A stretch of DNA of 43,869 nucleotides from a virus, in IMG/VR virus record IMGVR_UViG_3300031159_000005; one strand, given 5' to 3'. The notes beneath the pieces were generated by a model. It had not been told where the DNA came from and made no database searches. It worked only from the letters and a program-made list of their open reading frames with translations. The position numbers were made by a program, and so were the translations under genes. Positions 1 to 43,869 of the stretch are shown piece by piece (positions within the stretch are counted from its first letter, which is position 1; the number at the start of each line of letters is the position of its first letter).

Positions 1-71
1 ATGCAACCGACCGGCGGCCGCAACACATGCGGAACCGGTATCGATTCGAACGGCTGATGCGGTACAAAGCG
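1..71. repeat. Left copy of exact 71-nt terminal duplication (= 43799..43869)
   Basis: Direct comparison: atgcaaccgaccggcggccgcaacacatgcgg...ggtacaaagcg is present at both ends. Confidence 0.97.
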
Positions 72-173
72 GAGCTCAATCGCAGGATCAAAGCATCCGG
101 TTATCGTTGGAAGCCGGCTATACCGCTCAATGAGGAGGGGGAGCAAGTTGGACAGACAAACACTGGCGCGTGA
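1..173 (+). CDS. 3' part of the junction-spanning 74-aa hypothetical protein (codons in phase from nt 3, stop 171-173)
   Basis: Same frame as 43747.. through the duplicated 71 nt. Confidence 0.55.
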   Translation, partial: ATDRRPQHMRNRYRFERLMRYKAELNRRIKASGYRWKPAIPLNEEGEQVGQTNTGA

Positions 174-414
174 AGCTGAGGCGGCAGCTCGGAGGGCGCG
201 GCACAATCTGCGCTGGATCCGGAAGCATCCGGACAGGATTGATCAGGCCAAACTCGCGGACATGGAAGCGTATCTGGAGCGAATGATCAGGTTCGCGGAG
301 GAAGAAAAGCGAAACGCCCGGCGGGCAGGCCGGACGTTCTGGAAGATGCATTTTGGAAAGCTCTTCGTGTCCATTATACCACGATTCCACCGGGAAAGGG
401 AACGGCATGTATGA
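148..414 (+). CDS. Hypothetical small basic early protein (the ORF opens at ATG 130; TTG 148 has the better RBS GAGGAGGGGGAG)
   Basis: ORF track 130..414. ATGA overlap with the next gene at 411-414. Confidence 0.55.
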   Translation: MDRQTLAREAEAAARRARHNLRWIRKHPDRIDQAKLADMEAYLERMIRFAEEEKRNARRAGRTFWKMHFGKLFVSIIPRFHRERERHV

Positions 415-623
415 AGTTCCGCTGGCTCTCGAAGAAGGCGGAACAGGCAGCCGTCACAATGGCCTTCGCCCGGGTGATGTGCCGCGGGCTCACGGTCGAG
501 GAGGCTGTCCGGGAGACGTTGGCGAACGGTCGGCACTGCGTCCACCCTGAAGCGGTCTCGGACAGCACGTTCGCCCGCCTGTGTCGGGCAGTCGCTGAAC
601 TCCAGCAGAAGAAAGGAGCATGA
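411..623 (+). CDS. Hypothetical early protein (70 aa)
   Basis: ORF track; translationally coupled (ATGA) to the upstream ORF. Confidence 0.55.
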   Translation: MKFRWLSKKAEQAAVTMAFARVMCRGLTVEEAVRETLANGRHCVHPEAVSDSTFARLCRAVAELQQKKGA

Positions 624-625
624 CG

Positions 626-883
626 ATGCCGGAATTTACGGTCGATCTTTCAAGAGATATCGTTCACGTGAAAGTGAAGCCGGAAGATCGCTGGGACCCT
701 ACGGAGTTGGTGATCTCCGGCGCTGGGACGACGGTTCGGTTGCAAGTCACGGACGATGACCTGGCCGAGATCGCAGAGACGATCCGGACGCATCTCGAAC
801 GGGTCCGGTATCACGAAACACCGGACCAGCAACGAATTCTGAACGCGGAACTTGACGCCGCGATTGAGAATGGCGTCGCATAG
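626..883 (+). CDS. Hypothetical early protein (the ORF opens at 620; ATG 626 is correctly spaced from GAAAGGAG)
   Basis: ORF track 620..883; RBS at 611-618. Confidence 0.55.
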   Translation: MPEFTVDLSRDIVHVKVKPEDRWDPTELVISGAGTTVRLQVTDDDLAEIAETIRTHLERVRYHETPDQQRILNAELDAAIENGVA

Positions 884-1019
884 GGGCCGTCGGCCCCGTC
901 GTAGAGCGTTCGAACGAGGTGTCCCACCCCCTGCACCGATGACTTCGAGCGCTCCACGATGCGGCTGACGCATCACGGGCAGCAACTGCCCGCCAAACCA
1001 ACGAAAGGAAGGTGATCCA

Positions 1020-1142
1020 ATGGGCGACATAGCCGACATGATGCTGGACGGAACGTTGTGCAATCGTTGTGGCGGCTACATCGAAGAAGGCGAACCGGAA
1101 GGTTTCCCGCGACTCTGCGAAGACTGCGAAAACGAAGAATGA
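1020..1142 (+). CDS. 40-aa zinc-ribbon protein (CNRC...CEDC), below the ORF-track size cut-off
   Basis: Own translation: MGDIADMMLDGTLCNRCGGYIEEGEPEGFPRLCEDCENEE. RBS GAAAGGAAGGTGA lies upstream. Confidence 0.55.
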   Translation: MGDIADMMLDGTLCNRCGGYIEEGEPEGFPRLCEDCENEE

Positions 1143-1225
1143 CCCGCGGGCAGGCGGGCCATCTGCAAAACGTTCAATTACCGCCATTTTACCACGGACG
1201 GGGAGTGGCAACAAGGAGGGGTTCG

Positions 1226-3220
1226 ATGAAGCAGATCGTTCTGGAACGGTTGGTGTTGCGCAATTTCAAGGGCATCCGGGATTTCACGCTGGATGCCCGC
1301 GGCGCAAACGTGAACGTCTACGGAGACAATGCTGCGGGCAAGACCACGCTGTTCGACGCCTGGAACTGGCTTCTCTTCGACAAGGACAGCGAGAACAAGA
1401 GCACGGGCAACTTTGAAATCAAGACGCTGCGGCCGGACGGCACGCCGATTCACAACCTCGAGCACGAAGTCGAGGGAATGCTGCTGGTTGATGGCCGGAG
1501 GACAACACTTCGGAAAGTATATCGCGAGAAGTGGACAAAGACCCGCGGCAGAGTGGAGGCCGTGTTTTCGGGGCACACGACGGATTACTTCGTCGACGGT
1601 GTGCCCGTTAAGAAGGGCGAATATGAGGCATCCGTCGCCGCCATCGTCGATGAAGACATCTTCCGTCTGCTGACGGATCCGCGTTACTTCAATGAGGTCA
1701 TGAAGTGGCAGGACCGCCGCAAAACCCTATTGACGGTCTGCGGCGACCTGAAGGACGACGAAGTGATCGCGTCGCGCGCGGAATTGGCGGACCTGCCGGC
1801 GATTCTGGGCGGCCGAACGATCGAACAGCATCGCAAAGTGGTGCTGGCTCGTCGCAAGGAGATCAACGATGAGCTCGAGCGCATCCCGGACCGGATCGAC
1901 GAAGCGAACCGCGCGAAGCCGGACGTCAGCGGGTACAGCGAGGACGAGCTGCAGGTGAAGATCGACGACCTGAAGGTCCAGATCGAGGCGAAGCAGGCTG
2001 AGCTGCAGCGCATCCAGAACGGCGGCGAAATTGCCGAGAAGGAGAAGCGCCAGCGCGAGATTGAGGGCGAACTGCTGGCGCTCAAGAACGAGCTGCAGGC
2101 CGGCACGCTGGACAAGCTGGCCGAGAAACGGCAGGAAATCGCAGAGCTGCGCCGGCGCGCAGAAGAAGCGGACTACGGAATCCAGGAACGGCGGCGCCGC
2201 ATCGAGGCGACCGAGCGTGAGATCGCCGCGCTCAAGGCGGAAGCCGAGCATCTTCGCGAAGAATGGCGCCGGGTCAACGCTGAGCAGTTCGATGCATCGA
2301 GTTGCGGCGATGCCAACTGCCCTACGTGCGGGCAGGCGTTGCCGGAAGAGCAAGTCGCTGCCGCCCGGCAGAAGGCAGAGGCCGAGTTCAACCGGCGCAA
2401 GGCCGAGCGGTTGGAGGCGATCAACCAGCGCGGGAAGGCAAAAGTCGCCGAAGCACAGCGGTTGGCTCAAGAAAAGGCCGAGCACGAACGGGTGCTGGCC
2501 GAGCTGCTCGAAGTCCGCGGGCCGCGCTGGGCGGCCGTCGAAGCCGCCGATAAGGAACTGGCGGAGCTTCAAGCCGGCATGACGGACGTGACAGCCGAAC
2601 CGCGGTACATCAAGAAGCAGCAGGAGCTTGAGGCCGTCAAAACTGAGATCGCGGCGCTGCGGTCGTCCAACCTGAGCGCGCTTGACGCTGTTCGGCTGGA
2701 GATCGCCAAGCTGCGGAACGAGCTGGAACTGCTCGAATCGAAGCGCTCGAAGTTTGATCTTGTTCGCCGGCAGGACGCCCGGATCGCCGAACTGGAGCAG
2801 CAGGAGAAGGAACTGGCCGCCGAGTTCGAACGGCTTGAGCACGAACTGCATCTGCTCGACGAGTTCACCCGGGCGAAGGTCGATCTGCTGGAAAACCGGA
2901 TCAATTCGAAGTTCCGGATGGCTCGGTTCAAACTCTTCAACCAACTTTTGCACGGCGGCCTCGAGGAAACGTGCGAGGTCACGGTCGACGGCGTGCCCTA
3001 CGGCAGCCTGAACAACGCTTCCCGCCACAACGTCGGCCTCGACATCATCACGACGCTGTCCGAGCACTACGGCATCGCGGCCCCGATCTTCTTGGACAAT
3101 GCCGAGTCGATCACGCGCCCGCTGGACACGCCGGGGCAGCAAATCCGCCTGATCGTATCGGCGGCGGACAAGCAGTTACGGGTGGAAACGGAAAAAGCAC
3201 AAATCAAGGAGGTTGTGTAA
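1226..3220 (+). CDS. SMC/Rad50/SbcC-like AAA ATPase with long coiled coil and CxxC zinc hook (664 aa)
   Basis: N-terminal LRNFKGIRDF...GDNAAGKTTLFDA Walker A, about 400 aa of heptad-rich sequence with CPTCGQ in the middle, and a C-terminal ABC-type LDNAES (Walker B-like). ATG 1226 follows AAGGAGGGG; the track ORF from 1058 is an upstream extension. Confidence 0.8.
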   Translation: MKQIVLERLVLRNFKGIRDFTLDARGANVNVYGDNAAGKTTLFDAWNWLLFDKDSENKSTGNFEIKTLRPDGTPIHNLEHEVEGMLLVDGRRTTLRKVYREKWTKTRGRVEAVFSGHTTDYFVDGVPVKKGEYEASVAAIVDEDIFRLLTDPRYFNEVMKWQDRRKTLLTVCGDLKDDEVIASRAELADLPAILGGRTIEQHRKVVLARRKEINDELERIPDRIDEANRAKPDVSGYSEDELQVKIDDLKVQIEAKQAELQRIQNGGEIAEKEKRQREIEGELLALKNELQAGTLDKLAEKRQEIAELRRRAEEADYGIQERRRRIEATEREIAALKAEAEHLREEWRRVNAEQFDASSCGDANCPTCGQALPEEQVAAARQKAEAEFNRRKAERLEAINQRGKAKVAEAQRLAQEKAEHERVLAELLEVRGPRWAAVEAADKELAELQAGMTDVTAEPRYIKKQQELEAVKTEIAALRSSNLSALDAVRLEIAKLRNELELLESKRSKFDLVRRQDARIAELEQQEKELAAEFERLEHELHLLDEFTRAKVDLLENRINSKFRMARFKLFNQLLHGGLEETCEVTVDGVPYGSLNNASRHNVGLDIITTLSEHYGIAAPIFLDNAESITRPLDTPGQQIRLIVSAADKQLRVETEKAQIKEVV

Positions 3221-3223
3221 TCC

Positions 3224-4330
3224 ATGAGCAACCAACAGCAAATCGCGAAAACGGAAGAACCGGCTTCCGTTCGCTTTACCAACCGCGTCATTGCGGAATT
3301 TAGCGGGGGAGTCGGAGAAATTGCCCTCTCCGACTTCCAACGGCGCCTCGCTCAGAACTACTTCATCGCGGCTGATGCAGCCCTGAAAAACGCTGAGGCG
3401 GCGCGCATGCGCAAGCCTGAGAACAGGCGCGATCCGGTACCGGTCACATGGGCAAACGTAAATCTGGAATCGGTTGCTCAAGCGGTAGTAGCAGCCGCCC
3501 GGATCGGACTTGACCCGATGCAGAAGAACCATGTCGCACTTGTCCCTTTCAAGAACAACCACACCGGGAAGTATGAACTCGCCTTCATCGAAGGGTACCG
3601 CGGCCTTGAGCTGAAAGCCGAGAAATATGCCCTTGATATGCCGACAGCTGTTGTCGTGGAACTAGTCTATTCAAATGACCATTTCCGCGTGATCAAGGGG
3701 GATTTCCGAAACCCGGGCGATGGGTACGAATTCGAGATCAAGAATCCGTTTGACCGCGGTGAACTGCAAGGCGGATTCTACTTCCACTACTACGAGAACA
3801 ATCCGCGCAAGAACAAGCTTGTCGTGATGCCGCTGAAGGAAATCCTCAAACGGAAACCGGCACACGCTTCCCCTGAGTTCTGGGGCGGCGAGAAAGACAT
3901 CTGGGAAAAGGACCCTCAGACGGGAAGAAACAAGAAGGTTGGAACCGAGCATGTTGAAGGCTGGTTCGAGAAGATGTGCTGGAAGACGGTCTTCCGGGCC
4001 GCCTACAACGACCTGACGATCGACAGCGAGAAGATCGATGCCGACTATCGCCGGCTGAAGCAGCTTGAACAGGATTACGAGGCGATGGCTGTGGCCGAGG
4101 AAATCGCTGCGAACGCCAACAAGACGCCGATTGACATCGACGACTACCAGGTGAGTGACGCCGTCGGTCCGGCACCTAATGATCCGGCATCTTATGACAC
4201 TGCATCGGAAGAACCGGCGCAAACGAGTTCTCAGCAAGCTAATTCCAATGCCGGCGCACCTTTCGACGACGGCCAGAGCGCCTTCGACTTCGGCGAACCT
4301 GTGGCGGCCGGCGATGGACCGGGATTCTGA
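3224..4330 (+). CDS. recT: RecT-family single-strand annealing recombinase
   Basis: IGLDPMQKNHVALVPFKN...ELAFIEGYRGLELKAEK and W..KMCWKTVFR align by eye with the conserved RecT core. Confidence 0.8.
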   Translation: MSNQQQIAKTEEPASVRFTNRVIAEFSGGVGEIALSDFQRRLAQNYFIAADAALKNAEAARMRKPENRRDPVPVTWANVNLESVAQAVVAAARIGLDPMQKNHVALVPFKNNHTGKYELAFIEGYRGLELKAEKYALDMPTAVVVELVYSNDHFRVIKGDFRNPGDGYEFEIKNPFDRGELQGGFYFHYYENNPRKNKLVVMPLKEILKRKPAHASPEFWGGEKDIWEKDPQTGRNKKVGTEHVEGWFEKMCWKTVFRAAYNDLTIDSEKIDADYRRLKQLEQDYEAMAVAEEIAANANKTPIDIDDYQVSDAVGPAPNDPASYDTASEEPAQTSSQQANSNAGAPFDDGQSAFDFGEPVAAGDGPGF

Positions 4331-5037
4331 TGATTCGGTTTCGTTCTATCGCCAGCTCGTCCGCCGGCAACTGCTACCACGTCACGGACGGCCGTACAGA
4401 GCTGTTGATCGAGGCCGGCATACGATTCGCAGACATCCGCAAGGCGCTGGATTTCCGCGTCTCGCGCCTTGCGGGCGTCCTGATCAGCCATGAGCACATG
4501 GACCACTCCCGGGCGGTCGCGGACCTCGCGAAGACCGGCGTCGACGTCTACGCCAGCTCAGGCACCATCGCCGCCCGGGGGCTCAGCGGGCATCGTGTGA
4601 AGACGATTGAGCCGAAACGGCAGTTCGAGATCGGGACGTGGACGATCATGCCGTTCGACGTGGAGCACGACGCCGAGCAGCCGCTCGGGTTCCTTATGGC
4701 CAATCGGGACGGCGAGAAGTTGGTATTTATCACGGACAGCTATTACTGCCGGTACACGTTCAGCGGATTAACGCACATCGCGGTCGAGTGCAATTACTCA
4801 CTCAGGATATTGGACGAGAATATCGCCGCTGGCCGTGTGCATCCGGCGATGCGGCCGCGGTTGCTCCGGTCGCATTTCAGCCTCGAAAACGTGCTGGACT
4901 TCCTGCGGGCGAACGACATGTCGAAGGTGCAGGAGATCCACCTGCTGCACCTTTCGGACAACAACAGCGACGAAGCGCTGTTCAAGCGAAAGGTACAGGA
5001 AGTGTCCGGGAAACCGGTCTACATTGCGGGGAGGTAA
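4330..5037 (+). CDS. Metallo-beta-lactamase-fold hydrolase (likely the recombination-associated nuclease)
   Basis: HEHMDHS (HxHxDH) motif. TGATG overlap with recT. Confidence 0.8.
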   Translation: MIRFRSIASSSAGNCYHVTDGRTELLIEAGIRFADIRKALDFRVSRLAGVLISHEHMDHSRAVADLAKTGVDVYASSGTIAARGLSGHRVKTIEPKRQFEIGTWTIMPFDVEHDAEQPLGFLMANRDGEKLVFITDSYYCRYTFSGLTHIAVECNYSLRILDENIAAGRVHPAMRPRLLRSHFSLENVLDFLRANDMSKVQEIHLLHLSDNNSDEALFKRKVQEVSGKPVYIAGR

Positions 5038-5041
5038 GGAC

Positions 5042-5191
5042 ATGCGAGGAAAACGACCGACACTGCGGCAGAAGAAAGCGATCGCCGGCATGGGGCTCAA
5101 CCCGGAAAATTGGCTCATTGCGAAGGCACCGCCGGGGGAACTGCATCTGATTCATCGGTTCACGGGCACAAAGAAGGTCATTCCGGCATGA
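5042..5191 (+). CDS. 49-aa conserved-looking small phage protein (..GLNPENWLI..)
   Basis: Own translation: MRGKRPTLRQKKAIAGMGLNPENWLIAKAPPGELHLIHRFTGTKKVIPA. RBS GGGGAGG 5 nt upstream. Confidence 0.55.
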   Translation: MRGKRPTLRQKKAIAGMGLNPENWLIAKAPPGELHLIHRFTGTKKVIPA

Positions 5192-5215
5192 GAAGGGCAC
5201 AGGGAGAGGATCAAA

Positions 5216-6037
5216 GTGGCATGGATTGAGAGCCATCAGGGGCTGGCCAAGCACCCCAAAACGTTGAAGTTGGCCAGAAAACTGAATATCAACATCGCTC
5301 AAGCAATCGGCCACCTTCATTTGTTTTGGTGGTGGGCGATGGAATATGCGCAGGACGGAGACCTCTCCCACTGTGACCCCGAAGATATCGCGATTGCTGC
5401 TGACTGGCCGGGGGATGCCGGACTTTTTGTCGATTCTCTCGTCGATTCCGGGTTCGTTGATCGGGGCGATGACGGCAACCTATCAATCCACGACTGGTAT
5501 GAATACGCCGGCAAACTGATCGAGCGGCGCATTGCTGACGCTGAGCGGAAGAGAAAAGAACGAAAGAAAAAGGACGTCCATAAGACGTCCGCCGGACATC
5601 CGCAGGACGTCGAACGGACGTCTGACGTAACCCTAACCGTACCTAAACCAAGTAATGATGGATTGATGGATAACGCACCCGCGCGCGAGACATTTGAACA
5701 AGCACACAAACGGGTGTTCGGTTTCCACTGCAATCCCATGCAGAGCCAACAACTCTCCAGCTACATCGAGGATGGCATGGATGAGGCGGTCATTATTCGG
5801 GCATTTGAGCGAGCCTCGGACACCGGAAAAACCGGGTACAACTTCAAGTTCATCCGCGCCATCGTTGAGAACTACTTCAAGAACGGCGTTCGGACGTTGG
5901 AGCAAGCGATCAAGTTGGACGACGCACATGACGCTGCGCGACGACGAGACCTACCGGAAGGAAAGTCGCGCCAGTCCAGGACGTTCGATATCCTGAATCA
6001 GCTCGAGAAGGAGTTTGAAGCCTATGACACAGGCTGA
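5216..6037 (+). CDS. Replication initiator / replisome organizer with C-terminal DnaD-like domain
   Basis: The C-terminal FGFHCNPMQSQQLSSYIEDGMDEAVIIRAFERA...YNFKFIRAIVENYFKNGV resembles DnaD/DnaB_2 repeats. GTG start after AGGGAGAGGA. Confidence 0.7.
   Translation: MAWIESHQGLAKHPKTLKLARKLNINIAQAIGHLHLFWWWAMEYAQDGDLSHCDPEDIAIAADWPGDAGLFVDSLVDSGFVDRGDDGNLSIHDWYEYAGKLIERRIADAERKRKERKKKDVHKTSAGHPQDVERTSDVTLTVPKPSNDGLMDNAPARETFEQAHKRVFGFHCNPMQSQQLSSYIEDGMDEAVIIRAFERASDTGKTGYNFKFIRAIVENYFKNGVRTLEQAIKLDDAHDAARRRDLPEGKSRQSRTFDILNQLEKEFEAYDTG
5573..5629. repeat. Iteron array: GAC(G/A)TC at 5573, 5584, 5595, 5606 and 5617 (exact 11-bp phasing) plus GACGTA at 5624; candidate phage ori inside the initiator gene
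   Basis: Counted directly. Preceded by the purine/A-rich tract 5548-5571. Confidence 0.6.
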
Positions 6038-6395
6038 AATCGTCAAGTTGTTCAAGGCCATCACATTGTCATATCCAGCGTTTCGGCTCACGGACGATCT
6101 GGCGAAGGAGCAGGTTATGCTCTGGCATGAGCACCTGAAGGACATCACGTTCGACCACGCGATGGAGAACCTTCGCCGGCACGTGCGGACGGAGAAGTTC
6201 CCGCCGACCATCGCTGACCTGCGGCGGCCACTCGATCAAAAGGACCCGGAGACGGTCTATCATGAGCAGCTGCGACGCGAAAGCGAGGAACATTTCCGGA
6301 AGCTTGAAGAATACGCCCGGACGGCCGTGCCGGCGCCGCCGGAAGTGAAAGAGAGGATGAGGCAGCTTGCTGCGAGACGAGCTTATGGCGGCTGA
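6024..6395 (+). CDS. Helicase loader, SPP1 G39P-like (loader/inhibitor of the replicative helicase)
   Basis: AEIVKLFKAITLSYPAF...VMLWHEHLKDITFDHAMENLRRHVRTEKFPPTIADL matches the G39P-family pattern, and the gene lies immediately upstream of dnaB. The ORF opens at 6015; ATG 6024 fits RBS GAAGGAG. Confidence 0.55.
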   Translation: MTQAEIVKLFKAITLSYPAFRLTDDLAKEQVMLWHEHLKDITFDHAMENLRRHVRTEKFPPTIADLRRPLDQKDPETVYHEQLRRESEEHFRKLEEYARTAVPAPPEVKERMRQLAARRAYGG

Positions 6396-7767
6396 ACTGC
6401 CGCAGAACTACGAGGCAGAGGTGTCGGTGCTCGGCTCAATCCTGTTGGACAACACCGCATTTGACGCGGCAGAAAGCGTCCTTCGCGGCGACGAGTTTTA
6501 CGACGCCCGGAACGCCCGAATTTACAGGGCCATGTGCGAGATGCGTGAGGCGGGCGAGCCGATCGACCTCGTGACACTGACGGATCAACTGATCAAACGC
6601 GGCGAGTTGGAGACAGTCGGCGGGGTTGATTATTTGGCAAGGCTCGAAAGCATTGTGCCGACAGCGACCAATATCGAGTATTACGCCGGCATCGTCCGTG
6701 AGCGGCACCTGAAGCGCGCTGAGATCCTGATGCTCCGCGAAGCGTTGCAGAAGGCCATGCAGGGGGATGGTGAGGCCGGCCAGATTGCGGCGGCCGTCCA
6801 GGACAAGGCAATGTCCATCCTCGAGCAGAGCGCAACGGCCGAGAAGACATTCCAGCCAATTGGTGAGGTTGCAGTCAGCCGTTACGACGAGATTGAGCAG
6901 CGCGCAGAGTCTCCAGCAGGAAATGGGGTAACGGGGCTGCCAACGGGATATCCGGATCTGGACCGGATGACGACCGGACTTCAGCCGAGCGACCTGATCA
7001 TCGTGGCGGCCCGGCCGTCGGTTGGGAAGACGGCGTTTGCGCTCAATGTCGCCGCGAATGTCGGGGTCAGGACACGGGAGACTGTCGCGATCTTCAGCCT
7101 CGAAATGTCAGCGGGGCAACTGGTGGATCGGATGATCGCAGCCGAGGGACCGATCGACGCGAGCAGGCTGCGGACGGGTCGGCTGGAGAGTGATGATTGG
7201 GAAAAGCTGACGATGGCGATCGGGAGCCTGAACGAGGCGCCGATCTACATCGACGACACGCCCGGGCTGACTGTGCAGGACATCCGCATCAAGGCCCGCC
7301 GGCTGCAGCGTGAGCATGGACTCGGTCTGATCATCGTCGACTATCTGCAACTGGTCCAGACGCGTCGGCGAGGCGAGAACCGGCAGCAAGAGGTGTCGGA
7401 GATATCCCGCACGCTGAAGCAGATCGCGCGCGAATTGAATGTGCCGGTCATCGCTCTGTCCCAGCTCAGCCGGGCCGTCGAGCAGCGGCAGGACAAGCGG
7501 CCGATGCTCTCCGACCTGCGAGAGTCTGGCTCGATCGAACAGGACGCCGATGTCGTCGCCTTCCTGTATAGGGACGATTACTACGACAAGGAAACCGAGC
7601 GGAAAAACATCATCGAGATCATCATTGCTAAGCAGAGGAACGGCCCGGTCGGTACGGTCGAGCTCGTCTTCCTCAAGAACTTCAACAAGTTCGTGAGCCT
7701 CGACCGCGGGCACAGCGAGCAGCCGGCGCGCCGATCAGAACCTGACGAGCGGAGGCGATGGGCGTGA
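6367..7767 (+). CDS. dnaB: Replicative DNA helicase DnaB (start 6367 TTG or 6385 ATG)
   Basis: LPQNYEAEVSVLGSILLDN N-terminal domain, ARPSVGKTAFALN Walker A, IIVDYLQL Walker B, SGSIEQDADVV. Confidence 0.9.
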   Translation: MLRDELMAAELPQNYEAEVSVLGSILLDNTAFDAAESVLRGDEFYDARNARIYRAMCEMREAGEPIDLVTLTDQLIKRGELETVGGVDYLARLESIVPTATNIEYYAGIVRERHLKRAEILMLREALQKAMQGDGEAGQIAAAVQDKAMSILEQSATAEKTFQPIGEVAVSRYDEIEQRAESPAGNGVTGLPTGYPDLDRMTTGLQPSDLIIVAARPSVGKTAFALNVAANVGVRTRETVAIFSLEMSAGQLVDRMIAAEGPIDASRLRTGRLESDDWEKLTMAIGSLNEAPIYIDDTPGLTVQDIRIKARRLQREHGLGLIIVDYLQLVQTRRRGENRQQEVSEISRTLKQIARELNVPVIALSQLSRAVEQRQDKRPMLSDLRESGSIEQDADVVAFLYRDDYYDKETERKNIIEIIIAKQRNGPVGTVELVFLKNFNKFVSLDRGHSEQPARRSEPDERRRWA

Positions 7768-8153
7768 CGGAACGCATGACGGTTGAAGAGTATCGGGCGT
7801 ACCTGGACGGCAAGAAGCGCAGCAAGTACCGGAACGAGAAGACACGCGTCGACGGCATCACATTCGACTCACAGGCTGAGGCGAACCGGTACTGCGAACT
7901 GAAGGCCCTCCAGCAAGCCGGTGTGATCGAATGGTTCATCCTTCAGCCGCGGTTTCTGCTGCAGGAGGGCTTCCAGAAGGGCGACATTACGTTCGGCAAG
8001 ATTGAATACGTCGCGGATTTCCTGATCCGCTGGTCGGACGGGACGAACACCGTCGAGGACGTCAAAGGCATGCGGACGCGGGAATACCGAATGAAGCGGC
8101 AGATGTTCGAGCGGCGTTACCCTACGCTGCAGATCGTGGAGGTGGAAGCATGA
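7758..8153 (+). CDS. DUF1064-type protein (endonuclease-fold, resolvase-like)
   Basis: SKYRNEKTRVDGITFDSQAEANRYCELK...EYVADF...VEDVKG pattern typical of DUF1064. Start 7758 or GTG 7764. Confidence 0.65.
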   Translation: MGVTERMTVEEYRAYLDGKKRSKYRNEKTRVDGITFDSQAEANRYCELKALQQAGVIEWFILQPRFLLQEGFQKGDITFGKIEYVADFLIRWSDGTNTVEDVKGMRTREYRMKRQMFERRYPTLQIVEVEA

Positions 8154-8941
8154 GGTCGAAGGTCCGGGCGGACATGATCAAGCGAGCGTTGAGCAAGCGG
8201 CATCGTGAAGATTTCTTTCTCACCGAGGTCAAGACCGGTCCAACCGGCTACGAGCATCATCGCATCGACGCGCTCGCCATCAAAAAATCCTGGGCGCATC
8301 CGTGCATCACGGCCTACGAGATAAAGGTCGATCGGAGTGATTTCGTGCGGGACGATAAATGGCCGGCGTACCTGCAGAATTGCCATCAATTCGCATTCGC
8401 CTGTCCGAAGGGATTGATCCAGCCCGACGAGCTGCCGGATGAAGTTGGACTGATCTATTACACTCCCGAGACGGAAGCGCTCGTGACGAAGCGAAAGCCG
8501 GCGTATCGGAATGTAAACGTCCCTTCGAATCTGCTTATGTACGTCATCATGACCAGGCTCGAGAATGACCGTCATCCGTTTTTCTCGACGCGGCGCGAGT
8601 TCATTGAGGCGTACCTGCAGGACAAGAAAGAGCGGAAAGAGCTCGGTCGGCATTTCGAAATCGAAGTGACAAAAGAAATTGGGGAATTGCGGCGTGAACT
8701 TGAGAGGATGCAGGGCAAGAAGGAGAGTCTGCAACTTCTCAACGAGGTCAGTGCAATTTTAAGAGATTACGGGATATGGCTCAGTACATGGAGTCAGGAC
8801 TGGAAAGACGAACTGCGAAAAGCGCTCGGTAATGGGCGTGATCCGCGAATTGAACGAAAGGTGAATTACCTCTTGAAACAGGCCGACGAGCTCAAAGAAA
8901 TGCTGGAAGAAAGGGATGCGGAACAATGTACGACCGCGTGA
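8150..8941 (+). CDS. MmcB-like PD-(D/E)xK nuclease-fold protein with C-terminal coiled coil
   Basis: E..(x)..IDALAI...AYEIKVDRSDFVRD...FAFACPKGL motif order. ATGA overlap with the upstream gene. Confidence 0.55.
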   Translation: MRSKVRADMIKRALSKRHREDFFLTEVKTGPTGYEHHRIDALAIKKSWAHPCITAYEIKVDRSDFVRDDKWPAYLQNCHQFAFACPKGLIQPDELPDEVGLIYYTPETEALVTKRKPAYRNVNVPSNLLMYVIMTRLENDRHPFFSTRREFIEAYLQDKKERKELGRHFEIEVTKEIGELRRELERMQGKKESLQLLNEVSAILRDYGIWLSTWSQDWKDELRKALGNGRDPRIERKVNYLLKQADELKEMLEERDAEQCTTA

Positions 8942-10593
8942 ACACAGCAGCAATTTTGTTCGGTGGTATCGGCGGTTTCTCCGCCGGACTGAAAAATTCG
9001 CTGGTCGAAGCCAACGGCAGGGTCTATCGTTGGCGCATCCTGTGCTCGATCGATTTCGATCCGGTCGCCTGCCGGAACCATGACATCATCACCGGTGAGC
9101 AGACGGCCGTGCAAATGGACCTGTTCAGCCGCGACCAGTACAGGAAATGGTTCGGCCACGAGCCGCCGGCGGAGTGGCAGGAGGTCACGCCGTGGGACGT
9201 GTGGCAGGCATTCGGCGAGCAGGTTCCTGACTACATCTTTCTTTCGCCCCCGTGCAAAGGCTTCAGCGGCCTGCTGCCGGAGCGATCGGCGCGATCGGAG
9301 AAGTACCAGGCGCTGAACCTGCTCACGATCCGTGGTCTGGAGCTATGCCTTGAAGCATGCCGGCTCTATGGTGATGGGGAGCTTCCAGCGTTCATCCAAT
9401 TCGAGAACGTGCCGCGGATCACTACCCGCGGTGCTGACATCCTCGCCCGGATCAAGCGGCTACTCGAACGGTACGGATATGCGGTAGACATGCGTTCTGA
9501 CCATAACCTCGGCGAGATCGGCGGGCTCGGGCAGAACCGGATGCGGTTTCTGCTGCTGGCCCGGAACCTGAAGCGCGTGCCGAACTGGTGCTATCTGCCG
9601 CCGAAGAAGAAACTTCGCACCATCGGTGATGTGATCGGGCCGCTACCCATGCCAGATGACCCCGCGGGCGGCCCGATGCATCGGTTGCCGCGGTTGCAAT
9701 GGAAGACATGGGTTCGTCTGGCGTTGATCCCGGCCGGTGGCGACTGGCGGGACCTCAACAATCTCGATTGGCAGAAGTACCGAATCGTGCATGAGGCGCG
9801 TGGCGGTGCATACGCGGTCAAAAAGTGGGACGAGCCGTCTCGGACCGTCACGGGAACGACGTGCCCGGGGCGGAGCAACGGCGTCGCGGTGGTATCAGAT
9901 CCGCGCGTCGGGCTCGACGGCAACGGCCACGCGGCAATCTATCGGGTGGTCTGGTACGATGAGCCAGCGCCGTGCGTGACTGGCGCGCATCGTCCGAACA
10001 ACGGGGCGATAGTGGTCGCTGACCCGCGCGTGAAGACCGATCTCATGCCGGACTGCTACGGCGTCCAACAGTGGGACGACCAGGCAAAGACGATCCGGGG
10101 AAATTCTCGTATCATGCAGTCTGCTTCCAGCATCGCCGACCCGCGCATTGGCTGCTCGCCCCGGTCTGGCACGATGGGTGTTCTGCGCTGGGACGAGCCA
10201 GCGAAGACCGTGATCGGCGCCGGGGACATCCACGCCGGCGCGGCGGCCGTCGCCGACCCGCGAATCCCGGAGGACAACGAGTCAGGAACATGGGTGATCA
10301 TTGCGGAGGACGGCACCTGGCACCGTCCGCTGACGACCTACGAGTTGGCGATGCTGCAGGGATTCCCGACACATCTTCCCGACGGCCGGCCGTTCCAGCT
10401 CGAAGGATGCAGCGATGCGAAGGCGCGGGAATACATCGGCAACGCCGTCCCGCCCGCGGCCGCCGAGGCGATGGGAAATGTCATCTTGATCGCCATTGCC
10501 CAGGCAGATGCCGGTATCACCTTCGAGATGTCGTGGAACGACGTGTGGGTGCTGCCGGAGACAGAGGAGCAGGAGCGAACGGTGGTGCATTGA
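8926..10593 (+). CDS. DNA (cytosine-5)-methyltransferase with a four-fold repeated TRD-like segment
   Basis: Motif I FGGIGGFS, IV SPPCKGFS, VI ENVP, VIII QNRMR, IX LTTYELAMLQGFP, X GNAVPP. Repeats W(D/Y)(E/D)(P/Q)..T(V/I).G...DPR(V/I) x4 between VIII and IX. Confidence 0.9.
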   Translation: MYDRVNTAAILFGGIGGFSAGLKNSLVEANGRVYRWRILCSIDFDPVACRNHDIITGEQTAVQMDLFSRDQYRKWFGHEPPAEWQEVTPWDVWQAFGEQVPDYIFLSPPCKGFSGLLPERSARSEKYQALNLLTIRGLELCLEACRLYGDGELPAFIQFENVPRITTRGADILARIKRLLERYGYAVDMRSDHNLGEIGGLGQNRMRFLLLARNLKRVPNWCYLPPKKKLRTIGDVIGPLPMPDDPAGGPMHRLPRLQWKTWVRLALIPAGGDWRDLNNLDWQKYRIVHEARGGAYAVKKWDEPSRTVTGTTCPGRSNGVAVVSDPRVGLDGNGHAAIYRVVWYDEPAPCVTGAHRPNNGAIVVADPRVKTDLMPDCYGVQQWDDQAKTIRGNSRIMQSASSIADPRIGCSPRSGTMGVLRWDEPAKTVIGAGDIHAGAAAVADPRIPEDNESGTWVIIAEDGTWHRPLTTYELAMLQGFPTHLPDGRPFQLEGCSDAKAREYIGNAVPPAAAEAMGNVILIAIAQADAGITFEMSWNDVWVLPETEEQERTVVH

Positions 10594-10594
10594 G

Positions 10595-10837
10595 ATGACG
10601 GCAAAACAACAACTCTACCAAATCGCCGTAGATGACAGCCAGCCGCTTGAAGAACGATACGCAGCCGCCCGGGAGCTGCAGCGCCGCACGCTCAACTCGC
10701 GCAAGATATACGATCTGATCCGTCTGTGGCCGTATCACACGCCGTCAGAGATTGCAGACATGCTGGACGTGACCGTGCCGACGGTGGTCGGAGTGGCGAG
10801 TCATTACGGACTTTGGCAGAGGAGGCTGTCGGGATGA
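10595..10837 (+). CDS. 80-aa hypothetical protein, possible HTH (SEIADMLDVTVPTVVGVASHYG)
   Basis: ATG 10595 directly follows the MTase stop. ATGA overlap with the next gene. The track ORF from 10496 is an extension. Confidence 0.55.
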   Translation: MTAKQQLYQIAVDDSQPLEERYAAARELQRRTLNSRKIYDLIRLWPYHTPSEIADMLDVTVPTVVGVASHYGLWQRRLSG

Positions 10838-13365
10838 GCGAAAGATACATCGAGTTTCTGAAGTCGAAAATCGTCGTCGCAAAAGAATCCGGATTTGAAG
10901 TCTATCCGGACATGATCAATCCGCGCCTGAAACCGCACCAGCGAGACGCGGTAATGTGGGCAGTCCGCGGCGGGCGCCGGGCGTTGTTCGAAGCGTTTGG
11001 GCTCGGAAAAACGGTCCAGCAGCTCGAATGGTGCCGCATCGTTTCGGAGCATATTGGCGGAAAGGCGCTAATCGTCCTGCCGCTGGGCGTCATGCAAGAG
11101 TTCAAACGGGACGCCGTTGAATTGCTCGGCATGGACGAGCCTGAATACGTTCGGACGATGGCTGAGGTACAGAATGCTAACGGTCAGATCCTGCTCACGA
11201 ACTATGAACGGGTGCGTGACGGGGACATCGACCCGACATACTTCACGGCCACGTCGCTCGACGAGGCGTCCGTGCTGCGGAGTTTCGGCAGTAAGACGTA
11301 CCAGACGTTCCTGGATAAGTTCCGCGGGGTGCCGTACAAGCTTGTCTGCACGGCGACGCCAAGTCCGAACCGGTACAAGGAACTGATCCATTACGCCGGA
11401 TACCTCGAGATCATGGACACCGGGCAGGCCCTCACTCGGTTCTTCCAGCGGGATAGTACGAAGGCGAATAACTTGACCATCTACCCGCACAAGGAAGACG
11501 AGTTCTGGCTATGGGTGTCGACCTGGGCGCTGTTCATTACGAAACCGAGCGATCTCGGATATTCCGATGAGGGCTATGATCTTCCACCGCTCGAAGTTCG
11601 GTATCACAAGCTTCCGGTCAATCACGAGGAGGCTGGAGCAGAGCGCGATGGCCAACTGCTCATCATCCGGGACGCCGCTGTCGGCCTGACGGAAGCAGCG
11701 CGTGAGAAGCGCGAATCGATCGCCGCGCGCGTCGCAAAGGCGGCTGAGATCGTCGCGGAGAGCCCGGACGACCATTTCATCATCTGGCATGACCTCGAGG
11801 CGGAGCGCCACGCGATCAAGGAGGAAATTCCGGATGTGGTGGACATTTACGGCAGCCTCGATCTGGAGATACGGGAGCAGCGCGTCTCGGACTTTTCGAA
11901 TGGCCTGATCAAGTATTTCGCGACGAAGAAGGAACTGTCGGGCAGCGGTTGCAACTTCCAGCGGCATTGCCACCGGGCTATCTTCGTCGGGATCGACTAC
12001 GAGTTCAACGATTTCATCCAGGCCATCCACCGGATATACCGTTTTTTGCAGACGAAGAAGGTCATCATCGACATCATCTATACGGAGAGTGAGGAGCAAA
12101 TCCTGCAAACGCTCCTCAAGAAGTGGGAGCAACATAATCACATGGTCCAGAAGATGACGGAGATCATCCGGAAATACGGCTTGTCCGGAGGAACTTCGGT
12201 CATCAACAAACTGGCCAGAACGATTGGGGTGGAACGTGTGAAGATCGAGACGGAGTGGTATACGGCCGTAAATAACGACTGCGTTCTGGAAACGGAGCAA
12301 ATGCCGGACAACAGCATCGACCTGATTCATACGTCGATTCCGTTCAGCAATCACTACGAATACACGCCGTCATACAACGACTTCGGCCACAACGAAGACA
12401 CGGCGCGATTTTTCGAGCAAATGGACTTTCTGACGCCGCAGCTCCTCCGGATCCTGAAGCCCGGCCGGATCGCAGCGATCCACGTCAAGGACCGTGTCCT
12501 CTATGGAAATGCGACCGGGACCGGAATGCCGACGATCGAGCCATTCCACGCGCTGTGCATCGATCATTACATGCGGCACGGGTTCCAGTATTGCGGCATG
12601 ATCACGGTCGTGACGGACGTCGTCCGCGAGAACAACCAGACATATCGGCTTGGCTGGACGGAACAGTGCAAGGACGGTACGAAGATGGGCGTCGGGTGTC
12701 CGGAGTACATCCTAATTTTCCGGAAGCTTCCGACAGACACGAGCCGCGCATACGCGGATGTTCCGGTGGTCAAGACGAAGGAGCAATACACGCGGGCGCA
12801 ATGGCAAATCGACGCGCATGCGTTCTGGCGGTCTAGCGGCGACCGGCTGCTGACGAAGGATGAGCTTGCGAGCTACCCGATCGACCAGCTGCAGGCGGTG
12901 TATCGCAAGTTTTCGCGCGGTACGGTCTACGACTACCGCGAGCATGTGGAGTTGGCGAAGAAGCTCGACCGCGACGGCCGTCTGCCGGCGACGTTCATGG
13001 TCGTGGCGCCGGGCAGCTGGGATGACAGCGTATGGGATGACATCGTGCGGATGCGGACGCTGAATACGTCGCAGAGCCAAAAGCGCCTGCAAATGCACGT
13101 CTGCCCGCTTCAGCTCGACATCGTCGAGCGGATCATCAATCGGTATTCCAATCCCGGTGAAGTCGTTCTGGATCCTTTCGGCGGGCTCATGACGGTTCCT
13201 TACGTCGCCGTGAAGATGGGGCGGAAGGGGTACGGGATCGAGCTCAATACGGACTACTTCCGGGACGGACTCGGATATCTAAAAGCCGCGGCGGAAGAAA
13301 TCACGATGCCGACGCTGTTTGATCTCGAGGATTTGCGGGTCCAGGAATCGGCCGCTGGAGCATAA
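10834..13365 (+). CDS. SNF2/DEAD-like helicase fused to a beta-class N6-adenine/N4-cytosine DNA methyltransferase (843 aa)
   Basis: N-terminal LKPHQRDAV..FGLGKTVQ (motif I), SLDEASVL (DEAx), TATPSPN. C-terminal IDLIHTSIPF (motif IV variant) followed by DPFGGLMTVP (motif I), i.e. PF01555-type order. Confidence 0.8.
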   Translation: MSERYIEFLKSKIVVAKESGFEVYPDMINPRLKPHQRDAVMWAVRGGRRALFEAFGLGKTVQQLEWCRIVSEHIGGKALIVLPLGVMQEFKRDAVELLGMDEPEYVRTMAEVQNANGQILLTNYERVRDGDIDPTYFTATSLDEASVLRSFGSKTYQTFLDKFRGVPYKLVCTATPSPNRYKELIHYAGYLEIMDTGQALTRFFQRDSTKANNLTIYPHKEDEFWLWVSTWALFITKPSDLGYSDEGYDLPPLEVRYHKLPVNHEEAGAERDGQLLIIRDAAVGLTEAAREKRESIAARVAKAAEIVAESPDDHFIIWHDLEAERHAIKEEIPDVVDIYGSLDLEIREQRVSDFSNGLIKYFATKKELSGSGCNFQRHCHRAIFVGIDYEFNDFIQAIHRIYRFLQTKKVIIDIIYTESEEQILQTLLKKWEQHNHMVQKMTEIIRKYGLSGGTSVINKLARTIGVERVKIETEWYTAVNNDCVLETEQMPDNSIDLIHTSIPFSNHYEYTPSYNDFGHNEDTARFFEQMDFLTPQLLRILKPGRIAAIHVKDRVLYGNATGTGMPTIEPFHALCIDHYMRHGFQYCGMITVVTDVVRENNQTYRLGWTEQCKDGTKMGVGCPEYILIFRKLPTDTSRAYADVPVVKTKEQYTRAQWQIDAHAFWRSSGDRLLTKDELASYPIDQLQAVYRKFSRGTVYDYREHVELAKKLDRDGRLPATFMVVAPGSWDDSVWDDIVRMRTLNTSQSQKRLQMHVCPLQLDIVERIINRYSNPGEVVLDPFGGLMTVPYVAVKMGRKGYGIELNTDYFRDGLGYLKAAAEEITMPTLFDLEDLRVQESAAGA

Positions 13366-13416
13366 ATGTGAAGCCTCACCGAATGATCCGCCACAGTGCC
13401 CGCGTGAGCAGTGAAA

Positions 13417-13440
13417 CCGGGGTCGCTATATCGACCCCGG
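13417..13440 (+). other. Perfect 9-bp stem-loop CCGGGGTCG-ctatat-CGACCCCGG after the helicase-MTase gene (no U-run)
   Basis: Read directly. Confidence 0.4.
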
Positions 13441-13465
13441 ATTACCTAAAGAAAGGAGCGTCCCA

Positions 13466-13663
13466 ATGAGTGAGCTTTTGCACACCATCATCAACGTCGA
13501 CGGCGAGCAGGTACTGATGATTCGCGGTCTGCATATCGATATGAGCCGCGTCACCGGATTCGAGTATCGAAGCCAGCCCTGCCGGGTAGTCAGCACAAGT
13601 TGGTGTGGTGGCAAGTGGGAGATCAATTTGACGACGGAGGAGAAAAAATACGCCAATGACTGA
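13466..13663 (+). CDS. Hypothetical protein (65 aa)
   Basis: ORF track; RBS AAAGGAG 7 nt upstream. Confidence 0.6.
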   Translation: MSELLHTIINVDGEQVLMIRGLHIDMSRVTGFEYRSQPCRVVSTSWCGGKWEINLTTEEKKYAND

Positions 13664-14135
13664 ATACCTGAACAAGCAAGCGTTGCTGGAGTGGTTGGAC
13701 GAACAGATCGTTGCCCTTCGCGGTTTGGCAATCGGTTTCCGAAATCAAGGGGACGCATTGGGTGAGCGCAATTGCCGTCATGACGCAGACGGATTGGCTG
13801 TGATTAAGTCAAAAATCCAATCCGGCGCATTTGATGTCGAAAACAGCGAACTCCAGCGTCTGAAAAAAGAGCGAGACGAAGCCCGACAGAAAGCAGAAGA
13901 CGCATGGAAAGAGATCGAAGAGCTGGAAGATCGACTGCTGCGAGTATCCGATCGCTGGATCAGCGTCAAAGAACCGCCGAAAAACGGACAACGTGTATTG
14001 ATATGGTATCGAAAAGGCAAAGCACAAGACGTAGCAGAATCGAGGTTCGCAAACGGAGGATACATTGGGTTTTGGGATAGCGAAGTCACCCACTGGATGC
14101 CGATGCCGGAGCCGCCGAGGGGGGGTGACTCATGA
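13656..14135 (+). CDS. Coiled-coil protein with DUF551-like C-terminus
   Basis: C-terminal RWISVKEPPKNGQRVLIWY....VTHWMPMPEPP resembles the DUF551 signature. Confidence 0.6.
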   Translation: MTEYLNKQALLEWLDEQIVALRGLAIGFRNQGDALGERNCRHDADGLAVIKSKIQSGAFDVENSELQRLKKERDEARQKAEDAWKEIEELEDRLLRVSDRWISVKEPPKNGQRVLIWYRKGKAQDVAESRFANGGYIGFWDSEVTHWMPMPEPPRGGDS

Positions 14136-14293
14136 TCCTCAAACAGCTGAAAGCAGGTGACAAATACCGTCCGGTCGTGACCGTTCTCAAACTCAAACGA
14201 GGCATCCCGACCGTGATCCGGGTCAGCGGACGCGAATACATTTTGCGGTCGCCAGACCAATTCAACATGCAGCCGAAGCCGCAAAAGAAATAA
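14132..14293 (+). CDS. 53-aa hypothetical protein (below the track cut-off)
   Basis: Own translation: MILKQLKAGDKYRPVVTVLKLKRGIPTVIRVSGREYILRSPDQFNMQPKPQKK. ATGA overlap with the upstream gene. Confidence 0.5.
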   Translation: MILKQLKAGDKYRPVVTVLKLKRGIPTVIRVSGREYILRSPDQFNMQPKPQKK

Positions 14294-14300
14294 AAAAATT

Positions 14301-14325
14301 CCCCTGCATATGGGCCATGCAGGGG
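14301..14325 (-). terminator. Perfect 9-bp hairpin CCCCTGCAT/ATGCAGGGG; the T-run is only on the minus-strand side (A7 upstream on +), so orientation and role are ambiguous
   Basis: Read directly. No minus-strand gene lies nearby. Confidence 0.35.
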
Positions 14326-14379
14326 AAAACCGAAAACACGTTCTCATACCCAATATATCACAATGTGAGGTGTAGGGGT

Positions 14380-14826
14380 ATGGGGGCAAAACAGATCAGT
14401 TTTGGCATATACGAGATTGATGAGGAAGCGACGAAGGAGGCGGTCGAAAAGTACCTGCTGCAAGCGCGGGAGTACATGGTGACCGAATACATCCCATTGG
14501 AGCCGAAAGTCACGCCGCTGTACGAGCCGCGCTATCATGGACAGACGAATGCGGTCGGCTCGCAGACGGAGATCATCGCTGTCGCAATTGTGGACGAGAT
14601 CGAGCGCCGCCGCCGGCACGTCGAACGCGTCGAGAAGGCTGTCAGCCGGCTGGGGGCGCGGCAACAGAAACTGATCCGCATGCGATACCTGGACGACGAC
14701 AATGTAATGGATTCAGACGTTGCCGAAGCGCTCGGGTACAGCACCCGGCATTACCGGCGGCTCAAGTCGATCGCCATCTACAGGTTGGCGGCAGCCCTGG
14801 GACTGGTGGTGCTGAAAGAAGACTGA
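14380..14826 (+). CDS. ArpU-family late transcriptional regulator (sigma region-4-like)
   Basis: ..LEPKVTPLYEPRYHGQTN...RRRRHVERVEKAVSRLGARQQKLIRMRYL..D..VAEALGYSTRHYRRLKSIAIYRLA pattern, positioned before the packaging genes. ATG 14380 follows GAGGTGTAGGGG. Confidence 0.7.
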   Translation: MGAKQISFGIYEIDEEATKEAVEKYLLQAREYMVTEYIPLEPKVTPLYEPRYHGQTNAVGSQTEIIAVAIVDEIERRRRHVERVEKAVSRLGARQQKLIRMRYLDDDNVMDSDVAEALGYSTRHYRRLKSIAIYRLAAALGLVVLKED

Positions 14827-14832
14827 AAATCA

Positions 14833-14871
14833 TGTCCGCTCTATGTCCGCATTTTGTCCGCATTTTGTCCG
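14833..14871 (+). repeat. Four direct TGTCCG(C/A) repeats with exact 11-bp phasing (14833, 14844, 14855, 14866)
   Basis: Counted directly. They start 7 nt after the ArpU-like stop and end 21 nt before a -10 element. Confidence 0.85.
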
Positions 14872-14889
14872 ACTTTTTCGGAAATTCCG

Positions 14890-14898
14890 TGCTACTAT
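14890..14898 (+). promoter_or_regulatory. Extended -10 promoter TGcTACTAT without a recognisable -35 (activator-dependent late promoter candidate)
   Basis: Read directly. The -35 position reads CGACTT. Confidence 0.5.
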
Positions 14899-15180
14899 GA
14901 TATCAGCGAAGCATTTGCCCGCCGCGCCGCTGAACTGTCTGTCCTAGGCGGCCGGTGACGCGGCATCCCGGGACGGCGGGCGAATCCCGCCTGTCGCTCC
15001 GAAATCAATCAGCCGTTGCGGCATCGGTTGTAGAGTCCATGGGGCTGCGGGCGAGATGGGCTTCCAGGGCCAATTGATCGGGACTGAACCCGTGCAAGAC
15101 GCGGCAGTAGGTCCCCACCGGCCCGATACGAGGGATCGGGGTTAGCCCGGTCGCCGTCCAGATGGACGGTAAACTGAATA

Positions 15181-15312
15181 GGGATGCGGTGGTGGAATAG
15201 GTAGACACTTGCGGGTGGCGCTCCTACTGCCAAGATCGCAACTGAGCGGTATGATCACCCGAACTGGTAGAGCGCATGCAGGGTGCAAATCCCTGCCCGC
15301 ATCCCAACACCA
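15181..15312 (+). ncRNA. tRNA-like module, non-canonical and too long for a tRNA
   Basis: 9-bp acceptor-like helix GGGAUGCGG/CCGCAUCCC. Class-II-like D arm UGGUGGAAUAGGUAGACAC. T-arm-like GCAGGG-UGCAAAU-CCCUGC. A roughly 57-nt GCGCUC...GAGCGC insert sits where the anticodon arm should be. The 3' tail is AACACCA. Confidence 0.4.
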
Positions 15313-15325
15313 AAATTGCATTCAT

Positions 15326-15356
15326 GGTCGTCGATCATCGGCGACCTTTTCTTTTT
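15326..15356 (+). terminator. Intrinsic terminator GGTCGTCGAT-c-ATCGGCGACC + TTTTCTTTTT
   Basis: Read directly. Confidence 0.8.
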
Positions 15357-15533
15357 GCCTGCTCATCCCCAAATTGCCGCAGGACCGAAGCCTGCTCGCG
15401 GGGCAAAGCGAGACAGGTGCGGCGCCCTCCTTTCGACCGCGACCGGAGCGGTGAATGGGCAGGACCCGGGCGCCGGCCGGCCGCGCAAACCATTCGGAAG
15501 TGCCGGCCTCAAATATTCAGGGGAGGGGTCACA

Positions 15534-15656
15534 GTGAAAGACAAGTCGTTGAAATTGCCGAAGAACTTTGCCGGATGGATTAGCGTGAAACATCGTATCA
15601 TCTGGAGCGTGCATCCGCATCGGCGGGACAAGCGGGCAGGGGTAATCAGGAAATGA
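15534..15656 (+). CDS. Possible 40-aa basic micro-ORF (GTG start after GGGGAGGGG)
   Basis: Own translation: VKDKSLKLPKNFAGWISVKHRIIWSVHPHRRDKRAGVIRK. ATGA coupling to the next micro-ORF. Confidence 0.35.
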   Translation: MKDKSLKLPKNFAGWISVKHRIIWSVHPHRRDKRAGVIRK

Positions 15657-15757
15657 AAAAGTGGCTAAATCGATTCGTGAGACGGTTGTCGCTCGCCGGA
15701 CCGGATCCGCGCAACCGGAAAGAGTGGCGGGAGAGGAAAAGAATTAATTACAGCTGA
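15653..15757 (+). CDS. Possible 34-aa Arg-rich micro-ORF
   Basis: Own translation: MKKWLNRFVRRLSLAGPDPRNRKEWRERKRINYS. Confidence 0.3.
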   Translation: MKKWLNRFVRRLSLAGPDPRNRKEWRERKRINYS

Positions 15758-15815
15758 TCTACAAAAAAAGGAAATTTCCTCCTTGTGTCGAAATTGTGAT
15801 GCGGGGAGGTGCACT

Positions 15816-16037
15816 ATGGAACTAAGATTAATCGAAAGGAAGATTTCTTCAGTTGGCTATGGAAATCATCACGGTAAGACTATCAACATGATTTATGAAT
15901 GTCCTTGTGGGAAAGGCACAGTGACATATGAAATTGATGATATCCCAGGATTCAAAAATTGGGATATTTACTGCGAGTGCAAAGACTGCAACGAAAAATA
16001 TGCCTTTAAAAGAGGCGGGATTGCTGAGATGAAATGA
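15816..16037 (+). CDS. 73-aa AT-rich Zn-ribbon-like hypothetical protein (CPCG...CECKDC)
   Basis: ATG 15816 lies 5 nt after GGGGAGGT. The track ORF opens at 15783. Confidence 0.55.
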   Translation: MELRLIERKISSVGYGNHHGKTINMIYECPCGKGTVTYEIDDIPGFKNWDIYCECKDCNEKYAFKRGGIAEMK

Positions 16038-16107
16038 GCGAGATATTGAAATTTTGTAGCACCTGCGGGTGCTTTTTCTTTTGCCATTTTTCAAGCGAGG
16101 TGGTGAT

Positions 16108-16716
16108 ATGCGGGAAGTCCAGCCGATCCGCGATCCCGAGTTGATCGTGGAAATCCAGAATTATTTGAAGGTTCGAAATTTCCGCAATTACCTGCTCTTC
16201 ACAATGGGGATCCACTGCGGGCTGCGCGTGTCGGACCTGTTGAGCCTCAAGGTAGGCGATGTCCGGGACCAGTTGCATATCAACTATGTCGCAAAGAAGA
16301 CCAGGAACCGCCGGAAGCGCCGGAAGGAGAGACGGTTTATCATTCATCCGTCGTACCGTGATGACCTGATGATCTACATTCAGGACATGGACGACGATGA
16401 ATATTTATTCGCATCGCGGCAAAAAAAATCAACCGGCGAAAAAGGGCTGCCGATCAGCCGGCAGATGGCCTGGCGAATGATTTCGGATGTCGCGCAGCGG
16501 TTCGGGCTCGAAGATATCGGTACACACTCGCTCCGGAAGACGTGGGGTTATCACATGATCATGAACGCCCCGCGTGAGCAGTGGGGCTATGTCATGGCGT
16601 TACTCATGGAAGCGTTCGGACACGAGTCGCAGGAGGTCACTTTGCGGTATTTGGGGCTCACTCAGGACATGCTCGACCGCATGATTCTGAGGTTGAGTTT
16701 TACAAAAACCGGGTGA
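16108..16716 (+). CDS. Short (202 aa) tyrosine recombinase-family protein, catalytic domain only
   Basis: GLRVSDL (Arg I), THSLRKTW (HxxR), FGHES..VTLRYL (His/Tyr) in canonical order. No N-terminal core-binding domain. Confidence 0.7.
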   Translation: MREVQPIRDPELIVEIQNYLKVRNFRNYLLFTMGIHCGLRVSDLLSLKVGDVRDQLHINYVAKKTRNRRKRRKERRFIIHPSYRDDLMIYIQDMDDDEYLFASRQKKSTGEKGLPISRQMAWRMISDVAQRFGLEDIGTHSLRKTWGYHMIMNAPREQWGYVMALLMEAFGHESQEVTLRYLGLTQDMLDRMILRLSFTKTG

Positions 16717-16788
16717 CTGTCAAACTCAAAATTCACAGCCGCAGAAGCCTTGAAAATTGCGGAATCAGCGAATTTACGAGTTTGACAG
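16717..16788. repeat. Perfect 11-bp inverted repeat CTGTCAAACTC / GAGTTTGACAG separated by 50 bp, immediately after the recombinase stop
   Basis: Read directly (16717-16727 and 16778-16788). Further partial pairing inside. Confidence 0.8.
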
Positions 16789-16833
16789 AATTATGTTTAA
16801 GTAAATCTTAAATGCAATTATCTGGAAAATCTG

Positions 16834-16857
16834 CCGAGGGAAAATCCTCGGTTTTTT
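16834..16857 (+). terminator. Intrinsic terminator CCGAGG-gaaaat-CCTCGG + TTTTTT
   Basis: Read directly. Confidence 0.8.
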
Positions 16858-16900
16858 CGTTGTTTCGTTCGGAATGCTTCCAGCATGAAAACGTTTCAAC

Positions 16901-17659
16901 GTGAAAACAACTCAACCTGTCGGAGGTGGGGTGGATGTAGTGGCGCCGAAACGAAGTCCGCTTGAACGGAAAGCCTTCAAAATGTGGGCCGCAGCCGGCC
17001 GCCCGCGGCAGTTGAAATGGATCGCGGACGAGCTCGGTGTTTCGCCGGAAATGATCCGCAAGTGGAAGCATTATTACAAGTGGGACGATCGCGAAGATCC
17101 GCGGCCCGGGGCGCCGCGCGGCAATAAGAACGCCGTCGGCAACAAGGGTGGCGCGCCGAAGGGGAACAGGAACGCGTTCAAGCACGGGCTCTACGCGAAA
17201 TATCTGCCCGAAGAGGTCCTGGAGATCGCCAAAGAGATCGAGGACAGCGACCCGCTCGACATGCTCTGGAACAACATCATCATCCTGCAAGCCAAACTGC
17301 TGCACGGGCAGAAAATCATACATGTCCGGGATCAGAACGATCTTACGCGAGTGCTGAAGCGTGAAAAACTTGGTGTTATGGTCGAGGAGCGCGAATATGA
17401 ATTGCAATTTGCCTGGGACAAGTTCGCGGCTGCCTCCAAAGCCGAGGTTACGATCATGCGCGAGTTCCGCGCCGCAGTCAAGCAATTCCTTGATGTCGCC
17501 CCCGAAAACGACGAGCGCCGGGCGAAGCTGGAGCTTATGCAGGCGCAGGTTGCCAAACTCCGGGCCGAGACGAAAGAACTGGAGGGAGACAGCGAGGGCA
17601 ATGTGACCATCGTCGACGACATCCCGTATGTGCCGCCGGCAGGTGATGCAGATGGTTAA
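16901..17659 (+). CDS. terS: Terminase small subunit (start uncertain: GTG 16901, 16931 or 16940)
   Basis: N-terminal HTH-like KWIADELGVSPEMIRKWK, repeated GAPRGNKNAVGNKGGAPKGNRNAFKHG motif typical of this TerS family, and position before terL. Confidence 0.75.
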   Translation: MKTTQPVGGGVDVVAPKRSPLERKAFKMWAAAGRPRQLKWIADELGVSPEMIRKWKHYYKWDDREDPRPGAPRGNKNAVGNKGGAPKGNRNAFKHGLYAKYLPEEVLEIAKEIEDSDPLDMLWNNIIILQAKLLHGQKIIHVRDQNDLTRVLKREKLGVMVEEREYELQFAWDKFAAASKAEVTIMREFRAAVKQFLDVAPENDERRAKLELMQAQVAKLRAETKELEGDSEGNVTIVDDIPYVPPAGDADG

Positions 17660-18905
17660 TCTGACGAATTTGATCGCGGCATCGTTCTATGCTCTGTACC
17701 ACCTGATCAAGTCTGGAACATACACGCATTGGTGGCTAAAAGGCGGACGGGGCAGCACAAAGTCATCATTCATATCACTGGTCATCATCCTCGGCATCAT
17801 GCGCAATCCCGGGACGCATGCGGTCGTATTGCGTAAAGTCGCAGCGAACCTGAAAGACAGCGTATATGAGCAACTGCTGTGGGCGATCGACGTGCTCGGC
17901 GTCAACCACAAGTGGAAGGAGAAGCTCAGTCCGCTCGAGCTTGTTTACTTGCCGACCGGCCAGCGCATCATTTTCCGCGGCGCCGACAAACCGAAGAAAA
18001 TCAAGTCGATCAAAGTCAAGAAGGGTTACATCCGCTGGATCTGGTTCGAGGAAGTCGACGAGTTCAACGGTCCGGAGGAAATTCGGGTCATCAATCAGTC
18101 GCTGATGCGTGGCGGCCAGAAATTCGACGTGTTCTATTCGTTTAACCCGCCGCGATCTGTGGCGAGTTGGGTGAACACCGTCGTTCTGGAAAAGCGGCCG
18201 GACACCTACGTGCATCACAGCACTTATTTGGACGTGCCGCGCGAATGGCTCGGGGAACAGTTCCTGATCGAGGCCGAACACCTGAGGGCTGTCAATGAAG
18301 CCGCGTATGAACACGAGTATCTCGGCAAAGCGAATGGCACAGGCGGCGAGGTATTCACGAATGTCAAGGCGCGCATCATCACGGACGAGGAAATCGCCAG
18401 GTTCGACCGGATATACCGCGGCGTCGACTTCGGTTATGCCGCCGACCCGCTGCACTATACGGAATGCTATTACGACAAGACGCGCAGGCGTCTTTTTATT
18501 TTCTTCGAAATTCACAAGGTCGGCTTGAAAAACCGGCTTGCCGTGGAGCAAATCAAGCGACAAAACACCAGTAACCGGCAAGTTGTCGCCGATTCCGCCG
18601 AACCGCGCACGATTGCCGAATTTCATGACCTAGGTCTGAATATCGTTGGGGCCAAAAAGGGTCCTGACAGCGTGGAACACGGCATTAAGTTCCTTCAGGA
18701 CTTGGAGGAAATCATCATTGATCCGGTGCGCTGCCCGAACACCGTCCGCGAATTCACGCAGTACGAGCTGGAAAAGGACGCGAACGGGAACTGGAAAGCT
18801 GGCTACCCGGACAGGAACAACCACAGCATCGACGCGGTGCGGTACGCGCTTGAGAGCGAGATCAACATGAGACGCGTCAAAGCAGCGCCGTCCGTCGCAC
18901 GATAG
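17652..18905 (+). CDS. terL: Terminase large subunit, PBSX-type
   Basis: WWLKGGRGSTKSS Walker A, WFEEVDE Walker B. C-terminal nuclease region with DSAEP...NHSIDAVRY. The ORF opens at 17628; ATG 17652 best fits AGGTG. Confidence 0.9.
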   Translation: MVNLTNLIAASFYALYHLIKSGTYTHWWLKGGRGSTKSSFISLVIILGIMRNPGTHAVVLRKVAANLKDSVYEQLLWAIDVLGVNHKWKEKLSPLELVYLPTGQRIIFRGADKPKKIKSIKVKKGYIRWIWFEEVDEFNGPEEIRVINQSLMRGGQKFDVFYSFNPPRSVASWVNTVVLEKRPDTYVHHSTYLDVPREWLGEQFLIEAEHLRAVNEAAYEHEYLGKANGTGGEVFTNVKARIITDEEIARFDRIYRGVDFGYAADPLHYTECYYDKTRRRLFIFFEIHKVGLKNRLAVEQIKRQNTSNRQVVADSAEPRTIAEFHDLGLNIVGAKKGPDSVEHGIKFLQDLEEIIIDPVRCPNTVREFTQYELEKDANGNWKAGYPDRNNHSIDAVRYALESEINMRRVKAAPSVAR

Positions 18906-18917
18906 GAGGTGATCAAT

Positions 18918-20282
18918 TTGCTGCCAGACTTCACGTACGAAATCGAACAGATCCAGGCCGGCGGCATCACGTCAGACCTCGTCAAGCGCATCCTGAAGAA
19001 GTTTGAGCCGCGCCAGACGGAAATGATGGGGCTGTATTTGCGGTACCTTTGTGACCGCCACGGCGTGCCAATTTTCCGGCGCCGCTTGGATGACAGTCGA
19101 AAGGTCAACAACATGCTCGCCAACGATTATCTGGGCGAAATCGTCGACATGAAGACCGGCTATTTTGCCGGAAATCCGATCTCGTACAACTACAGCAAGG
19201 ACGTGGAGGGGTACGAGGCGGCGCAGAACCTGATCACGAGATTTTCCGCCGAGAACAATTTGCCGGATCTCGACGTCGAAACGACGAAAATGGCTGCGAT
19301 CTGCGGTTACGGCGCCCGATTGCTCTACATCGACAAGCAAGCACGCGAGCGGGTGAAAAATCTGCCGGCCTACGGTACGGTGATCCTCACCTCCAGCGGC
19401 GACATCACCGAGCCGGAATATGCGCTGTATGTGTACGTCGTGCTGAACGAAAATAACAGCCCGATCCGGAAGGTTGAGTTTTACGACGAGGCGAAAACGC
19501 ACTATTTTATCGAAACCCGCTCGAACAGCGGAAGCTTTCGGGTCGAGAAGGAGCCGGAGCCGCATCCATTCGGTATATGCCCGGTGGTGGGCTATCCGAA
19601 CAATGCCGAGCTGCAGGGTGATGCCGAAAAGGTGCTCAGTCTGATTGACGCAGTTGACCGCACCATGTCAGATGTCAACAGCGAGATCGAGGCTTTCCGC
19701 CTTGCATATATGGCGTTTATCGGCGGCCAGATCGACGAGGAGACGCTGAATGAAGCACGCAAGACTGGAGCGTTCAACATCCCAGATGGCGGCGATATCA
19801 AATTCATCACGAAGCAGCTGGATGACGACATTGTCGAACATCATTTGGACAGGCTTCATGACAACATCTACCGGTTTTCAAAGACTCCCGACCTTTCCGA
19901 CGAGGCGTTCGGCAGCGGTTCGCAGTCCGGTGAAGCGCGCAAATATAAGCTGCTGGGCCTTGAAATGAAAACCGGCTTCTTCGAGAACAAATTCCGCTCG
20001 GCCAGCAAGCGCATGTTCGAGCTGCTCGCCAGACCGTGGAACATGAAAAAGCCGTCGCTGCAGTTCGATCCGCTTAACGTGTGGTACGAATTCAAGCGGA
20101 ATTTCCCGAAAGATCTGCTCTATGAAGCGCAAGCGACGCAGCAACTCAAGGGCATGGTCAGCGAGCAGACGCGGCTTAGCCAGCTTTCGTTCGTCGATGA
20201 CGCGCAGTACGAAATGGAACTCATGCGGAAAGAGCGGGATGAGATCCCTGACCTGGAGTTGGACGAGGGCGATGAAGTATGA
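18918..20282 (+). CDS. Portal protein (SPP1 gp6-like)
   Basis: Size and position after terL. NDYLGEIVDMKTGYFAGNPISY-type N-terminal region. TTG 18918 lies 8 nt after TAGGAGG. Confidence 0.8.
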   Translation: MLPDFTYEIEQIQAGGITSDLVKRILKKFEPRQTEMMGLYLRYLCDRHGVPIFRRRLDDSRKVNNMLANDYLGEIVDMKTGYFAGNPISYNYSKDVEGYEAAQNLITRFSAENNLPDLDVETTKMAAICGYGARLLYIDKQARERVKNLPAYGTVILTSSGDITEPEYALYVYVVLNENNSPIRKVEFYDEAKTHYFIETRSNSGSFRVEKEPEPHPFGICPVVGYPNNAELQGDAEKVLSLIDAVDRTMSDVNSEIEAFRLAYMAFIGGQIDEETLNEARKTGAFNIPDGGDIKFITKQLDDDIVEHHLDRLHDNIYRFSKTPDLSDEAFGSGSQSGEARKYKLLGLEMKTGFFENKFRSASKRMFELLARPWNMKKPSLQFDPLNVWYEFKRNFPKDLLYEAQATQQLKGMVSEQTRLSQLSFVDDAQYEMELMRKERDEIPDLELDEGDEV

Positions 20283-21196
20283 GTCTGGACAAGTACGAAG
20301 ACGAGCTCCGCAAAACGAACGAAGAGCAGACGGCCATGACTGAAGCACAGATTCGTCGGAACTTCGAAATCGCGCTGCATGGCATCATTTCGGAGATCGG
20401 ACTGCTGTACGCGAAGCTGGAGACCGACGGGAAGCTTACTTACGCTGACATGGCGAAATATTCTCGCCTTCGCAAGCTGGAACGCCGGATTCTGGACCAA
20501 GTTGATCAGATGAGCGTGAAGAATCAGCGGGCGATCAAGAAGCTTCTGCGGTCGTCGTATTCGCATTCCTACGAATGGATGGCCTGGGCGATCGAAAAGG
20601 AGAGCCGGGCGCGGTTGGCGTACCGAGCAATTCCAGCTGACCGCATCGATCGAATCATTGATGAGCCGATCGGCGGCCGTCCGCTGAAAGGCCGATTGTC
20701 CCAACTGAGGAAGCAGACGGCAGACGAGATGTTCCGCCGCATCACGGCCAATCTGGTCGAGGGAAGCACGATGCGGAAGATGACGGACAGCGTCAAGGAA
20801 GTGCTGAACACGAGCCATGCGGACACGATTCGGATCGTCCGGACGGAAGCGCACCGGATACAGGAGGCTGCGACGCTCGCTAGCGCGCAGCATGCGACAG
20901 AGCAGGGCGTTGTCATGCTGAAAAAGTGGAACAGTCTCCATGACGAAAAAGTGCGGCGTACAGCGGCGGCCAACCATCGCGCGATGGACGGACAGGAAGT
21001 GCGAGCGGATGAAGATTTCGAACTGCGGCCGGGCGGTGGGAAAGGGAAAGCGCCAGGAAACACTGGCGTCGCCGCACACGACATCAATTGCCGTTGCTTC
21101 GCGACGTATCGGATCGGCGAAATTCAGCGGAAAGAGCACAAAGAATTAGCGGATTTGACGTTCGAAGAGTGGAAGAAGGAAAGGTTACGGAAGTGA
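20279..21196 (+). CDS. Head morphogenesis protein (SPP1 gp7 / Mu F-like)
   Basis: C-terminal NHRAMDGQEV...F.L.PG......NCRC signature. ATGA overlap with portal. Confidence 0.8.
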   Translation: MSLDKYEDELRKTNEEQTAMTEAQIRRNFEIALHGIISEIGLLYAKLETDGKLTYADMAKYSRLRKLERRILDQVDQMSVKNQRAIKKLLRSSYSHSYEWMAWAIEKESRARLAYRAIPADRIDRIIDEPIGGRPLKGRLSQLRKQTADEMFRRITANLVEGSTMRKMTDSVKEVLNTSHADTIRIVRTEAHRIQEAATLASAQHATEQGVVMLKKWNSLHDEKVRRTAAANHRAMDGQEVRADEDFELRPGGGKGKAPGNTGVAAHDINCRCFATYRIGEIQRKEHKELADLTFEEWKKERLRK

Positions 21197-21234
21197 TTTA
21201 TGATAAAATATTGCTAAAGATGCAGAAAGGGTGA

Positions 21235-21504
21235 ATGAACATGAATGTCAGTAGCCTAGAAAACCTAGCAACGGGAGTATTGTTATCTAGATACCTCGGG
21301 CCAGAACATAAAATTATTATCCGCATGGATAATTTTGTCGCTGAGATGAAAACACGGTACGAAAAACTGGGAATAAGGTTTGATGGCGACAAATTTAAAG
21401 AAAGGGTCATTCAAATTCATGAAAGAACAGCACTTTCTATGTCAGAAGCCTTCGAGCAAGAGAAAGAAAAAGAACAAGACGCGTTTCGCGAGCTGCTCAA
21501 ATGA
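21235..21504 (+). CDS. AT-rich 89-aa hypothetical protein (moron between the head genes)
   Basis: ORF track. Composition clearly lower in GC than the flanks. Has its own terminator. Confidence 0.55.
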   Translation: MNMNVSSLENLATGVLLSRYLGPEHKIIIRMDNFVAEMKTRYEKLGIRFDGDKFKERVIQIHERTALSMSEAFEQEKEKEQDAFRELLK

Positions 21505-21520
21505 GTGGCTTTTTTATTTC
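21491..21520 (+). terminator. Terminator-like hairpin AGCTGCTCA..TGAGTGGCT (two G-U pairs) + TTTTTTATTT
   Basis: Read directly; overlaps the moron stop codon. Confidence 0.5.
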
Positions 21521-21599
21521 ACAAAAACCTTGAGGGCGGGTGTCAGCGAACTCAAACGCAGGGCGCGGGCATGGCCGAACTCGAAATGGAGGATTGCGC

Positions 21600-22241
21600 A
21601 TGTTTGTCGATCTGTTGAAATTTACGCCGGCTTTCGCGGCAGATGGTGGCCAAGGTGGGGGAACTGGCGGCGCAGGAGCCGAACAGGGCCAACAAGGCGG
21701 CCAGGGGAATGGTGCAGGTACTGGCGCGGATAAAGGCGGCGCAGGAGGCGATTCTGGCGGTCAGACGAGTTTTCAACCGACACCGGAAATGGAAGCCTGG
21801 CTGCAGAAGCAAATCCAGTCCGCGGAGGACCGGGTCCGCACGCAGTACGTCAAGCAGCTCAAACAGCTGGAGCAGGAGAAAGATGCCCTGCTCAAGGAGA
21901 AGATGACCGAGGAAGAGCGGGCCAAATACGAGCTTGAAAAACAGCGCCGGGAACTTTTCGAGAAGGAAGCAGCCCTGAAGCGGCAGACGGTCGAACTGGA
22001 AGCGACAAACCTTCTGGCAGCCGCGCAGTTGCCGATCACGTTCAAGCCGTTCGTGCTCGGCGACGACGTCGACGACACGAAAAGGCGCATCGAGGACTTC
22101 AAGAAGCTGTGGGATGCCGCTGTTTCCGAAGAAGTCACGAAGCGCATGGCTGCCGGCGGTAGGAAGCCACCCGGCGACGGAGCCGGCGGAAAAGCCGGTT
22201 TTTCAATGAACGATCTCATTAGAGGCGCCCTGGGGCGCTAA
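21600..22241 (+). CDS. Capsid scaffolding protein
   Basis: Gly/Gln-rich N-terminus, then a long charged coiled coil. Position between the gp7-like and capsid genes. ATG 21600 lies 6 nt after GGAGGA. Confidence 0.7.
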   Translation: MFVDLLKFTPAFAADGGQGGGTGGAGAEQGQQGGQGNGAGTGADKGGAGGDSGGQTSFQPTPEMEAWLQKQIQSAEDRVRTQYVKQLKQLEQEKDALLKEKMTEEERAKYELEKQRRELFEKEAALKRQTVELEATNLLAAAQLPITFKPFVLGDDVDDTKRRIEDFKKLWDAAVSEEVTKRMAAGGRKPPGDGAGGKAGFSMNDLIRGALGR

Positions 22242-22267
22242 TTTCATTTGTGGAGAGTGATTGAACA

Positions 22268-23221
22268 ATGGCAGTGAACGTCATTCAGCGTACCGACGCG
22301 GAAGCTCTGATCCCCGTCGAAGTCGCAAACGAAATCATTCAAGGCGTACCTCAAATGTCGGCTGTCATGCAGCTCGGCACGCGCCTGCCGAACATGACGG
22401 CGAAGCAAAAGCGCATGCCGGTCCTGAATAGCCTGCCGATGGCTTACTTTGTGAACGGCGACACCGGCACGAAACAGACGACGAAGGTCGACTGGAAAAA
22501 CAAATTTCTCGAGGCCGAGGAAATCGCAGTCATTGTGCCGATTCCGGAGGCCGTTTTGGACGACAGCGAATATGACATCTGGGGCCAAATCCGGCCGCGG
22601 ATCGAGGCCGCATTCGGCGAAGTGTTCGACGCCGCTGTGCTTTACGGCACGAACAAGCCGGCGACGTGGCCGGATGGCATCGTGACGCAGGCTACGGCCA
22701 AAGGTAAGGTTGTCGCGCTCGGAACGGGCAATGACCTGTACGACGACATCATGGCCGAGGGCGGCGTGATCGACCTGGTCGAACAGTCCGGATTCATGGT
22801 CAATGGCCATGTAGCCGCGATGTCCATGCGTGCGAAGCTGCGCGGCCTGCGTGACACCGACGGACAGCCGATTTTCAAGGCGACGATGCAGGAAGGAACC
22901 CGGTACCAGCTGGACGGCGAACCGATGATCTTCCCGCAGAACGGAAGTGTCGATCCGTCGAAGTCGCTGCTGATCGCGGGCGATTGGCGGCAGCTGGTTT
23001 ACTCGATCCGGCAGGATATGACGTACAAAATCCTGACCGAAGCCGTCATCCAAGACCCGGCCACGGGCGAGATCGTGTACAACCTCGCCCAGCAGGACAT
23101 GGTGGCGCTGCGCTGCGTGATGCGTTTGGCGTGGCAAATCCCGAACCCGATCAACCAATTGGATCGGGACGAAAACACCCGGTTCATGTTCTCGGTCCTG
23201 ACGCCGCCGGCTTCGCCGTAA
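22268..23221 (+). CDS. Major capsid protein
   Basis: 317 aa, placed after the scaffold gene and followed by a strong terminator. Sequence is typical of HK97-fold capsid families of Firmicute phages. Confidence 0.8.
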   Translation: MAVNVIQRTDAEALIPVEVANEIIQGVPQMSAVMQLGTRLPNMTAKQKRMPVLNSLPMAYFVNGDTGTKQTTKVDWKNKFLEAEEIAVIVPIPEAVLDDSEYDIWGQIRPRIEAAFGEVFDAAVLYGTNKPATWPDGIVTQATAKGKVVALGTGNDLYDDIMAEGGVIDLVEQSGFMVNGHVAAMSMRAKLRGLRDTDGQPIFKATMQEGTRYQLDGEPMIFPQNGSVDPSKSLLIAGDWRQLVYSIRQDMTYKILTEAVIQDPATGEIVYNLAQQDMVALRCVMRLAWQIPNPINQLDRDENTRFMFSVLTPPASP

Positions 23222-23229
23222 GGATTTGA

Positions 23230-23264
23230 CCCTGCGGGAAAACACCTTCCGCAGGGTATTTTTT
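23230..23264 (+). terminator. Intrinsic terminator CCCTGCGG-aaaacacctt-CCGCAGGG + TATTTTTT
   Basis: Read directly. Confidence 0.85.
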
Positions 23265-23274
23265 CGATGAAAGG

Positions 23275-23505
23275 GTGATTGGTGTGGCACAAGTCGAAAT
23301 GTTGGTGAACACGTTTTACAAGCAACCGCTGAGGCCGGGCGATATCGTCGAGGTCGATACTGCGGTTGCAGCGCGCTGGGAAAGGAACGGAATCGCCAAA
23401 TGGGTTGCAAATGCTCCTGACGATCCGTCCGCCTTCGAAGTCGCTCCGCCTCCGGAAGAACAGCCGAAGCCCAAGAGAGGCGGCAAGAAAAATGATGCTG
23501 AATGA
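23275..23505 (+). CDS. Hypothetical head-associated protein (76 aa)
   Basis: ORF track; GTG start after GAAAGGG. Confidence 0.5.
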   Translation: MIGVAQVEMLVNTFYKQPLRPGDIVEVDTAVAARWERNGIAKWVANAPDDPSAFEVAPPPEEQPKPKRGGKKNDAE

Positions 23506-23929
23506 ACTGAAAACCTTGCTCGGCATCTCGCCTGACGACACGTCGAAGGACGATCTGCTCAACATCCTTCTGCCGGCCGCAATCGACTTTGTGGTCGAGT
23601 GGACGCAAAACGAGTTCACGAAGGACGAGGGCGGTGACATCATTCTTCCCTCCGCCGTGAAGTTGGCCATCAGCATGATGATTCAGGCGGTGTTGACCGC
23701 GGGCGTCGGATCGGAAGGCGGGGCTGCCGGCATGGTCGAATCCGAGCGCGTCGGGCAGTTGCAGCAGACATTCCGCAATCCGGCTGAACTTTGGACGACC
23801 GGCGGTGGCATCAATGGAGCGTCCGGCGGCAGTACGGCGCCGTGGTTCGCGCTGCTCAAACCGTACAGGCGTATCCGGTTTGTGCCTACCGGCGGGGCGT
23901 GCAAGCGAGATGTGCTGCCATGCCCGTAA
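23492..23929 (+). CDS. Head-tail connector (gp6/gp15-like adaptor)
   Basis: N-terminal LNELKTLLGISPDDTSKDDLLNILLPAAIDFV pattern typical of head-tail connector proteins. Confidence 0.6.
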   Translation: MMLNELKTLLGISPDDTSKDDLLNILLPAAIDFVVEWTQNEFTKDEGGDIILPSAVKLAISMMIQAVLTAGVGSEGGAAGMVESERVGQLQQTFRNPAELWTTGGGINGASGGSTAPWFALLKPYRRIRFVPTGGACKRDVLPCP

Positions 23930-24417
23930 GGGTGCATGACCAGAACCGTATTCCCCGACTGCTGAAGGAACTGGATACGCTCGGAAAGCGAAAAATCCGG
24001 GTTGGCATCATGGGCGGCGATATGGCCATGATCGGCGCGGTGCATGAATTCGGCGCCCGAATTCCGGTGACCGACAAGATGCGCAAGTGGTTCGCTGCGC
24101 AGGGGTACCCGTTGCGGAAGGAAACGACGCATATCGTCATTCCGGAACGCTCATTCATCCGGGCGGGCTTCGATGAGAACGAGAAATCGTTTTTGGAAGA
24201 AGCGAAAAAGTGGTTGATCGAGGCGTTCCGGAAGGGCACGCCGACAGATACGGTTCTGGATGCGCTCGGCCTACAACTGCAGGGGATGATGCAGACATAC
24301 CTGCGCAACGTCAACGAACCGCCGCTGTCCCAGATGACCGTTGAGATGACCGGGCGGAGCAATCCGCTGGTGCACACCGGCCACCTGCTTCGTGCGATCG
24401 TCTATGAGGTGGTGTAG
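23920..24417 (+). CDS. HK97 gp10-like neck/tail-attachment protein
   Basis: Pattern ..LGKRKIRVGI...A.IGAVHEFG....P.RSFIR..FDEN... and position. Confidence 0.55.
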   Translation: MPVRVHDQNRIPRLLKELDTLGKRKIRVGIMGGDMAMIGAVHEFGARIPVTDKMRKWFAAQGYPLRKETTHIVIPERSFIRAGFDENEKSFLEEAKKWLIEAFRKGTPTDTVLDALGLQLQGMMQTYLRNVNEPPLSQMTVEMTGRSNPLVHTGHLLRAIVYEVV

Positions 24418-24418
24418 C

Positions 24419-24766
24419 ATGCCGAGACTGTACAATTTTGCGCGCTTGATTGATAAATACAGCGTCCCGTGCCAGCACATCACCAGCCAGCCCGGGTACT
24501 ACGACGATGACGGCATTTGGCATGCGCCGGGGGACGTGACGAGGGACACGAAGGCGGCCATCCTGCCGGTGCCGGAGCGCACGCTGTACGAATCCGGCGG
24601 GCGATACATGGCGGCGGATCGGCTGATCATTTCGCTGGAGCAGTACCCGATGCAATCGCACATCGTGTACAAGGGGCAAAAGTACCGGATCGAAGAAACG
24701 GCGGACTACACCGAATATGCGGACTTTTATCAATATCTCGCAAAGTGGGTGAGCGCCGTTGCTTGA
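24419..24766 (+). CDS. Neck protein (head-closure-like), 115 aa
   Basis: Position. RBS GAGGTGG upstream of ATG 24419. Confidence 0.45.
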   Translation: MPRLYNFARLIDKYSVPCQHITSQPGYYDDDGIWHAPGDVTRDTKAAILPVPERTLYESGGRYMAADRLIISLEQYPMQSHIVYKGQKYRIEETADYTEYADFYQYLAKWVSAVA

Positions 24767-25265
24767 TTATGCATCGATTCGGTCGGAAATCGTCCGCCCG
24801 CTTGCAACGGCGCTCGGCATACCGGTCATCATGGCCGATCAGACGGGCCAAATTCCGCCGTATCCTTTCGTGACGTATAAAATGACTTCCCCATACCTTG
24901 AAACGTCTGTGCATGGCGCAGAGAGCGTCACAGACACCGGGGACGGCCTCAAGCGGACGCAGGAAAAGCACGTCGAGGTCGTGTTTTCGTTCACGGTCCA
25001 TTCGAAAGACCCGGATGAAGCCTACCAGCGGTGCTATGCGCTCATCGAGCATTTCGATTTCGCCGGGCGCGATGCGTTGCGGGACGTCGGCATCGTCGTC
25101 GTCAACGTTACGAACGTCCAGAACCGGGACGTTTTTCTGACGATCGAATACGAGCGCCGCGTCGGGTGCGACGTGCGGTTCCGAGTGCTCAATCGTAGCG
25201 AACTGATACCGGATCCGGACGCGGGCTATTTCATCGAGTCCGCGGAAATTCAATATGAGGGGTGA
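24759..25265 (+). CDS. Tail terminator/completion-like protein
   Basis: Position directly upstream of the major tail genes. TTG start after GGGTGAG. Confidence 0.45.
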   Translation: MLDYASIRSEIVRPLATALGIPVIMADQTGQIPPYPFVTYKMTSPYLETSVHGAESVTDTGDGLKRTQEKHVEVVFSFTVHSKDPDEAYQRCYALIEHFDFAGRDALRDVGIVVVNVTNVQNRDVFLTIEYERRVGCDVRFRVLNRSELIPDPDAGYFIESAEIQYEG

Positions 25266-26272
25266 TCAAGTTGCCTATTCGTGATGTGACAGTCACCATT
25301 GATCTGCAACGGCCCGCCGGCCTGATCGGGTTCGGCAAGCCGCTGATTCTCGGGACGAAGACGGGCGGCGCACCGTACAAGGAATATTCCGATTTGGAAG
25401 GTCTGAGCGCCGATTACGGCCCGTCGACCGAGGTCTACAAGATGGCCGCCACACTCACAGGACAGGGCCAGAATTCGCCGGCCGTGTTTGCTGTCGTGGC
25501 ACATGACGACGGTGGGGATCCGGTTGCTACGCTGCAAAGCGTCTGGGACAAGGACTGGTACTTCCTGCTGACCACGGAATCGGATGTCTCGACGATCAAG
25601 GCTCTTGCCGACGTTGTGGAAGGCAAGGGCTTCAAGATGTTTGCGACGCGGGTCGGCGACGAGGCAGATCTGGCTGTCCTGAAAGCTCAGGATTACGACC
25701 GGACGTTTGTGATTTATCACAGCACCGAAGCAAACAAATTCCCGGATGCCGCCTGGGTGGGTGCCCGCGGGTCGCAGCCGGTCGGATCCGTGACGTGGAA
25801 GTTCGCGCAGCTCATCGGCATCACGGCCGACGACATAGGCCTTTCGACCGTGCAGAGTGTGAATGCGGCCGGCGGCAACGTCTATGTCATGCGCGGCGGC
25901 CAGCCGCGGACGGGCGAGGGCATCGTTGTGAGCGGCGAGTTCATCGACGTGATCATGTCGAAGGACTGGGTGCAGATCAACATCGAGAACGCCATCCAGA
26001 ACCTGCTCAACAACTCGCCGAAAATCCCGTACACGAACGCTGGGATTGCGCAGCTTGAGGCGGCCACCGTCAATGTTCTGCGCGCCGGATTCAATCAAGG
26101 CATCATCGCCGAAGATGCCGACGGTCTGCCGCTGTACTCGACGGACTTCCCGACACGGGAAGAAACCAATCCGTCCGATCGTGCGCAGCGGAAGTACACC
26201 GGCGCAACGTTTACGTTTGAGCTGGCGGGGGCCGTACATGAAGCGACAATCCACGGCACCATTACGGTGTAA
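25262..26272 (+). CDS. Major tail structural protein, sheath-like (336 aa; start GTG 25262 or TTG 25271)
   Basis: Position before a tube-sized protein, chaperone and tape measure. The downstream gp25/J-type baseplate suggests a contractile tail. Confidence 0.5.
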   Translation: MIKLPIRDVTVTIDLQRPAGLIGFGKPLILGTKTGGAPYKEYSDLEGLSADYGPSTEVYKMAATLTGQGQNSPAVFAVVAHDDGGDPVATLQSVWDKDWYFLLTTESDVSTIKALADVVEGKGFKMFATRVGDEADLAVLKAQDYDRTFVIYHSTEANKFPDAAWVGARGSQPVGSVTWKFAQLIGITADDIGLSTVQSVNAAGGNVYVMRGGQPRTGEGIVVSGEFIDVIMSKDWVQINIENAIQNLLNNSPKIPYTNAGIAQLEAATVNVLRAGFNQGIIAEDADGLPLYSTDFPTREETNPSDRAQRKYTGATFTFELAGAVHEATIHGTITV

Positions 26273-26288
26273 AGGGGGTTGACAGGAA

Positions 26289-26684
26289 ATGATCAATTCG
26301 TATGACGCAAAAAACGTGACCGTCGTCGTTGACGGCGTATATATCACCGGATTCGCCGAAGGCTCGTTCGTCGAGTGCGAGAAGGCGGAGGACACTTATC
26401 AAACGTCGGTTGGCGCACAGGGTGACGTCGGGATCAGCGAGGTCAATAACCCGCTCGGAAACATCACGATCACGTTACAGCAAACGTCGCCGTCGGTGTC
26501 GTATCTTAACCGGCTGGCTGCATCGAAACGGATCGTTTCGGTGTGGGTGATCTCAAACAACACGCCGCGCGAAAAGATCGGCGGTACGCAGGCGCGCGTA
26601 CTCAGGCCGGCTCAGACCACGTATTCGAACTCGATCGAGTCGCGGGCATTTCAGCTGCAGGTCTTCGACTATACGCAAGAATAA
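26289..26684 (+). CDS. Tail tube-like protein (131 aa)
   Basis: Size and position, followed by a terminator. Confidence 0.5.
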   Translation: MINSYDAKNVTVVVDGVYITGFAEGSFVECEKAEDTYQTSVGAQGDVGISEVNNPLGNITITLQQTSPSVSYLNRLAASKRIVSVWVISNNTPREKIGGTQARVLRPAQTTYSNSIESRAFQLQVFDYTQE

Positions 26685-26708
26685 GGGGCCGGCGTCGGCC
26701 CCTATTTT
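26685..26708 (+). terminator. Intrinsic terminator GGGGCCG-gcgt-CGGCCCC + TATTTT
   Basis: Read directly. Confidence 0.75.
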
Positions 26709-26725
26709 CATGGGAGGGATGATTC

Positions 26726-26995
26726 GTGAGCGAAATCAAGAAACCGAAGCAGAAGACCGTCACGATCGGCGGAATCGAATTCACATTCCAGTTCCCGGGC
26801 GTTCGCAAAGCTCTGCAGATGGCCGACGAAAGCAAGGACCGGTACGGCAACCTGCTGACCGAAAAGTATTACGGCCAGATCATGGAGCATGTGATCGTGT
26901 CTCCGCGCACGAACTGGGAGTTCTGGGACGAACATCTCGACATCATGGAGGATGTATTCGAAGAAGCCTTTCGATTTCTGCACAATCCCAGATAG
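26726..26995 (+). CDS. Tail assembly chaperone (XkdN / gpG-like), short form
   Basis: 89 aa, immediately upstream of the tape measure. GTG start 6 nt after GGGAGGGA. Confidence 0.65.
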   Translation: MSEIKKPKQKTVTIGGIEFTFQFPGVRKALQMADESKDRYGNLLTEKYYGQIMEHVIVSPRTNWEFWDEHLDIMEDVFEEAFRFLHNPR

Positions 26996-27179
26996 ACCGC
27001 CCAACTATTATGAGCATGAAGCGCGCAAGCGCTTTTTATATTGGCGTCTGGTTTTCGAGGGCGGCATCCCTCCATCCGAGGTCGATCTGATGGACTGGGA
27101 CGGAATTATGGAAGCCAGCGCTGCGCTTGATATGTTCCCGCGGAGAGGAGGTGGATTCCCGTGGCCGGTGAAGCCTTGA
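26895..27179 (+). other. +1-frame open window overlapping the chaperone 3' end and extending to the tape-measure start; candidate frameshift extension (gpGT-like long form)
   Basis: This frame is open from 26895 to TGA 27177-27179, whereas the chaperone frame stops at 26993-26995. No equivalent ORF exists in the -1 frame. Confidence 0.5.
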
Positions 27180-29242
27180 GACGGCTATATGCCGAGGTCG
27201 GATGGAAAATCGATGATGCGCCGCTGCGACGGCTCGACAAAATACTAGACGACATCAAGAAGTCCATGCTCGGCGGCTCGGTTGAAAAGTTCGAGGATGA
27301 TCTCGAAGATGCGACGGACGACGCGAAAAAGCTTGGAAAAGAGCTTGCCGAGGCCGACAAGGAAGTCAAAGACCTCGGCAAAGACATGAAAAAAGCCGGA
27401 CGCGAGATGTCGTCTTCGTTGGACGATGCCGGCGACAAGGCGCGGAGACTGAAACGCGAAACGAAAGACGCCGGCGACGAGGCGGATCGCAGCCGGAGGA
27501 AATTTCAGCGTTTCGGCGATGCTCTGAATAACATCAGCCGGAGCATGACAGGCGGCTTCTGGCGTATGGGAACGTCACTCCTCCGGGCACCATTTTCGCT
27601 TCCGGGGATGATCATAGGAGGGGCGGCGACTTACGGGGCCGTCCGGTACGGCCTCATGAATCCCTTGCGGATGGCCAGCGAGTTCGAACAGGCGGAAATT
27701 GCGTTTACAACGATGCTCGGGTCGGCAGAAAAGGCCCGCGAGTTCATCGATGAGATGAACCGGTTCGCGGTTGAAACGCCTTTCGATGTTGCAGGCGTCC
27801 AGGATGCAGCGAAGCGCATGCTCGCCTTCGGTTTCCGCCAGGAGCAAATCATTCCCTACCTGACGGCCATTGGGAACGCTGCGGCCGGCCTTGGGGGCGG
27901 TACCGATCTGATCGACCGAATCAGCCTTGCCATCGGGCAAATGCAGGCGAAGTCGAAGGTCAGCGCTGAAGAAATGCTTCAGTTGACCGAAGCCGGCATC
28001 CCGGCGTGGGAAATCCTCTCGCAGAAGATGGGGAAATCGACGCAAGAACTCATGAAGATGACCTCGAATGGTCTGATCCCCGCGGACAAAGCAATTGCAA
28101 TGCTGATCGAGGGCATGAATGAGCGGTTCCCGGATATGCTGCAGAAGCAAGCAGATTCGTTAGATGGGCTGAAAAATCAGATTCTGGAAACATTCAACCT
28201 TGTCGTCGTGAAACGATGGGGGGACGGTCTGGCGCGGGCGCTGAAACCGAGATTTGCGAACCTCAATCGCTGGATCGAGGAAAACGACGACAAGATTCAG
28301 CGTTGGGGGAGTGCGCTTGAAAAAACCGCGTTTGAGGGCTTCGACTATTTGCTGCGGCAAGGGGAACGCGCGTTCGAATATATTCGATCGAACTACCTCG
28401 AAAACGAGGAGTTCCAGCAGTTGCCCTTCAACAAGAAGATCGAATATGTATTCTCGGACATTGAGCGGAAGTTCAAGGCCTGGTATGACAGTGGCGGGAA
28501 GGCGAAGATCGAGGAAGGCGCAAGGAATTTTGTAAAGTGGACAAAAGAGATACTCGAAGCTTCTACAAAACAATTGACCGAGATCGGTATTTTGCTTGGA
28601 AAAACAATAGGATCAGGACTTGTAACCGGTCTAGGAGAAGCGGCAAAAGACCACCCGATTCTGGCGGGTCTAGTAACTGCGGCGGCGGTTCCCGGGCCGC
28701 CAGTTGTAAAGGCAGCCGCAGGATTAGCTACTGCAACAAGTGCAGCAATTCTAGGTGAATCCGAAAAATCGATCGAGAAGCAAGAAAAGGCTCGGCAGGA
28801 GCGGATGAACCGGGTCGTCAACTTCTACGGCAAACTCGAGTCCAAACCGAGCGACCAGCCACTTTTCACAGGCGGCGCAATTTCGGCAGCGCCAAAACAA
28901 AGCTGGTGGGATCGGACGCGCAATTGGATGCAAGACAAAATTGTGGGCGGCATTCCCGGTCACGCGGACGGCCTGCCGTATGTACCGCATGATGACTACA
29001 TCGCACGTCTGCACGAAGGCGAGCGCGTGCTGACAAAGGCCGAGAATGCAGCATATACTCGGCAGGCAACGCAGGCATCAGCTTCGATGCCCAATGTAAC
29101 GATCAATGTCAATGTATCGGCAGCCGCGGCGGCCAGCGGTACGTCCATCGTCAAAGAAGCGGCGAAACAAGGCGCACGTGAAGGGCTGGAAGAGTTCTGG
29201 CGCAGCATGCGGATGAAATACCCTGCGATCCGGGAGGTGTGA
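27161..29242 (+). CDS. Tail tape measure protein
   Basis: 693 aa. FEQAEIAFTTMLGSAEKAREFIDEMNRFAVETPF core typical of TP901-type TMPs. Coiled-coil rich. Confidence 0.9.
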   Translation: MAGEALRRLYAEVGWKIDDAPLRRLDKILDDIKKSMLGGSVEKFEDDLEDATDDAKKLGKELAEADKEVKDLGKDMKKAGREMSSSLDDAGDKARRLKRETKDAGDEADRSRRKFQRFGDALNNISRSMTGGFWRMGTSLLRAPFSLPGMIIGGAATYGAVRYGLMNPLRMASEFEQAEIAFTTMLGSAEKAREFIDEMNRFAVETPFDVAGVQDAAKRMLAFGFRQEQIIPYLTAIGNAAAGLGGGTDLIDRISLAIGQMQAKSKVSAEEMLQLTEAGIPAWEILSQKMGKSTQELMKMTSNGLIPADKAIAMLIEGMNERFPDMLQKQADSLDGLKNQILETFNLVVVKRWGDGLARALKPRFANLNRWIEENDDKIQRWGSALEKTAFEGFDYLLRQGERAFEYIRSNYLENEEFQQLPFNKKIEYVFSDIERKFKAWYDSGGKAKIEEGARNFVKWTKEILEASTKQLTEIGILLGKTIGSGLVTGLGEAAKDHPILAGLVTAAAVPGPPVVKAAAGLATATSAAILGESEKSIEKQEKARQERMNRVVNFYGKLESKPSDQPLFTGGAISAAPKQSWWDRTRNWMQDKIVGGIPGHADGLPYVPHDDYIARLHEGERVLTKAENAAYTRQATQASASMPNVTINVNVSAAAAASGTSIVKEAAKQGAREGLEEFWRSMRMKYPAIREV

Positions 29243-29245
29243 GTC

Positions 29246-29833
29246 ATGGCGATGCTCGGAGGACATCAAATCCATGTGACGTCGGAGGTACCACATCATA
29301 GCGTGAATATAACGCAATACCCTGTCGAGGATGACATATCCCTGACCGACAATGTCGAGCGTCTTCCGACGGCCATGACGATCACCGGGAAGATTCTCGG
29401 CCCGAATGCCGCGAACATCCGAGAAAAACTGGTTCTCGCGATGATGAATGGCCAGCAGTTGGATTATATCGGCCGGAATGCGTTTCGCAAGGTTCTGATC
29501 GCTGATATACAGACCGAGCATGATTTCGAAGTCGCGAACGGCTGCCGATTCACGGCGACCCTGCAACAAGTTCGGATTGCAAAGCCGTCCTATGCACCGT
29601 TTTTGAATGACCCGGTCATGATGGCTCAGGTCAAGCCAACGACGAGCGCGGGGCAGCAGCAACTCGCCAATAAGCCGGCTGCGGGATCACCCCAAATGCA
29701 CACAATACGGCGCGGAGAGACGCTGTATTCCATCGCGCCTAAGTACGGAACGACGTGGCAGGCGATTTTGAAGCTGAATCCCGGCATTGATCCGAAGAAG
29801 TTGCAGATCGGCCAGAAGGTGAGGGTCGCCTGA
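29246..29833 (+). CDS. LysM-domain tail/baseplate protein (XkdP-like)
   Basis: C-terminal HTIRRGETLYSIAPKYGTTWQAILKLNPGIDPKKLQIGQKVRV is a LysM motif. Confidence 0.75.
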   Translation: MAMLGGHQIHVTSEVPHHSVNITQYPVEDDISLTDNVERLPTAMTITGKILGPNAANIREKLVLAMMNGQQLDYIGRNAFRKVLIADIQTEHDFEVANGCRFTATLQQVRIAKPSYAPFLNDPVMMAQVKPTTSAGQQQLANKPAAGSPQMHTIRRGETLYSIAPKYGTTWQAILKLNPGIDPKKLQIGQKVRVA

Positions 29834-30135
29834 TGTACGTTCCGATTCAGAAAGACCAAACGCCATATCGGTTCGAGATTCTGTTGGGCGCCGAGCCCTT
29901 TGAAATGGAAGTCCGCTATAATGCGGACTTCGATTTTTTTACTGTCGACCTCTACAAGGACGGCGAGGCGCTTGTGTATGGCGAAAAGCTGGTCTACGGT
30001 GTGCCGCTTTTCGTCGACGTGTTTGACCAACGGTTCCCGGTGCTCCAGTTGGTTCCCCGGGATGATGCCGGTTTGGAAACGCGCGTCGGGTATGCAAACA
30101 TGGGGGAAACGGTGTTCCTGCAGGTGGTGGAGTAG
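29833..30135 (+). CDS. Hypothetical baseplate-region protein (100 aa)
   Basis: ORF track; TGATG overlap. Confidence 0.5.
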   Translation: MYVPIQKDQTPYRFEILLGAEPFEMEVRYNADFDFFTVDLYKDGEALVYGEKLVYGVPLFVDVFDQRFPVLQLVPRDDAGLETRVGYANMGETVFLQVVE

Positions 30136-30933
30136 ATGGAACAATTCCGAAGGGTTGTCGAGGTCAATGTCAGCGGAAAAACGTTTCGGTCGAAAGACCT
30201 CTATATCGAGTTTGATGTCCCGTTTGACGACGACGCGAGTCCGAACGAGAGCGTGATCCGCATCTACAACCTGACGCAAGACACCATCAGTCGCATCAAG
30301 CGGAACGACGTGCTGACGATAAACGCCGGATATGAGGGAGACGTCGGCCTGCTGCTGTCCGGTCGGGTCTCCTATGTTTCGACACGAAAGGACGGACCGG
30401 ACAAGGTGACGACCATCTATGTGCTGGACAGCTCTGACCTTTCCGGCATCAAGCTTGAGAAGCGCGCATATGCCGCGGGCGTGACGGGGCAGGCCATCCT
30501 GAAGGACCTTGTTCCGCTCCTGAAGGTTCCGGTTGCAGCATTCCGGCTGCCGAAAAACAAGGTATATGCGAAGGGATACACCGTCACCGGGTCCATCATT
30601 GACCACATCGAAGAGGTCGCGAAAGACTGCGGTGCCGCCTGCTACATGAACCGCGGGAAACTGCACATCCGCCCGCTGACTGACGGTGACGACGCGCGGT
30701 TCGTGCTTCGGAACGACACTGGCTTGGTCGGAAGCCCGGATCGATTCGAGGAAGCCGATGGCACGAAAGGCTATCATGTTGAATGCCTACTGCAGCATCG
30801 GATCACGACGGCGTCGATCATCGACATTGAGTCGAAATTCGTGCGCGGTCGCTTTCGGGTCCGGCGTGGACAGCATATATGCAACATGGACACATTCTTG
30901 ACGACAGCGGAAGTGATCGAAAGTGGGAGGTGA
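30136..30933 (+). CDS. Baseplate hub / late-control-D-like protein (XkdQ-like)
   Basis: Size, position and N-terminal pattern (..VSGKTFRSKDLYIEFDV...IRIYNL...). Confidence 0.55.
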   Translation: MEQFRRVVEVNVSGKTFRSKDLYIEFDVPFDDDASPNESVIRIYNLTQDTISRIKRNDVLTINAGYEGDVGLLLSGRVSYVSTRKDGPDKVTTIYVLDSSDLSGIKLEKRAYAAGVTGQAILKDLVPLLKVPVAAFRLPKNKVYAKGYTVTGSIIDHIEEVAKDCGAACYMNRGKLHIRPLTDGDDARFVLRNDTGLVGSPDRFEEADGTKGYHVECLLQHRITTASIIDIESKFVRGRFRVRRGQHICNMDTFLTTAEVIESGR

Positions 30934-30939
30934 TCGAAA

Positions 30940-31329
30940 GTGCCGGACGCTGATGAATTCCTGAAAACCTTCATACGGCAGCACCTGCTGAACCTCCACA
31001 CCGCAATGCCAGCGCGCATCGTCAGCTACGACGAAGCGCGAAAGCGAGCCACGATCCAACCCCTACACAAAACGAAGGAAGTCGGCCGGCCGCCGCAGGA
31101 GCTTCCGGTTGTCCAGAATGTGCCTGTGTTGGCGCAACGTTTCCGGGTTGAAGGCGGAGACCCGCGGGAGTATGTGCCTGTCTACCAACCCGGGGATGTC
31201 GTGTTCGTCGCATTCTCCGAGCGGGCGCTGGATGCGGTTCTTGCCGGCGGCGGACGTCCGGTGCTTCCCGATTCGAGTAGGCATCACAGCCTGAATGACG
31301 CGGTCATTCTGGGGAGGTTGGTTCTGTGA
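30940..31329 (+). CDS. Baseplate module protein (XkdR/spike-V-like)
   Basis: Position. GTG start 6 nt after GGGAGGTGA. Confidence 0.5.
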   Translation: MPDADEFLKTFIRQHLLNLHTAMPARIVSYDEARKRATIQPLHKTKEVGRPPQELPVVQNVPVLAQRFRVEGGDPREYVPVYQPGDVVFVAFSERALDAVLAGGGRPVLPDSSRHHSLNDAVILGRLVL

Positions 31330-31682
31330 AAGATCTCAAATTGCATAACGGCGACCTGGTTTTTGAAAAAGGCGATATGGTCATGGTGGAGGGCGCCGAC
31401 GAGCTCCGTCAGACGGTCTACATCGGCATGCAAACGAATCAGGGCGAGTGGTTTCTGAACCCGGAAATCGGAATCCGGCATGCGGCATTCGTCGGCAAAA
31501 AGCCGAGCGACGAGGAAATGCGCGCCGAAATCATCCGCGGCGCTATGCAGGATGAGCGGATCCAGAGCGTTGAGGACATCCGGATTGAACGTGACCTGAA
31601 AAACCGGAAACTGACCGCGGCGTTCCGGGCGACAGCGGTCAGCGGCGAATCAATCGACGGGGAGGTGGAGATCGGTGCTTGA
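31326..31682 (+). CDS. Baseplate wedge protein, gp25/GPW-like (XkdS-like)
   Basis: ..GDL....G.......DELRQTVYIGMQTNQGEWFLNPEIG... pattern. GTGA overlap. Confidence 0.65.
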   Translation: MKDLKLHNGDLVFEKGDMVMVEGADELRQTVYIGMQTNQGEWFLNPEIGIRHAAFVGKKPSDEEMRAEIIRGAMQDERIQSVEDIRIERDLKNRKLTAAFRATAVSGESIDGEVEIGA

Positions 31683-32853
31683 TGCGAGGGGGTTCAAGAG
31701 GCCCACATACGCTGAAATATTCGCGGAGATGGAGACGGAGGCAAAGGCGCGGTTCGGGGAAAACGTGAACACGTCCGAACGTTCGTTCCTCGGCATCCTG
31801 CTGCGTATCGTGGCGTGGTTCCTGTCGAAAGTCTGGCAGGTCACCGAAAACACATATTACAGCGCGTATGTGAACACGGCGGAGGGCGTGCAGCTCGATC
31901 GCCTCGGACCGTATGTTGGCATCACGCGGAAACTGGAAACGTGGGCGACAGGGACGATCCAGCTCACCGGCACGCCGGGGCATACGGAGCCGGCCGGGTT
32001 CCGCGTGGAGACGCCTGCCGGCGTGGTGTTTGAGACGGTCGAAGATATCACATTGGACGGCAGCGGCGTCGGCACGGGCGAGATCCGGGCGCTGGAACCG
32101 GGAACGATCGGGAACGTGGCGGCCGGCTCCATCACCGTAATAACGAATCCGAACGCCAATATAACGAGCGTCACCAATCCGGAACCGACCTCCGGCGGAC
32201 AGAACAAAGAGACGGACCAGGAGTTTCGGGAGCGCTTTATGCAGTCGACAGCCGGCGGTGGCGCCGCTACGATCGACAGCATTCGGTCGGCACTCCTTCG
32301 TACTCCGGGCGTCCGTGCGGCCGTCGTGATCGAAAACAATTCCATGTCAACGGATGCAGCCGGACGGCCGCCGAAGTCCTTTGAGGCGTTTGTACTCGGC
32401 GGAGATCCTGAGGACATCGGGCAAACGATCTTGAACACGAAAGCCGCGGGCATCGAAAGCTACGGAACCGAAAGCGTCGTTATCAACGATATTTCGGGCA
32501 ATCCGCACACGATCCGCTTTTCCCACGCCGAAGAAGTGCCGATCTACGTCCGGGTCATGGTTCGCACGAACAACCAATACCCGGTTGACGGCGACGTGCA
32601 AGTGGAATCCGCGATCATCCGCTATATCGGCGGCGAGGATTACGACGGTCAGCTATATGTCGGACTGAATATGGGCGACGACGTCATCCACTCCAGATTG
32701 ATCGCGGCAGTGTACAAAGTCGCCGGCATCGAGGACGCCACGGTCGAACTGTCCACGGACGGCACAACATGGGCGCAGGCGAACGTCTCCATCGATCAGC
32801 AAGAGGTTGCGCAAACGTCGCATGCGATCATCGAGGTGGTGCATGCGACATGA
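31675..32853 (+). CDS. Baseplate J-like protein (XkdT-like)
   Basis: 392 aa. Position after the gp25-like gene. Central ...GTIGNVAAGSITVI.NP.....VTNPEPTSGG... pattern typical of the J family. Confidence 0.7.
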   Translation: MLDARGFKRPTYAEIFAEMETEAKARFGENVNTSERSFLGILLRIVAWFLSKVWQVTENTYYSAYVNTAEGVQLDRLGPYVGITRKLETWATGTIQLTGTPGHTEPAGFRVETPAGVVFETVEDITLDGSGVGTGEIRALEPGTIGNVAAGSITVITNPNANITSVTNPEPTSGGQNKETDQEFRERFMQSTAGGGAATIDSIRSALLRTPGVRAAVVIENNSMSTDAAGRPPKSFEAFVLGGDPEDIGQTILNTKAAGIESYGTESVVINDISGNPHTIRFSHAEEVPIYVRVMVRTNNQYPVDGDVQVESAIIRYIGGEDYDGQLYVGLNMGDDVIHSRLIAAVYKVAGIEDATVELSTDGTTWAQANVSIDQQEVAQTSHAIIEVVHAT

Positions 32854-33488
32854 TCACCGTCCAGGACATGCTCCGCCGGCTGACGGATGTATTCCGGAAA
32901 GACCCGGAATCGAACATCGGCAAGCTGATGGCGATTCTGGCCGATCAACTGGCGAAGCTTGAACAGACCGTTCAGCGTGTCGAGGAATGGCGTGACATTG
33001 ACAAGGCAGAGGGCACAACACTGGACCGTATCGGGGAGAACGTCGCCCAACACCGCGGAGCGACCACGGATGAAATCTACCGCATCCTGATCAAGTCCAA
33101 AATCGCGCGGAATCTCTCAAAGGGCGACATCAACACGATCATCACGGTGCTTTCGACCGCTCTGGACACGGATCCGAGCGAAATCAAAATCGAGGAGCTA
33201 TATGCAGATCCAATCGCGCCGGAGCCGGCGGCCATATCCCTGATCGCGCTCCCCCTCGACCGGATCAATGCGGTCGGGATGGATCCGAGACAATTTGCCG
33301 CGATTGTGCAGAAAACCGTCGCCGCTGGTGTCCGTGTCGGTGTGATTGAACTAACCGGCACTTTTGAATATGGGGCTATTGGCGATCCATCAGACCCGAA
33401 TGCTGGATTTGCCGATCTTGACCAGACCATGGGCGGCACGCTCGGCGCCGCATATTCGCCGGGTCTTGTGCCTGATTTACCGTTATAG
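32850..33488 (+). CDS. XkdU/YmfQ-like (DUF2313-type) tail protein
   Basis: N-terminal MLRRLTDVFRKDPESNIGKLMAILADQL..L......W.DIDKAEGTTLDRIGENV pattern. ATGA overlap. Confidence 0.6.
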   Translation: MITVQDMLRRLTDVFRKDPESNIGKLMAILADQLAKLEQTVQRVEEWRDIDKAEGTTLDRIGENVAQHRGATTDEIYRILIKSKIARNLSKGDINTIITVLSTALDTDPSEIKIEELYADPIAPEPAAISLIALPLDRINAVGMDPRQFAAIVQKTVAAGVRVGVIELTGTFEYGAIGDPSDPNAGFADLDQTMGGTLGAAYSPGLVPDLPL

Positions 33489-33500
33489 GAGGGATGATCC

Positions 33501-34751
33501 ATGCCATTTAATGAACAGTTGCCTCAATGGGATGCGCCCGGAATTGAGCCGCCTGCATCGAAGAAAAACACGGGTTGGCAGGCTGGAGAGAAGCCGCCCG
33601 CCGACTACTGGAACTGGCAGATGAATCGCACCTATATGGTGCTCAAAGAGTTGCGGGAAAAGGTGGCCGAAGCACAGGATTTGCTCAACCATACAGCGGC
33701 CACCACCAGCGTCCACGGCGCCACGAGCGCGGCCACGCCGAATACGCTGGTTCAGCGGGACCCGGCAGGTCGGTTCAAAGCTGGCGCGCCGTCTGCATCG
33801 GACGATGTGGCGCGGAAGGCGGAAGTGGATGCAATAACTACGCAAAGTATCAATGTTATCTCGACAAGAAATGCTTCCGTGCCCGGAACTGACTACCCGA
33901 TAGGCATTACAACGTTTGTGGTCAGCGATGTAAATGCAGGGTGGCCTGAAGCCACGGGGCAAGTCATTACGTTCAAGCCCGCCAGTTACAGGGCAACGCA
34001 ACAGTTCGCCAGCCATATTGGCGTAAGAAATTATTTTCGAAGGTGGGATTCGAACAATCAACAGTGGTTGGACTGGCATGAATTCCCGGTTCTTGGAGCG
34101 GTTAATACGTTTCTAGGGATTCAACGGTTTCAGGGTAGGGCCTCTGAGGACCATGCCGGTATATCGTTATACAATCCAGACGGGAATTTGGTTGGGGCCT
34201 ATTTCTATCATTACCAGACCGGACGCCTTATAATGCGGAAATACACGCCGTCTACTGGTGAAATCGAGGCTGACCTCTGGCTTCAAGCCAGCGAGTTTAA
34301 ATATCGGGTCGGAAATAACAGCTATGATATATGGCATTCGGGAAATGTTCCGATTGAAACCGGCAACTGGACGCCGGACCTCCGATTCGGCGGCTCGAAC
34401 GCGGGGATTACTTATGCCACCCGTGCCGGACGATATACTCGAATCGGCAATGTGGTGTTTTGGGAGATCGATATGGTTCTGACTTCAAAAGGCTCGGCTA
34501 CCGGTGACGCAACCATTGCCGGATTGCCGTTTACATCGAATGCGAGCCGTCCGATTGTCGATATTGTAGGATCTATCTCAGGATTCACACTTCCATCTGG
34601 AACAACCGGAGTGGTTTTCCGGGTTTCTAATAATTCAAATACCATTGCAGTCATCCGAATCGGTAACTCTCTGGCATCTGTCGCAACAGCAACAAGCGAT
34701 CATTTCTCGGACAGCTCTGTCATTCGGGCATCTGGAAAATATACAATCTAG
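33501..34751 (+). CDS. Tail fibre / receptor-binding protein
   Basis: N-terminal QWDAPGIEPP..KK.TGW.AGEKPPADYWNWQMNRTY typical fibre N-terminus; 416 aa at the end of the baseplate module. Confidence 0.7.
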   Translation: MPFNEQLPQWDAPGIEPPASKKNTGWQAGEKPPADYWNWQMNRTYMVLKELREKVAEAQDLLNHTAATTSVHGATSAATPNTLVQRDPAGRFKAGAPSASDDVARKAEVDAITTQSINVISTRNASVPGTDYPIGITTFVVSDVNAGWPEATGQVITFKPASYRATQQFASHIGVRNYFRRWDSNNQQWLDWHEFPVLGAVNTFLGIQRFQGRASEDHAGISLYNPDGNLVGAYFYHYQTGRLIMRKYTPSTGEIEADLWLQASEFKYRVGNNSYDIWHSGNVPIETGNWTPDLRFGGSNAGITYATRAGRYTRIGNVVFWEIDMVLTSKGSATGDATIAGLPFTSNASRPIVDIVGSISGFTLPSGTTGVVFRVSNNSNTIAVIRIGNSLASVATATSDHFSDSSVIRASGKYTI

Positions 34752-34763
34752 GAGGGGATTGAG

Positions 34764-35042
34764 ATGGCGGAAACGACTGAAAAAATCACGTTGGACATGC
34801 TGACGACGAATTCGGTCAGCGTGAAGCGTCAGCAGTACGTCGATGTCAACGGCATCGAACACCCGATTGGTGAGCCGTGGCGCCGCGCCTATGTGAACAG
34901 CGCCGCTGGCCGACAGCAAGTGCAGGACGAGGTGCCAGAGCCGTACCGCTCCGCCATTTTCGCGGTGTGGGGCGATGAGCCGACAGTCGCTGATCCGGTT
35001 GGGGAATCGCCGGGCGAAGAAGATGCAGGCTCTGCCGAATAG
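34764..35042 (+). CDS. Hypothetical protein after the fibre gene (possible fibre chaperone)
   Basis: ORF track; RBS TAGGAGGGG. Confidence 0.5.
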   Translation: MAETTEKITLDMLTTNSVSVKRQQYVDVNGIEHPIGEPWRRAYVNSAAGRQQVQDEVPEPYRSAIFAVWGDEPTVADPVGESPGEEDAGSAE

Positions 35043-35076
35043 GCGGGGCCTATTATGTTGGAGGGGAGCGGTGCAT

Positions 35077-35358
35077 ATGGACGGAATCACGATCACGGCG
35101 GCCATATCGGTCGCCGCAGCTATTTCCGGGATTGTGCTCGGCTGGCTCGGGCGATCTCGCACAGTGCGCCAAGACGGACAACAGGACGGAGAGTTGCGGG
35201 CGTCGGTGAAATATATCCGCGACGGCGTGGACGATCTGCGCGTCGAGATCAAGTCGCAGAGCCAGCGCTACGATCTGCTGGCCGAGCGCGTGACGCGGGT
35301 CGAAGAGAGCGCAAAGCAAGCGCACAAAAGGATTGATCGATTGGAGGCTGAGCAATAA
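35077..35358 (+). CDS. Membrane-anchored coiled-coil protein of the lysis cassette (93 aa)
   Basis: N-terminal TM ITITAAISVAAAISGIVLGWL followed by a charged coiled coil. ATG 35077 follows GGAGGGGAG. Confidence 0.55.
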   Translation: MDGITITAAISVAAAISGIVLGWLGRSRTVRQDGQQDGELRASVKYIRDGVDDLRVEIKSQSQRYDLLAERVTRVEESAKQAHKRIDRLEAEQ

Positions 35359-35669
35359 TGGAAAACCAACTCTTTACCTGGGAGGCGCTCTCCGCGATGG
35401 GGGGCGCTTCACTTTTGACCTTTTTCGTCGTGCAATACACAAAAAGCATCATCGACCGATTCGCGGCCCGCTGGCTGCCGACGGATCTCTATGCCGTGAT
35501 CGTGGCCAGCGCGGTACTCATCACCGCGCAGCTTGCGCTCGGCGCCGATCCCGCCGACTGGCGCGTGTATGTGCTCGCCATCGCGAACGGTTTCCTCGTG
35601 GCGGCGGCCGCCGGCCAGATGCAGCGGAAGGCGGTCGAGCCGCCGGGTAAGGAAAGTGACGGCCAATGA
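35358..35669 (+). CDS. Holin candidate (3 hydrophobic segments, charged C-terminus)
   Basis: GGASLLTFFVVQY, LYAVIVASAVLITAQLAL and VYVLAIANGFLVAAAAG. Immediately upstream of the endolysin with an ATGA overlap. Confidence 0.65.
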   Translation: MENQLFTWEALSAMGGASLLTFFVVQYTKSIIDRFAARWLPTDLYAVIVASAVLITAQLALGADPADWRVYVLAIANGFLVAAAAGQMQRKAVEPPGKESDGQ

Positions 35670-36304
35670 CGCGTGATCAGTTTTTCGCGACTTTGGCCCC
35701 GCATGCCATTCGCGCGCGGTTGGAAGGCTCACCGTTGTTTGTTTCCGTCCGGCTGGCACAGAACCTGCTCGAGACGGGAGGCGTTATCCATCCGTGGAAC
35801 AACCTTGGCGGTATCAAAGTCGGTAGCGGCAAGCCTAACGAGTGGTGGGACGGCAGCAGCGTCAAGAAAGGCACGTGGGAAGTGATTAATGGTCAGCGCG
35901 TTGATACGACGGCCAACTTCCGCGCATACAAGTCCGTTTACCACTTCTACAAGGACCAAGACCTATTGTTCCAGCTCTCCCGGTACGCGCGTGTACGAAC
36001 GTCGAAGACTCCCGAGGAGCAATGCGTCGCACTGCAACTTTGCGGCTACGCGACGGACCCGGCGTATTCGTCCAAGCTGGTCGGGATTATCAAAACGTAT
36101 GGACTCAAACAATATGATAAGGAGGCTGACAACCAAATGCAATTGAGCAACTACCAATGGCAACGGATTGAGATCGGTGTCAAGTCCCTGCTCGATCGCA
36201 AGATCATATCCGATACAGCGTGGCTCGAAAAGGCGCAGAAACGGACCCTCACGAGGGACGAGCTGGCATGGCTGACGTTCGAACTTGTCGCGAATCCTCG
36301 TTAA
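35666..36304 (+). CDS. Endolysin, N-acetylglucosaminidase (FlgJ/LytD-type glucosaminidase domain)
   Basis: RLAQNLLETGGV....NNLGGIKV....FRAYKSVYHFYKDQ......CGYATDPAYSSKL pattern. Confidence 0.75.
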   Translation: MTRDQFFATLAPHAIRARLEGSPLFVSVRLAQNLLETGGVIHPWNNLGGIKVGSGKPNEWWDGSSVKKGTWEVINGQRVDTTANFRAYKSVYHFYKDQDLLFQLSRYARVRTSKTPEEQCVALQLCGYATDPAYSSKLVGIIKTYGLKQYDKEADNQMQLSNYQWQRIEIGVKSLLDRKIISDTAWLEKAQKRTLTRDELAWLTFELVANPR

Positions 36305-36313
36305 TAACGAAAT

Positions 36314-36354
36314 CCCCGCTCGGCCATTGCGGCTGGGCGGGGAATTTTGTTTTT
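36314..36354 (+). terminator. Intrinsic terminator (12-bp stem CCCCGCTCGGCC/GGCTGGGCGGGG with G-U pairs) + TTTTGTTTTT
   Basis: Read directly. Confidence 0.8.
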
Positions 36355-36426
36355 GGCAAAAAAGGAAAAACATTATTACATCTCGAATTACCATGATAGA
36401 TGACGGTTTTTGCGGAGGATGACAAG

Positions 36427-38013
36427 ATGAGTAGGGTTTTGAGGTCTTTAAAAGAAAAGAATGAATACCCAATTGTCTTTATAGGTTCTGGAATGTCAAG
36501 AAGATATTTGAGTGGTTTCCCGGGATGGGAGGATCTGCTTAAGGAATTCTGGGATGTTTTAAAGCAGGGCAGAGATTTTTATGGGTTTCTAAATACACTT
36601 AAGCGGCAATTGAAAGATGCTGACGCCGATTCAGATTACGACCTTGATTACCTTACGAATATTGTTGCAGGGTCCGAGATTGAGAATAGATTCAATACTT
36701 TGTTTTTTAACGAACAATTGGATATTCCCGGATTTGACCAGGAGAAAGCATATAGAACAGGTATATCTCCATTTAAAGCGGCTATTGCTAACCGATTCGC
36801 AACCTATGAAATTAAACCTGAGATGGCTGAAGAATATAAAGCCTTTAAAGCTTTTCTAAATAAAACACAAATTATTATTACTACGAATTATGATACATTA
36901 ATCGAGGATTCCATCAATTCTGAAAGTCCCGATGGTATCAAAAAATACATAGGACAAAAAGGATTTTTTGAACCAACTCTAGGATGGGCTGAATTATATA
37001 AAATTCACGGGTGCGTAACTGATCCCCAATCAATAGTGATTACGAAAACAGACTATGATCGCTTTTCAAAAAACTCCATTTTAATTAGTGCAAAGATCAT
37101 TTCATTATTAATCAACTCTCCTATTATCTTTATGGGTTATTCTCTAACAGATGGAAATGTCAGAAAAATTCTACGGGATTTTTCCTCCTCTTTAACCAAA
37201 GAAGAAATTAAACAAATGGCTTCAAAAATTATAATTATCGAAAGAGAGCCTGACTTATCTGAAATAAAAGAGCAAACATATTTTGATAAGGATCTTGGTT
37301 GTGAATATACGGTCCTTAAAACAGACAACTATAAATTAATATGTGAGATTATGACTGAAATCGATCAAGGGATTCATCCATCCGAGGTTCGAAAGTATCA
37401 GCATGTTATTAAGAAGCTTATTGTTAATCGCGGAAAGAGAGGTAGTTTAAACACTTTATTATTGTCACCCGAAGAATTAGAAGATATTGAAAAAAGAATT
37501 GGTGATGAAAAAATAGTTGTAGCATTGGGGGATACAACCTATATATTTCAAATGCCCGATTTATTGTCGTATGTTTATGATTATTTTCTTGGCGGTAGAG
37601 TCATTCATACAGATATTGCACTTAGGTTTGTTGCTAGTCAGGCCAGTACTTCTCGAATTCCATTTCTTAAACATGTTGAGGGCGTTGACATAGATAAAAC
37701 AAATCTACACCCAGCGGAAAAAGAAAAATTAAAACAAAGAATAGCAAGATTTACTACTCCTGAATATTGTATACGTTCAATATCTGACACCTATAAAATA
37801 AGAGCCAACTCATTATCTGAAATTATTGCTTATAATCACAAACCCTATAAGGAGTTTGAAATCGTTTCGTATAACAGTTTGAGAATCGATCGTGATGAAC
37901 TCGGGGAGTACATTAAAGATAAAATAGAAAAATATAAAGCCGATGGAATCAGGAGTTTGCCCTCCCCTTTTAGAAGATTATTGATGATTTATGACTTGTT
38001 GATTAACAAATAA
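36427..38013 (+). CDS. Stand-alone SIR2-like (SIR2_2 / ThsA-DSR-type) protein, 528 aa, with an uncharacterised C-terminal ~270 aa; candidate NAD+-depleting defence effector
   Basis: VFIGSGMS..FPGW, IITTNYD (N154), YKIHG (H194) and IIFMGYSLTD in canonical order. AT-rich gene. ATG 36427 follows GGAGGA (the track ORF opens at 36400). Confidence 0.75.
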   Translation: MSRVLRSLKEKNEYPIVFIGSGMSRRYLSGFPGWEDLLKEFWDVLKQGRDFYGFLNTLKRQLKDADADSDYDLDYLTNIVAGSEIENRFNTLFFNEQLDIPGFDQEKAYRTGISPFKAAIANRFATYEIKPEMAEEYKAFKAFLNKTQIIITTNYDTLIEDSINSESPDGIKKYIGQKGFFEPTLGWAELYKIHGCVTDPQSIVITKTDYDRFSKNSILISAKIISLLINSPIIFMGYSLTDGNVRKILRDFSSSLTKEEIKQMASKIIIIEREPDLSEIKEQTYFDKDLGCEYTVLKTDNYKLICEIMTEIDQGIHPSEVRKYQHVIKKLIVNRGKRGSLNTLLLSPEELEDIEKRIGDEKIVVALGDTTYIFQMPDLLSYVYDYFLGGRVIHTDIALRFVASQASTSRIPFLKHVEGVDIDKTNLHPAEKEKLKQRIARFTTPEYCIRSISDTYKIRANSLSEIIAYNHKPYKEFEIVSYNSLRIDRDELGEYIKDKIEKYKADGIRSLPSPFRRLLMIYDLLINK

Positions 38014-38059
38014 AATAAGGCTGACGCCAAACCCACTGGGAGTTGCCATCAGCCTTATT
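38014..38059 (+). terminator. Perfect 11-bp stem AATAAGGCTGA/TCAGCCTTATT with a 24-nt structured loop, directly after the SIR2-like stop
   Basis: Read directly. The downstream sequence is only moderately U-rich. Confidence 0.5.
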
Positions 38060-38112
38060 GTTGCCTTACTTATTATGTCTTCATTGTATGTGAGTATGCG
38101 TGTTTTGTCAAG

Positions 38113-38140
38113 ATCCCGCCAGTTATATGGGCGGGGATTT
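38113..38140 (+). terminator. Hairpin ATCCCGCC-9 nt-GGCGGG(G)AT followed by TTTCCCTTCCCTTT
   Basis: Read directly. Confidence 0.45.
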
Positions 38141-38148
38141 CCCTTCCC

Positions 38149-38177
38149 TTTACACCAAACAAACGTTCTCATATAAT
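38149..38177 (+). promoter_or_regulatory. Near-consensus sigma-A promoter TTTACA-17-TATAAT for the WYL-like/YolD-like pair
   Basis: Read directly (-35 at 38149-38154, -10 at 38172-38177). Confidence 0.65.
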
Positions 38178-38210
38178 CGAATCACACGTACACATTCGGG
38201 AGGCGCTCCC

Positions 38211-38411
38211 ATGTCTATCGCCAAATACATCGGCCGTCGCGTCGAGATCATCTACCAGTCCGCTGACGGCCGGCTCACCCAGCGCACAATCCGCGTGCTC
38301 GACGTCCGGGATGGCATCGTTCGCGCGTTCTGCACCACTTCCGGAGCGCCGCGGACGTTTCGGGTGGACAGCATATTGGCGTGCATGCCGACGAGGAGAC
38401 AGTCCGCATGA
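38211..38411 (+). CDS. 66-aa protein with a WYL-domain-core-like signature (Sm/SH3-like barrel)
   Basis: RVEIIYQSADGRLTQRTIRVLDVRDGIVRAFCTTSGAPRTFRVDSIL fits the v.i.Y....g....R.i.P..l...g..yl.A.C.....R.Fr.drI pattern. ATG 38211 follows GGGAGG. Confidence 0.55.
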   Translation: MSIAKYIGRRVEIIYQSADGRLTQRTIRVLDVRDGIVRAFCTTSGAPRTFRVDSILACMPTRRQSA

Positions 38412-38758
38412 GGACAAACAAACTGACGCCCGGATCAAATCTACTCTGGGAATCGAGCCGGATGATCATTCCAGAACACAAAGAGGCGCTTGTAAGGTAT
38501 AGGGAGGAATCGAAGATGGCGAAGCCAAAAAGACCCGTTCGCGACGAATTCGAACTGGACGAACTCGCCGGCCGGCTTTATGACGCCATGGAGGAAGGCT
38601 ACGAACTCGTGTTGACTATCTGGGGGCGCAACGAACCTGTCCGCGGAAGGATCACGAAGCTGGACGCAGACACGAAGCGAGTGCATGTGCAGCGGTTTGG
38701 TGATACGAGGAAGATACCGTTTTTGGACATTATGCGAGCGGAGCGTCCTGATTATTGA
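38408..38758 (+). CDS. YolD-like protein (UmuD-analogue family)
   Basis: LLWESSRMIIPEHKEAL..., then DE.ELDEL...L..AMEEGYELVLTIWG....VRGRITKLDADTKRVHV......IPFLDI matches the YolD family pattern. ATGA overlap with the upstream ORF. Confidence 0.7.
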   Translation: MRTNKLTPGSNLLWESSRMIIPEHKEALVRYREESKMAKPKRPVRDEFELDELAGRLYDAMEEGYELVLTIWGRNEPVRGRITKLDADTKRVHVQRFGDTRKIPFLDIMRAERPDY

Positions 38759-38769
38759 GAAAGAAAAAG

Positions 38770-38802
38770 AGCAGCAGGGATGACCCGGCTGCTACTTTTT
38801 TT
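38770..38802. terminator. Bidirectional intrinsic terminator between the convergent YolD-like and int genes (stem AGCAGCaGGG/CCCgGCTGCT; T7 on +, CTTTTTCTTT on -)
   Basis: Read directly. Confidence 0.8.
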
Positions 38803-38806
38803 GCAT

Positions 38807-38864
38807 AAATGAGTGTCAAAAAATATTATACGGTTCAGCGTATAGTACAAAATGACACTCATTT
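38807..38864. repeat. 58-bp imperfect dyad (outer arms AAATGAGTGTCA / TGACACTCATTT perfect; inner TATTATACGG / GCGTATAGTA partial) centred near 38835/38836; candidate attP
   Basis: Read directly. Abuts and overlaps the int stop codon. Confidence 0.45.
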
Positions 38865-40331
38865 GTACCGTATATCTACCCACGCAGGGAAAAATCGGTT
38901 TTTCACGCCTTTTACAATGGTCTCGTTCGTGTGCAGGGTGATCTCGTCGAAGATTGTCAGGAGAAGCTCCCTTTTTTCCTGGTTCCCTATCTTATCCCAG
39001 ACGTCTATGATCTCCAGCAACTTGGCCGGGTAAACGAACTCCTCTTTCTTCTGGTTTTCCAGCTCCTGCAGCTCCCGCAAGAGCTTCTCCTCCTGTTCTT
39101 TTTCCTCATCCAGATGCCTTCGCAGCTCTATTTCAGAGATCAGCTCGTTCACATACATATACTGCCAGCGTTTTCTGCGCTCCCTGATCCGGTTCAGGTC
39201 GCTATTCACCCGTCGGATCTTCCGATTCAGCTCCGTCTGATCTTGCTTCAGTTCAATTTTCGATTTGTCCAGACGAATCGATTCGATGTGCTTCATGATT
39301 AGATGCTCAACGTGCTTCTGCCGGAACATCGGCATATCACAGGTTTTGCTGTCCCGGCGCCTGCTACACATGTAATACGGGTTTCTGACGATTTCGCCGT
39401 TTCGCAGGCTTCGTTTCGTCGTAAGGCGGCCGAACATCGTGCTTCCACAACGGCCGCAGCGTAGCAGACCGCTGAATAAATAGTCCAGCTTCCTCGAATG
39501 ATTTCCCTCGCTTCGCATCCGCATCAGCCGCAAGTGCTCCTCGTACTCCTCGACAGTCCAGATTGCCTCTTGATCGCCCGGAACGTCGATTACATCCACC
39601 CGCAGTTCCCGTTTGCGCTGCGGGTATTTTCCATTTTTCATCTTTGTCCCGAACCGTATGATTCCCGCATAAAACGGATTCTCCAGCGTCAGTGCGACGG
39701 TGTTTCGGGTCCATTCGTAGCCGCGGCGCAATTTCCCTTCCTGGTTCAGCCGTTCAGCGATTTTAAGGAATGAAAGGTTTTCCTTCATATACAGCTCGCG
39801 AACGCGCCGAATGGTCTCTGCTTCCTCTGGGATCAGGTTGCCATCTCGGTCATACCCATAGGGATATTTCCCACCGGGCTTTTTCCCTTCTCGCACTTTC
39901 TGTTCCATACCCATCCGCACGCGCTCGGCAATCGTTTCGCGCTCCCATTGGGCAAAAATGCCGAGAATCCCCAGCATGGCCCGCCCCATCGTCGTAGTTG
40001 TATCGAATTGCTCCTGAGATGACCGAAAGCCCACATCATGGCGTGCAAACTCGTCCAGAAGGTGGTATAAATCCTTGACCGACCGCGTGAGCCTGTCCAG
40101 TTTGAACACGAGCACGACGTCGATTTCCTCGCCCCGCACCTTTTCCAAAAGTTCCTGCATGGCCGGCCGATTCAGGTCCTTCGCCGAATACCCGTCATCG
40201 ACCAATATGCTCGTCACGTCCCAATCCTGGGATTCGGCGTAGGCGAGAAGTTTCCTTTTTTGCGCGTCGATAGAAAAACCTTCGCGGGCCTGCTCGTCCG
40301 TTGAAACTCGTATATAAAGTGCTGCACGCAT
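38859..40331 (-). CDS. int: Large serine recombinase (phage integrase)
   Basis: N-terminal AALYIRVSTDEQ..GFSIDAQ resolvase catalytic domain, recombinase domain, zinc ribbon LLRCGRCGSTM...YYMC and C-terminal coiled coil. RBS AGGAGG. Confidence 0.9.
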   Translation of the reverse strand: MRAALYIRVSTDEQAREGFSIDAQKRKLLAYAESQDWDVTSILVDDGYSAKDLNRPAMQELLEKVRGEEIDVVLVFKLDRLTRSVKDLYHLLDEFARHDVGFRSSQEQFDTTTTMGRAMLGILGIFAQWERETIAERVRMGMEQKVREGKKPGGKYPYGYDRDGNLIPEEAETIRRVRELYMKENLSFLKIAERLNQEGKLRRGYEWTRNTVALTLENPFYAGIIRFGTKMKNGKYPQRKRELRVDVIDVPGDQEAIWTVEEYEEHLRLMRMRSEGNHSRKLDYLFSGLLRCGRCGSTMFGRLTTKRSLRNGEIVRNPYYMCSRRRDSKTCDMPMFRQKHVEHLIMKHIESIRLDKSKIELKQDQTELNRKIRRVNSDLNRIRERRKRWQYMYVNELISEIELRRHLDEEKEQEEKLLRELQELENQKKEEFVYPAKLLEIIDVWDKIGNQEKRELLLTIFDEITLHTNETIVKGVKNRFFPAWVDIRYK

Positions 40332-40370
40332 GATTACCTCCTGTAAGAATGTATGTTTGGTTTGCTGCGG

Positions 40371-40395
40371 AAAAGAAAAAGCCCGAGTGGGGGCT
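40371..40395 (-). terminator. Small hairpin AGCCC-6 nt-GGGCT with a T-run on the minus strand (after the lipoprotein gene)
   Basis: Read directly. Confidence 0.55.
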
Positions 40396-40403
40396 GTCCT
40401 TTT

Positions 40404-40955
40404 TCACTTAATTTTGAAGGAATTGAACATTCTATTTGATTCGTTAAATACATCGTCAAATTCACTTGCAGTGAACGATGTATATGATAATGTGTAAGTC
40501 TTATTACCAGAAGGCACTATATATGCAGCATAGAAAACTTTCTGGCCTGTCTGCGAAATTTTATACTCACCATACAAAATTCCTGCTCTAAGGCCGTTAT
40601 AATCTCGATCCTCATACTTTATTTTTTTAAAATCACTCATCCCCCATGTTTCGCCGAAAAGTATAAGCTGATCAACCGTCAAATTGGCAGTATATTCAGC
40701 GGAAGGCGCCAAAACCGCATGCTCTTGTATGTCCACATTTACATTATTTTTAGTGTTCTTAGAAAAGAACGCCGCTTTAATTGTTGAAGTATCCATATTA
40801 AGTGAGGATAAATCCTGTTTTACCCAATCAGCAGGATACTCAAATGAAATTTCTTCGTTTTCGAATTTCTTATAACCATCACTTGAAATTTTCTCTTGTG
40901 AACAACCGATAACAAATAGGAACAAGGATAATGAAATGTAAAAAATTCGCTTCAA
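40404..40955 (-). CDS. AT-rich lipoprotein (183 aa), possibly a DcrB/PsbP-like fold
   Basis: Signal peptide MKRIFYISLSLFLFVIGC with lipobox VIGC. TTG start after GGTGAT. Confidence 0.7.
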   Translation of the reverse strand: MKRIFYISLSLFLFVIGCSQEKISSDGYKKFENEEISFEYPADWVKQDLSSLNMDTSTIKAAFFSKNTKNNVNVDIQEHAVLAPSAEYTANLTVDQLILFGETWGMSDFKKIKYEDRDYNGLRAGILYGEYKISQTGQKVFYAAYIVPSGNKTYTLSYTSFTASEFDDVFNESNRMFNSFKIK

Positions 40956-41010
40956 TCAAAATCACCATTCACGTTCCCGATCGGCTCGGGGATTTGCTCT
41001 CTTATGTATG

Positions 41011-41403
41011 TCAAAAAAACCGTTTCAACTGAGTAATTTCAAACGGCACCTCGCAGGCCGCCGCGGCTTCTTGAATAGTATTATACTCCTTTATCAAATC
41101 ATCAGGCATTAAGAGTTCAACCGCAAATTCGTTTGCTTCTCGCTCAAGGCGGTTAATTGAGAACAACGTATTCGCTTTCAAAAACGGCGTATTTATGCCA
41201 GGATGCAATATAGCATGTCCGAGTTCGTGAGCGCACACAAAACGCTTCAACGGCCTGTTCAACATGTTGTTGATGTGGATAAATTTGGCGCGCTTATAGG
41301 TTGAAAAAAAACCGAGCGTTTCGCCCAGGTAATTGAAAAGGATCATGATGTTTTTCTGTTCTGCAATGCAAAAGGGGTCATTCGTTTTATGCTTCTTAAC
41401 CAT
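41011..41403 (-). CDS. ImmA/IrrE-family zinc metallopeptidase (start uncertain)
   Basis: FVCAHELGHAILH (HExxH) and downstream EREANEFAVELLMP. The only RBS (GGAGGGG) lies about 36 nt upstream of the ATG in the same open frame. Confidence 0.8.
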   Translation of the reverse strand: MVKKHKTNDPFCIAEQKNIMILFNYLGETLGFFSTYKRAKFIHINNMLNRPLKRFVCAHELGHAILHPGINTPFLKANTLFSINRLEREANEFAVELLMPDDLIKEYNTIQEAAAACEVPFEITQLKRFF

Positions 41404-41457
41404 CTGAGAGACGATATGTTTGATTGTTCTAATGATGATCCCCTCCGTGCTGCCATA

Positions 41458-41715
41458 TTACCGGTTTTTCAGTTTTTCGATTTCTGTTTTAAGATAAAGC
41501 TGTTCGCGGTTTAGAATGTCGATGCTGTATGAGTGGTTATTTAACTCTGATTCGGTTTTTCGTTGAGCGACTTCGAGGCGTTTTACGGCTTCATTGGTTT
41601 CAAGGACGGCTTGTCTGATATATGGTATCTCAATGGTATGTGCTTTGATTTCCTTCACTTCGGATTCCAACGATTCAAGTTTTTCCAGTATCTTGTTCAA
41701 TATCTGTTCGCTCAT
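41458..41715 (-). CDS. 85-aa coiled-coil protein, translationally coupled to the repressor gene
   Basis: ORF track. ATGA overlap with the repressor stop on the minus strand. Confidence 0.55.
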   Translation of the reverse strand: MSEQILNKILEKLESLESEVKEIKAHTIEIPYIRQAVLETNEAVKRLEVAQRKTESELNNHSYSIDILNREQLYLKTEIEKLKNR

Positions 41716-42170
41716 TCACTTTCACCCTTTCTATACTTCTTCGGCGTATATTTTTTCTTCGCCATCTCCTTTGCCAGCCTCATTGAGTTTTCTAAGGATA
41801 ATTTTATCAATTGTCGCGTCTCATCGTCCATCGGTTCGCCATAGAATGCCATTGACTCGTGAACTTCGAGGTCATTCATTATTTTTTCTAAGTCTTTTGC
41901 AATATCGCGCTTGTCTTTCTCGGTGAGCGCGTAATATGGTTTATCTCTTTCCTTGGGCGGCGTAGGATCGTCAGTGCGTCCGAGGAGGTAGTCGGTAGAG
42001 ACACCCAAAACATCCGCTATTGTTACTAATGTTTCGTGCGGGGGGGTACTGTGACCATTTTCATAATTACTAATAGTCCCTTTAGTTGTTTTTACTTTCT
42101 GAGCCAATTGCTCTTGTGTAAATTTTCTTTTTTTCCTCCATTCAATTAAACGTTCTGGCTTGAACAACAA
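41712..42170 (-). CDS. XRE-family HTH repressor (CI/ImmR-like), 152 aa from TTG 42170 (the ORF stays open to 42281)
   Basis: RKKRKFTQEQLAQKVKTTKGTISNYENGHSTPPHETLVTIADVLGVSTDYLLG. TTG 42170 lies 5 nt after GGAGG. The upstream extension would cover the operator/promoter region. Confidence 0.8.
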   Translation of the reverse strand: MLFKPERLIEWRKKRKFTQEQLAQKVKTTKGTISNYENGHSTPPHETLVTIADVLGVSTDYLLGRTDDPTPPKERDKPYYALTEKDKRDIAKDLEKIMNDLEVHESMAFYGEPMDDETRQLIKLSLENSMRLAKEMAKKKYTPKKYRKGESE

Positions 42171-42190
42171 AGGTTCCTCCCCTACAAAAA

Positions 42191-42315
42191 GTACAAATAT
42201 ATTGTACACCATTGCGAATAATAAAAAAGATAAGTACAAGAAAATCATATTTTTGTGTTGACATACAAGTTTCTTGTACATATAATCTCAAGTAAAAGTA
42301 CAAGAAACTTATACA
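42191..42315. promoter_or_regulatory. Operator cluster with 17-bp motif GTACAAG-AAA-CTT(G/A)TAC: S1 42191-42207 (GTACAA-ATATA-TTGTAC), half-site 42234-42240, S3 42264-42279 (reverse), S4 42298-42314
   Basis: Read directly on both strands. Confidence 0.7.
42258..42286 (+). promoter_or_regulatory. Perfect sigma-A consensus promoter TTGACA-17-TATAAT for the Cro-like gene; the spacer is the palindrome TACAAG-TTT-CTTGTA
   Basis: Read directly (-35 at 42258-42263, -10 at 42281-42286). Confidence 0.8.
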
Positions 42316-42331
42316 TGGAGGTGATAAAAGC

Positions 42332-42580
42332 ATGAAAAACATGGCTCTTATCCAAGCGAGAAAGAGAAAGGGATTTACCCAAGAACGCTTGGCTGAGTTA
42401 CTTGGTTGCAAAAAGTCTACTATTAGCAATTGGGAAAATGGTCATTCATCCCCGTCCTTAACGGATGCTTTCAAAATTGCTGAATTGTTGGGGAGTGACG
42501 TCAATGTTCTTTTTTCTGGCCTAAAAGTACAAGAAACTTATACACATTCATCCTCTGCCAACGAGGCGGAAACCGCATGA
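42332..42580 (+). CDS. Cro-like XRE-family HTH protein (82 aa)
   Basis: RKRKGFTQERLAELLGCKKSTISNWENGHSSPSLTDAFKIAELLG. Divergent from the repressor. RBS GGAGGTGA. Confidence 0.8.
   Translation: MKNMALIQARKRKGFTQERLAELLGCKKSTISNWENGHSSPSLTDAFKIAELLGSDVNVLFSGLKVQETYTHSSSANEAETA
42523..42544. promoter_or_regulatory. Distal operator: exact 22-nt copy (AAAAGTACAAGAAACTTATACA) of 42294-42315, inside the 3' end of the cro-like gene
   Basis: Direct comparison. Confidence 0.75.
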
Positions 42581-42594
42581 AAGGAGCGATCAAC

Positions 42595-42723
42595 ATGTCT
42601 CAGAACGGAGCACCGCACAATCCCGGACTCTCCCCAAAAGCCTGGGACAAGCTGCACAAGATCATGTCGGAGATCAATAGGAAGCTGGCGCAGCAGAAGG
42701 CCCAAGAGAAGAAGGGGGCCTGA
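42595..42723 (+). CDS. 42-aa hypothetical protein (below the track cut-off)
   Basis: Own translation: MSQNGAPHNPGLSPKAWDKLHKIMSEINRKLAQQKAQEKKGA. RBS AAAGGAG 8 nt upstream. Confidence 0.5.
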   Translation: MSQNGAPHNPGLSPKAWDKLHKIMSEINRKLAQQKAQEKKGA

Positions 42724-42784
42724 CCGTGAATATTGACCGTCGTAAAGCCATTGTCGCCGCGGCGATTCGGTCGCCTGAGCATAG

Positions 42785-42817
42785 CAAAAAGCCCGCCAGC
42801 CCAACGCGAGCTGGCGG
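42785..42817 (-). terminator. Minus-strand intrinsic terminator (stem CCGCCAGC/GCTGGCGG; U-run only on the minus strand)
   Basis: Read directly. The + strand has A5 upstream and no T-run downstream. Confidence 0.55.
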
Positions 42818-42914
42818 CACAGGGATGGTGTAGGGTTGGGCCACATCAAATATACAACGCTTTTCGTCCCTGCACTATTCCGGGATGGAATGTCGGATTG
42901 AAAGGGGTGATACG

Positions 42915-43112
42915 GTGAATACGGTCCCGGTTTGGATTTGCCCTTACTGCATGGATAGGCGCGCCAAAGAAGATGCCTGCCCGCGTTGCAACACAAGAAT
43001 TATCAAATTCGATGTTGCGGTCCCCGAACTCAGCGAAGAAGAGAAGGCGCGAGCTGCAAGCTATATGGCAGCGCATCCGCCCGGAGAATTTGGCGCTCAT
43101 CTGAAGCCGTGA
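42915..43112 (+). CDS. Small zinc-ribbon protein (CPYC...CPRC); GTG 42915 after AAAGGGG (the ORF opens at 42885)
   Basis: ORF track 42885..43112. Confidence 0.5.
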   Translation: MNTVPVWICPYCMDRRAKEDACPRCNTRIIKFDVAVPELSEEEKARAASYMAAHPPGEFGAHLKP

Positions 43113-43378
43113 TTGCGCAGAAAACGGTTGACCAACTCCACCTTTGCTGATCGGCCGATGAACTCATCTTTATCAAGCTTTGTAATGATCCATTCATCAT
43201 AGAATTCGGCATGATCGCGAACGGCATCATGAATTTCCTGAGCGCTTAATTCACTGGCGAGGATGATCGCATGCTTGTTAACTTGAATCGCTTTTCCTTT
43301 TGAATTCAGCAAATAGAACATGCTTTCGAAGGCTTCTTCGTGGTTCTGCAACACATAGGCGACAAGGTAGAAATTCAC
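43097..43378 (-). CDS. Hypothetical 93-aa protein, divergent from an HTH gene and convergent with (overlapping by 16 nt) the Zn-ribbon ORF
   Basis: ORF track. GTG start 8 nt after GGAGG. Confidence 0.55.
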   Translation of the reverse strand: MNFYLVAYVLQNHEEAFESMFYLLNSKGKAIQVNKHAIILASELSAQEIHDAVRDHAEFYDEWIITKLDKDEFIGRSAKVELVNRFLRNHGFR

Positions 43379-43473
43379 GGCATCGGCCTCCTTTTACATA
43401 TTGATTCCATTCTACCAAATGGAGGAATGCCGAGAAATGACGGTTGGCAAACCGGTTTGAAGGGGGGGTGAAC

Positions 43474-43731
43474 GTGAAAGGCGATTTGGGTGCAATTTTG
43501 AAAGCCGTGCGCCTCCGGGCCGGACTCAGCCAGGAGGAATTAGCTGATCGGCTCCACTACAACCAGTCGGACATTTCGAAATTCGAGACTGGTTCGAAGG
43601 AGCCGACGGCGTCGATTTTCCTGCGCTGGCTCCGCGAGACGAACGCGCATGAAGTGATGGTGGCGTACTTCTGCGGGCTTGACGGCCTCACTATCATGCA
43701 AACCATTCTCAGCATGACGGGGATGGGTTGA
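43474..43731 (+). CDS. Second XRE-family HTH protein (85 aa from GTG 43474)
   Basis: LKAVRLRAGLSQEELADRLHYNQSDISKFETGSKEPT. RBS GAAGGGGGGG. Confidence 0.7.
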   Translation: MKGDLGAILKAVRLRAGLSQEELADRLHYNQSDISKFETGSKEPTASIFLRWLRETNAHEVMVAYFCGLDGLTIMQTILSMTGMG

Positions 43732-43746
43732 GAAAGGAGTGATGAC

Positions 43747-43869
43747 ATGATCGAACATATTCGTCGCATCCAGTTCTACACGCGAAAAGCGGCAACGTAT
43801 GCAACCGACCGGCGGCCGCAACACATGCGGAACCGGTATCGATTCGAACGGCTGATGCGGTACAAAGCG
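43747..43869 (+). CDS. Hypothetical 74-aa protein, 5' part; the ORF continues through the circular junction (window 72..173)
   Basis: ATG 43747 lies 7 nt after AAAGGAG. The frame stays open to the window end and continues in frame 3 at the window start to TGA 171-173. Confidence 0.6.
   Translation, partial: MIEHIRRIQFYTRKAATYATDRRPQHMRNRYRFERLMRYKA
43799..43869. repeat. Right copy of exact 71-nt terminal duplication (= 1..71)
   Basis: Direct comparison with positions 1-71. Confidence 0.97.

Follow-up and report, generated by a model that had tools for sequence, protein, structure and literature searches.

A modular, terminated RNA leader ending in a tRNA-Leu-like module at the probable head of an ArpU-controlled phage late operon

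Region 14827–15533 of a viral DNA of 43,869 nt (IMG/VR record IMGVR_UViG_3300031159_000005; this whole stretch is referred to below as the window) probably constitutes the non-coding head of an ArpU-controlled late (packaging/lysis) operon, as judged by analogy with characterized phage systems. We favour, with moderate confidence, a full account in which this late-operon head specifies a modular RNA leader, the last module of which is derived from tRNA-Leu, and the whole forms a terminated unit. The features on which this account is based are listed in Table 1.

Results

Coding status and layout of the region

A non-coding unit running from promoter to terminator between the late regulator and the packaging genes had been proposed in the original prediction. 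Our analysis bore this out, and the extended −10 element, the named helices, the tRNA-like module and the terminator are all present where predicted. The lack of coding capacity in this gap was supported by the failure of the three longest plus-strand ORFs to match Pfam and by an in-frame stop in relatives. When a conserved coding frame was sought in these relatives, the longest ORF (15276–15656) was found to be broken by the stop codon in both L235 and L229, which are 92% identical to the window. Conservation of this ORF is confined to its last 40 codons, located 3′ of the ribosome-binding site GGGGAGGGG and the GTG at 15534: upstream of 15534 the relatives show the in-frame stop and many amino-acid changes, while the 40 amino acids downstream show a single change. 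The spacer between the leader terminator and this small gene gave no significant match to Rfam.

Table 1. Features of the late-operon head and its surroundings (positions in the window)
Position	Strand	Feature	Basis or detail
14317–14826	+	arpU, late (packaging/lysis) transcriptional activator, Ltr superfamily	NCBIfam, PHROG
14833–14872	+	Four 7-nt direct repeats TGTCCGC/TGTCCGA, putative ArpU boxes	Repeat scan
14890–14898	+	Extended −10 element TGCTACTAT of the late promoter	Direct reading of the sequence
14917–14995	+	Module A, divergent	Outer helix GCCCGCCG (14917–24) with CGGCGGGC (14974–81)
14996–15074	+	Middle leader segment	Energy-based fold alone
15080–15131	+	Module D	Helix GGGAC (15080–84) with GUCCC (15111–15), then CACCGGCCCGAUACGAGG
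15134–15152	+	Hairpin B, GAUCGGG-GUUAG-CCCGGUC	7-bp stem, conserved U.G pair, pentaloop
15154–15169	+	Hairpin C, CCGUCC-AGAU-GGACGG	One base 3′ of hairpin B
15183–15303	+	tRNA-Leu-like RNA without anticodon arm	Covariation, family alignment
15183–89 with 15297–15303	+	Acceptor stem, 7 bp	
15190–91	+	U8 G9	
15192–15208	+	D arm	
15209–17	+	Linker	
15212–15261	+	Possible pseudoknot	Linker CGGGUG (15212–17) with CACCCG (15256–61)
15218–23 with 15270–75	+	Variable-arm-position helix	
15226–30 with 15246–50	+	Inner hairpin of insert	
15278–96	+	T arm	6-bp stem, loop UGCAAAU
15326–15356	+	Intrinsic terminator	GGUCGUCGAUCAUCGGCGACC then UUUUCUUUUU; terminator scan
15357–15533	+	Untranslated spacer	Ends in ribosome-binding site GGGGAGGGG (15520–28)
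15534–15656	+	First downstream gene	GTG start, 40 aa
16069–16716		Small tyrosine recombinase gene	
16901–17659	+	terS	Downstream of leader

A putative ArpU-dependent late promoter

The product of the gene immediately upstream matched the NCBIfam model TIGR01637 (phage_arpU) with 71.3 bits, against a cutoff of 43.1, and PHROG 248 ('transcriptional activator') with E = 2e-30; a weak match to Sigma70_r4 was also detected. The direct repeats behind this gene, which were absent from the features listed in the original prediction, start at 14833, 14844, 14855 and 14866 in an 11-bp phase, the first lying 7 nt past the arpU stop codon, and they form the only cluster of TGTCCGM repeats within the window. 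The binding sites of Ltr proteins are two to four direct repeats of about 7 nt just distal to the stop codon of the regulator gene, and repeats placed in this way are necessary and sufficient for activation by ArpU, RinA and LtrC (PMC3753634). In the corresponding place phiFL2A carries three copies of TTGGCGG, and other relatives carry other repeats behind other regulators (ArpU, RinA or sigma-region-4-like). An equivalent −10 element lies at equal distance from the repeats in phiFL2A (TGCTAATAT), in L227, L236, L241 and L136 (TGCTAAAAT) and in L234 and L242 (TGGTAATAT). By analogy, the presence of both the regulator gene and the repeats marks this as a putative ArpU-dependent late promoter region with putative ArpU sites, from which transcription would start near 14905.

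The ArpU boxes and the late promoter are in themselves ordinary and already explained by published work. The late promoters of the Ltr proteins (ArpU, RinA and LtrA–C) likewise consist of the regulator gene, two to four direct 7-nt repeats and the promoter, with terS downstream (PMC3753634). One of the phages studied there, phiFL2A, has a long leader in which a terminator, a tRNA and a minimal form of the tRNA-like module described below are found, yet the intergenic region was treated in that work as promoter and terminator alone, and the RNA elements in it were not described. In the window, unlike in the published Ltr systems, the promoter and terS are separated by 2 kb and three terminators, owing to the leader and to additional genes.

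A tRNA-Leu-like RNA without an anticodon arm

The last module of the leader carries the strongest evidence for RNA structure. Covariation was strong for its acceptor, D and T stems: among 74 family members, pairing was kept at 95.6% in the acceptor, 99.5% in the D stem and 99.1% in the T stem, and the covariation score of 0.395 compared with 0.126 for shuffled alignments (0 of 500 shuffles reached 0.395) and with at most 0.10 when the partner strands were slid. The acceptor is exactly 7 bp long, pairing beyond it falling to 53%. The family consensus reads 5′ N4CGG-UG-GYGGAAUAGGUAGACRC and 3′ AUGCARGG-UGCAAAU-CCYUGC-CCGN4, with a covarying 7-bp acceptor; 15183–15208 and 15276–15303 of the window match it, and all 16 pairs form. 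Apparent conservation at the positions used as search patterns is inflated, since the family sets were gathered by such patterns. In an independent set seeded with the D arm, the loop UGCAAAU was present in 103 of 110 modules.

At the position of a long variable arm the module carries an insert. The helix that closes it is followed by AU and then by the T stem, the same 2-nt gap as in the family. Within the insert class of the window (five sequences), 99.4% of the cells pair, and each of the two insert helices contains three covarying pairs. A pseudoknot between the linker and the insert is possible; its strands are complementary in all five sequences, but they are also invariant, so that no covariation signal can arise. 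No antisense target of the conserved insert loop was found above chance within the window.

The module retains the tRNA contact bases U8, A14, G18 G19, U54, C56 and A58, position 55 being G, and shares its exact D arm sequence with genuine phage tRNA-Leu(UAA) genes. This resemblance, together with the occurrence of the module in tRNA clusters, raises the question of whether it is an unusual tRNA gene, for instance one with an intron, or a decaying tRNA pseudogene. We find either hard to credit. Inspection and folding of the window module and of the family inserts examined revealed no anticodon stem-loop, and none was seen in the inserts inspected, including the 40 shortest, some of which are too short to hold one; the removal of the insert still leaves no anticodon arm, and an intron-containing tRNA was rejected on the same ground. 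The tRNA models of Rfam and ARAGORN reject it: Rfam gave no tRNA match for the window module even at E ≤ 10, and ARAGORN called only one of the 110 family members. In addition, the UGCAAAU loop and the 6-bp T stem are maintained, and the compensatory changes indicate purifying selection rather than decay. The discriminator base is random and CCA is encoded in 2 of 110 modules; because of this, maturation to a tRNA-like 3′ end is an assumption.

A large family in Firmicute phages

Pattern scans detected the module, in part or whole, in more than 200 IMG/VR contigs and in 49 records of isolated Firmicute phages, such as phi3T, phiFL2A and Listeria B054. None of the four GenBank records inspected carries an RNA gene annotation at the module, and some of the coding sequences that GenBank draws across it are probably spurious. 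Rfam gave no match to the module at the family loci scanned, and a literature search for a described tRNA-like phage family of this kind found none.

Among 110 modules, 23 have a tRNA or tmRNA gene at most 300 nt away. One member starts 4 nt past a phage tmRNA inside a tRNA cluster, and the member in L176 lies directly 3′ of the CCA of a tRNA. The genes downstream of family members are unrelated to one another, and in phage Pd_22F the module unit runs into convergent genes. Because the family occurs in tRNA clusters and before unrelated genes as well, its distribution indicates that it is free-standing and not specific to late leaders; a gene-specific cis-regulator was likewise rejected on account of the unrelated downstream genes.

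The insert ranges from 0 to about 140 nt across the family. Minimal members without an insert were found in L287, L250, phiFL2A and L233, and in L143, which lacks the D arm as well. In view of these members the module may do without its insert, and it is doubtful that the insert has a 'cargo' role. Two functional assignments of the insert were considered and rejected. An HDV-like or theta ribozyme, suggested by its a-b-hairpin-a′-b′ topology, does not fit the spacing, with a 5-nt linker between the inner hairpin and the P1-like strand, and has no Rfam match; other family members have unrelated inserts or none, which also argues against a ribozyme. A mini-tmRNA, with a short frame from a GCA in the insert, was rejected because this frame comprises 2–10 codons, is not conserved and is not accompanied by G3:U70.

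Upstream modules and their reshuffling

Module A consists of an outer helix that encloses a nested hairpin with CUGUCC (14939–44) in its loop; a competing hairpin is possible at 14972–14995 and is kept in L235 despite a 3-nt insertion. The module aligns with CCCGCCGC...CUCUGUCC...GCGGCGGG of L125, L128, L136, L227, L234, L236 and L241, the outer helix and the loop motif being all that is common to these relatives. Covariation of the A-like helices is weak. The middle segment was found in L235 and L237 alone, contigs that are 92–100% identical to the window. The helix of module D encloses the hairpin CCGUG-CAAGA-CGCGG (15090–15104), and the module is nearly identical in L233, L239 and L243, whose leaders otherwise differ; one one-sided change (U.G to C-G) leaves the inner hairpin intact.

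Hairpin B occurs once in the window, with none expected by chance. Its stem is invariant, and its loop appears as GUUAG, GAUAG, GAUAA or GUUAU. It was detected in leader regions of Cohnella, Fictibacillus, Pullulanibacillus and Tepidibacillus prophages, of Geobacillus phage PT9.1 and of many metagenome contigs. The regulators upstream of it, among those tested, were ArpU, RinA or weakly sigma-region-4-like; at the Pullulanibacillus (L223) and Tepidibacillus (L224) loci an Ltr-type regulator was not confirmed upstream. The loop of hairpin C varies among close relatives (AGAU, UGAU, GGAU), and its position is occupied by a hairpin of differing sequence in Fictibacillus (CCUCUC-GUGU-GAGGGG) and in Geobacillus phage PT9.1.

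The relatives mix the A-like module, module D, hairpins B and C and the tRNA-like module in varied combinations and orders, and some of their leaders include a DUF3800-VII RNA or real tRNAs among the modules. Comparison of these sequences indicates that the leader is a patchwork of small RNA modules that evolve separately and recombine independently among relatives.

The original prediction had instead described an ornate RNA of about 450 nt; in a reading of this kind the whole transcript would fold and act as one unit like GOLLD or ROOL, with the tRNA-like part as a domain. The pieces do always share a transcript, bounded by a single promoter and a single terminator, several relatives repeat the order B, C, tRNA-like, the plus strand folds better than the minus strand, and GOLLD and ROOL are phage-associated and found near tRNAs (PMC5737381). 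This description did not hold, as relatives combine the same pieces differently. Modules occur alone or reordered, with hairpin B alone in Tepidibacillus and the tRNA-like module alone in tRNA clusters, the order is reversed in L143, L239 lacks the tRNA-like part, and the relatives lend no support to long-range pairing between modules. Membership of GOLLD or ROOL also failed: the search proposed at the time, with the GOLLD, ROOL, raiA, tmRNA and tRNA models of Rfam, gave no match at gathering or E-value thresholds. We therefore regard a single GOLLD- or ROOL-like unit as improbable.

Rfam at the gathering score gave no match in the whole window and, at E ≤ 10, just three chance-level matches to unrelated sRNAs within 14700–15800, and ARAGORN reported 0 genes in the whole window. 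In 31 related loci, Rfam at the gathering threshold detected solely tRNAs, DUF3800-VII and twister-sister. By blastn of the whole region against isolated phages, the match was restricted to the tRNA-like part, in Pd_22F.

Evidence for action as RNA

The many GC-rich helices of the original prediction can indeed form, at 14921–14964, 14972–14995, 15117–15151 and 15154–15169, but folding energy alone is weak evidence for them, because the DNA is G+C-rich. The fold of the whole region gave z = −1.98 on the plus strand and z = −0.24 on the minus strand, and that of 15075–15170 gave z = −2.0 and −0.47, respectively. Single modules, with z = −0.85 to −2.0, folded barely better than shuffled sequence, and these per-module scores were therefore left out as evidence. 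The real support for structure is comparative, namely, the covariation of the tRNA-like module and the conservation of the other modules in relatives. On this basis the predicted existence of a genuine structured RNA with a tRNA-like module is upheld.

A role of the hairpin sequences as double-stranded DNA, in the form of a cos or pac site, a recombination site or a regulator site, was also considered. The region lies upstream of the terminase genes, a frequent home of cos and pac, a small tyrosine recombinase gene is nearby, and hairpin B is an imperfect palindrome of invariant sequence with a variable centre. However, its half-sites always differ (GATCGGG versus GACCGGG), which corresponds to a conserved U.G pair in RNA and is unlike a symmetric DNA site. 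The compensatory changes in the tRNA-like module and in hairpin C matter in RNA alone, and the strand asymmetry of folding favours RNA. Hairpin B is matched by CRISPR spacers from several different arrays, but such spacers show conserved phage DNA and nothing more. A DNA-level element is thus very improbable.

Terminators between the late promoter and terS

The leader terminator has a 9-bp stem and a T-run (−14.4 kcal/mol, z = −5.5); L235 and L229 carry two changes in its stem with pairing kept. In L003, L125, L136, L226, L233, L243 and Listeria phage B054 the leader likewise ends in a terminator at the corresponding position. In phiFL2A a terminator-like hairpin before terS was seen by eye and is absent from the scan output, in which one terminator-like hairpin lies downstream of the promoter. 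In the window, plus-strand terminators at 15326, 16058 and 16833 precede terS at 16901. The TerL protein has distant Firmicute phage relatives alone (≤59% identical).

The likeness to a terminated late leader of the lambda PR′-6S-tR′ kind, noted in the original prediction, is consistent with this layout, as the sole ArpU-box cluster lies upstream of the three terminators that precede terS. With the late promoter upstream of intrinsic terminators in both the window and phiFL2A, the route by which an ArpU or RinA transcript reaches terS needs explaining. In phiFL2A, ArpU-dependent transcription reached terS, whereas transcripts reading through from a plasmid promoter upstream failed to do so (PMC3753634); yet the sequence of this phage has no space for a terminator separating arpU from the boxes.

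One explanation is a cis-acting RNA antiterminator in the leader, which would modify the polymerase, as HK022 put and Bacillus EAR do, or bind a factor, as lambda boxB does, and so allow read-through of 15326, 16058 and 16833 into terS. The adjacent hairpins B and C would most plausibly be the candidate element. Such an activity would account for the single ArpU-box promoter upstream of three terminators and for the leaders of L233 and L243, in which just a few tens of bases separate the terminator from a putative small terminase gene (its N-terminus recognized by eye), leaving no room for another promoter. It would also suit the features of hairpin B, which combines an invariant stem containing a U.G pair with a variable pentaloop, is present in several Bacillales genera and usually stands shortly before a terminator, and it agrees with the finding that terS of phiFL2A is reached from the ArpU-dependent promoter and not from the upstream plasmid promoter. 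Nevertheless, we consider an antiterminator of this kind unlikely. Hairpin B was not seen by eye in the phiFL2A leader, yet ArpU-dependent expression of terS is supported in that phage. Polymerase that comes from upstream would transcribe an RNA element as well, and promoter-specific read-through is thus left unexplained. The published data can be explained just as well if termination is leaky, the late promoter strong and the plasmid promoter weak. The stem of hairpin B never varies, and hence offers no covariation proof of action as RNA, and Rfam gave no match.

Discussion

Relation to known RNAs and late-control systems

Features common to the tRNA-like module and class II tRNA-Leu are the 7-bp acceptor, U8 G9, a D stem of 3 bp, an 11-nt D loop, G18 G19, the T-loop bases U54, C56 and A58, and a helix where the long variable arm would be. 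The module differs in lacking the anticodon arm, in a T stem of 6 rather than 5 bp, by which the acceptor/T stack is extended to 13 bp, in the T loop UGCAAAU with G55, in having neither a conserved discriminator nor CCA, and in a 'variable arm' of 0 to about 140 nt.

The tRNA-like domain of tmRNA has the same topology, with a 5′ acceptor strand, a D region, a long helix at the variable-arm position, a T arm and a 3′ acceptor strand; helix 2 of tmRNA mimics a long variable arm. Both lack an anticodon arm, and in both the helix at the variable-arm position carries further RNA, which is pseudoknotted in tmRNA and possibly so in the window module. Pair 3:70 of the window module is U:A instead of G3:U70, a G:U pair there being rare in the family; the module contains neither a reading frame for a tag nor a set of four pseudoknots but has a proper D stem, and ARAGORN and the Rfam tmRNA model gave no match.

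The bacterial Y RNA YrlA is likewise a non-coding mimic of the acceptor, D and T arms found in bacteria and phages (PMC4201824). YrlA of M. smegmatis has an acceptor of 7 bp, is cleaved by RNase P and has CCA added to it, and an acceptor of this length is a major determinant of RNase P (PMC4201824). YrlA ends at the anticodon side in a Ro60-binding helix and its genes adjoin that of Ro60, whereas the module ends at the acceptor; no Rfam match to YrlA or bacterial Y RNA was obtained for the window module.

GOLLD, ROOL and the DUF3800 motifs are phage-borne structured RNAs, often near tRNAs and often ended by a terminator (PMC5737381), and DUF3800-VII (RF02967) was detected in the equivalent leaders of L128 and L243 with 67 bits. 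The window matches none of these and contains a chain of small modules rather than one large fold. With the lambda PR′-6S RNA-tR′ region under Q, and with HK022 put, it shares a late promoter followed by a terminated non-coding leader before the late genes and, in the lambda case, activator sites at the promoter (here the putative ArpU boxes). The comparison concerns layout alone, and the leader of the window is far longer and consists of conserved RNA modules.

The tRNA cluster of phage T4 encodes the small stable RNAs 'species 1' and 'species 2', which are matured together with the tRNAs. In engineered tRNA scaffolds, foreign RNA placed inside a tRNA body is stabilized and processed. The T4 RNAs are likened here by description alone, and the natural members without an insert argue against a pure carrier role such as that of the scaffolds.

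A model for the late-operon head

In our model, ArpU expressed from the gene just upstream would bind the four TGTCCGM boxes and activate the extended −10 promoter, a step inferred from the experimentally characterized systems of phiFL2A, phi55 and 80alpha. Transcription from about 14905 would yield a leader of about 450 nt composed of concatenated modules with no single fold, among which modules A and D and hairpins B and C are given no role in this model. Its last module would be a derivative of tRNA-Leu with class II acceptor, D and T arms and a structured insert at the variable-arm site. Enzymes of tRNA maturation may excise it, with RNase P cutting 5′ of the 7-bp acceptor and RNase Z or trimming acting at the 3′ side; the RNase Z route of Firmicutes fits the absence of an encoded CCA. 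Once excised, the module might survive as a stable RNA, about 120 nt long, and act in trans on a host factor that reads the elbow and acceptor of tRNA, while the missing anticodon, the 13-bp acceptor/T helix and G55 could keep it out of translation. Our best guess is that the module is a stable RNA processed like a tRNA; given the strong terminator directly 3′ of it, the whole 450-nt RNA could be the product. The terminator would end the unit and block read-through from the early arpU transcript, which lacks a terminator of its own. Late transcripts would pass this terminator and the two further ones to reach terS, either by leakage from a strong promoter or through a terminator-resistant RNA polymerase.

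Implications for the RNA family

What had been a vaguely defined 'ornate RNA' is resolved here into distinct parts whose roles can be tested. Through the tRNA-like module, a large family overlooked by standard tools has come to light, and its members in tractable phages (Bacillus phi3T, Enterococcus phiFL2A, Listeria B054) make the function of the family directly testable. The terminators after the late promoter pose a concrete question about the well-studied ArpU/RinA regulator family. Tentatively, and as a possibility that we consider rather unlikely, Firmicute phages, both temperate and virulent, may share undescribed anticodon-less RNAs derived from tRNA-Leu and excluded from translation by the 13-bp acceptor/T helix and G55. 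These RNAs would be matured by RNase P and RNase Z and would target a host protein recognizing the elbow and acceptor of tRNA, such as a defence toxin directed at tRNA, LeuRS or an enzyme of tRNA processing, either as its decoys or as its regulators. Within this possibility, RNA polymerase started by Ltr proteins would be terminator-resistant, the Ltr proteins would be Q-like antiterminators rather than plain activators, and the late leader would offer an insulated slot for such RNA genes.

Coding capacity and RNA structure of the arpU-distal region

The region directly downstream of arpU (14827‒15533) is non-coding, as had been claimed from its lack of credible frames. Its three longest plus-strand ORFs showed no Pfam match, and the longest frame (15276‒15656) was interrupted by an in-frame stop and altered at many amino-acid positions in L235 and L229, two 92%-identical metagenome relatives (L numbers denote related contigs or loci). 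These changes ceased at the GGGGAGGGG ribosome-binding site and GTG at 15534, downstream of which 39 of 40 residues were kept between these relatives and the window, and the first real gene thus begins at 15534, exactly at the end of the studied region. Of two very small genes that directly follow the leader, the first is served by a strong ribosome-binding site and is kept in both L235 and L229, and the second overlaps it by ATGA; no family match was found for either. A cysteine-rich ORF, also with no family match, precedes a short tyrosine recombinase gene in an unusual location between the late leader and terS.

The original prediction had placed in this region an extended ‒10 promoter, a single ornate RNA of ~450 nt and a strong terminator. 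The ‒10 sequence, the ability of the G+C-rich helices to form, the tRNA-like stretch after them and the terminator were all confirmed (see table). The single RNA was not, because relatives hold the same pieces in differing combinations and the absence of any Rfam match also counts against one ornate fold. No Rfam family matched the window at gathering or E-value thresholds, and membership of GOLLD, ROOL, raiA, tmRNA and tRNA is thus ruled out as those models define them. The plus strand folded with z = ‒1.98 versus ‒0.24 for the minus strand, and single modules gave z = ‒0.85 to ‒2.0. Folding energy being weak evidence here, the case for RNA structure rests on comparison with relatives, in which covariation supported the acceptor, D and T stems and the insert helices of the tRNA-like module and was weak for the A-like module.

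Features of the late leader and its surroundings (window coordinates)
Feature	Position	Strand	Remarks
Large ORF	10726‒13365		879 aa; by eye, helicase-plus-methyltransferase type protein
Perfect 12-bp hairpin	14299‒14327		TTCCCCTGCATG...CATGCAGGGGAA; scored by scan as ‒ strand terminator
arpU	14317‒14826		ArpU-family late regulator
Direct repeats	14833, 14844, 14855, 14866		TGTCCGC x3, TGTCCGA x1; exact 11-bp spacing
Extended ‒10	14890‒14898		TGCTACTAT
A-like module	14917‒14995		Divergent copy of module in L125, L128, L136, L227, L234, L236, L241
G+C-rich helices	14921‒14964, 14972‒14995, 15117‒15151, 15154‒15169
Module D	15080‒15131		Near-identical in L233, L239, L243
Hairpin B	15134‒15152		GAUCGGG-GUUAG-CCCGGUC
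Hairpin C	15154‒15169		One base 3' of hairpin B
tRNA-like module	15183‒15303		Parts assigned by eye and pair counting
Acceptor stem			7 bp, GAUGCGG with CCGCAUC; U8 G9 after 5' strand
D arm			GUG-GAAUAGGUAGA-CAC, then 9-nt linker
Candidate pseudoknot	15212‒15217 with 15256‒15261		CGGGUG with CACCCG
Variable-arm-position helix	15218‒15223 with 15270‒15275		3' strand ends two bases before T stem
Inner hairpin	15226‒15230 with 15246‒15250
T arm			6-bp stem, loop UGCAAAU
Intrinsic terminator	15326‒15356	+	9-bp stem and T-run; fold z = ‒5.5
Very small gene	15534‒15656		40 aa
Very small gene	15653‒15757		34 aa
Cysteine-rich ORF	15783‒16037		84 aa
Terminator-like site	16058‒16073	+
Tyrosine recombinase	16069‒16716		215 aa; Phage_integrase domain, PHROG 216
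Terminator-like site	16833‒16852	+	~50 nt before terS start codon
terS	16901	+

Late promoter

The upstream gene encodes an ArpU-family late regulator (TIGR01637, 71.3 bits, cutoff 43.1; also PHROG 248), and four direct repeats begin seven bases after its stop codon, forming the sole such cluster (14833‒14872) within the 43.9-kb window. Two to four direct repeats of 7 nt, located just beyond the regulator gene, are both required and sufficient for activation of the late (terS) promoter; this was shown for ArpU of phiFL2A, LtrC of phi55, and RinA of 80alpha and phi29, and the regulator proteins were shown to bind the repeats (Quiles-Puchalt et al., PMC3753634). phiFL2A follows the same plan as the window, the arpU stop codon being followed by TTGGCGG x3 and then TGCTAATAT. 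Relatives carry differing repeats behind differing regulators, with TGnTAnnAT after each: TTGCAGATAT behind ArpU in Paenibacillus phage Pd_22F, ATGCAGTAA behind ArpU in Geobacillus phage PT9.1, TGGCAGA behind ArpU in L234 and L242, ATTGTAC behind RinA in L125, and GCGAAC or GAGAAC behind a sigma-region-4-like protein in L227, L236 and L241. Taking together the ArpU gene, the repeats, the published Ltr layout and the relatives, we read 14833‒14898 as an ArpU-dependent late promoter, to which ArpU would bind by analogy. In layout, the region conforms to the published Ltr-dependent late promoters, and its promoter part belongs to a known, experimentally defined class. Separately, the arpU start codon (14317) lies within the 3' arm of a perfect hairpin, which on the plus strand could occlude initiation of arpU translation.

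Terminators between the late promoter and terS

No terminator separates arpU from the boxes, so that early transcripts have to enter the leader, stopping at 15326‒15356. In agreement with this, transcription reading through from an upstream plasmid promoter was found not to reach terS (PMC3753634). The sole ArpU-box promoter sits 5' of three plus-strand intrinsic-terminator-like sites, all before terS, and in L233 and L243 only some tens of bases separate the leader terminator from a gene that looks by eye like terS. In phiFL2A (L246 1040‒1860), arpU and its boxes lie too close together to accommodate a terminator; one terminator-like hairpin was found by the scan 3' of the late promoter (1239‒1262), and a second, seen by eye only, lies just before terS. 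This placement bears on the reading of the published read-through control. Passage of late transcription through such sites could be explained in three ways: the late promoter may be so strong that leakage through the terminators suffices, the ArpU-started polymerase may be terminator-resistant, as with Q, or an element of the leader, for example hairpins B and C, may act in cis. The last of these is weakened by the phiFL2A leader, in which hairpin B was not seen by eye.

Modules of the leader

Related loci were collected by three pattern scans, of IMG/VR viral contigs, of one genome per species and of metagenomes. The differing combinations of pieces in these loci indicate that the leader is a chain of modules rather than one RNA fold. 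The region carries conserved RNA modules and a strong terminator at its end. The A-like module shares with its relatives the outer helix and CUGUCC loop alone, and the three leaders with module D differ apart from it. The stem of hairpin B is invariant and includes a conserved U.G pair, and its pentaloop varies. The hairpin occurs in leader regions of Cohnella, Fictibacillus, Pullulanibacillus and Tepidibacillus prophages and Geobacillus phage PT9.1, as well as in many metagenome contigs. The entire unit of the Tepidibacillus prophage apparently consists of a promoter, hairpin B and a terminator; neither there nor in the Pullulanibacillus prophage was an Ltr-type regulator confirmed upstream. 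In Fictibacillus and Geobacillus, a hairpin of different sequence occupies the position of hairpin C. A further conserved element, bearing a canonical T-arm-like hairpin (GGTCGCTGGTTCGAGTTCCAGC...), lies 5' of hairpin B in some leaders (L226 and L231).

Equivalent late leaders in L128 (2372‒2461, ‒) and L243 (4777‒4866, +) contain DUF3800-VII RNA (Rfam RF02967, 67 bits), a motif of unknown function that adjoins the tRNA-like module or module D in relatives; L001 has a weak match (2770‒2867), and the window has no copy. True tRNAs occur in the leaders of phiFL2A and L231, and those of L143 and L233 have just an acceptor/T-arm minihelix; the L239 leader is without any tRNA-like part.

Three related contigs encode twister-sister self-cleaving ribozymes (RF02681, 43‒57 bits) a few kilobases from the leaders on the opposite strand (L101 2892‒2961, ‒; L233 74‒145, ‒; L243 2777‒2846, ‒, and 3345‒3416, ‒). 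Three CRISPR arrays, whose repeats differ, contain spacers against the hairpin B/C stretch (15131‒15170): one spacer is identical to it (L230/L240, a single array, repeat GTTTCAATTCCTCATAGGTACGATCAAAAC), one matches from 15143 with one mismatch (L238, repeat CTTTCAATCCACGCACCCGCACGGGGTGCGAC), and one covers hairpin B (L218, array of a Paenibacillaceae MAG).

Structure and origin of the tRNA-like module

A T-arm pattern, GGTGCAAATCCNTGCCCG, matched at least 120 viral contigs, nearly all with a common plan and inserts of very different sequence. In an alignment of 74 distinct scaffolds, with a linker substituted for the insert, pairs were counted: the acceptor was 95.6% paired, with all Watson-Crick types at four pairs, the D stem 99.5% (C:G replaced by U:A in 16 scaffolds) and the T stem 99.1%, and past the seventh acceptor pair pairing dropped to 53%. 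Covariation scored 0.395 versus 0.126 for shuffled alignments, none of 500 reaching it, and slid partners gave at most 0.10. Because this set had been selected by the T arm, a second was seeded from the D arm, giving 110 distinct modules among the matches listed; both sets came from exact patterns, so that counts are lower bounds and pattern positions appear more conserved than they are. The loop UGCAAAU was present in 103 of the 110, and T-stem pairs 2‒4 and acceptor pairs 1‒5 covaried. The discriminator base was random (A 36, U 33, C 24, G 17), CCA followed two modules, and ARAGORN called one. A tRNA or tmRNA gene lay within 300 nt of 23 modules, and a ribosome-binding site and start codon within 60 nt downstream of 32.

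Inserts range from essentially none (contig L287; phiFL2A) to about 140 nt. Folded inserts begin with an A/U-rich linker of ~10 nt, followed by a helix ending 2 nt short of the T stem, at the position of the long variable arm; no anticodon stem-loop was found in the inserts inspected. In the insert class of the window (five sequences: the window, L003, L226, Pd_22F and L002), 99.4% of cells pair, with three covarying pairs each in the closing helix and inner hairpin, and two invariant segments could form a pseudoknot. T-loop hairpins of the GTTCRANNC type occur in 12 of 85 inserts of the family. The D-arm pattern also matched genuine phage tRNA-Leu(UAA) genes (L254, L275, L328 and L341), which possess an ordinary anticodon arm and a variable arm and whose T loop is UUCGAUU; the family therefore derives from class II tRNA-Leu. 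These results show that the 3' module is under selection as a tRNA-Leu-derived fold that lacks an anticodon arm.

Distribution of the tRNA-like family

The consensus scaffold matched 49 records among 50,697 isolated phage genomes (blastn), most matches spanning only about half of the query. They included phages of Listeria (B054, LP-101, LP-114 and vB_LmoS_188 among them), Enterococcus (phiFL2A/B, phiFL3A/B, IME197, and the Herelleviridae vB_Edu_21C1 and 113), Bacillus (phi3T and its hybrids, Goe27, BUCT082), Brochothrix and Geobacillus, phage D6E and Paenibacillus phage Pd_22F. Nearly all records had no annotated feature under the match. In B054 (L247) and phi3T (L248), the GenBank coding sequences gp75 (1820‒1954) and phi3T_57 (1906‒2058), which overlie the 3' part of the module and the terminator, are probably spurious ORFs.

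The small phiFL2A copy, with a 7-bp acceptor, shortened D region, T arm and no insert, lies in the arpU‒terS leader between a terminator and a tRNA-Arg. A full copy in vB_Edu_21C1 (L249 1797‒1920) lies inside a tRNA cluster, 4 nt after the phage tmRNA (1445‒1792); this phage is a virulent Schiekvirus, and its tmRNA has the tag AKNEELLAVA. The phi3T copy adjoins yonN and yonO and has a compensated T stem (GGGAGG with CCUCCC), and the B054 copy is followed by a terminator. Among 111 viral loci, the only recurrent neighbours were a downstream terminase (18 loci) and a few upstream regulator-like gene clusters (8, 4 and 3 loci), whose tested representatives were RinA, ArpU and a weak sigma-like match. 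Other flanking genes were unrelated, and the module is thus a free-standing RNA gene that often, not always, heads the late operon.

Relation to known RNAs and proposed role

The closest RNA in origin is class II tRNA-Leu, from which the tRNA-like RNA differs in having no anticodon arm; the closest in topology is the tRNA-like domain of tmRNA, but G3:U70 and the tag are missing. YrlA is also a tRNA mimic, but the RNA ends of the module are on the other side. The RNA fails the defining tests of tRNA-Leu, tmRNA and YrlA, the last judged from the RNA ends. No description of the family was found in Rfam 15 or in the literature, of which coverage was partial, so that an earlier description is possible. 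We rate the tRNA-like non-coding RNA as what is new here, the regulatory context around it being already explained.

The RNA would be released by RNase P together with RNase Z or exonucleases, since modules of the family lie inside tRNA clusters, abutting a tRNA CCA end and a tmRNA, since the genes do not encode CCA, as is the case for Firmicute RNase Z substrates, and since the acceptor is exactly 7 bp. A 7-bp acceptor is a major RNase P determinant (PMC4201824). Given its 13-bp acceptor/T stack, its G55 and its lack of an anticodon, the released RNA should stay out of translation. Because insert-less members exist, the conserved core, rather than the insert, is probably the active part, and our best guess for its target is a host protein able to recognise the elbow and acceptor of tRNA.

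What the first reader, a model, noticed from the sequence alone, without database searches (positions are those of the whole stretch)
36314..38140. Terminator-insulated AT-rich moron encoding a compact stand-alone SIR2-like protein with an unassignable C-terminal half: candidate new single-gene anti-phage system
Seen in the sequence:
- Right after the endolysin terminator (36314-36354), base composition drops sharply relative to the GC-rich backbone for exactly one ORF (ATG 36427, RBS GGAGGA, 528 codons).
- That ORF is followed by two stem-loops (38014-38059 and 38113-38140). It is therefore an insulated unit sitting between the lysis cassette and attP/int, the classical moron and defence slot of prophages.
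- The N-terminal ~260 aa carry, in order, VFIGSGMS..FPGW, IITTNYD (Asn154, nt 36886-36888), YKIHG (His194, nt 37006-37008) and IIFMGYSLTD.

Established knowledge: this motif series defines the SIR2_2 (ThsA/DSR-type) NADase fold, used as the effector in Thoeris, DSR1/DSR2, SIR2-HerA, SIR2-pAgo and Avs5-type systems.

Inference:
- None of the partner genes of those systems (TIR ThsB, HerA, pAgo, STAND NTPase) occurs anywhere in this phage.
- The protein is far shorter than DSR proteins.
- The C-terminal ~270 aa show no motif I can assign, including no obvious SLOG-type glycine-rich pocket.
- It therefore looks like a compact SIR2 sensor-effector carried by a prophage to exclude other phages.
Basis: partly seen in the sequence, partly recalled or inferred. 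Interest (0 to 1): 0.85.

Follow-up and report, generated by a model that had tools for sequence, protein, structure and literature searches.

The report
Prophage SIR2 gene with antisense RNA
A temperate phage carries a foreign, AT-rich gene for a SIR2-type (NAD-destroying) candidate immunity protein that is already catalogued but untested, and I find that it travels with a previously unnoticed small antisense RNA gene that may act as its safety catch.

Summary
A 1.79-kb AT-rich cassette (36359-38148, GC 0.35 against 0.57 for the backbone) sits after the endolysin terminator and encodes one 528-aa protein. Its N-terminal half is a ThsA/DSR2/KomC-type SIR2 domain with invariant GxG, Asn154 and His194. 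The C-terminal half is not SLOG: residues 379-528 form a confident all-helical domain with no match in PDB or Pfam. No partner protein is conserved.

The protein is not a new candidate. It matches PADLOC's unvalidated single-gene candidate PDC-S25 over its full length (E = 1e-237) and PHROG 2695. Homologues lie inside BREX operons, beside type I R-M genes and in the same lysin-integrase slot of Lactococcus phage BK5-T.

The new result is that the "terminator" at 38014-38059 is a conserved RNA hairpin on the opposite strand. It has a near-consensus promoter (38111-38083) and a U-tract. It shows strong covariation and a strand-specific G·U signature. A covariance model finds it only at SIR2 3' ends, in 33 loci (25 in the loci fetched via the protein, 8 from the motif scan).

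My best reading is an NAD+-depleting abortive-infection module gated by a convergent antitoxin-like sRNA. RNA expression, NADase activity and protection are untested.

The parts
36313..36352 (+). Intrinsic terminator of the endolysin gene. It belongs to the phage backbone and marks the left edge of the cassette.
   Evidence: 13-bp stem plus T-tail; dG -30.1 kcal/mol, z = -4.5. It is conserved in related phages up to 36342-36358.
36359..38148 (.). AT-rich cargo cassette (moron) inserted between the lysis module and the WYL/YolD/integrase genes.
   Evidence: GC 0.35 against 0.57 for the backbone. Homology to related phages L055-L062 breaks at about 36358 and resumes at 38149. The same slot holds other cargo in relatives, including a DUF3800/PDC-M04A gene in L062.
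36414..36419 (+). Ribosome-binding site GGAGGA, 7 nt upstream of the ATG.
   Evidence: Read directly from the sequence.
36427..38013 (+). Gene for a 528-aa SIR2-family protein (PADLOC PDC-S25, PHROG 2695).
   Evidence: PDC-S25 E = 1.2e-237 over 4-527/528. phrog_2695 E = 7e-139. More than 1,100 homologues, with the top 120 mostly 520-550 aa.
36427..37365 (+). SIR2 (NADase-type) catalytic domain, about aa 1-313. It carries the GSG loop (G20, G22), Asn154, His194 and a variable helical insertion at aa 51-146.
   Evidence: Pfam SIR2_2 E = 4e-26. Foldseek hits to DSR2, BcThsA and KomC at E = 1e-9 to 1e-7, with TM up to 0.73 normalised to the target. N154 and H194 align with BcThsA N112 and H152. 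Both residues are invariant in 53 sequences.
37366..37560 (+). Conserved linker, aa 314-378 (QG.P.E.R.YQ..I..LI..RG..G.L...L.SP … VVALGD..YIF.MP). It is as conserved as the catalytic core but modelled with low confidence.
   Evidence: Mean pairwise identity 0.59 over aa 306-378, the region as it was measured, against 0.60 for the SIR2 core. pLDDT below 50.
37561..38010 (+). C-terminal all-helical domain, aa 379-528. It is the most variable part and has no assignable fold.
   Evidence: pLDDT about 90. Best Foldseek hit in PDB has E = 0.5 and TM <= 0.22. No PDB sequence hit below E = 0.39. Mean pairwise identity 0.37. The aa 306-528 profile, which contains this domain, matches only 111 of 1.84 billion cluster representatives, nearly all with this SIR2 architecture or fragments of it.
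38083..38111 (-). Near-consensus sigma-70-type promoter (TTGACA-17-TACAAT) pointing towards the 3' end of the SIR2 gene.
   Evidence: 11/12 match. A score of >=11/12 occurs in 20 of 31 element-bearing loci, against 0.5% of shuffles and 0 of 31 on the opposite strand. The position is fixed, 8-22 nt upstream of the hairpin, in 29 of 31 loci.
38005..38076 (-). Predicted antisense small RNA of about 70 nt: a short leader, the conserved hairpin and a U-tract. It overlaps the SIR2 stop codon and 3' UTR. The ends are inferred.
   Evidence: Promoter geometry. On the - strand it folds at -31.3 kcal/mol, z = -5.4, and is followed by UUAUUUUAUUUGUU.
38012..38062 (-). Conserved structured hairpin of the antisense RNA.
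   Evidence: Covariance model R1 hit, 52.9 bits, E = 2e-11. 11 of 17 pairs show compensatory changes. 95.6% of cells are paired against 80.5% in shuffles, 0 of 500 shuffles reaching that value. 61 G·U cells on the - strand against 3 on the + strand, and the - strand fold is more stable in 23 of 23 loci.
38113..38140 (+). GC-rich inverted repeat (CCCGCC…GGCGGG) at the right edge of the cassette. It may be a distal terminator, but support is weak.
   Evidence: Folds no better than shuffles, z = -0.35. Not conserved downstream of homologues.

Best explanation
The cassette is a mobile immunity module carried by a temperate phage for the benefit of its lysogen. It has two genes, not one.

(1) The 528-aa protein is a ThsA/DSR2-type SIR2 enzyme. 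Once active, it most likely hydrolyses NAD+ and aborts infection by a superinfecting phage.

(2) A small RNA of about 70 nt is transcribed from a strong promoter on the opposite strand. It is fully complementary to the 3' end of the SIR2 mRNA.

I propose that the RNA keeps the enzyme in check in healthy cells, in one of two ways. It could pair with the mRNA 3' end and trigger its decay, as in type I toxin-antitoxin loci. Or it could bind the protein through its conserved internal loops, as in type III loci. When an incoming phage shuts off or degrades host and prophage transcripts, the short-lived RNA would be lost and the enzyme unleashed. The variable C-terminal helical domain and the variable SIR2 insertion may add a second, protein-level specificity for phage components.

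Shown here: the SIR2 fold and catalytic residues, the absence of a protein partner, the defence-island and moron contexts, and the conservation, covariation, strandedness and gene-specificity of the RNA element.

Inferred: NADase activity, abortive infection, expression of the RNA, and its role as an inhibitor or sensor.
For: SIR2 effector:
- Pfam SIR2_2 E = 4e-26.
- Structural matches to DSR2, ThsA and KomC.
- N154 and H194 align with BcThsA N112 and H152 and are invariant.

Defence role:
- Full-length match to PADLOC PDC-S25.
- A 70%-identical homologue lies between PglX and PglZ of a type 1 BREX operon.
- Homologues lie next to HsdR/HsdM/HsdS genes in L035, L039 and L042.
- The homologue occupies the same lysin-to-integrase slot in phage BK5-T and lies between the repressor and the integrase in phage IPP23.
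- The slot holds other defence-candidate cargo in the sister phage L062.
- The gene has lower GC than its flanks in 18 of 18 hosts checked.

No protein partner.

Antisense RNA:
- Conserved promoter: >=11/12 in 20 of 31 loci against 0.5% of shuffles.
- Hairpin covariation: 73 double-change cells against 22 expected, 0 of 500 shuffles reaching the observed value.
- Strand test: 61 against 3 G·U cells, mean dG -23.6 against -13.6 kcal/mol, - strand more stable in 23 of 23 loci.
- U-tract on the - strand.
- The covariance model hits only SIR2 3' ends across 1.03 Mb, including two loci not used to build it.
- An unbiased motif scan recovered 8 genuine elements, all at SIR2 3' ends or remnants.
- In the window's clade the hairpin is entirely non-coding yet still conserved.
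- The sense promoter is weak and not conserved, while the antisense promoter is strong.
Against: - There are no expression data for the RNA and no activity or protection data for any family member. PDC systems are described as unvalidated, and I found no experimental paper.
- About 20 of 45 SIR2 loci lack the element: clostridia, lactobacilli, Tumebacillus, and phages BK5-T and IPP23. The protein can therefore exist without it.
- A hairpin followed by a U-tract is also what a plain terminator looks like.
- Known type I toxins are small membrane peptides, not 528-aa enzymes.
- The conserved aa 314-378 segment is unexplained.
Confidence: 0.5

Rival explanations
1. A DSR2-like one-protein sensor-effector. 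The C-terminal helical domain directly binds a phage protein and releases the SIR2 NADase. The downstream hairpin and promoter only tune or terminate transcription and are not part of the sensing logic.
For: - Single-protein SIR2 systems exist: DSR2 structures with the phage tail tube protein are among the best structural matches.
- The C-terminal domain and the SIR2 insertion are the most variable regions (0.37 and 0.40 identity), as expected for a surface under pressure from phages.
- About 20 of 45 loci lack the RNA element.
Against: - The C-terminal domain has no detectable similarity to the DSR2 sensor or to anything else.
- This reading does not explain why a near-consensus antisense promoter, conserved loop nucleotides and a strand-specific G·U pattern are kept across hosts down to 43% protein identity.
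- It also does not explain why the RNA element persists beside decayed genes.
Confidence: 0.3
2. A prophage addiction or stabilisation module (toxin plus RNA antitoxin), or another phage-benefiting enzyme, rather than an anti-phage system.
For: - The layout (convergent sRNA, strong antisense promoter, weak sense promoter) is that of the type I toxin-antitoxin loci of Bacillus prophages (established knowledge: bsrG/SR4, txpA/RatA).
- Decayed toxin genes retain the RNA.
Against: - The gene is embedded inside BREX operons and sits beside type I R-M genes on chromosomes.
- The alternative cargo in the same phage slot is another defence candidate.
- SIR2_2 proteins characterised so far are immune effectors (PDB entries).
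- Addiction and abortive infection are not mutually exclusive.
Confidence: 0.1
3. An orphan ThsA-like effector that waits for a signalling nucleotide made by a TIR protein encoded elsewhere in the host genome.
For: The best sequence and structure relatives of the SIR2 domain include ThsA.
Against: - There is no SLOG/STALD or Macro domain: the ThsA HMM aligns only to aa 150-316, and the C-terminal half has no PDB match although ThsA structures are in that library.
- No TIR gene was found among the window ORFs scanned individually, none appeared in the top-25 lists of the bundled scans, and no neighbour is conserved in 42 loci.
Confidence: 0.04
4. The hairpin is a DNA-level element, such as an attC-like recombination site or cassette boundary, rather than an RNA.
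For: - It lies at the 3' end of a mobile cassette gene.
- In most members it contains GTTAGGC, which fits the integron core GTTRRRY.
- It has bulged bases.
Against: - GTTAGGC is the reverse complement of the gene's own GCC-TAA-C stop region, and the window's clade has GTTTGGC instead.
- G·U wobble pairs number 61 on one strand against 3 on the other, and a promoter and U-tract are conserved at fixed distances.
- Flanking recombinases differ or are absent.
- The cassette boundary is at 38148, not at the hairpin.
Confidence: 0.03

Closest known systems
PADLOC PDC-S25 (phage defence candidate, single gene) / PHROG 2695
   Same: It is the same protein family: a full-length HMM match (E = 1.2e-237 over 4-527/528) and phrog_2695 at E = 7e-139.
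   Different: The catalogue entry is an unvalidated, protein-only prediction. It has no domain analysis of the C-terminal half and no RNA component. The antisense sRNA described here is not part of it.
Thoeris ThsA (SIR2-SLOG NADase)
   Same: The SIR2 fold, the GxG loop and the catalytic Asn and His (N154/H194 align with N112/H152 of BcThsA).
   Different: There is no SLOG ligand-binding domain and no ThsB partner.
DSR2 / DSR1 (defence-associated sirtuins)
   Same: A stand-alone SIR2 protein with a helical C-terminal region. DSR2 is the best structural match for the N-terminal domain.
   Different: It is half the size (528 aa against about 1,000-1,200). The C-terminal domain shows no significant similarity. 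A cis-encoded antisense RNA is associated with it.
Type I toxin-antitoxin loci of Bacillus prophages (bsrG/SR4, txpA/RatA, yonT/SR6; established knowledge)
   Same: A convergent small RNA with a strong promoter that overlaps the 3' end of a potentially toxic gene, a weak promoter for the toxic gene, and a prophage or mobile-element location.
   Different: The partner is a 528-aa enzyme, not a membrane peptide of under 60 aa. There is no Rfam match to known antitoxin RNAs. The conserved internal-loop nucleotides hint at more than simple antisense pairing.
Type III toxin-antitoxin / Abi systems (ToxIN, AbiQ-antiQ; established knowledge)
   Same: A structured RNA as the candidate inhibitor of an abortive-infection protein, and a possible trigger by transcription shutoff.
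   Different: There is no tandem-repeat RNA array upstream of the gene. The protein is not an endoribonuclease. The RNA is antisense and lies 3' of the gene.
Lactococcal AbiH (sirtuin-like single-gene Abi; PMC13064643)
   Same: A single SIR2-like protein conferring abortive infection in Firmicutes.
   Different: The PADLOC scan returned no Abi family at E <= 1, so the protein was not recognised as AbiH. This protein is also longer, with a different C-terminal half.

Membership tests
PADLOC PDC-S25 | Full-length match to the family HMM | tested here: met
   PDLC04967, E = 1.2e-237, aa 5-528 aligned to 4-527/528.
PADLOC PDC-S25 | Single protein-coding gene without a conserved protein partner | tested here: met
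   The best neighbour cluster occurs in 5 of 42 loci at variable positions. The cassette holds one gene.
SIR2_2 / defence sirtuin NADases | Rossmann GxG loop plus catalytic Asn and His in a SIR2 fold | tested here: met
   Pfam PF13289 E = 4e-26. Foldseek hits to DSR2, ThsA and KomC. N154 and H194 align with ThsA N112 and H152 and are invariant.
SIR2_2 / defence sirtuin NADases | NAD+ hydrolysis on activation | not testable with these tools
   Needs biochemistry.
Thoeris (ThsA) | C-terminal SLOG/STALD (or Macro) signal-binding domain | tested here: not met
   The ThsA HMM covers only aa 150-316. The C-terminal model has no PDB match (best E = 0.5) although ThsA structures are in the library. 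The sequence profile has no hit. The region is predicted to be all-helical.
Thoeris (ThsA) | Adjacent ThsB (TIR) gene | tested here: not met
   No TIR among the window ORFs scanned individually or in the lists shown. No conserved neighbour in 42 loci.
DSR1 / DSR2 | Protein of about 1,000-1,200 aa with a large C-terminal sensor domain homologous to DSR | tested here: not met
   528 aa. The Dsr1 HMM aligns only to aa 17-309. DSR2 matches the C-terminal half only at E >= 1.
SIR2-HerA, SIR2-pAgo, Avs5 | HerA, pAgo or STAND NTPase partner or fusion | tested here: not met
   None in the window. No neighbour gene is conserved across the 42 loci.
Lamassu (LmuA-SIR2 + LmuB) | SMC-like LmuB encoded in the same operon | tested here: not met
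   The only LmuB-like ATPase (1058-3220, E = 3.7e-12) lies about 33 kb upstream of the SIR2 gene, next to RecT. No neighbour gene is conserved across the 42 homologue loci.
Type I toxin-antitoxin | Cis-encoded antisense RNA gene overlapping the toxin mRNA | tested here: met
   In silico only: conserved promoter, covarying strand-specific hairpin, U-tract. Expression was not tested.
Type I toxin-antitoxin | Small hydrophobic toxin peptide | tested here: not met
   The partner is a 528-aa soluble enzyme.
Type III toxin-antitoxin (ToxIN-like) | Tandem-repeat antitoxin RNA upstream of an endoribonuclease toxin | tested here: not met
   No repeat array in 36250-38250. The protein has a SIR2 fold.
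Any Rfam RNA family | Covariance-model match | tested here: not met
   No match at E <= 1 in 36250-38300 on either strand.

The most novel reading that the evidence does not exclude
This family is the first example of an NAD+-depleting immune effector gated by its own cis-encoded small RNA. It would be a hybrid of a sirtuin defence protein and an RNA-antitoxin module, in which loss of a short-lived antisense or decoy RNA is the infection signal (for example through phage-induced transcription shutoff or RNA decay). The conserved aa 314-378 segment or the helical C-terminal domain would be the RNA-responsive part.
Probability: 0.35. Interest if true: 0.8.

Novelty: new variant of a known kind. 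Interest (0 to 1): 0.62.

Why it matters
SIR2 NADases are among the commonest effectors of bacterial immunity, but each characterised system needs a separate sensor: ThsB, HerA, pAgo, a STAND module or a very large sensor domain. How compact stand-alone SIR2 proteins are kept silent and then triggered is an open question.

A conserved antisense RNA attached to the gene gives a concrete, cheap-to-test answer. It would link sirtuin immunity to RNA-antitoxin logic. It also shows that single-gene candidates in defence catalogues can hide non-coding partners that protein-centred pipelines cannot see.

In practice, cloning the ORF alone, as catalogues suggest, could be toxic or misleading. The native 3' region should be included.

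Tried and rejected
- NCBIfam gave no hit.
- A megablast of the cassette against phage genomes found nothing.
- BFVD viral structures gave no significant match.
- Neither the C-terminal-only model nor the C-terminal profile matched anything in PDB.
- I searched 1.84 billion cluster representatives with the profile of the C-terminal half (aa 306-528), looking for other domain architectures. Nearly all of the 111 hits have the same architecture or are fragments of it; intermediate-length hits are co-linear truncations.
- Literature searches for PDC-S25, for stand-alone SIR2 defence in lactic acid bacteria and prophages, and for SIR2 plus antisense RNA found no experimental work.
- SLOG was rejected: the region is all-helical and has no match.
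- Lamassu was rejected: the LmuB-like ATPase sits in the distant RecT module.
- An attC-like site was rejected: the GTTAGGC motif coincides with the gene's stop-codon region, and the evidence points to an RNA-strand structure.
- A micro-ORF inside the hairpin (MAITxSG*) was rejected. The AUG is missing in L009, L025, L029 and L030, the stop is missing in the window's clade, and the start is buried in the stem.
- I found no conserved strong sense promoter.
- There is no tandem-repeat RNA and no Rfam family match.
- Limitation: the two bundled scans of all 140 window ORFs listed only the top 25 families each. Absence of ThsB rests on those lists plus individual scans of 30 non-structural ORFs.
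Full report
**1. The observation**

The window is a temperate phage genome. It has recombination, replication and methylase genes, terminase, portal, capsid, a myovirus-type tail, a holin and a glucosaminidase endolysin. A lysogeny module follows: a serine integrase, an ImmA-like peptidase, a CI-like repressor and a Cro-like protein.

After the endolysin gene (35666-36304) there is a strong intrinsic terminator at 36313-36343 plus a T-tail (dG -30.1 kcal/mol, z = -4.5). GC then falls from about 0.57 to 0.34 for one ORF. That ORF has its ATG at 36427, preceded by GGAGGA at 36414-36419, and runs 528 codons to the stop at 38011-38013.

Fourteen related phages share the endolysin at 65-89% amino-acid identity. 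Their DNA homology with the window ends at 36342-36358 and resumes at 38149. The foreign cassette is therefore 36359-38148. None of those relatives carries the SIR2 gene. The slot holds other cargo instead, including another AT-rich gene in L062 (DUF3800, PADLOC PDC-M04A). The "insulated moron" observation is confirmed, and comparative evidence strengthens it. One correction: a small WYL gene and a YolD-like gene of backbone composition lie between the cassette and the integrase.

**2. The protein**

The N-terminal ~310 residues form a SIR2_2 domain (Pfam E = 4e-26). An AlphaFold model built on 53 homologues (pLDDT 79) matches DSR2, BcThsA, EcThsA, SeThsA and KomC at E = 1e-9 to 1e-7, through this domain only. 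Profile alignment puts Asn154 and His194 on ThsA N112 and H152. G20, G22, N154 and H194 are invariant.

The C-terminal half has two parts:
- Residues 314-378 are as conserved as the catalytic core (0.59 against 0.60 mean pairwise identity, measured over aa 306-378) but are modelled with low confidence.
- Residues 379-528 form a confidently modelled all-helical domain (pLDDT about 90) and are the most variable region (0.37).

A model of the C-terminal half alone has no significant structural neighbour in PDB (best E = 0.5, TM <= 0.22), even though ThsA and DSR2 are in that library. Its sequence profile has no PDB hit. So it is not SLOG. The same C-terminal profile (aa 306-528) matched only 111 of 1.84 billion cluster representatives. 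Nearly all have the same architecture or are fragments of it.

**3. It is not a new candidate**

The protein matches PADLOC-DB's PDC-S25 over its full length (E = 1.2e-237) and PHROG 2695, of unknown function (E = 7e-139). PDC entries are computational candidates that others explicitly call unvalidated. I found only one passing mention of PDC-S25 in the literature and no experimental work on the family.

**4. Context in other genomes**

More than 1,100 homologues exist, mostly 520-550 aa and from Firmicutes. In 42 genomic loci no neighbouring protein is conserved. The contexts are typical of defence genes:
- Between PglX and PglZ inside a type 1 BREX operon in three Paenibacillus species.
- Next to HsdR/HsdM/HsdS genes in L035, L039 and L042.
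- Among transposases in Geobacillus.
- At prophage edges next to an integrase in Cohnella.
- In temperate phages of Streptococcus, Lactococcus and Bacillus.

In Lactococcus phage BK5-T the homologue (ORF30) sits in the same position as here. The annotated order is lysin, terminator, promoter, ORF30, two terminators, then integrase on the other strand. The gene has lower GC than its flanks in all 18 hosts checked. The window encodes no TIR, HerA, pAgo or STAND protein among the ORFs examined. A weakly LmuB-like ATPase at 1058-3220 belongs to the RecT recombination module about 33 kb upstream of the SIR2 gene.

**5. The unexpected part: an antisense small-RNA gene**

The hairpin right after the stop codon (38014-38059) is conserved at the DNA level downstream of homologues in unrelated contexts. 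A survey showed a common layout on the strand opposite to the gene in loci whose proteins are only 43-77% identical to this one. Each locus reads in this order:
1. TTGACA-17-TATAAT.
2. A short leader.
3. A hairpin with a variable outer stem and conserved inner sequences (UGGCAAUCAC-loop-GUGGUUAGGCG).
4. A U-tract.

Tests:
- RNAalifold predicts 17 pairs, 11 of them with compensatory double changes.
- 95.6% of cells are paired against 80.5 ± 1.1% in shuffles (0 of 500 reach it). There are 73 double-change cells against 22 expected. Sliding the partners gives 31-51% pairing.
- The structure belongs to the minus strand. It has 61 G·U cells there against 3 on the mRNA strand. Mean dG is -23.6 against -13.6 kcal/mol, and the minus strand is more stable in 23 of 23 loci.
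- The promoter scores >=11/12 in 20 of 31 loci, against 0.5% of shuffles and 0 of 31 on the other strand. It lies 8-22 nt upstream of the hairpin in 29 of 31 loci.
- A covariance model of the hairpin alone gives one hit of 50-70 bits per locus in 25 loci, always at the SIR2 3' end on the minus strand. Two of those loci were not used in training. Nothing else in 1.03 Mb scores significantly.
- An unbiased motif scan of the metagenome and viral collections gave 17 matches. The model separates them into 8 genuine elements (60-72 bits) and 9 chance partial matches. All 8 genuine elements adjoin a SIR2 3' end: three full-length genes, one cut off by the locus edge, and four decayed remnants.

In most Bacillales members the stop codon lies in the hairpin's internal loop. 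In the window's clade the stop is upstream, so the hairpin is purely non-coding and still conserved. That rules out coding constraint as the cause. Rfam has no matching family. In contrast, the sense gene has no conserved strong promoter.

The element is absent from about 20 of 45 loci: clostridia, lactobacilli, Tumebacillus, BK5-T and IPP23.

In the window:
- The promoter is at 38111-38083.
- The predicted RNA runs from about 38076 to about 38005.
- The model hit is at 38012-38062, 52.9 bits.

**6. Mechanism**

Shown: a catalytically intact SIR2 fold of the immune NADase type, no protein partner, a mobile and defence-island lifestyle, and a gene-specific, strand-specific, covarying antisense RNA element with its own promoter and terminator.

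Inferred: the protein depletes NAD+ to abort infection, by analogy with ThsA, DSR2 and KomC. The RNA restrains it in uninfected cells. It could do this by pairing with the mRNA 3' end and provoking decay, as in the type I loci bsrG/SR4 and txpA/RatA (established knowledge). Or it could bind the protein, as in type III loci; the conserved loop nucleotides favour some sequence-specific recognition. Loss of the RNA during infection would arm the enzyme. The variable C-terminal domain may add a protein-level trigger.

I give this composite reading 0.5. A pure DSR2-like protein sensor with an incidental terminator and promoter gets 0.3. An addiction or other non-defence role gets 0.1. An orphan ThsA gets 0.04. 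A DNA-level recombination site gets 0.03.

**7. Comparison and novelty**

The protein is a member of PDC-S25. It works like ThsA and DSR2 at the catalytic domain but fails the defining features of Thoeris (no SLOG, no ThsB), of DSR (size, sensor domain), of SIR2-HerA, SIR2-pAgo and Avs5, and of Lamassu. The RNA layout resembles a type I toxin-antitoxin locus but fails the small-peptide-toxin criterion. It is also not a ToxI-type repeat array.

Taken as a protein alone, the finding is already catalogued and ordinary. Together with the RNA it is a new variant of a known kind. Interest 0.62.

Noticed in passing
window 38211-38758 (+): A 66-aa WYL-domain protein (Pfam E = 2.5e-5; PADLOC WYL) and a YolD-like protein (E = 8.6e-13) form a backbone gene pair with their own promoter-like site (38149-38177, 11/12). 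They lie between the cassette and the integrase and are conserved in related phages L059, L061 and L062. A YolD gene also neighbours the B. subtilis SIR2 homologue (L051).
   Followed up: partly
window 40404-40955 (-): A second AT-rich gene (GC 0.34) between the integrase and the ImmA-like peptidase. It encodes a 183-aa predicted lipoprotein (MKRIFYISLSLFLFVIGCSQ…; weak LpqN/PsbP-like hits). It may be another moron, for example a superinfection-exclusion lipoprotein.
   Followed up: partly
L062 6808-7644 (-): A sister phage carries a different AT-rich cargo (GC 0.32) in the same slot: a 278-aa DUF3800 protein matching PADLOC candidate PDC-M04A (E = 4.6e-18). Other relatives carry unrelated small genes, a GNAT or a NucA/NucB-Excalibur nuclease. 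The slot is a cargo-exchange hotspot.
   Followed up: partly
L073 2782-3099, L083 1343-1659, L075 1120-1337, L080 453-504: Decayed SIR2 genes that still carry a full-scoring antisense RNA hairpin. They include an internal deletion fusing NYDTFIEDSYNS to the last ~70 aa, C-terminal stubs, and one case with only the last ~8 codons. This resembles orphan antitoxins left behind after toxin loss.
   Followed up: partly
window 37366-37560 (aa 314-378): This segment holds 9 invariant residues in the C-terminal half (Q314, G315, P318, G336, G339, L341, L345, A366, G368). Yet AlphaFold models it at pLDDT below 50 both in the full-length protein and in isolation. It may be an oligomerisation, RNA-binding or conformational-switch segment.
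   Followed up: no
proteins P0204, P0212, P0217, P0219: Four proteins of 200-250 aa match the C-terminal module weakly (E = 6e-10 to 2e-5) without any BLAST-detectable SIR2 part. They could be stand-alone versions of the module or fragments.
   Followed up: no
window 1058-5037 (+): A recombination module: a 720-aa SMC/AAA_23 ATPase (weakly LmuB-like, E = 3.7e-12), RecT and a metallo-beta-lactamase-fold protein. The LmuB resemblance could cause a false Lamassu call by automated tools.
   Followed up: partly
window 8926-13365 (+): Two large DNA methyltransferases in the early region: a 555-aa C5-cytosine methylase and an 879-aa SNF2-related/N6_N4 methylase fusion. They are probably anti-restriction self-methylation functions.
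   Followed up: no
window 16069-16716 (+): A short (215-aa) tyrosine-recombinase-family protein just upstream of the small terminase gene, in addition to the serine integrase at 38859-40331.
   Followed up: no
L069 (Streptococcus phage IPP23) 4004-5595: The SIR2 homologue is annotated as two CDSs (a likely frameshift or pseudogene). It lies between the cI-like repressor and the integrase rather than after the lysin.
   Followed up: no
many loci, 5-12 nt downstream of the antisense -10 box: A second TATAAT-like box (for example gagcATATAATg) recurs in the sRNA leader of Geobacillus, Sporosarcina and Bacillus members. It could be an alternative -10 element or a conserved 5' leader motif.
   Followed up: no
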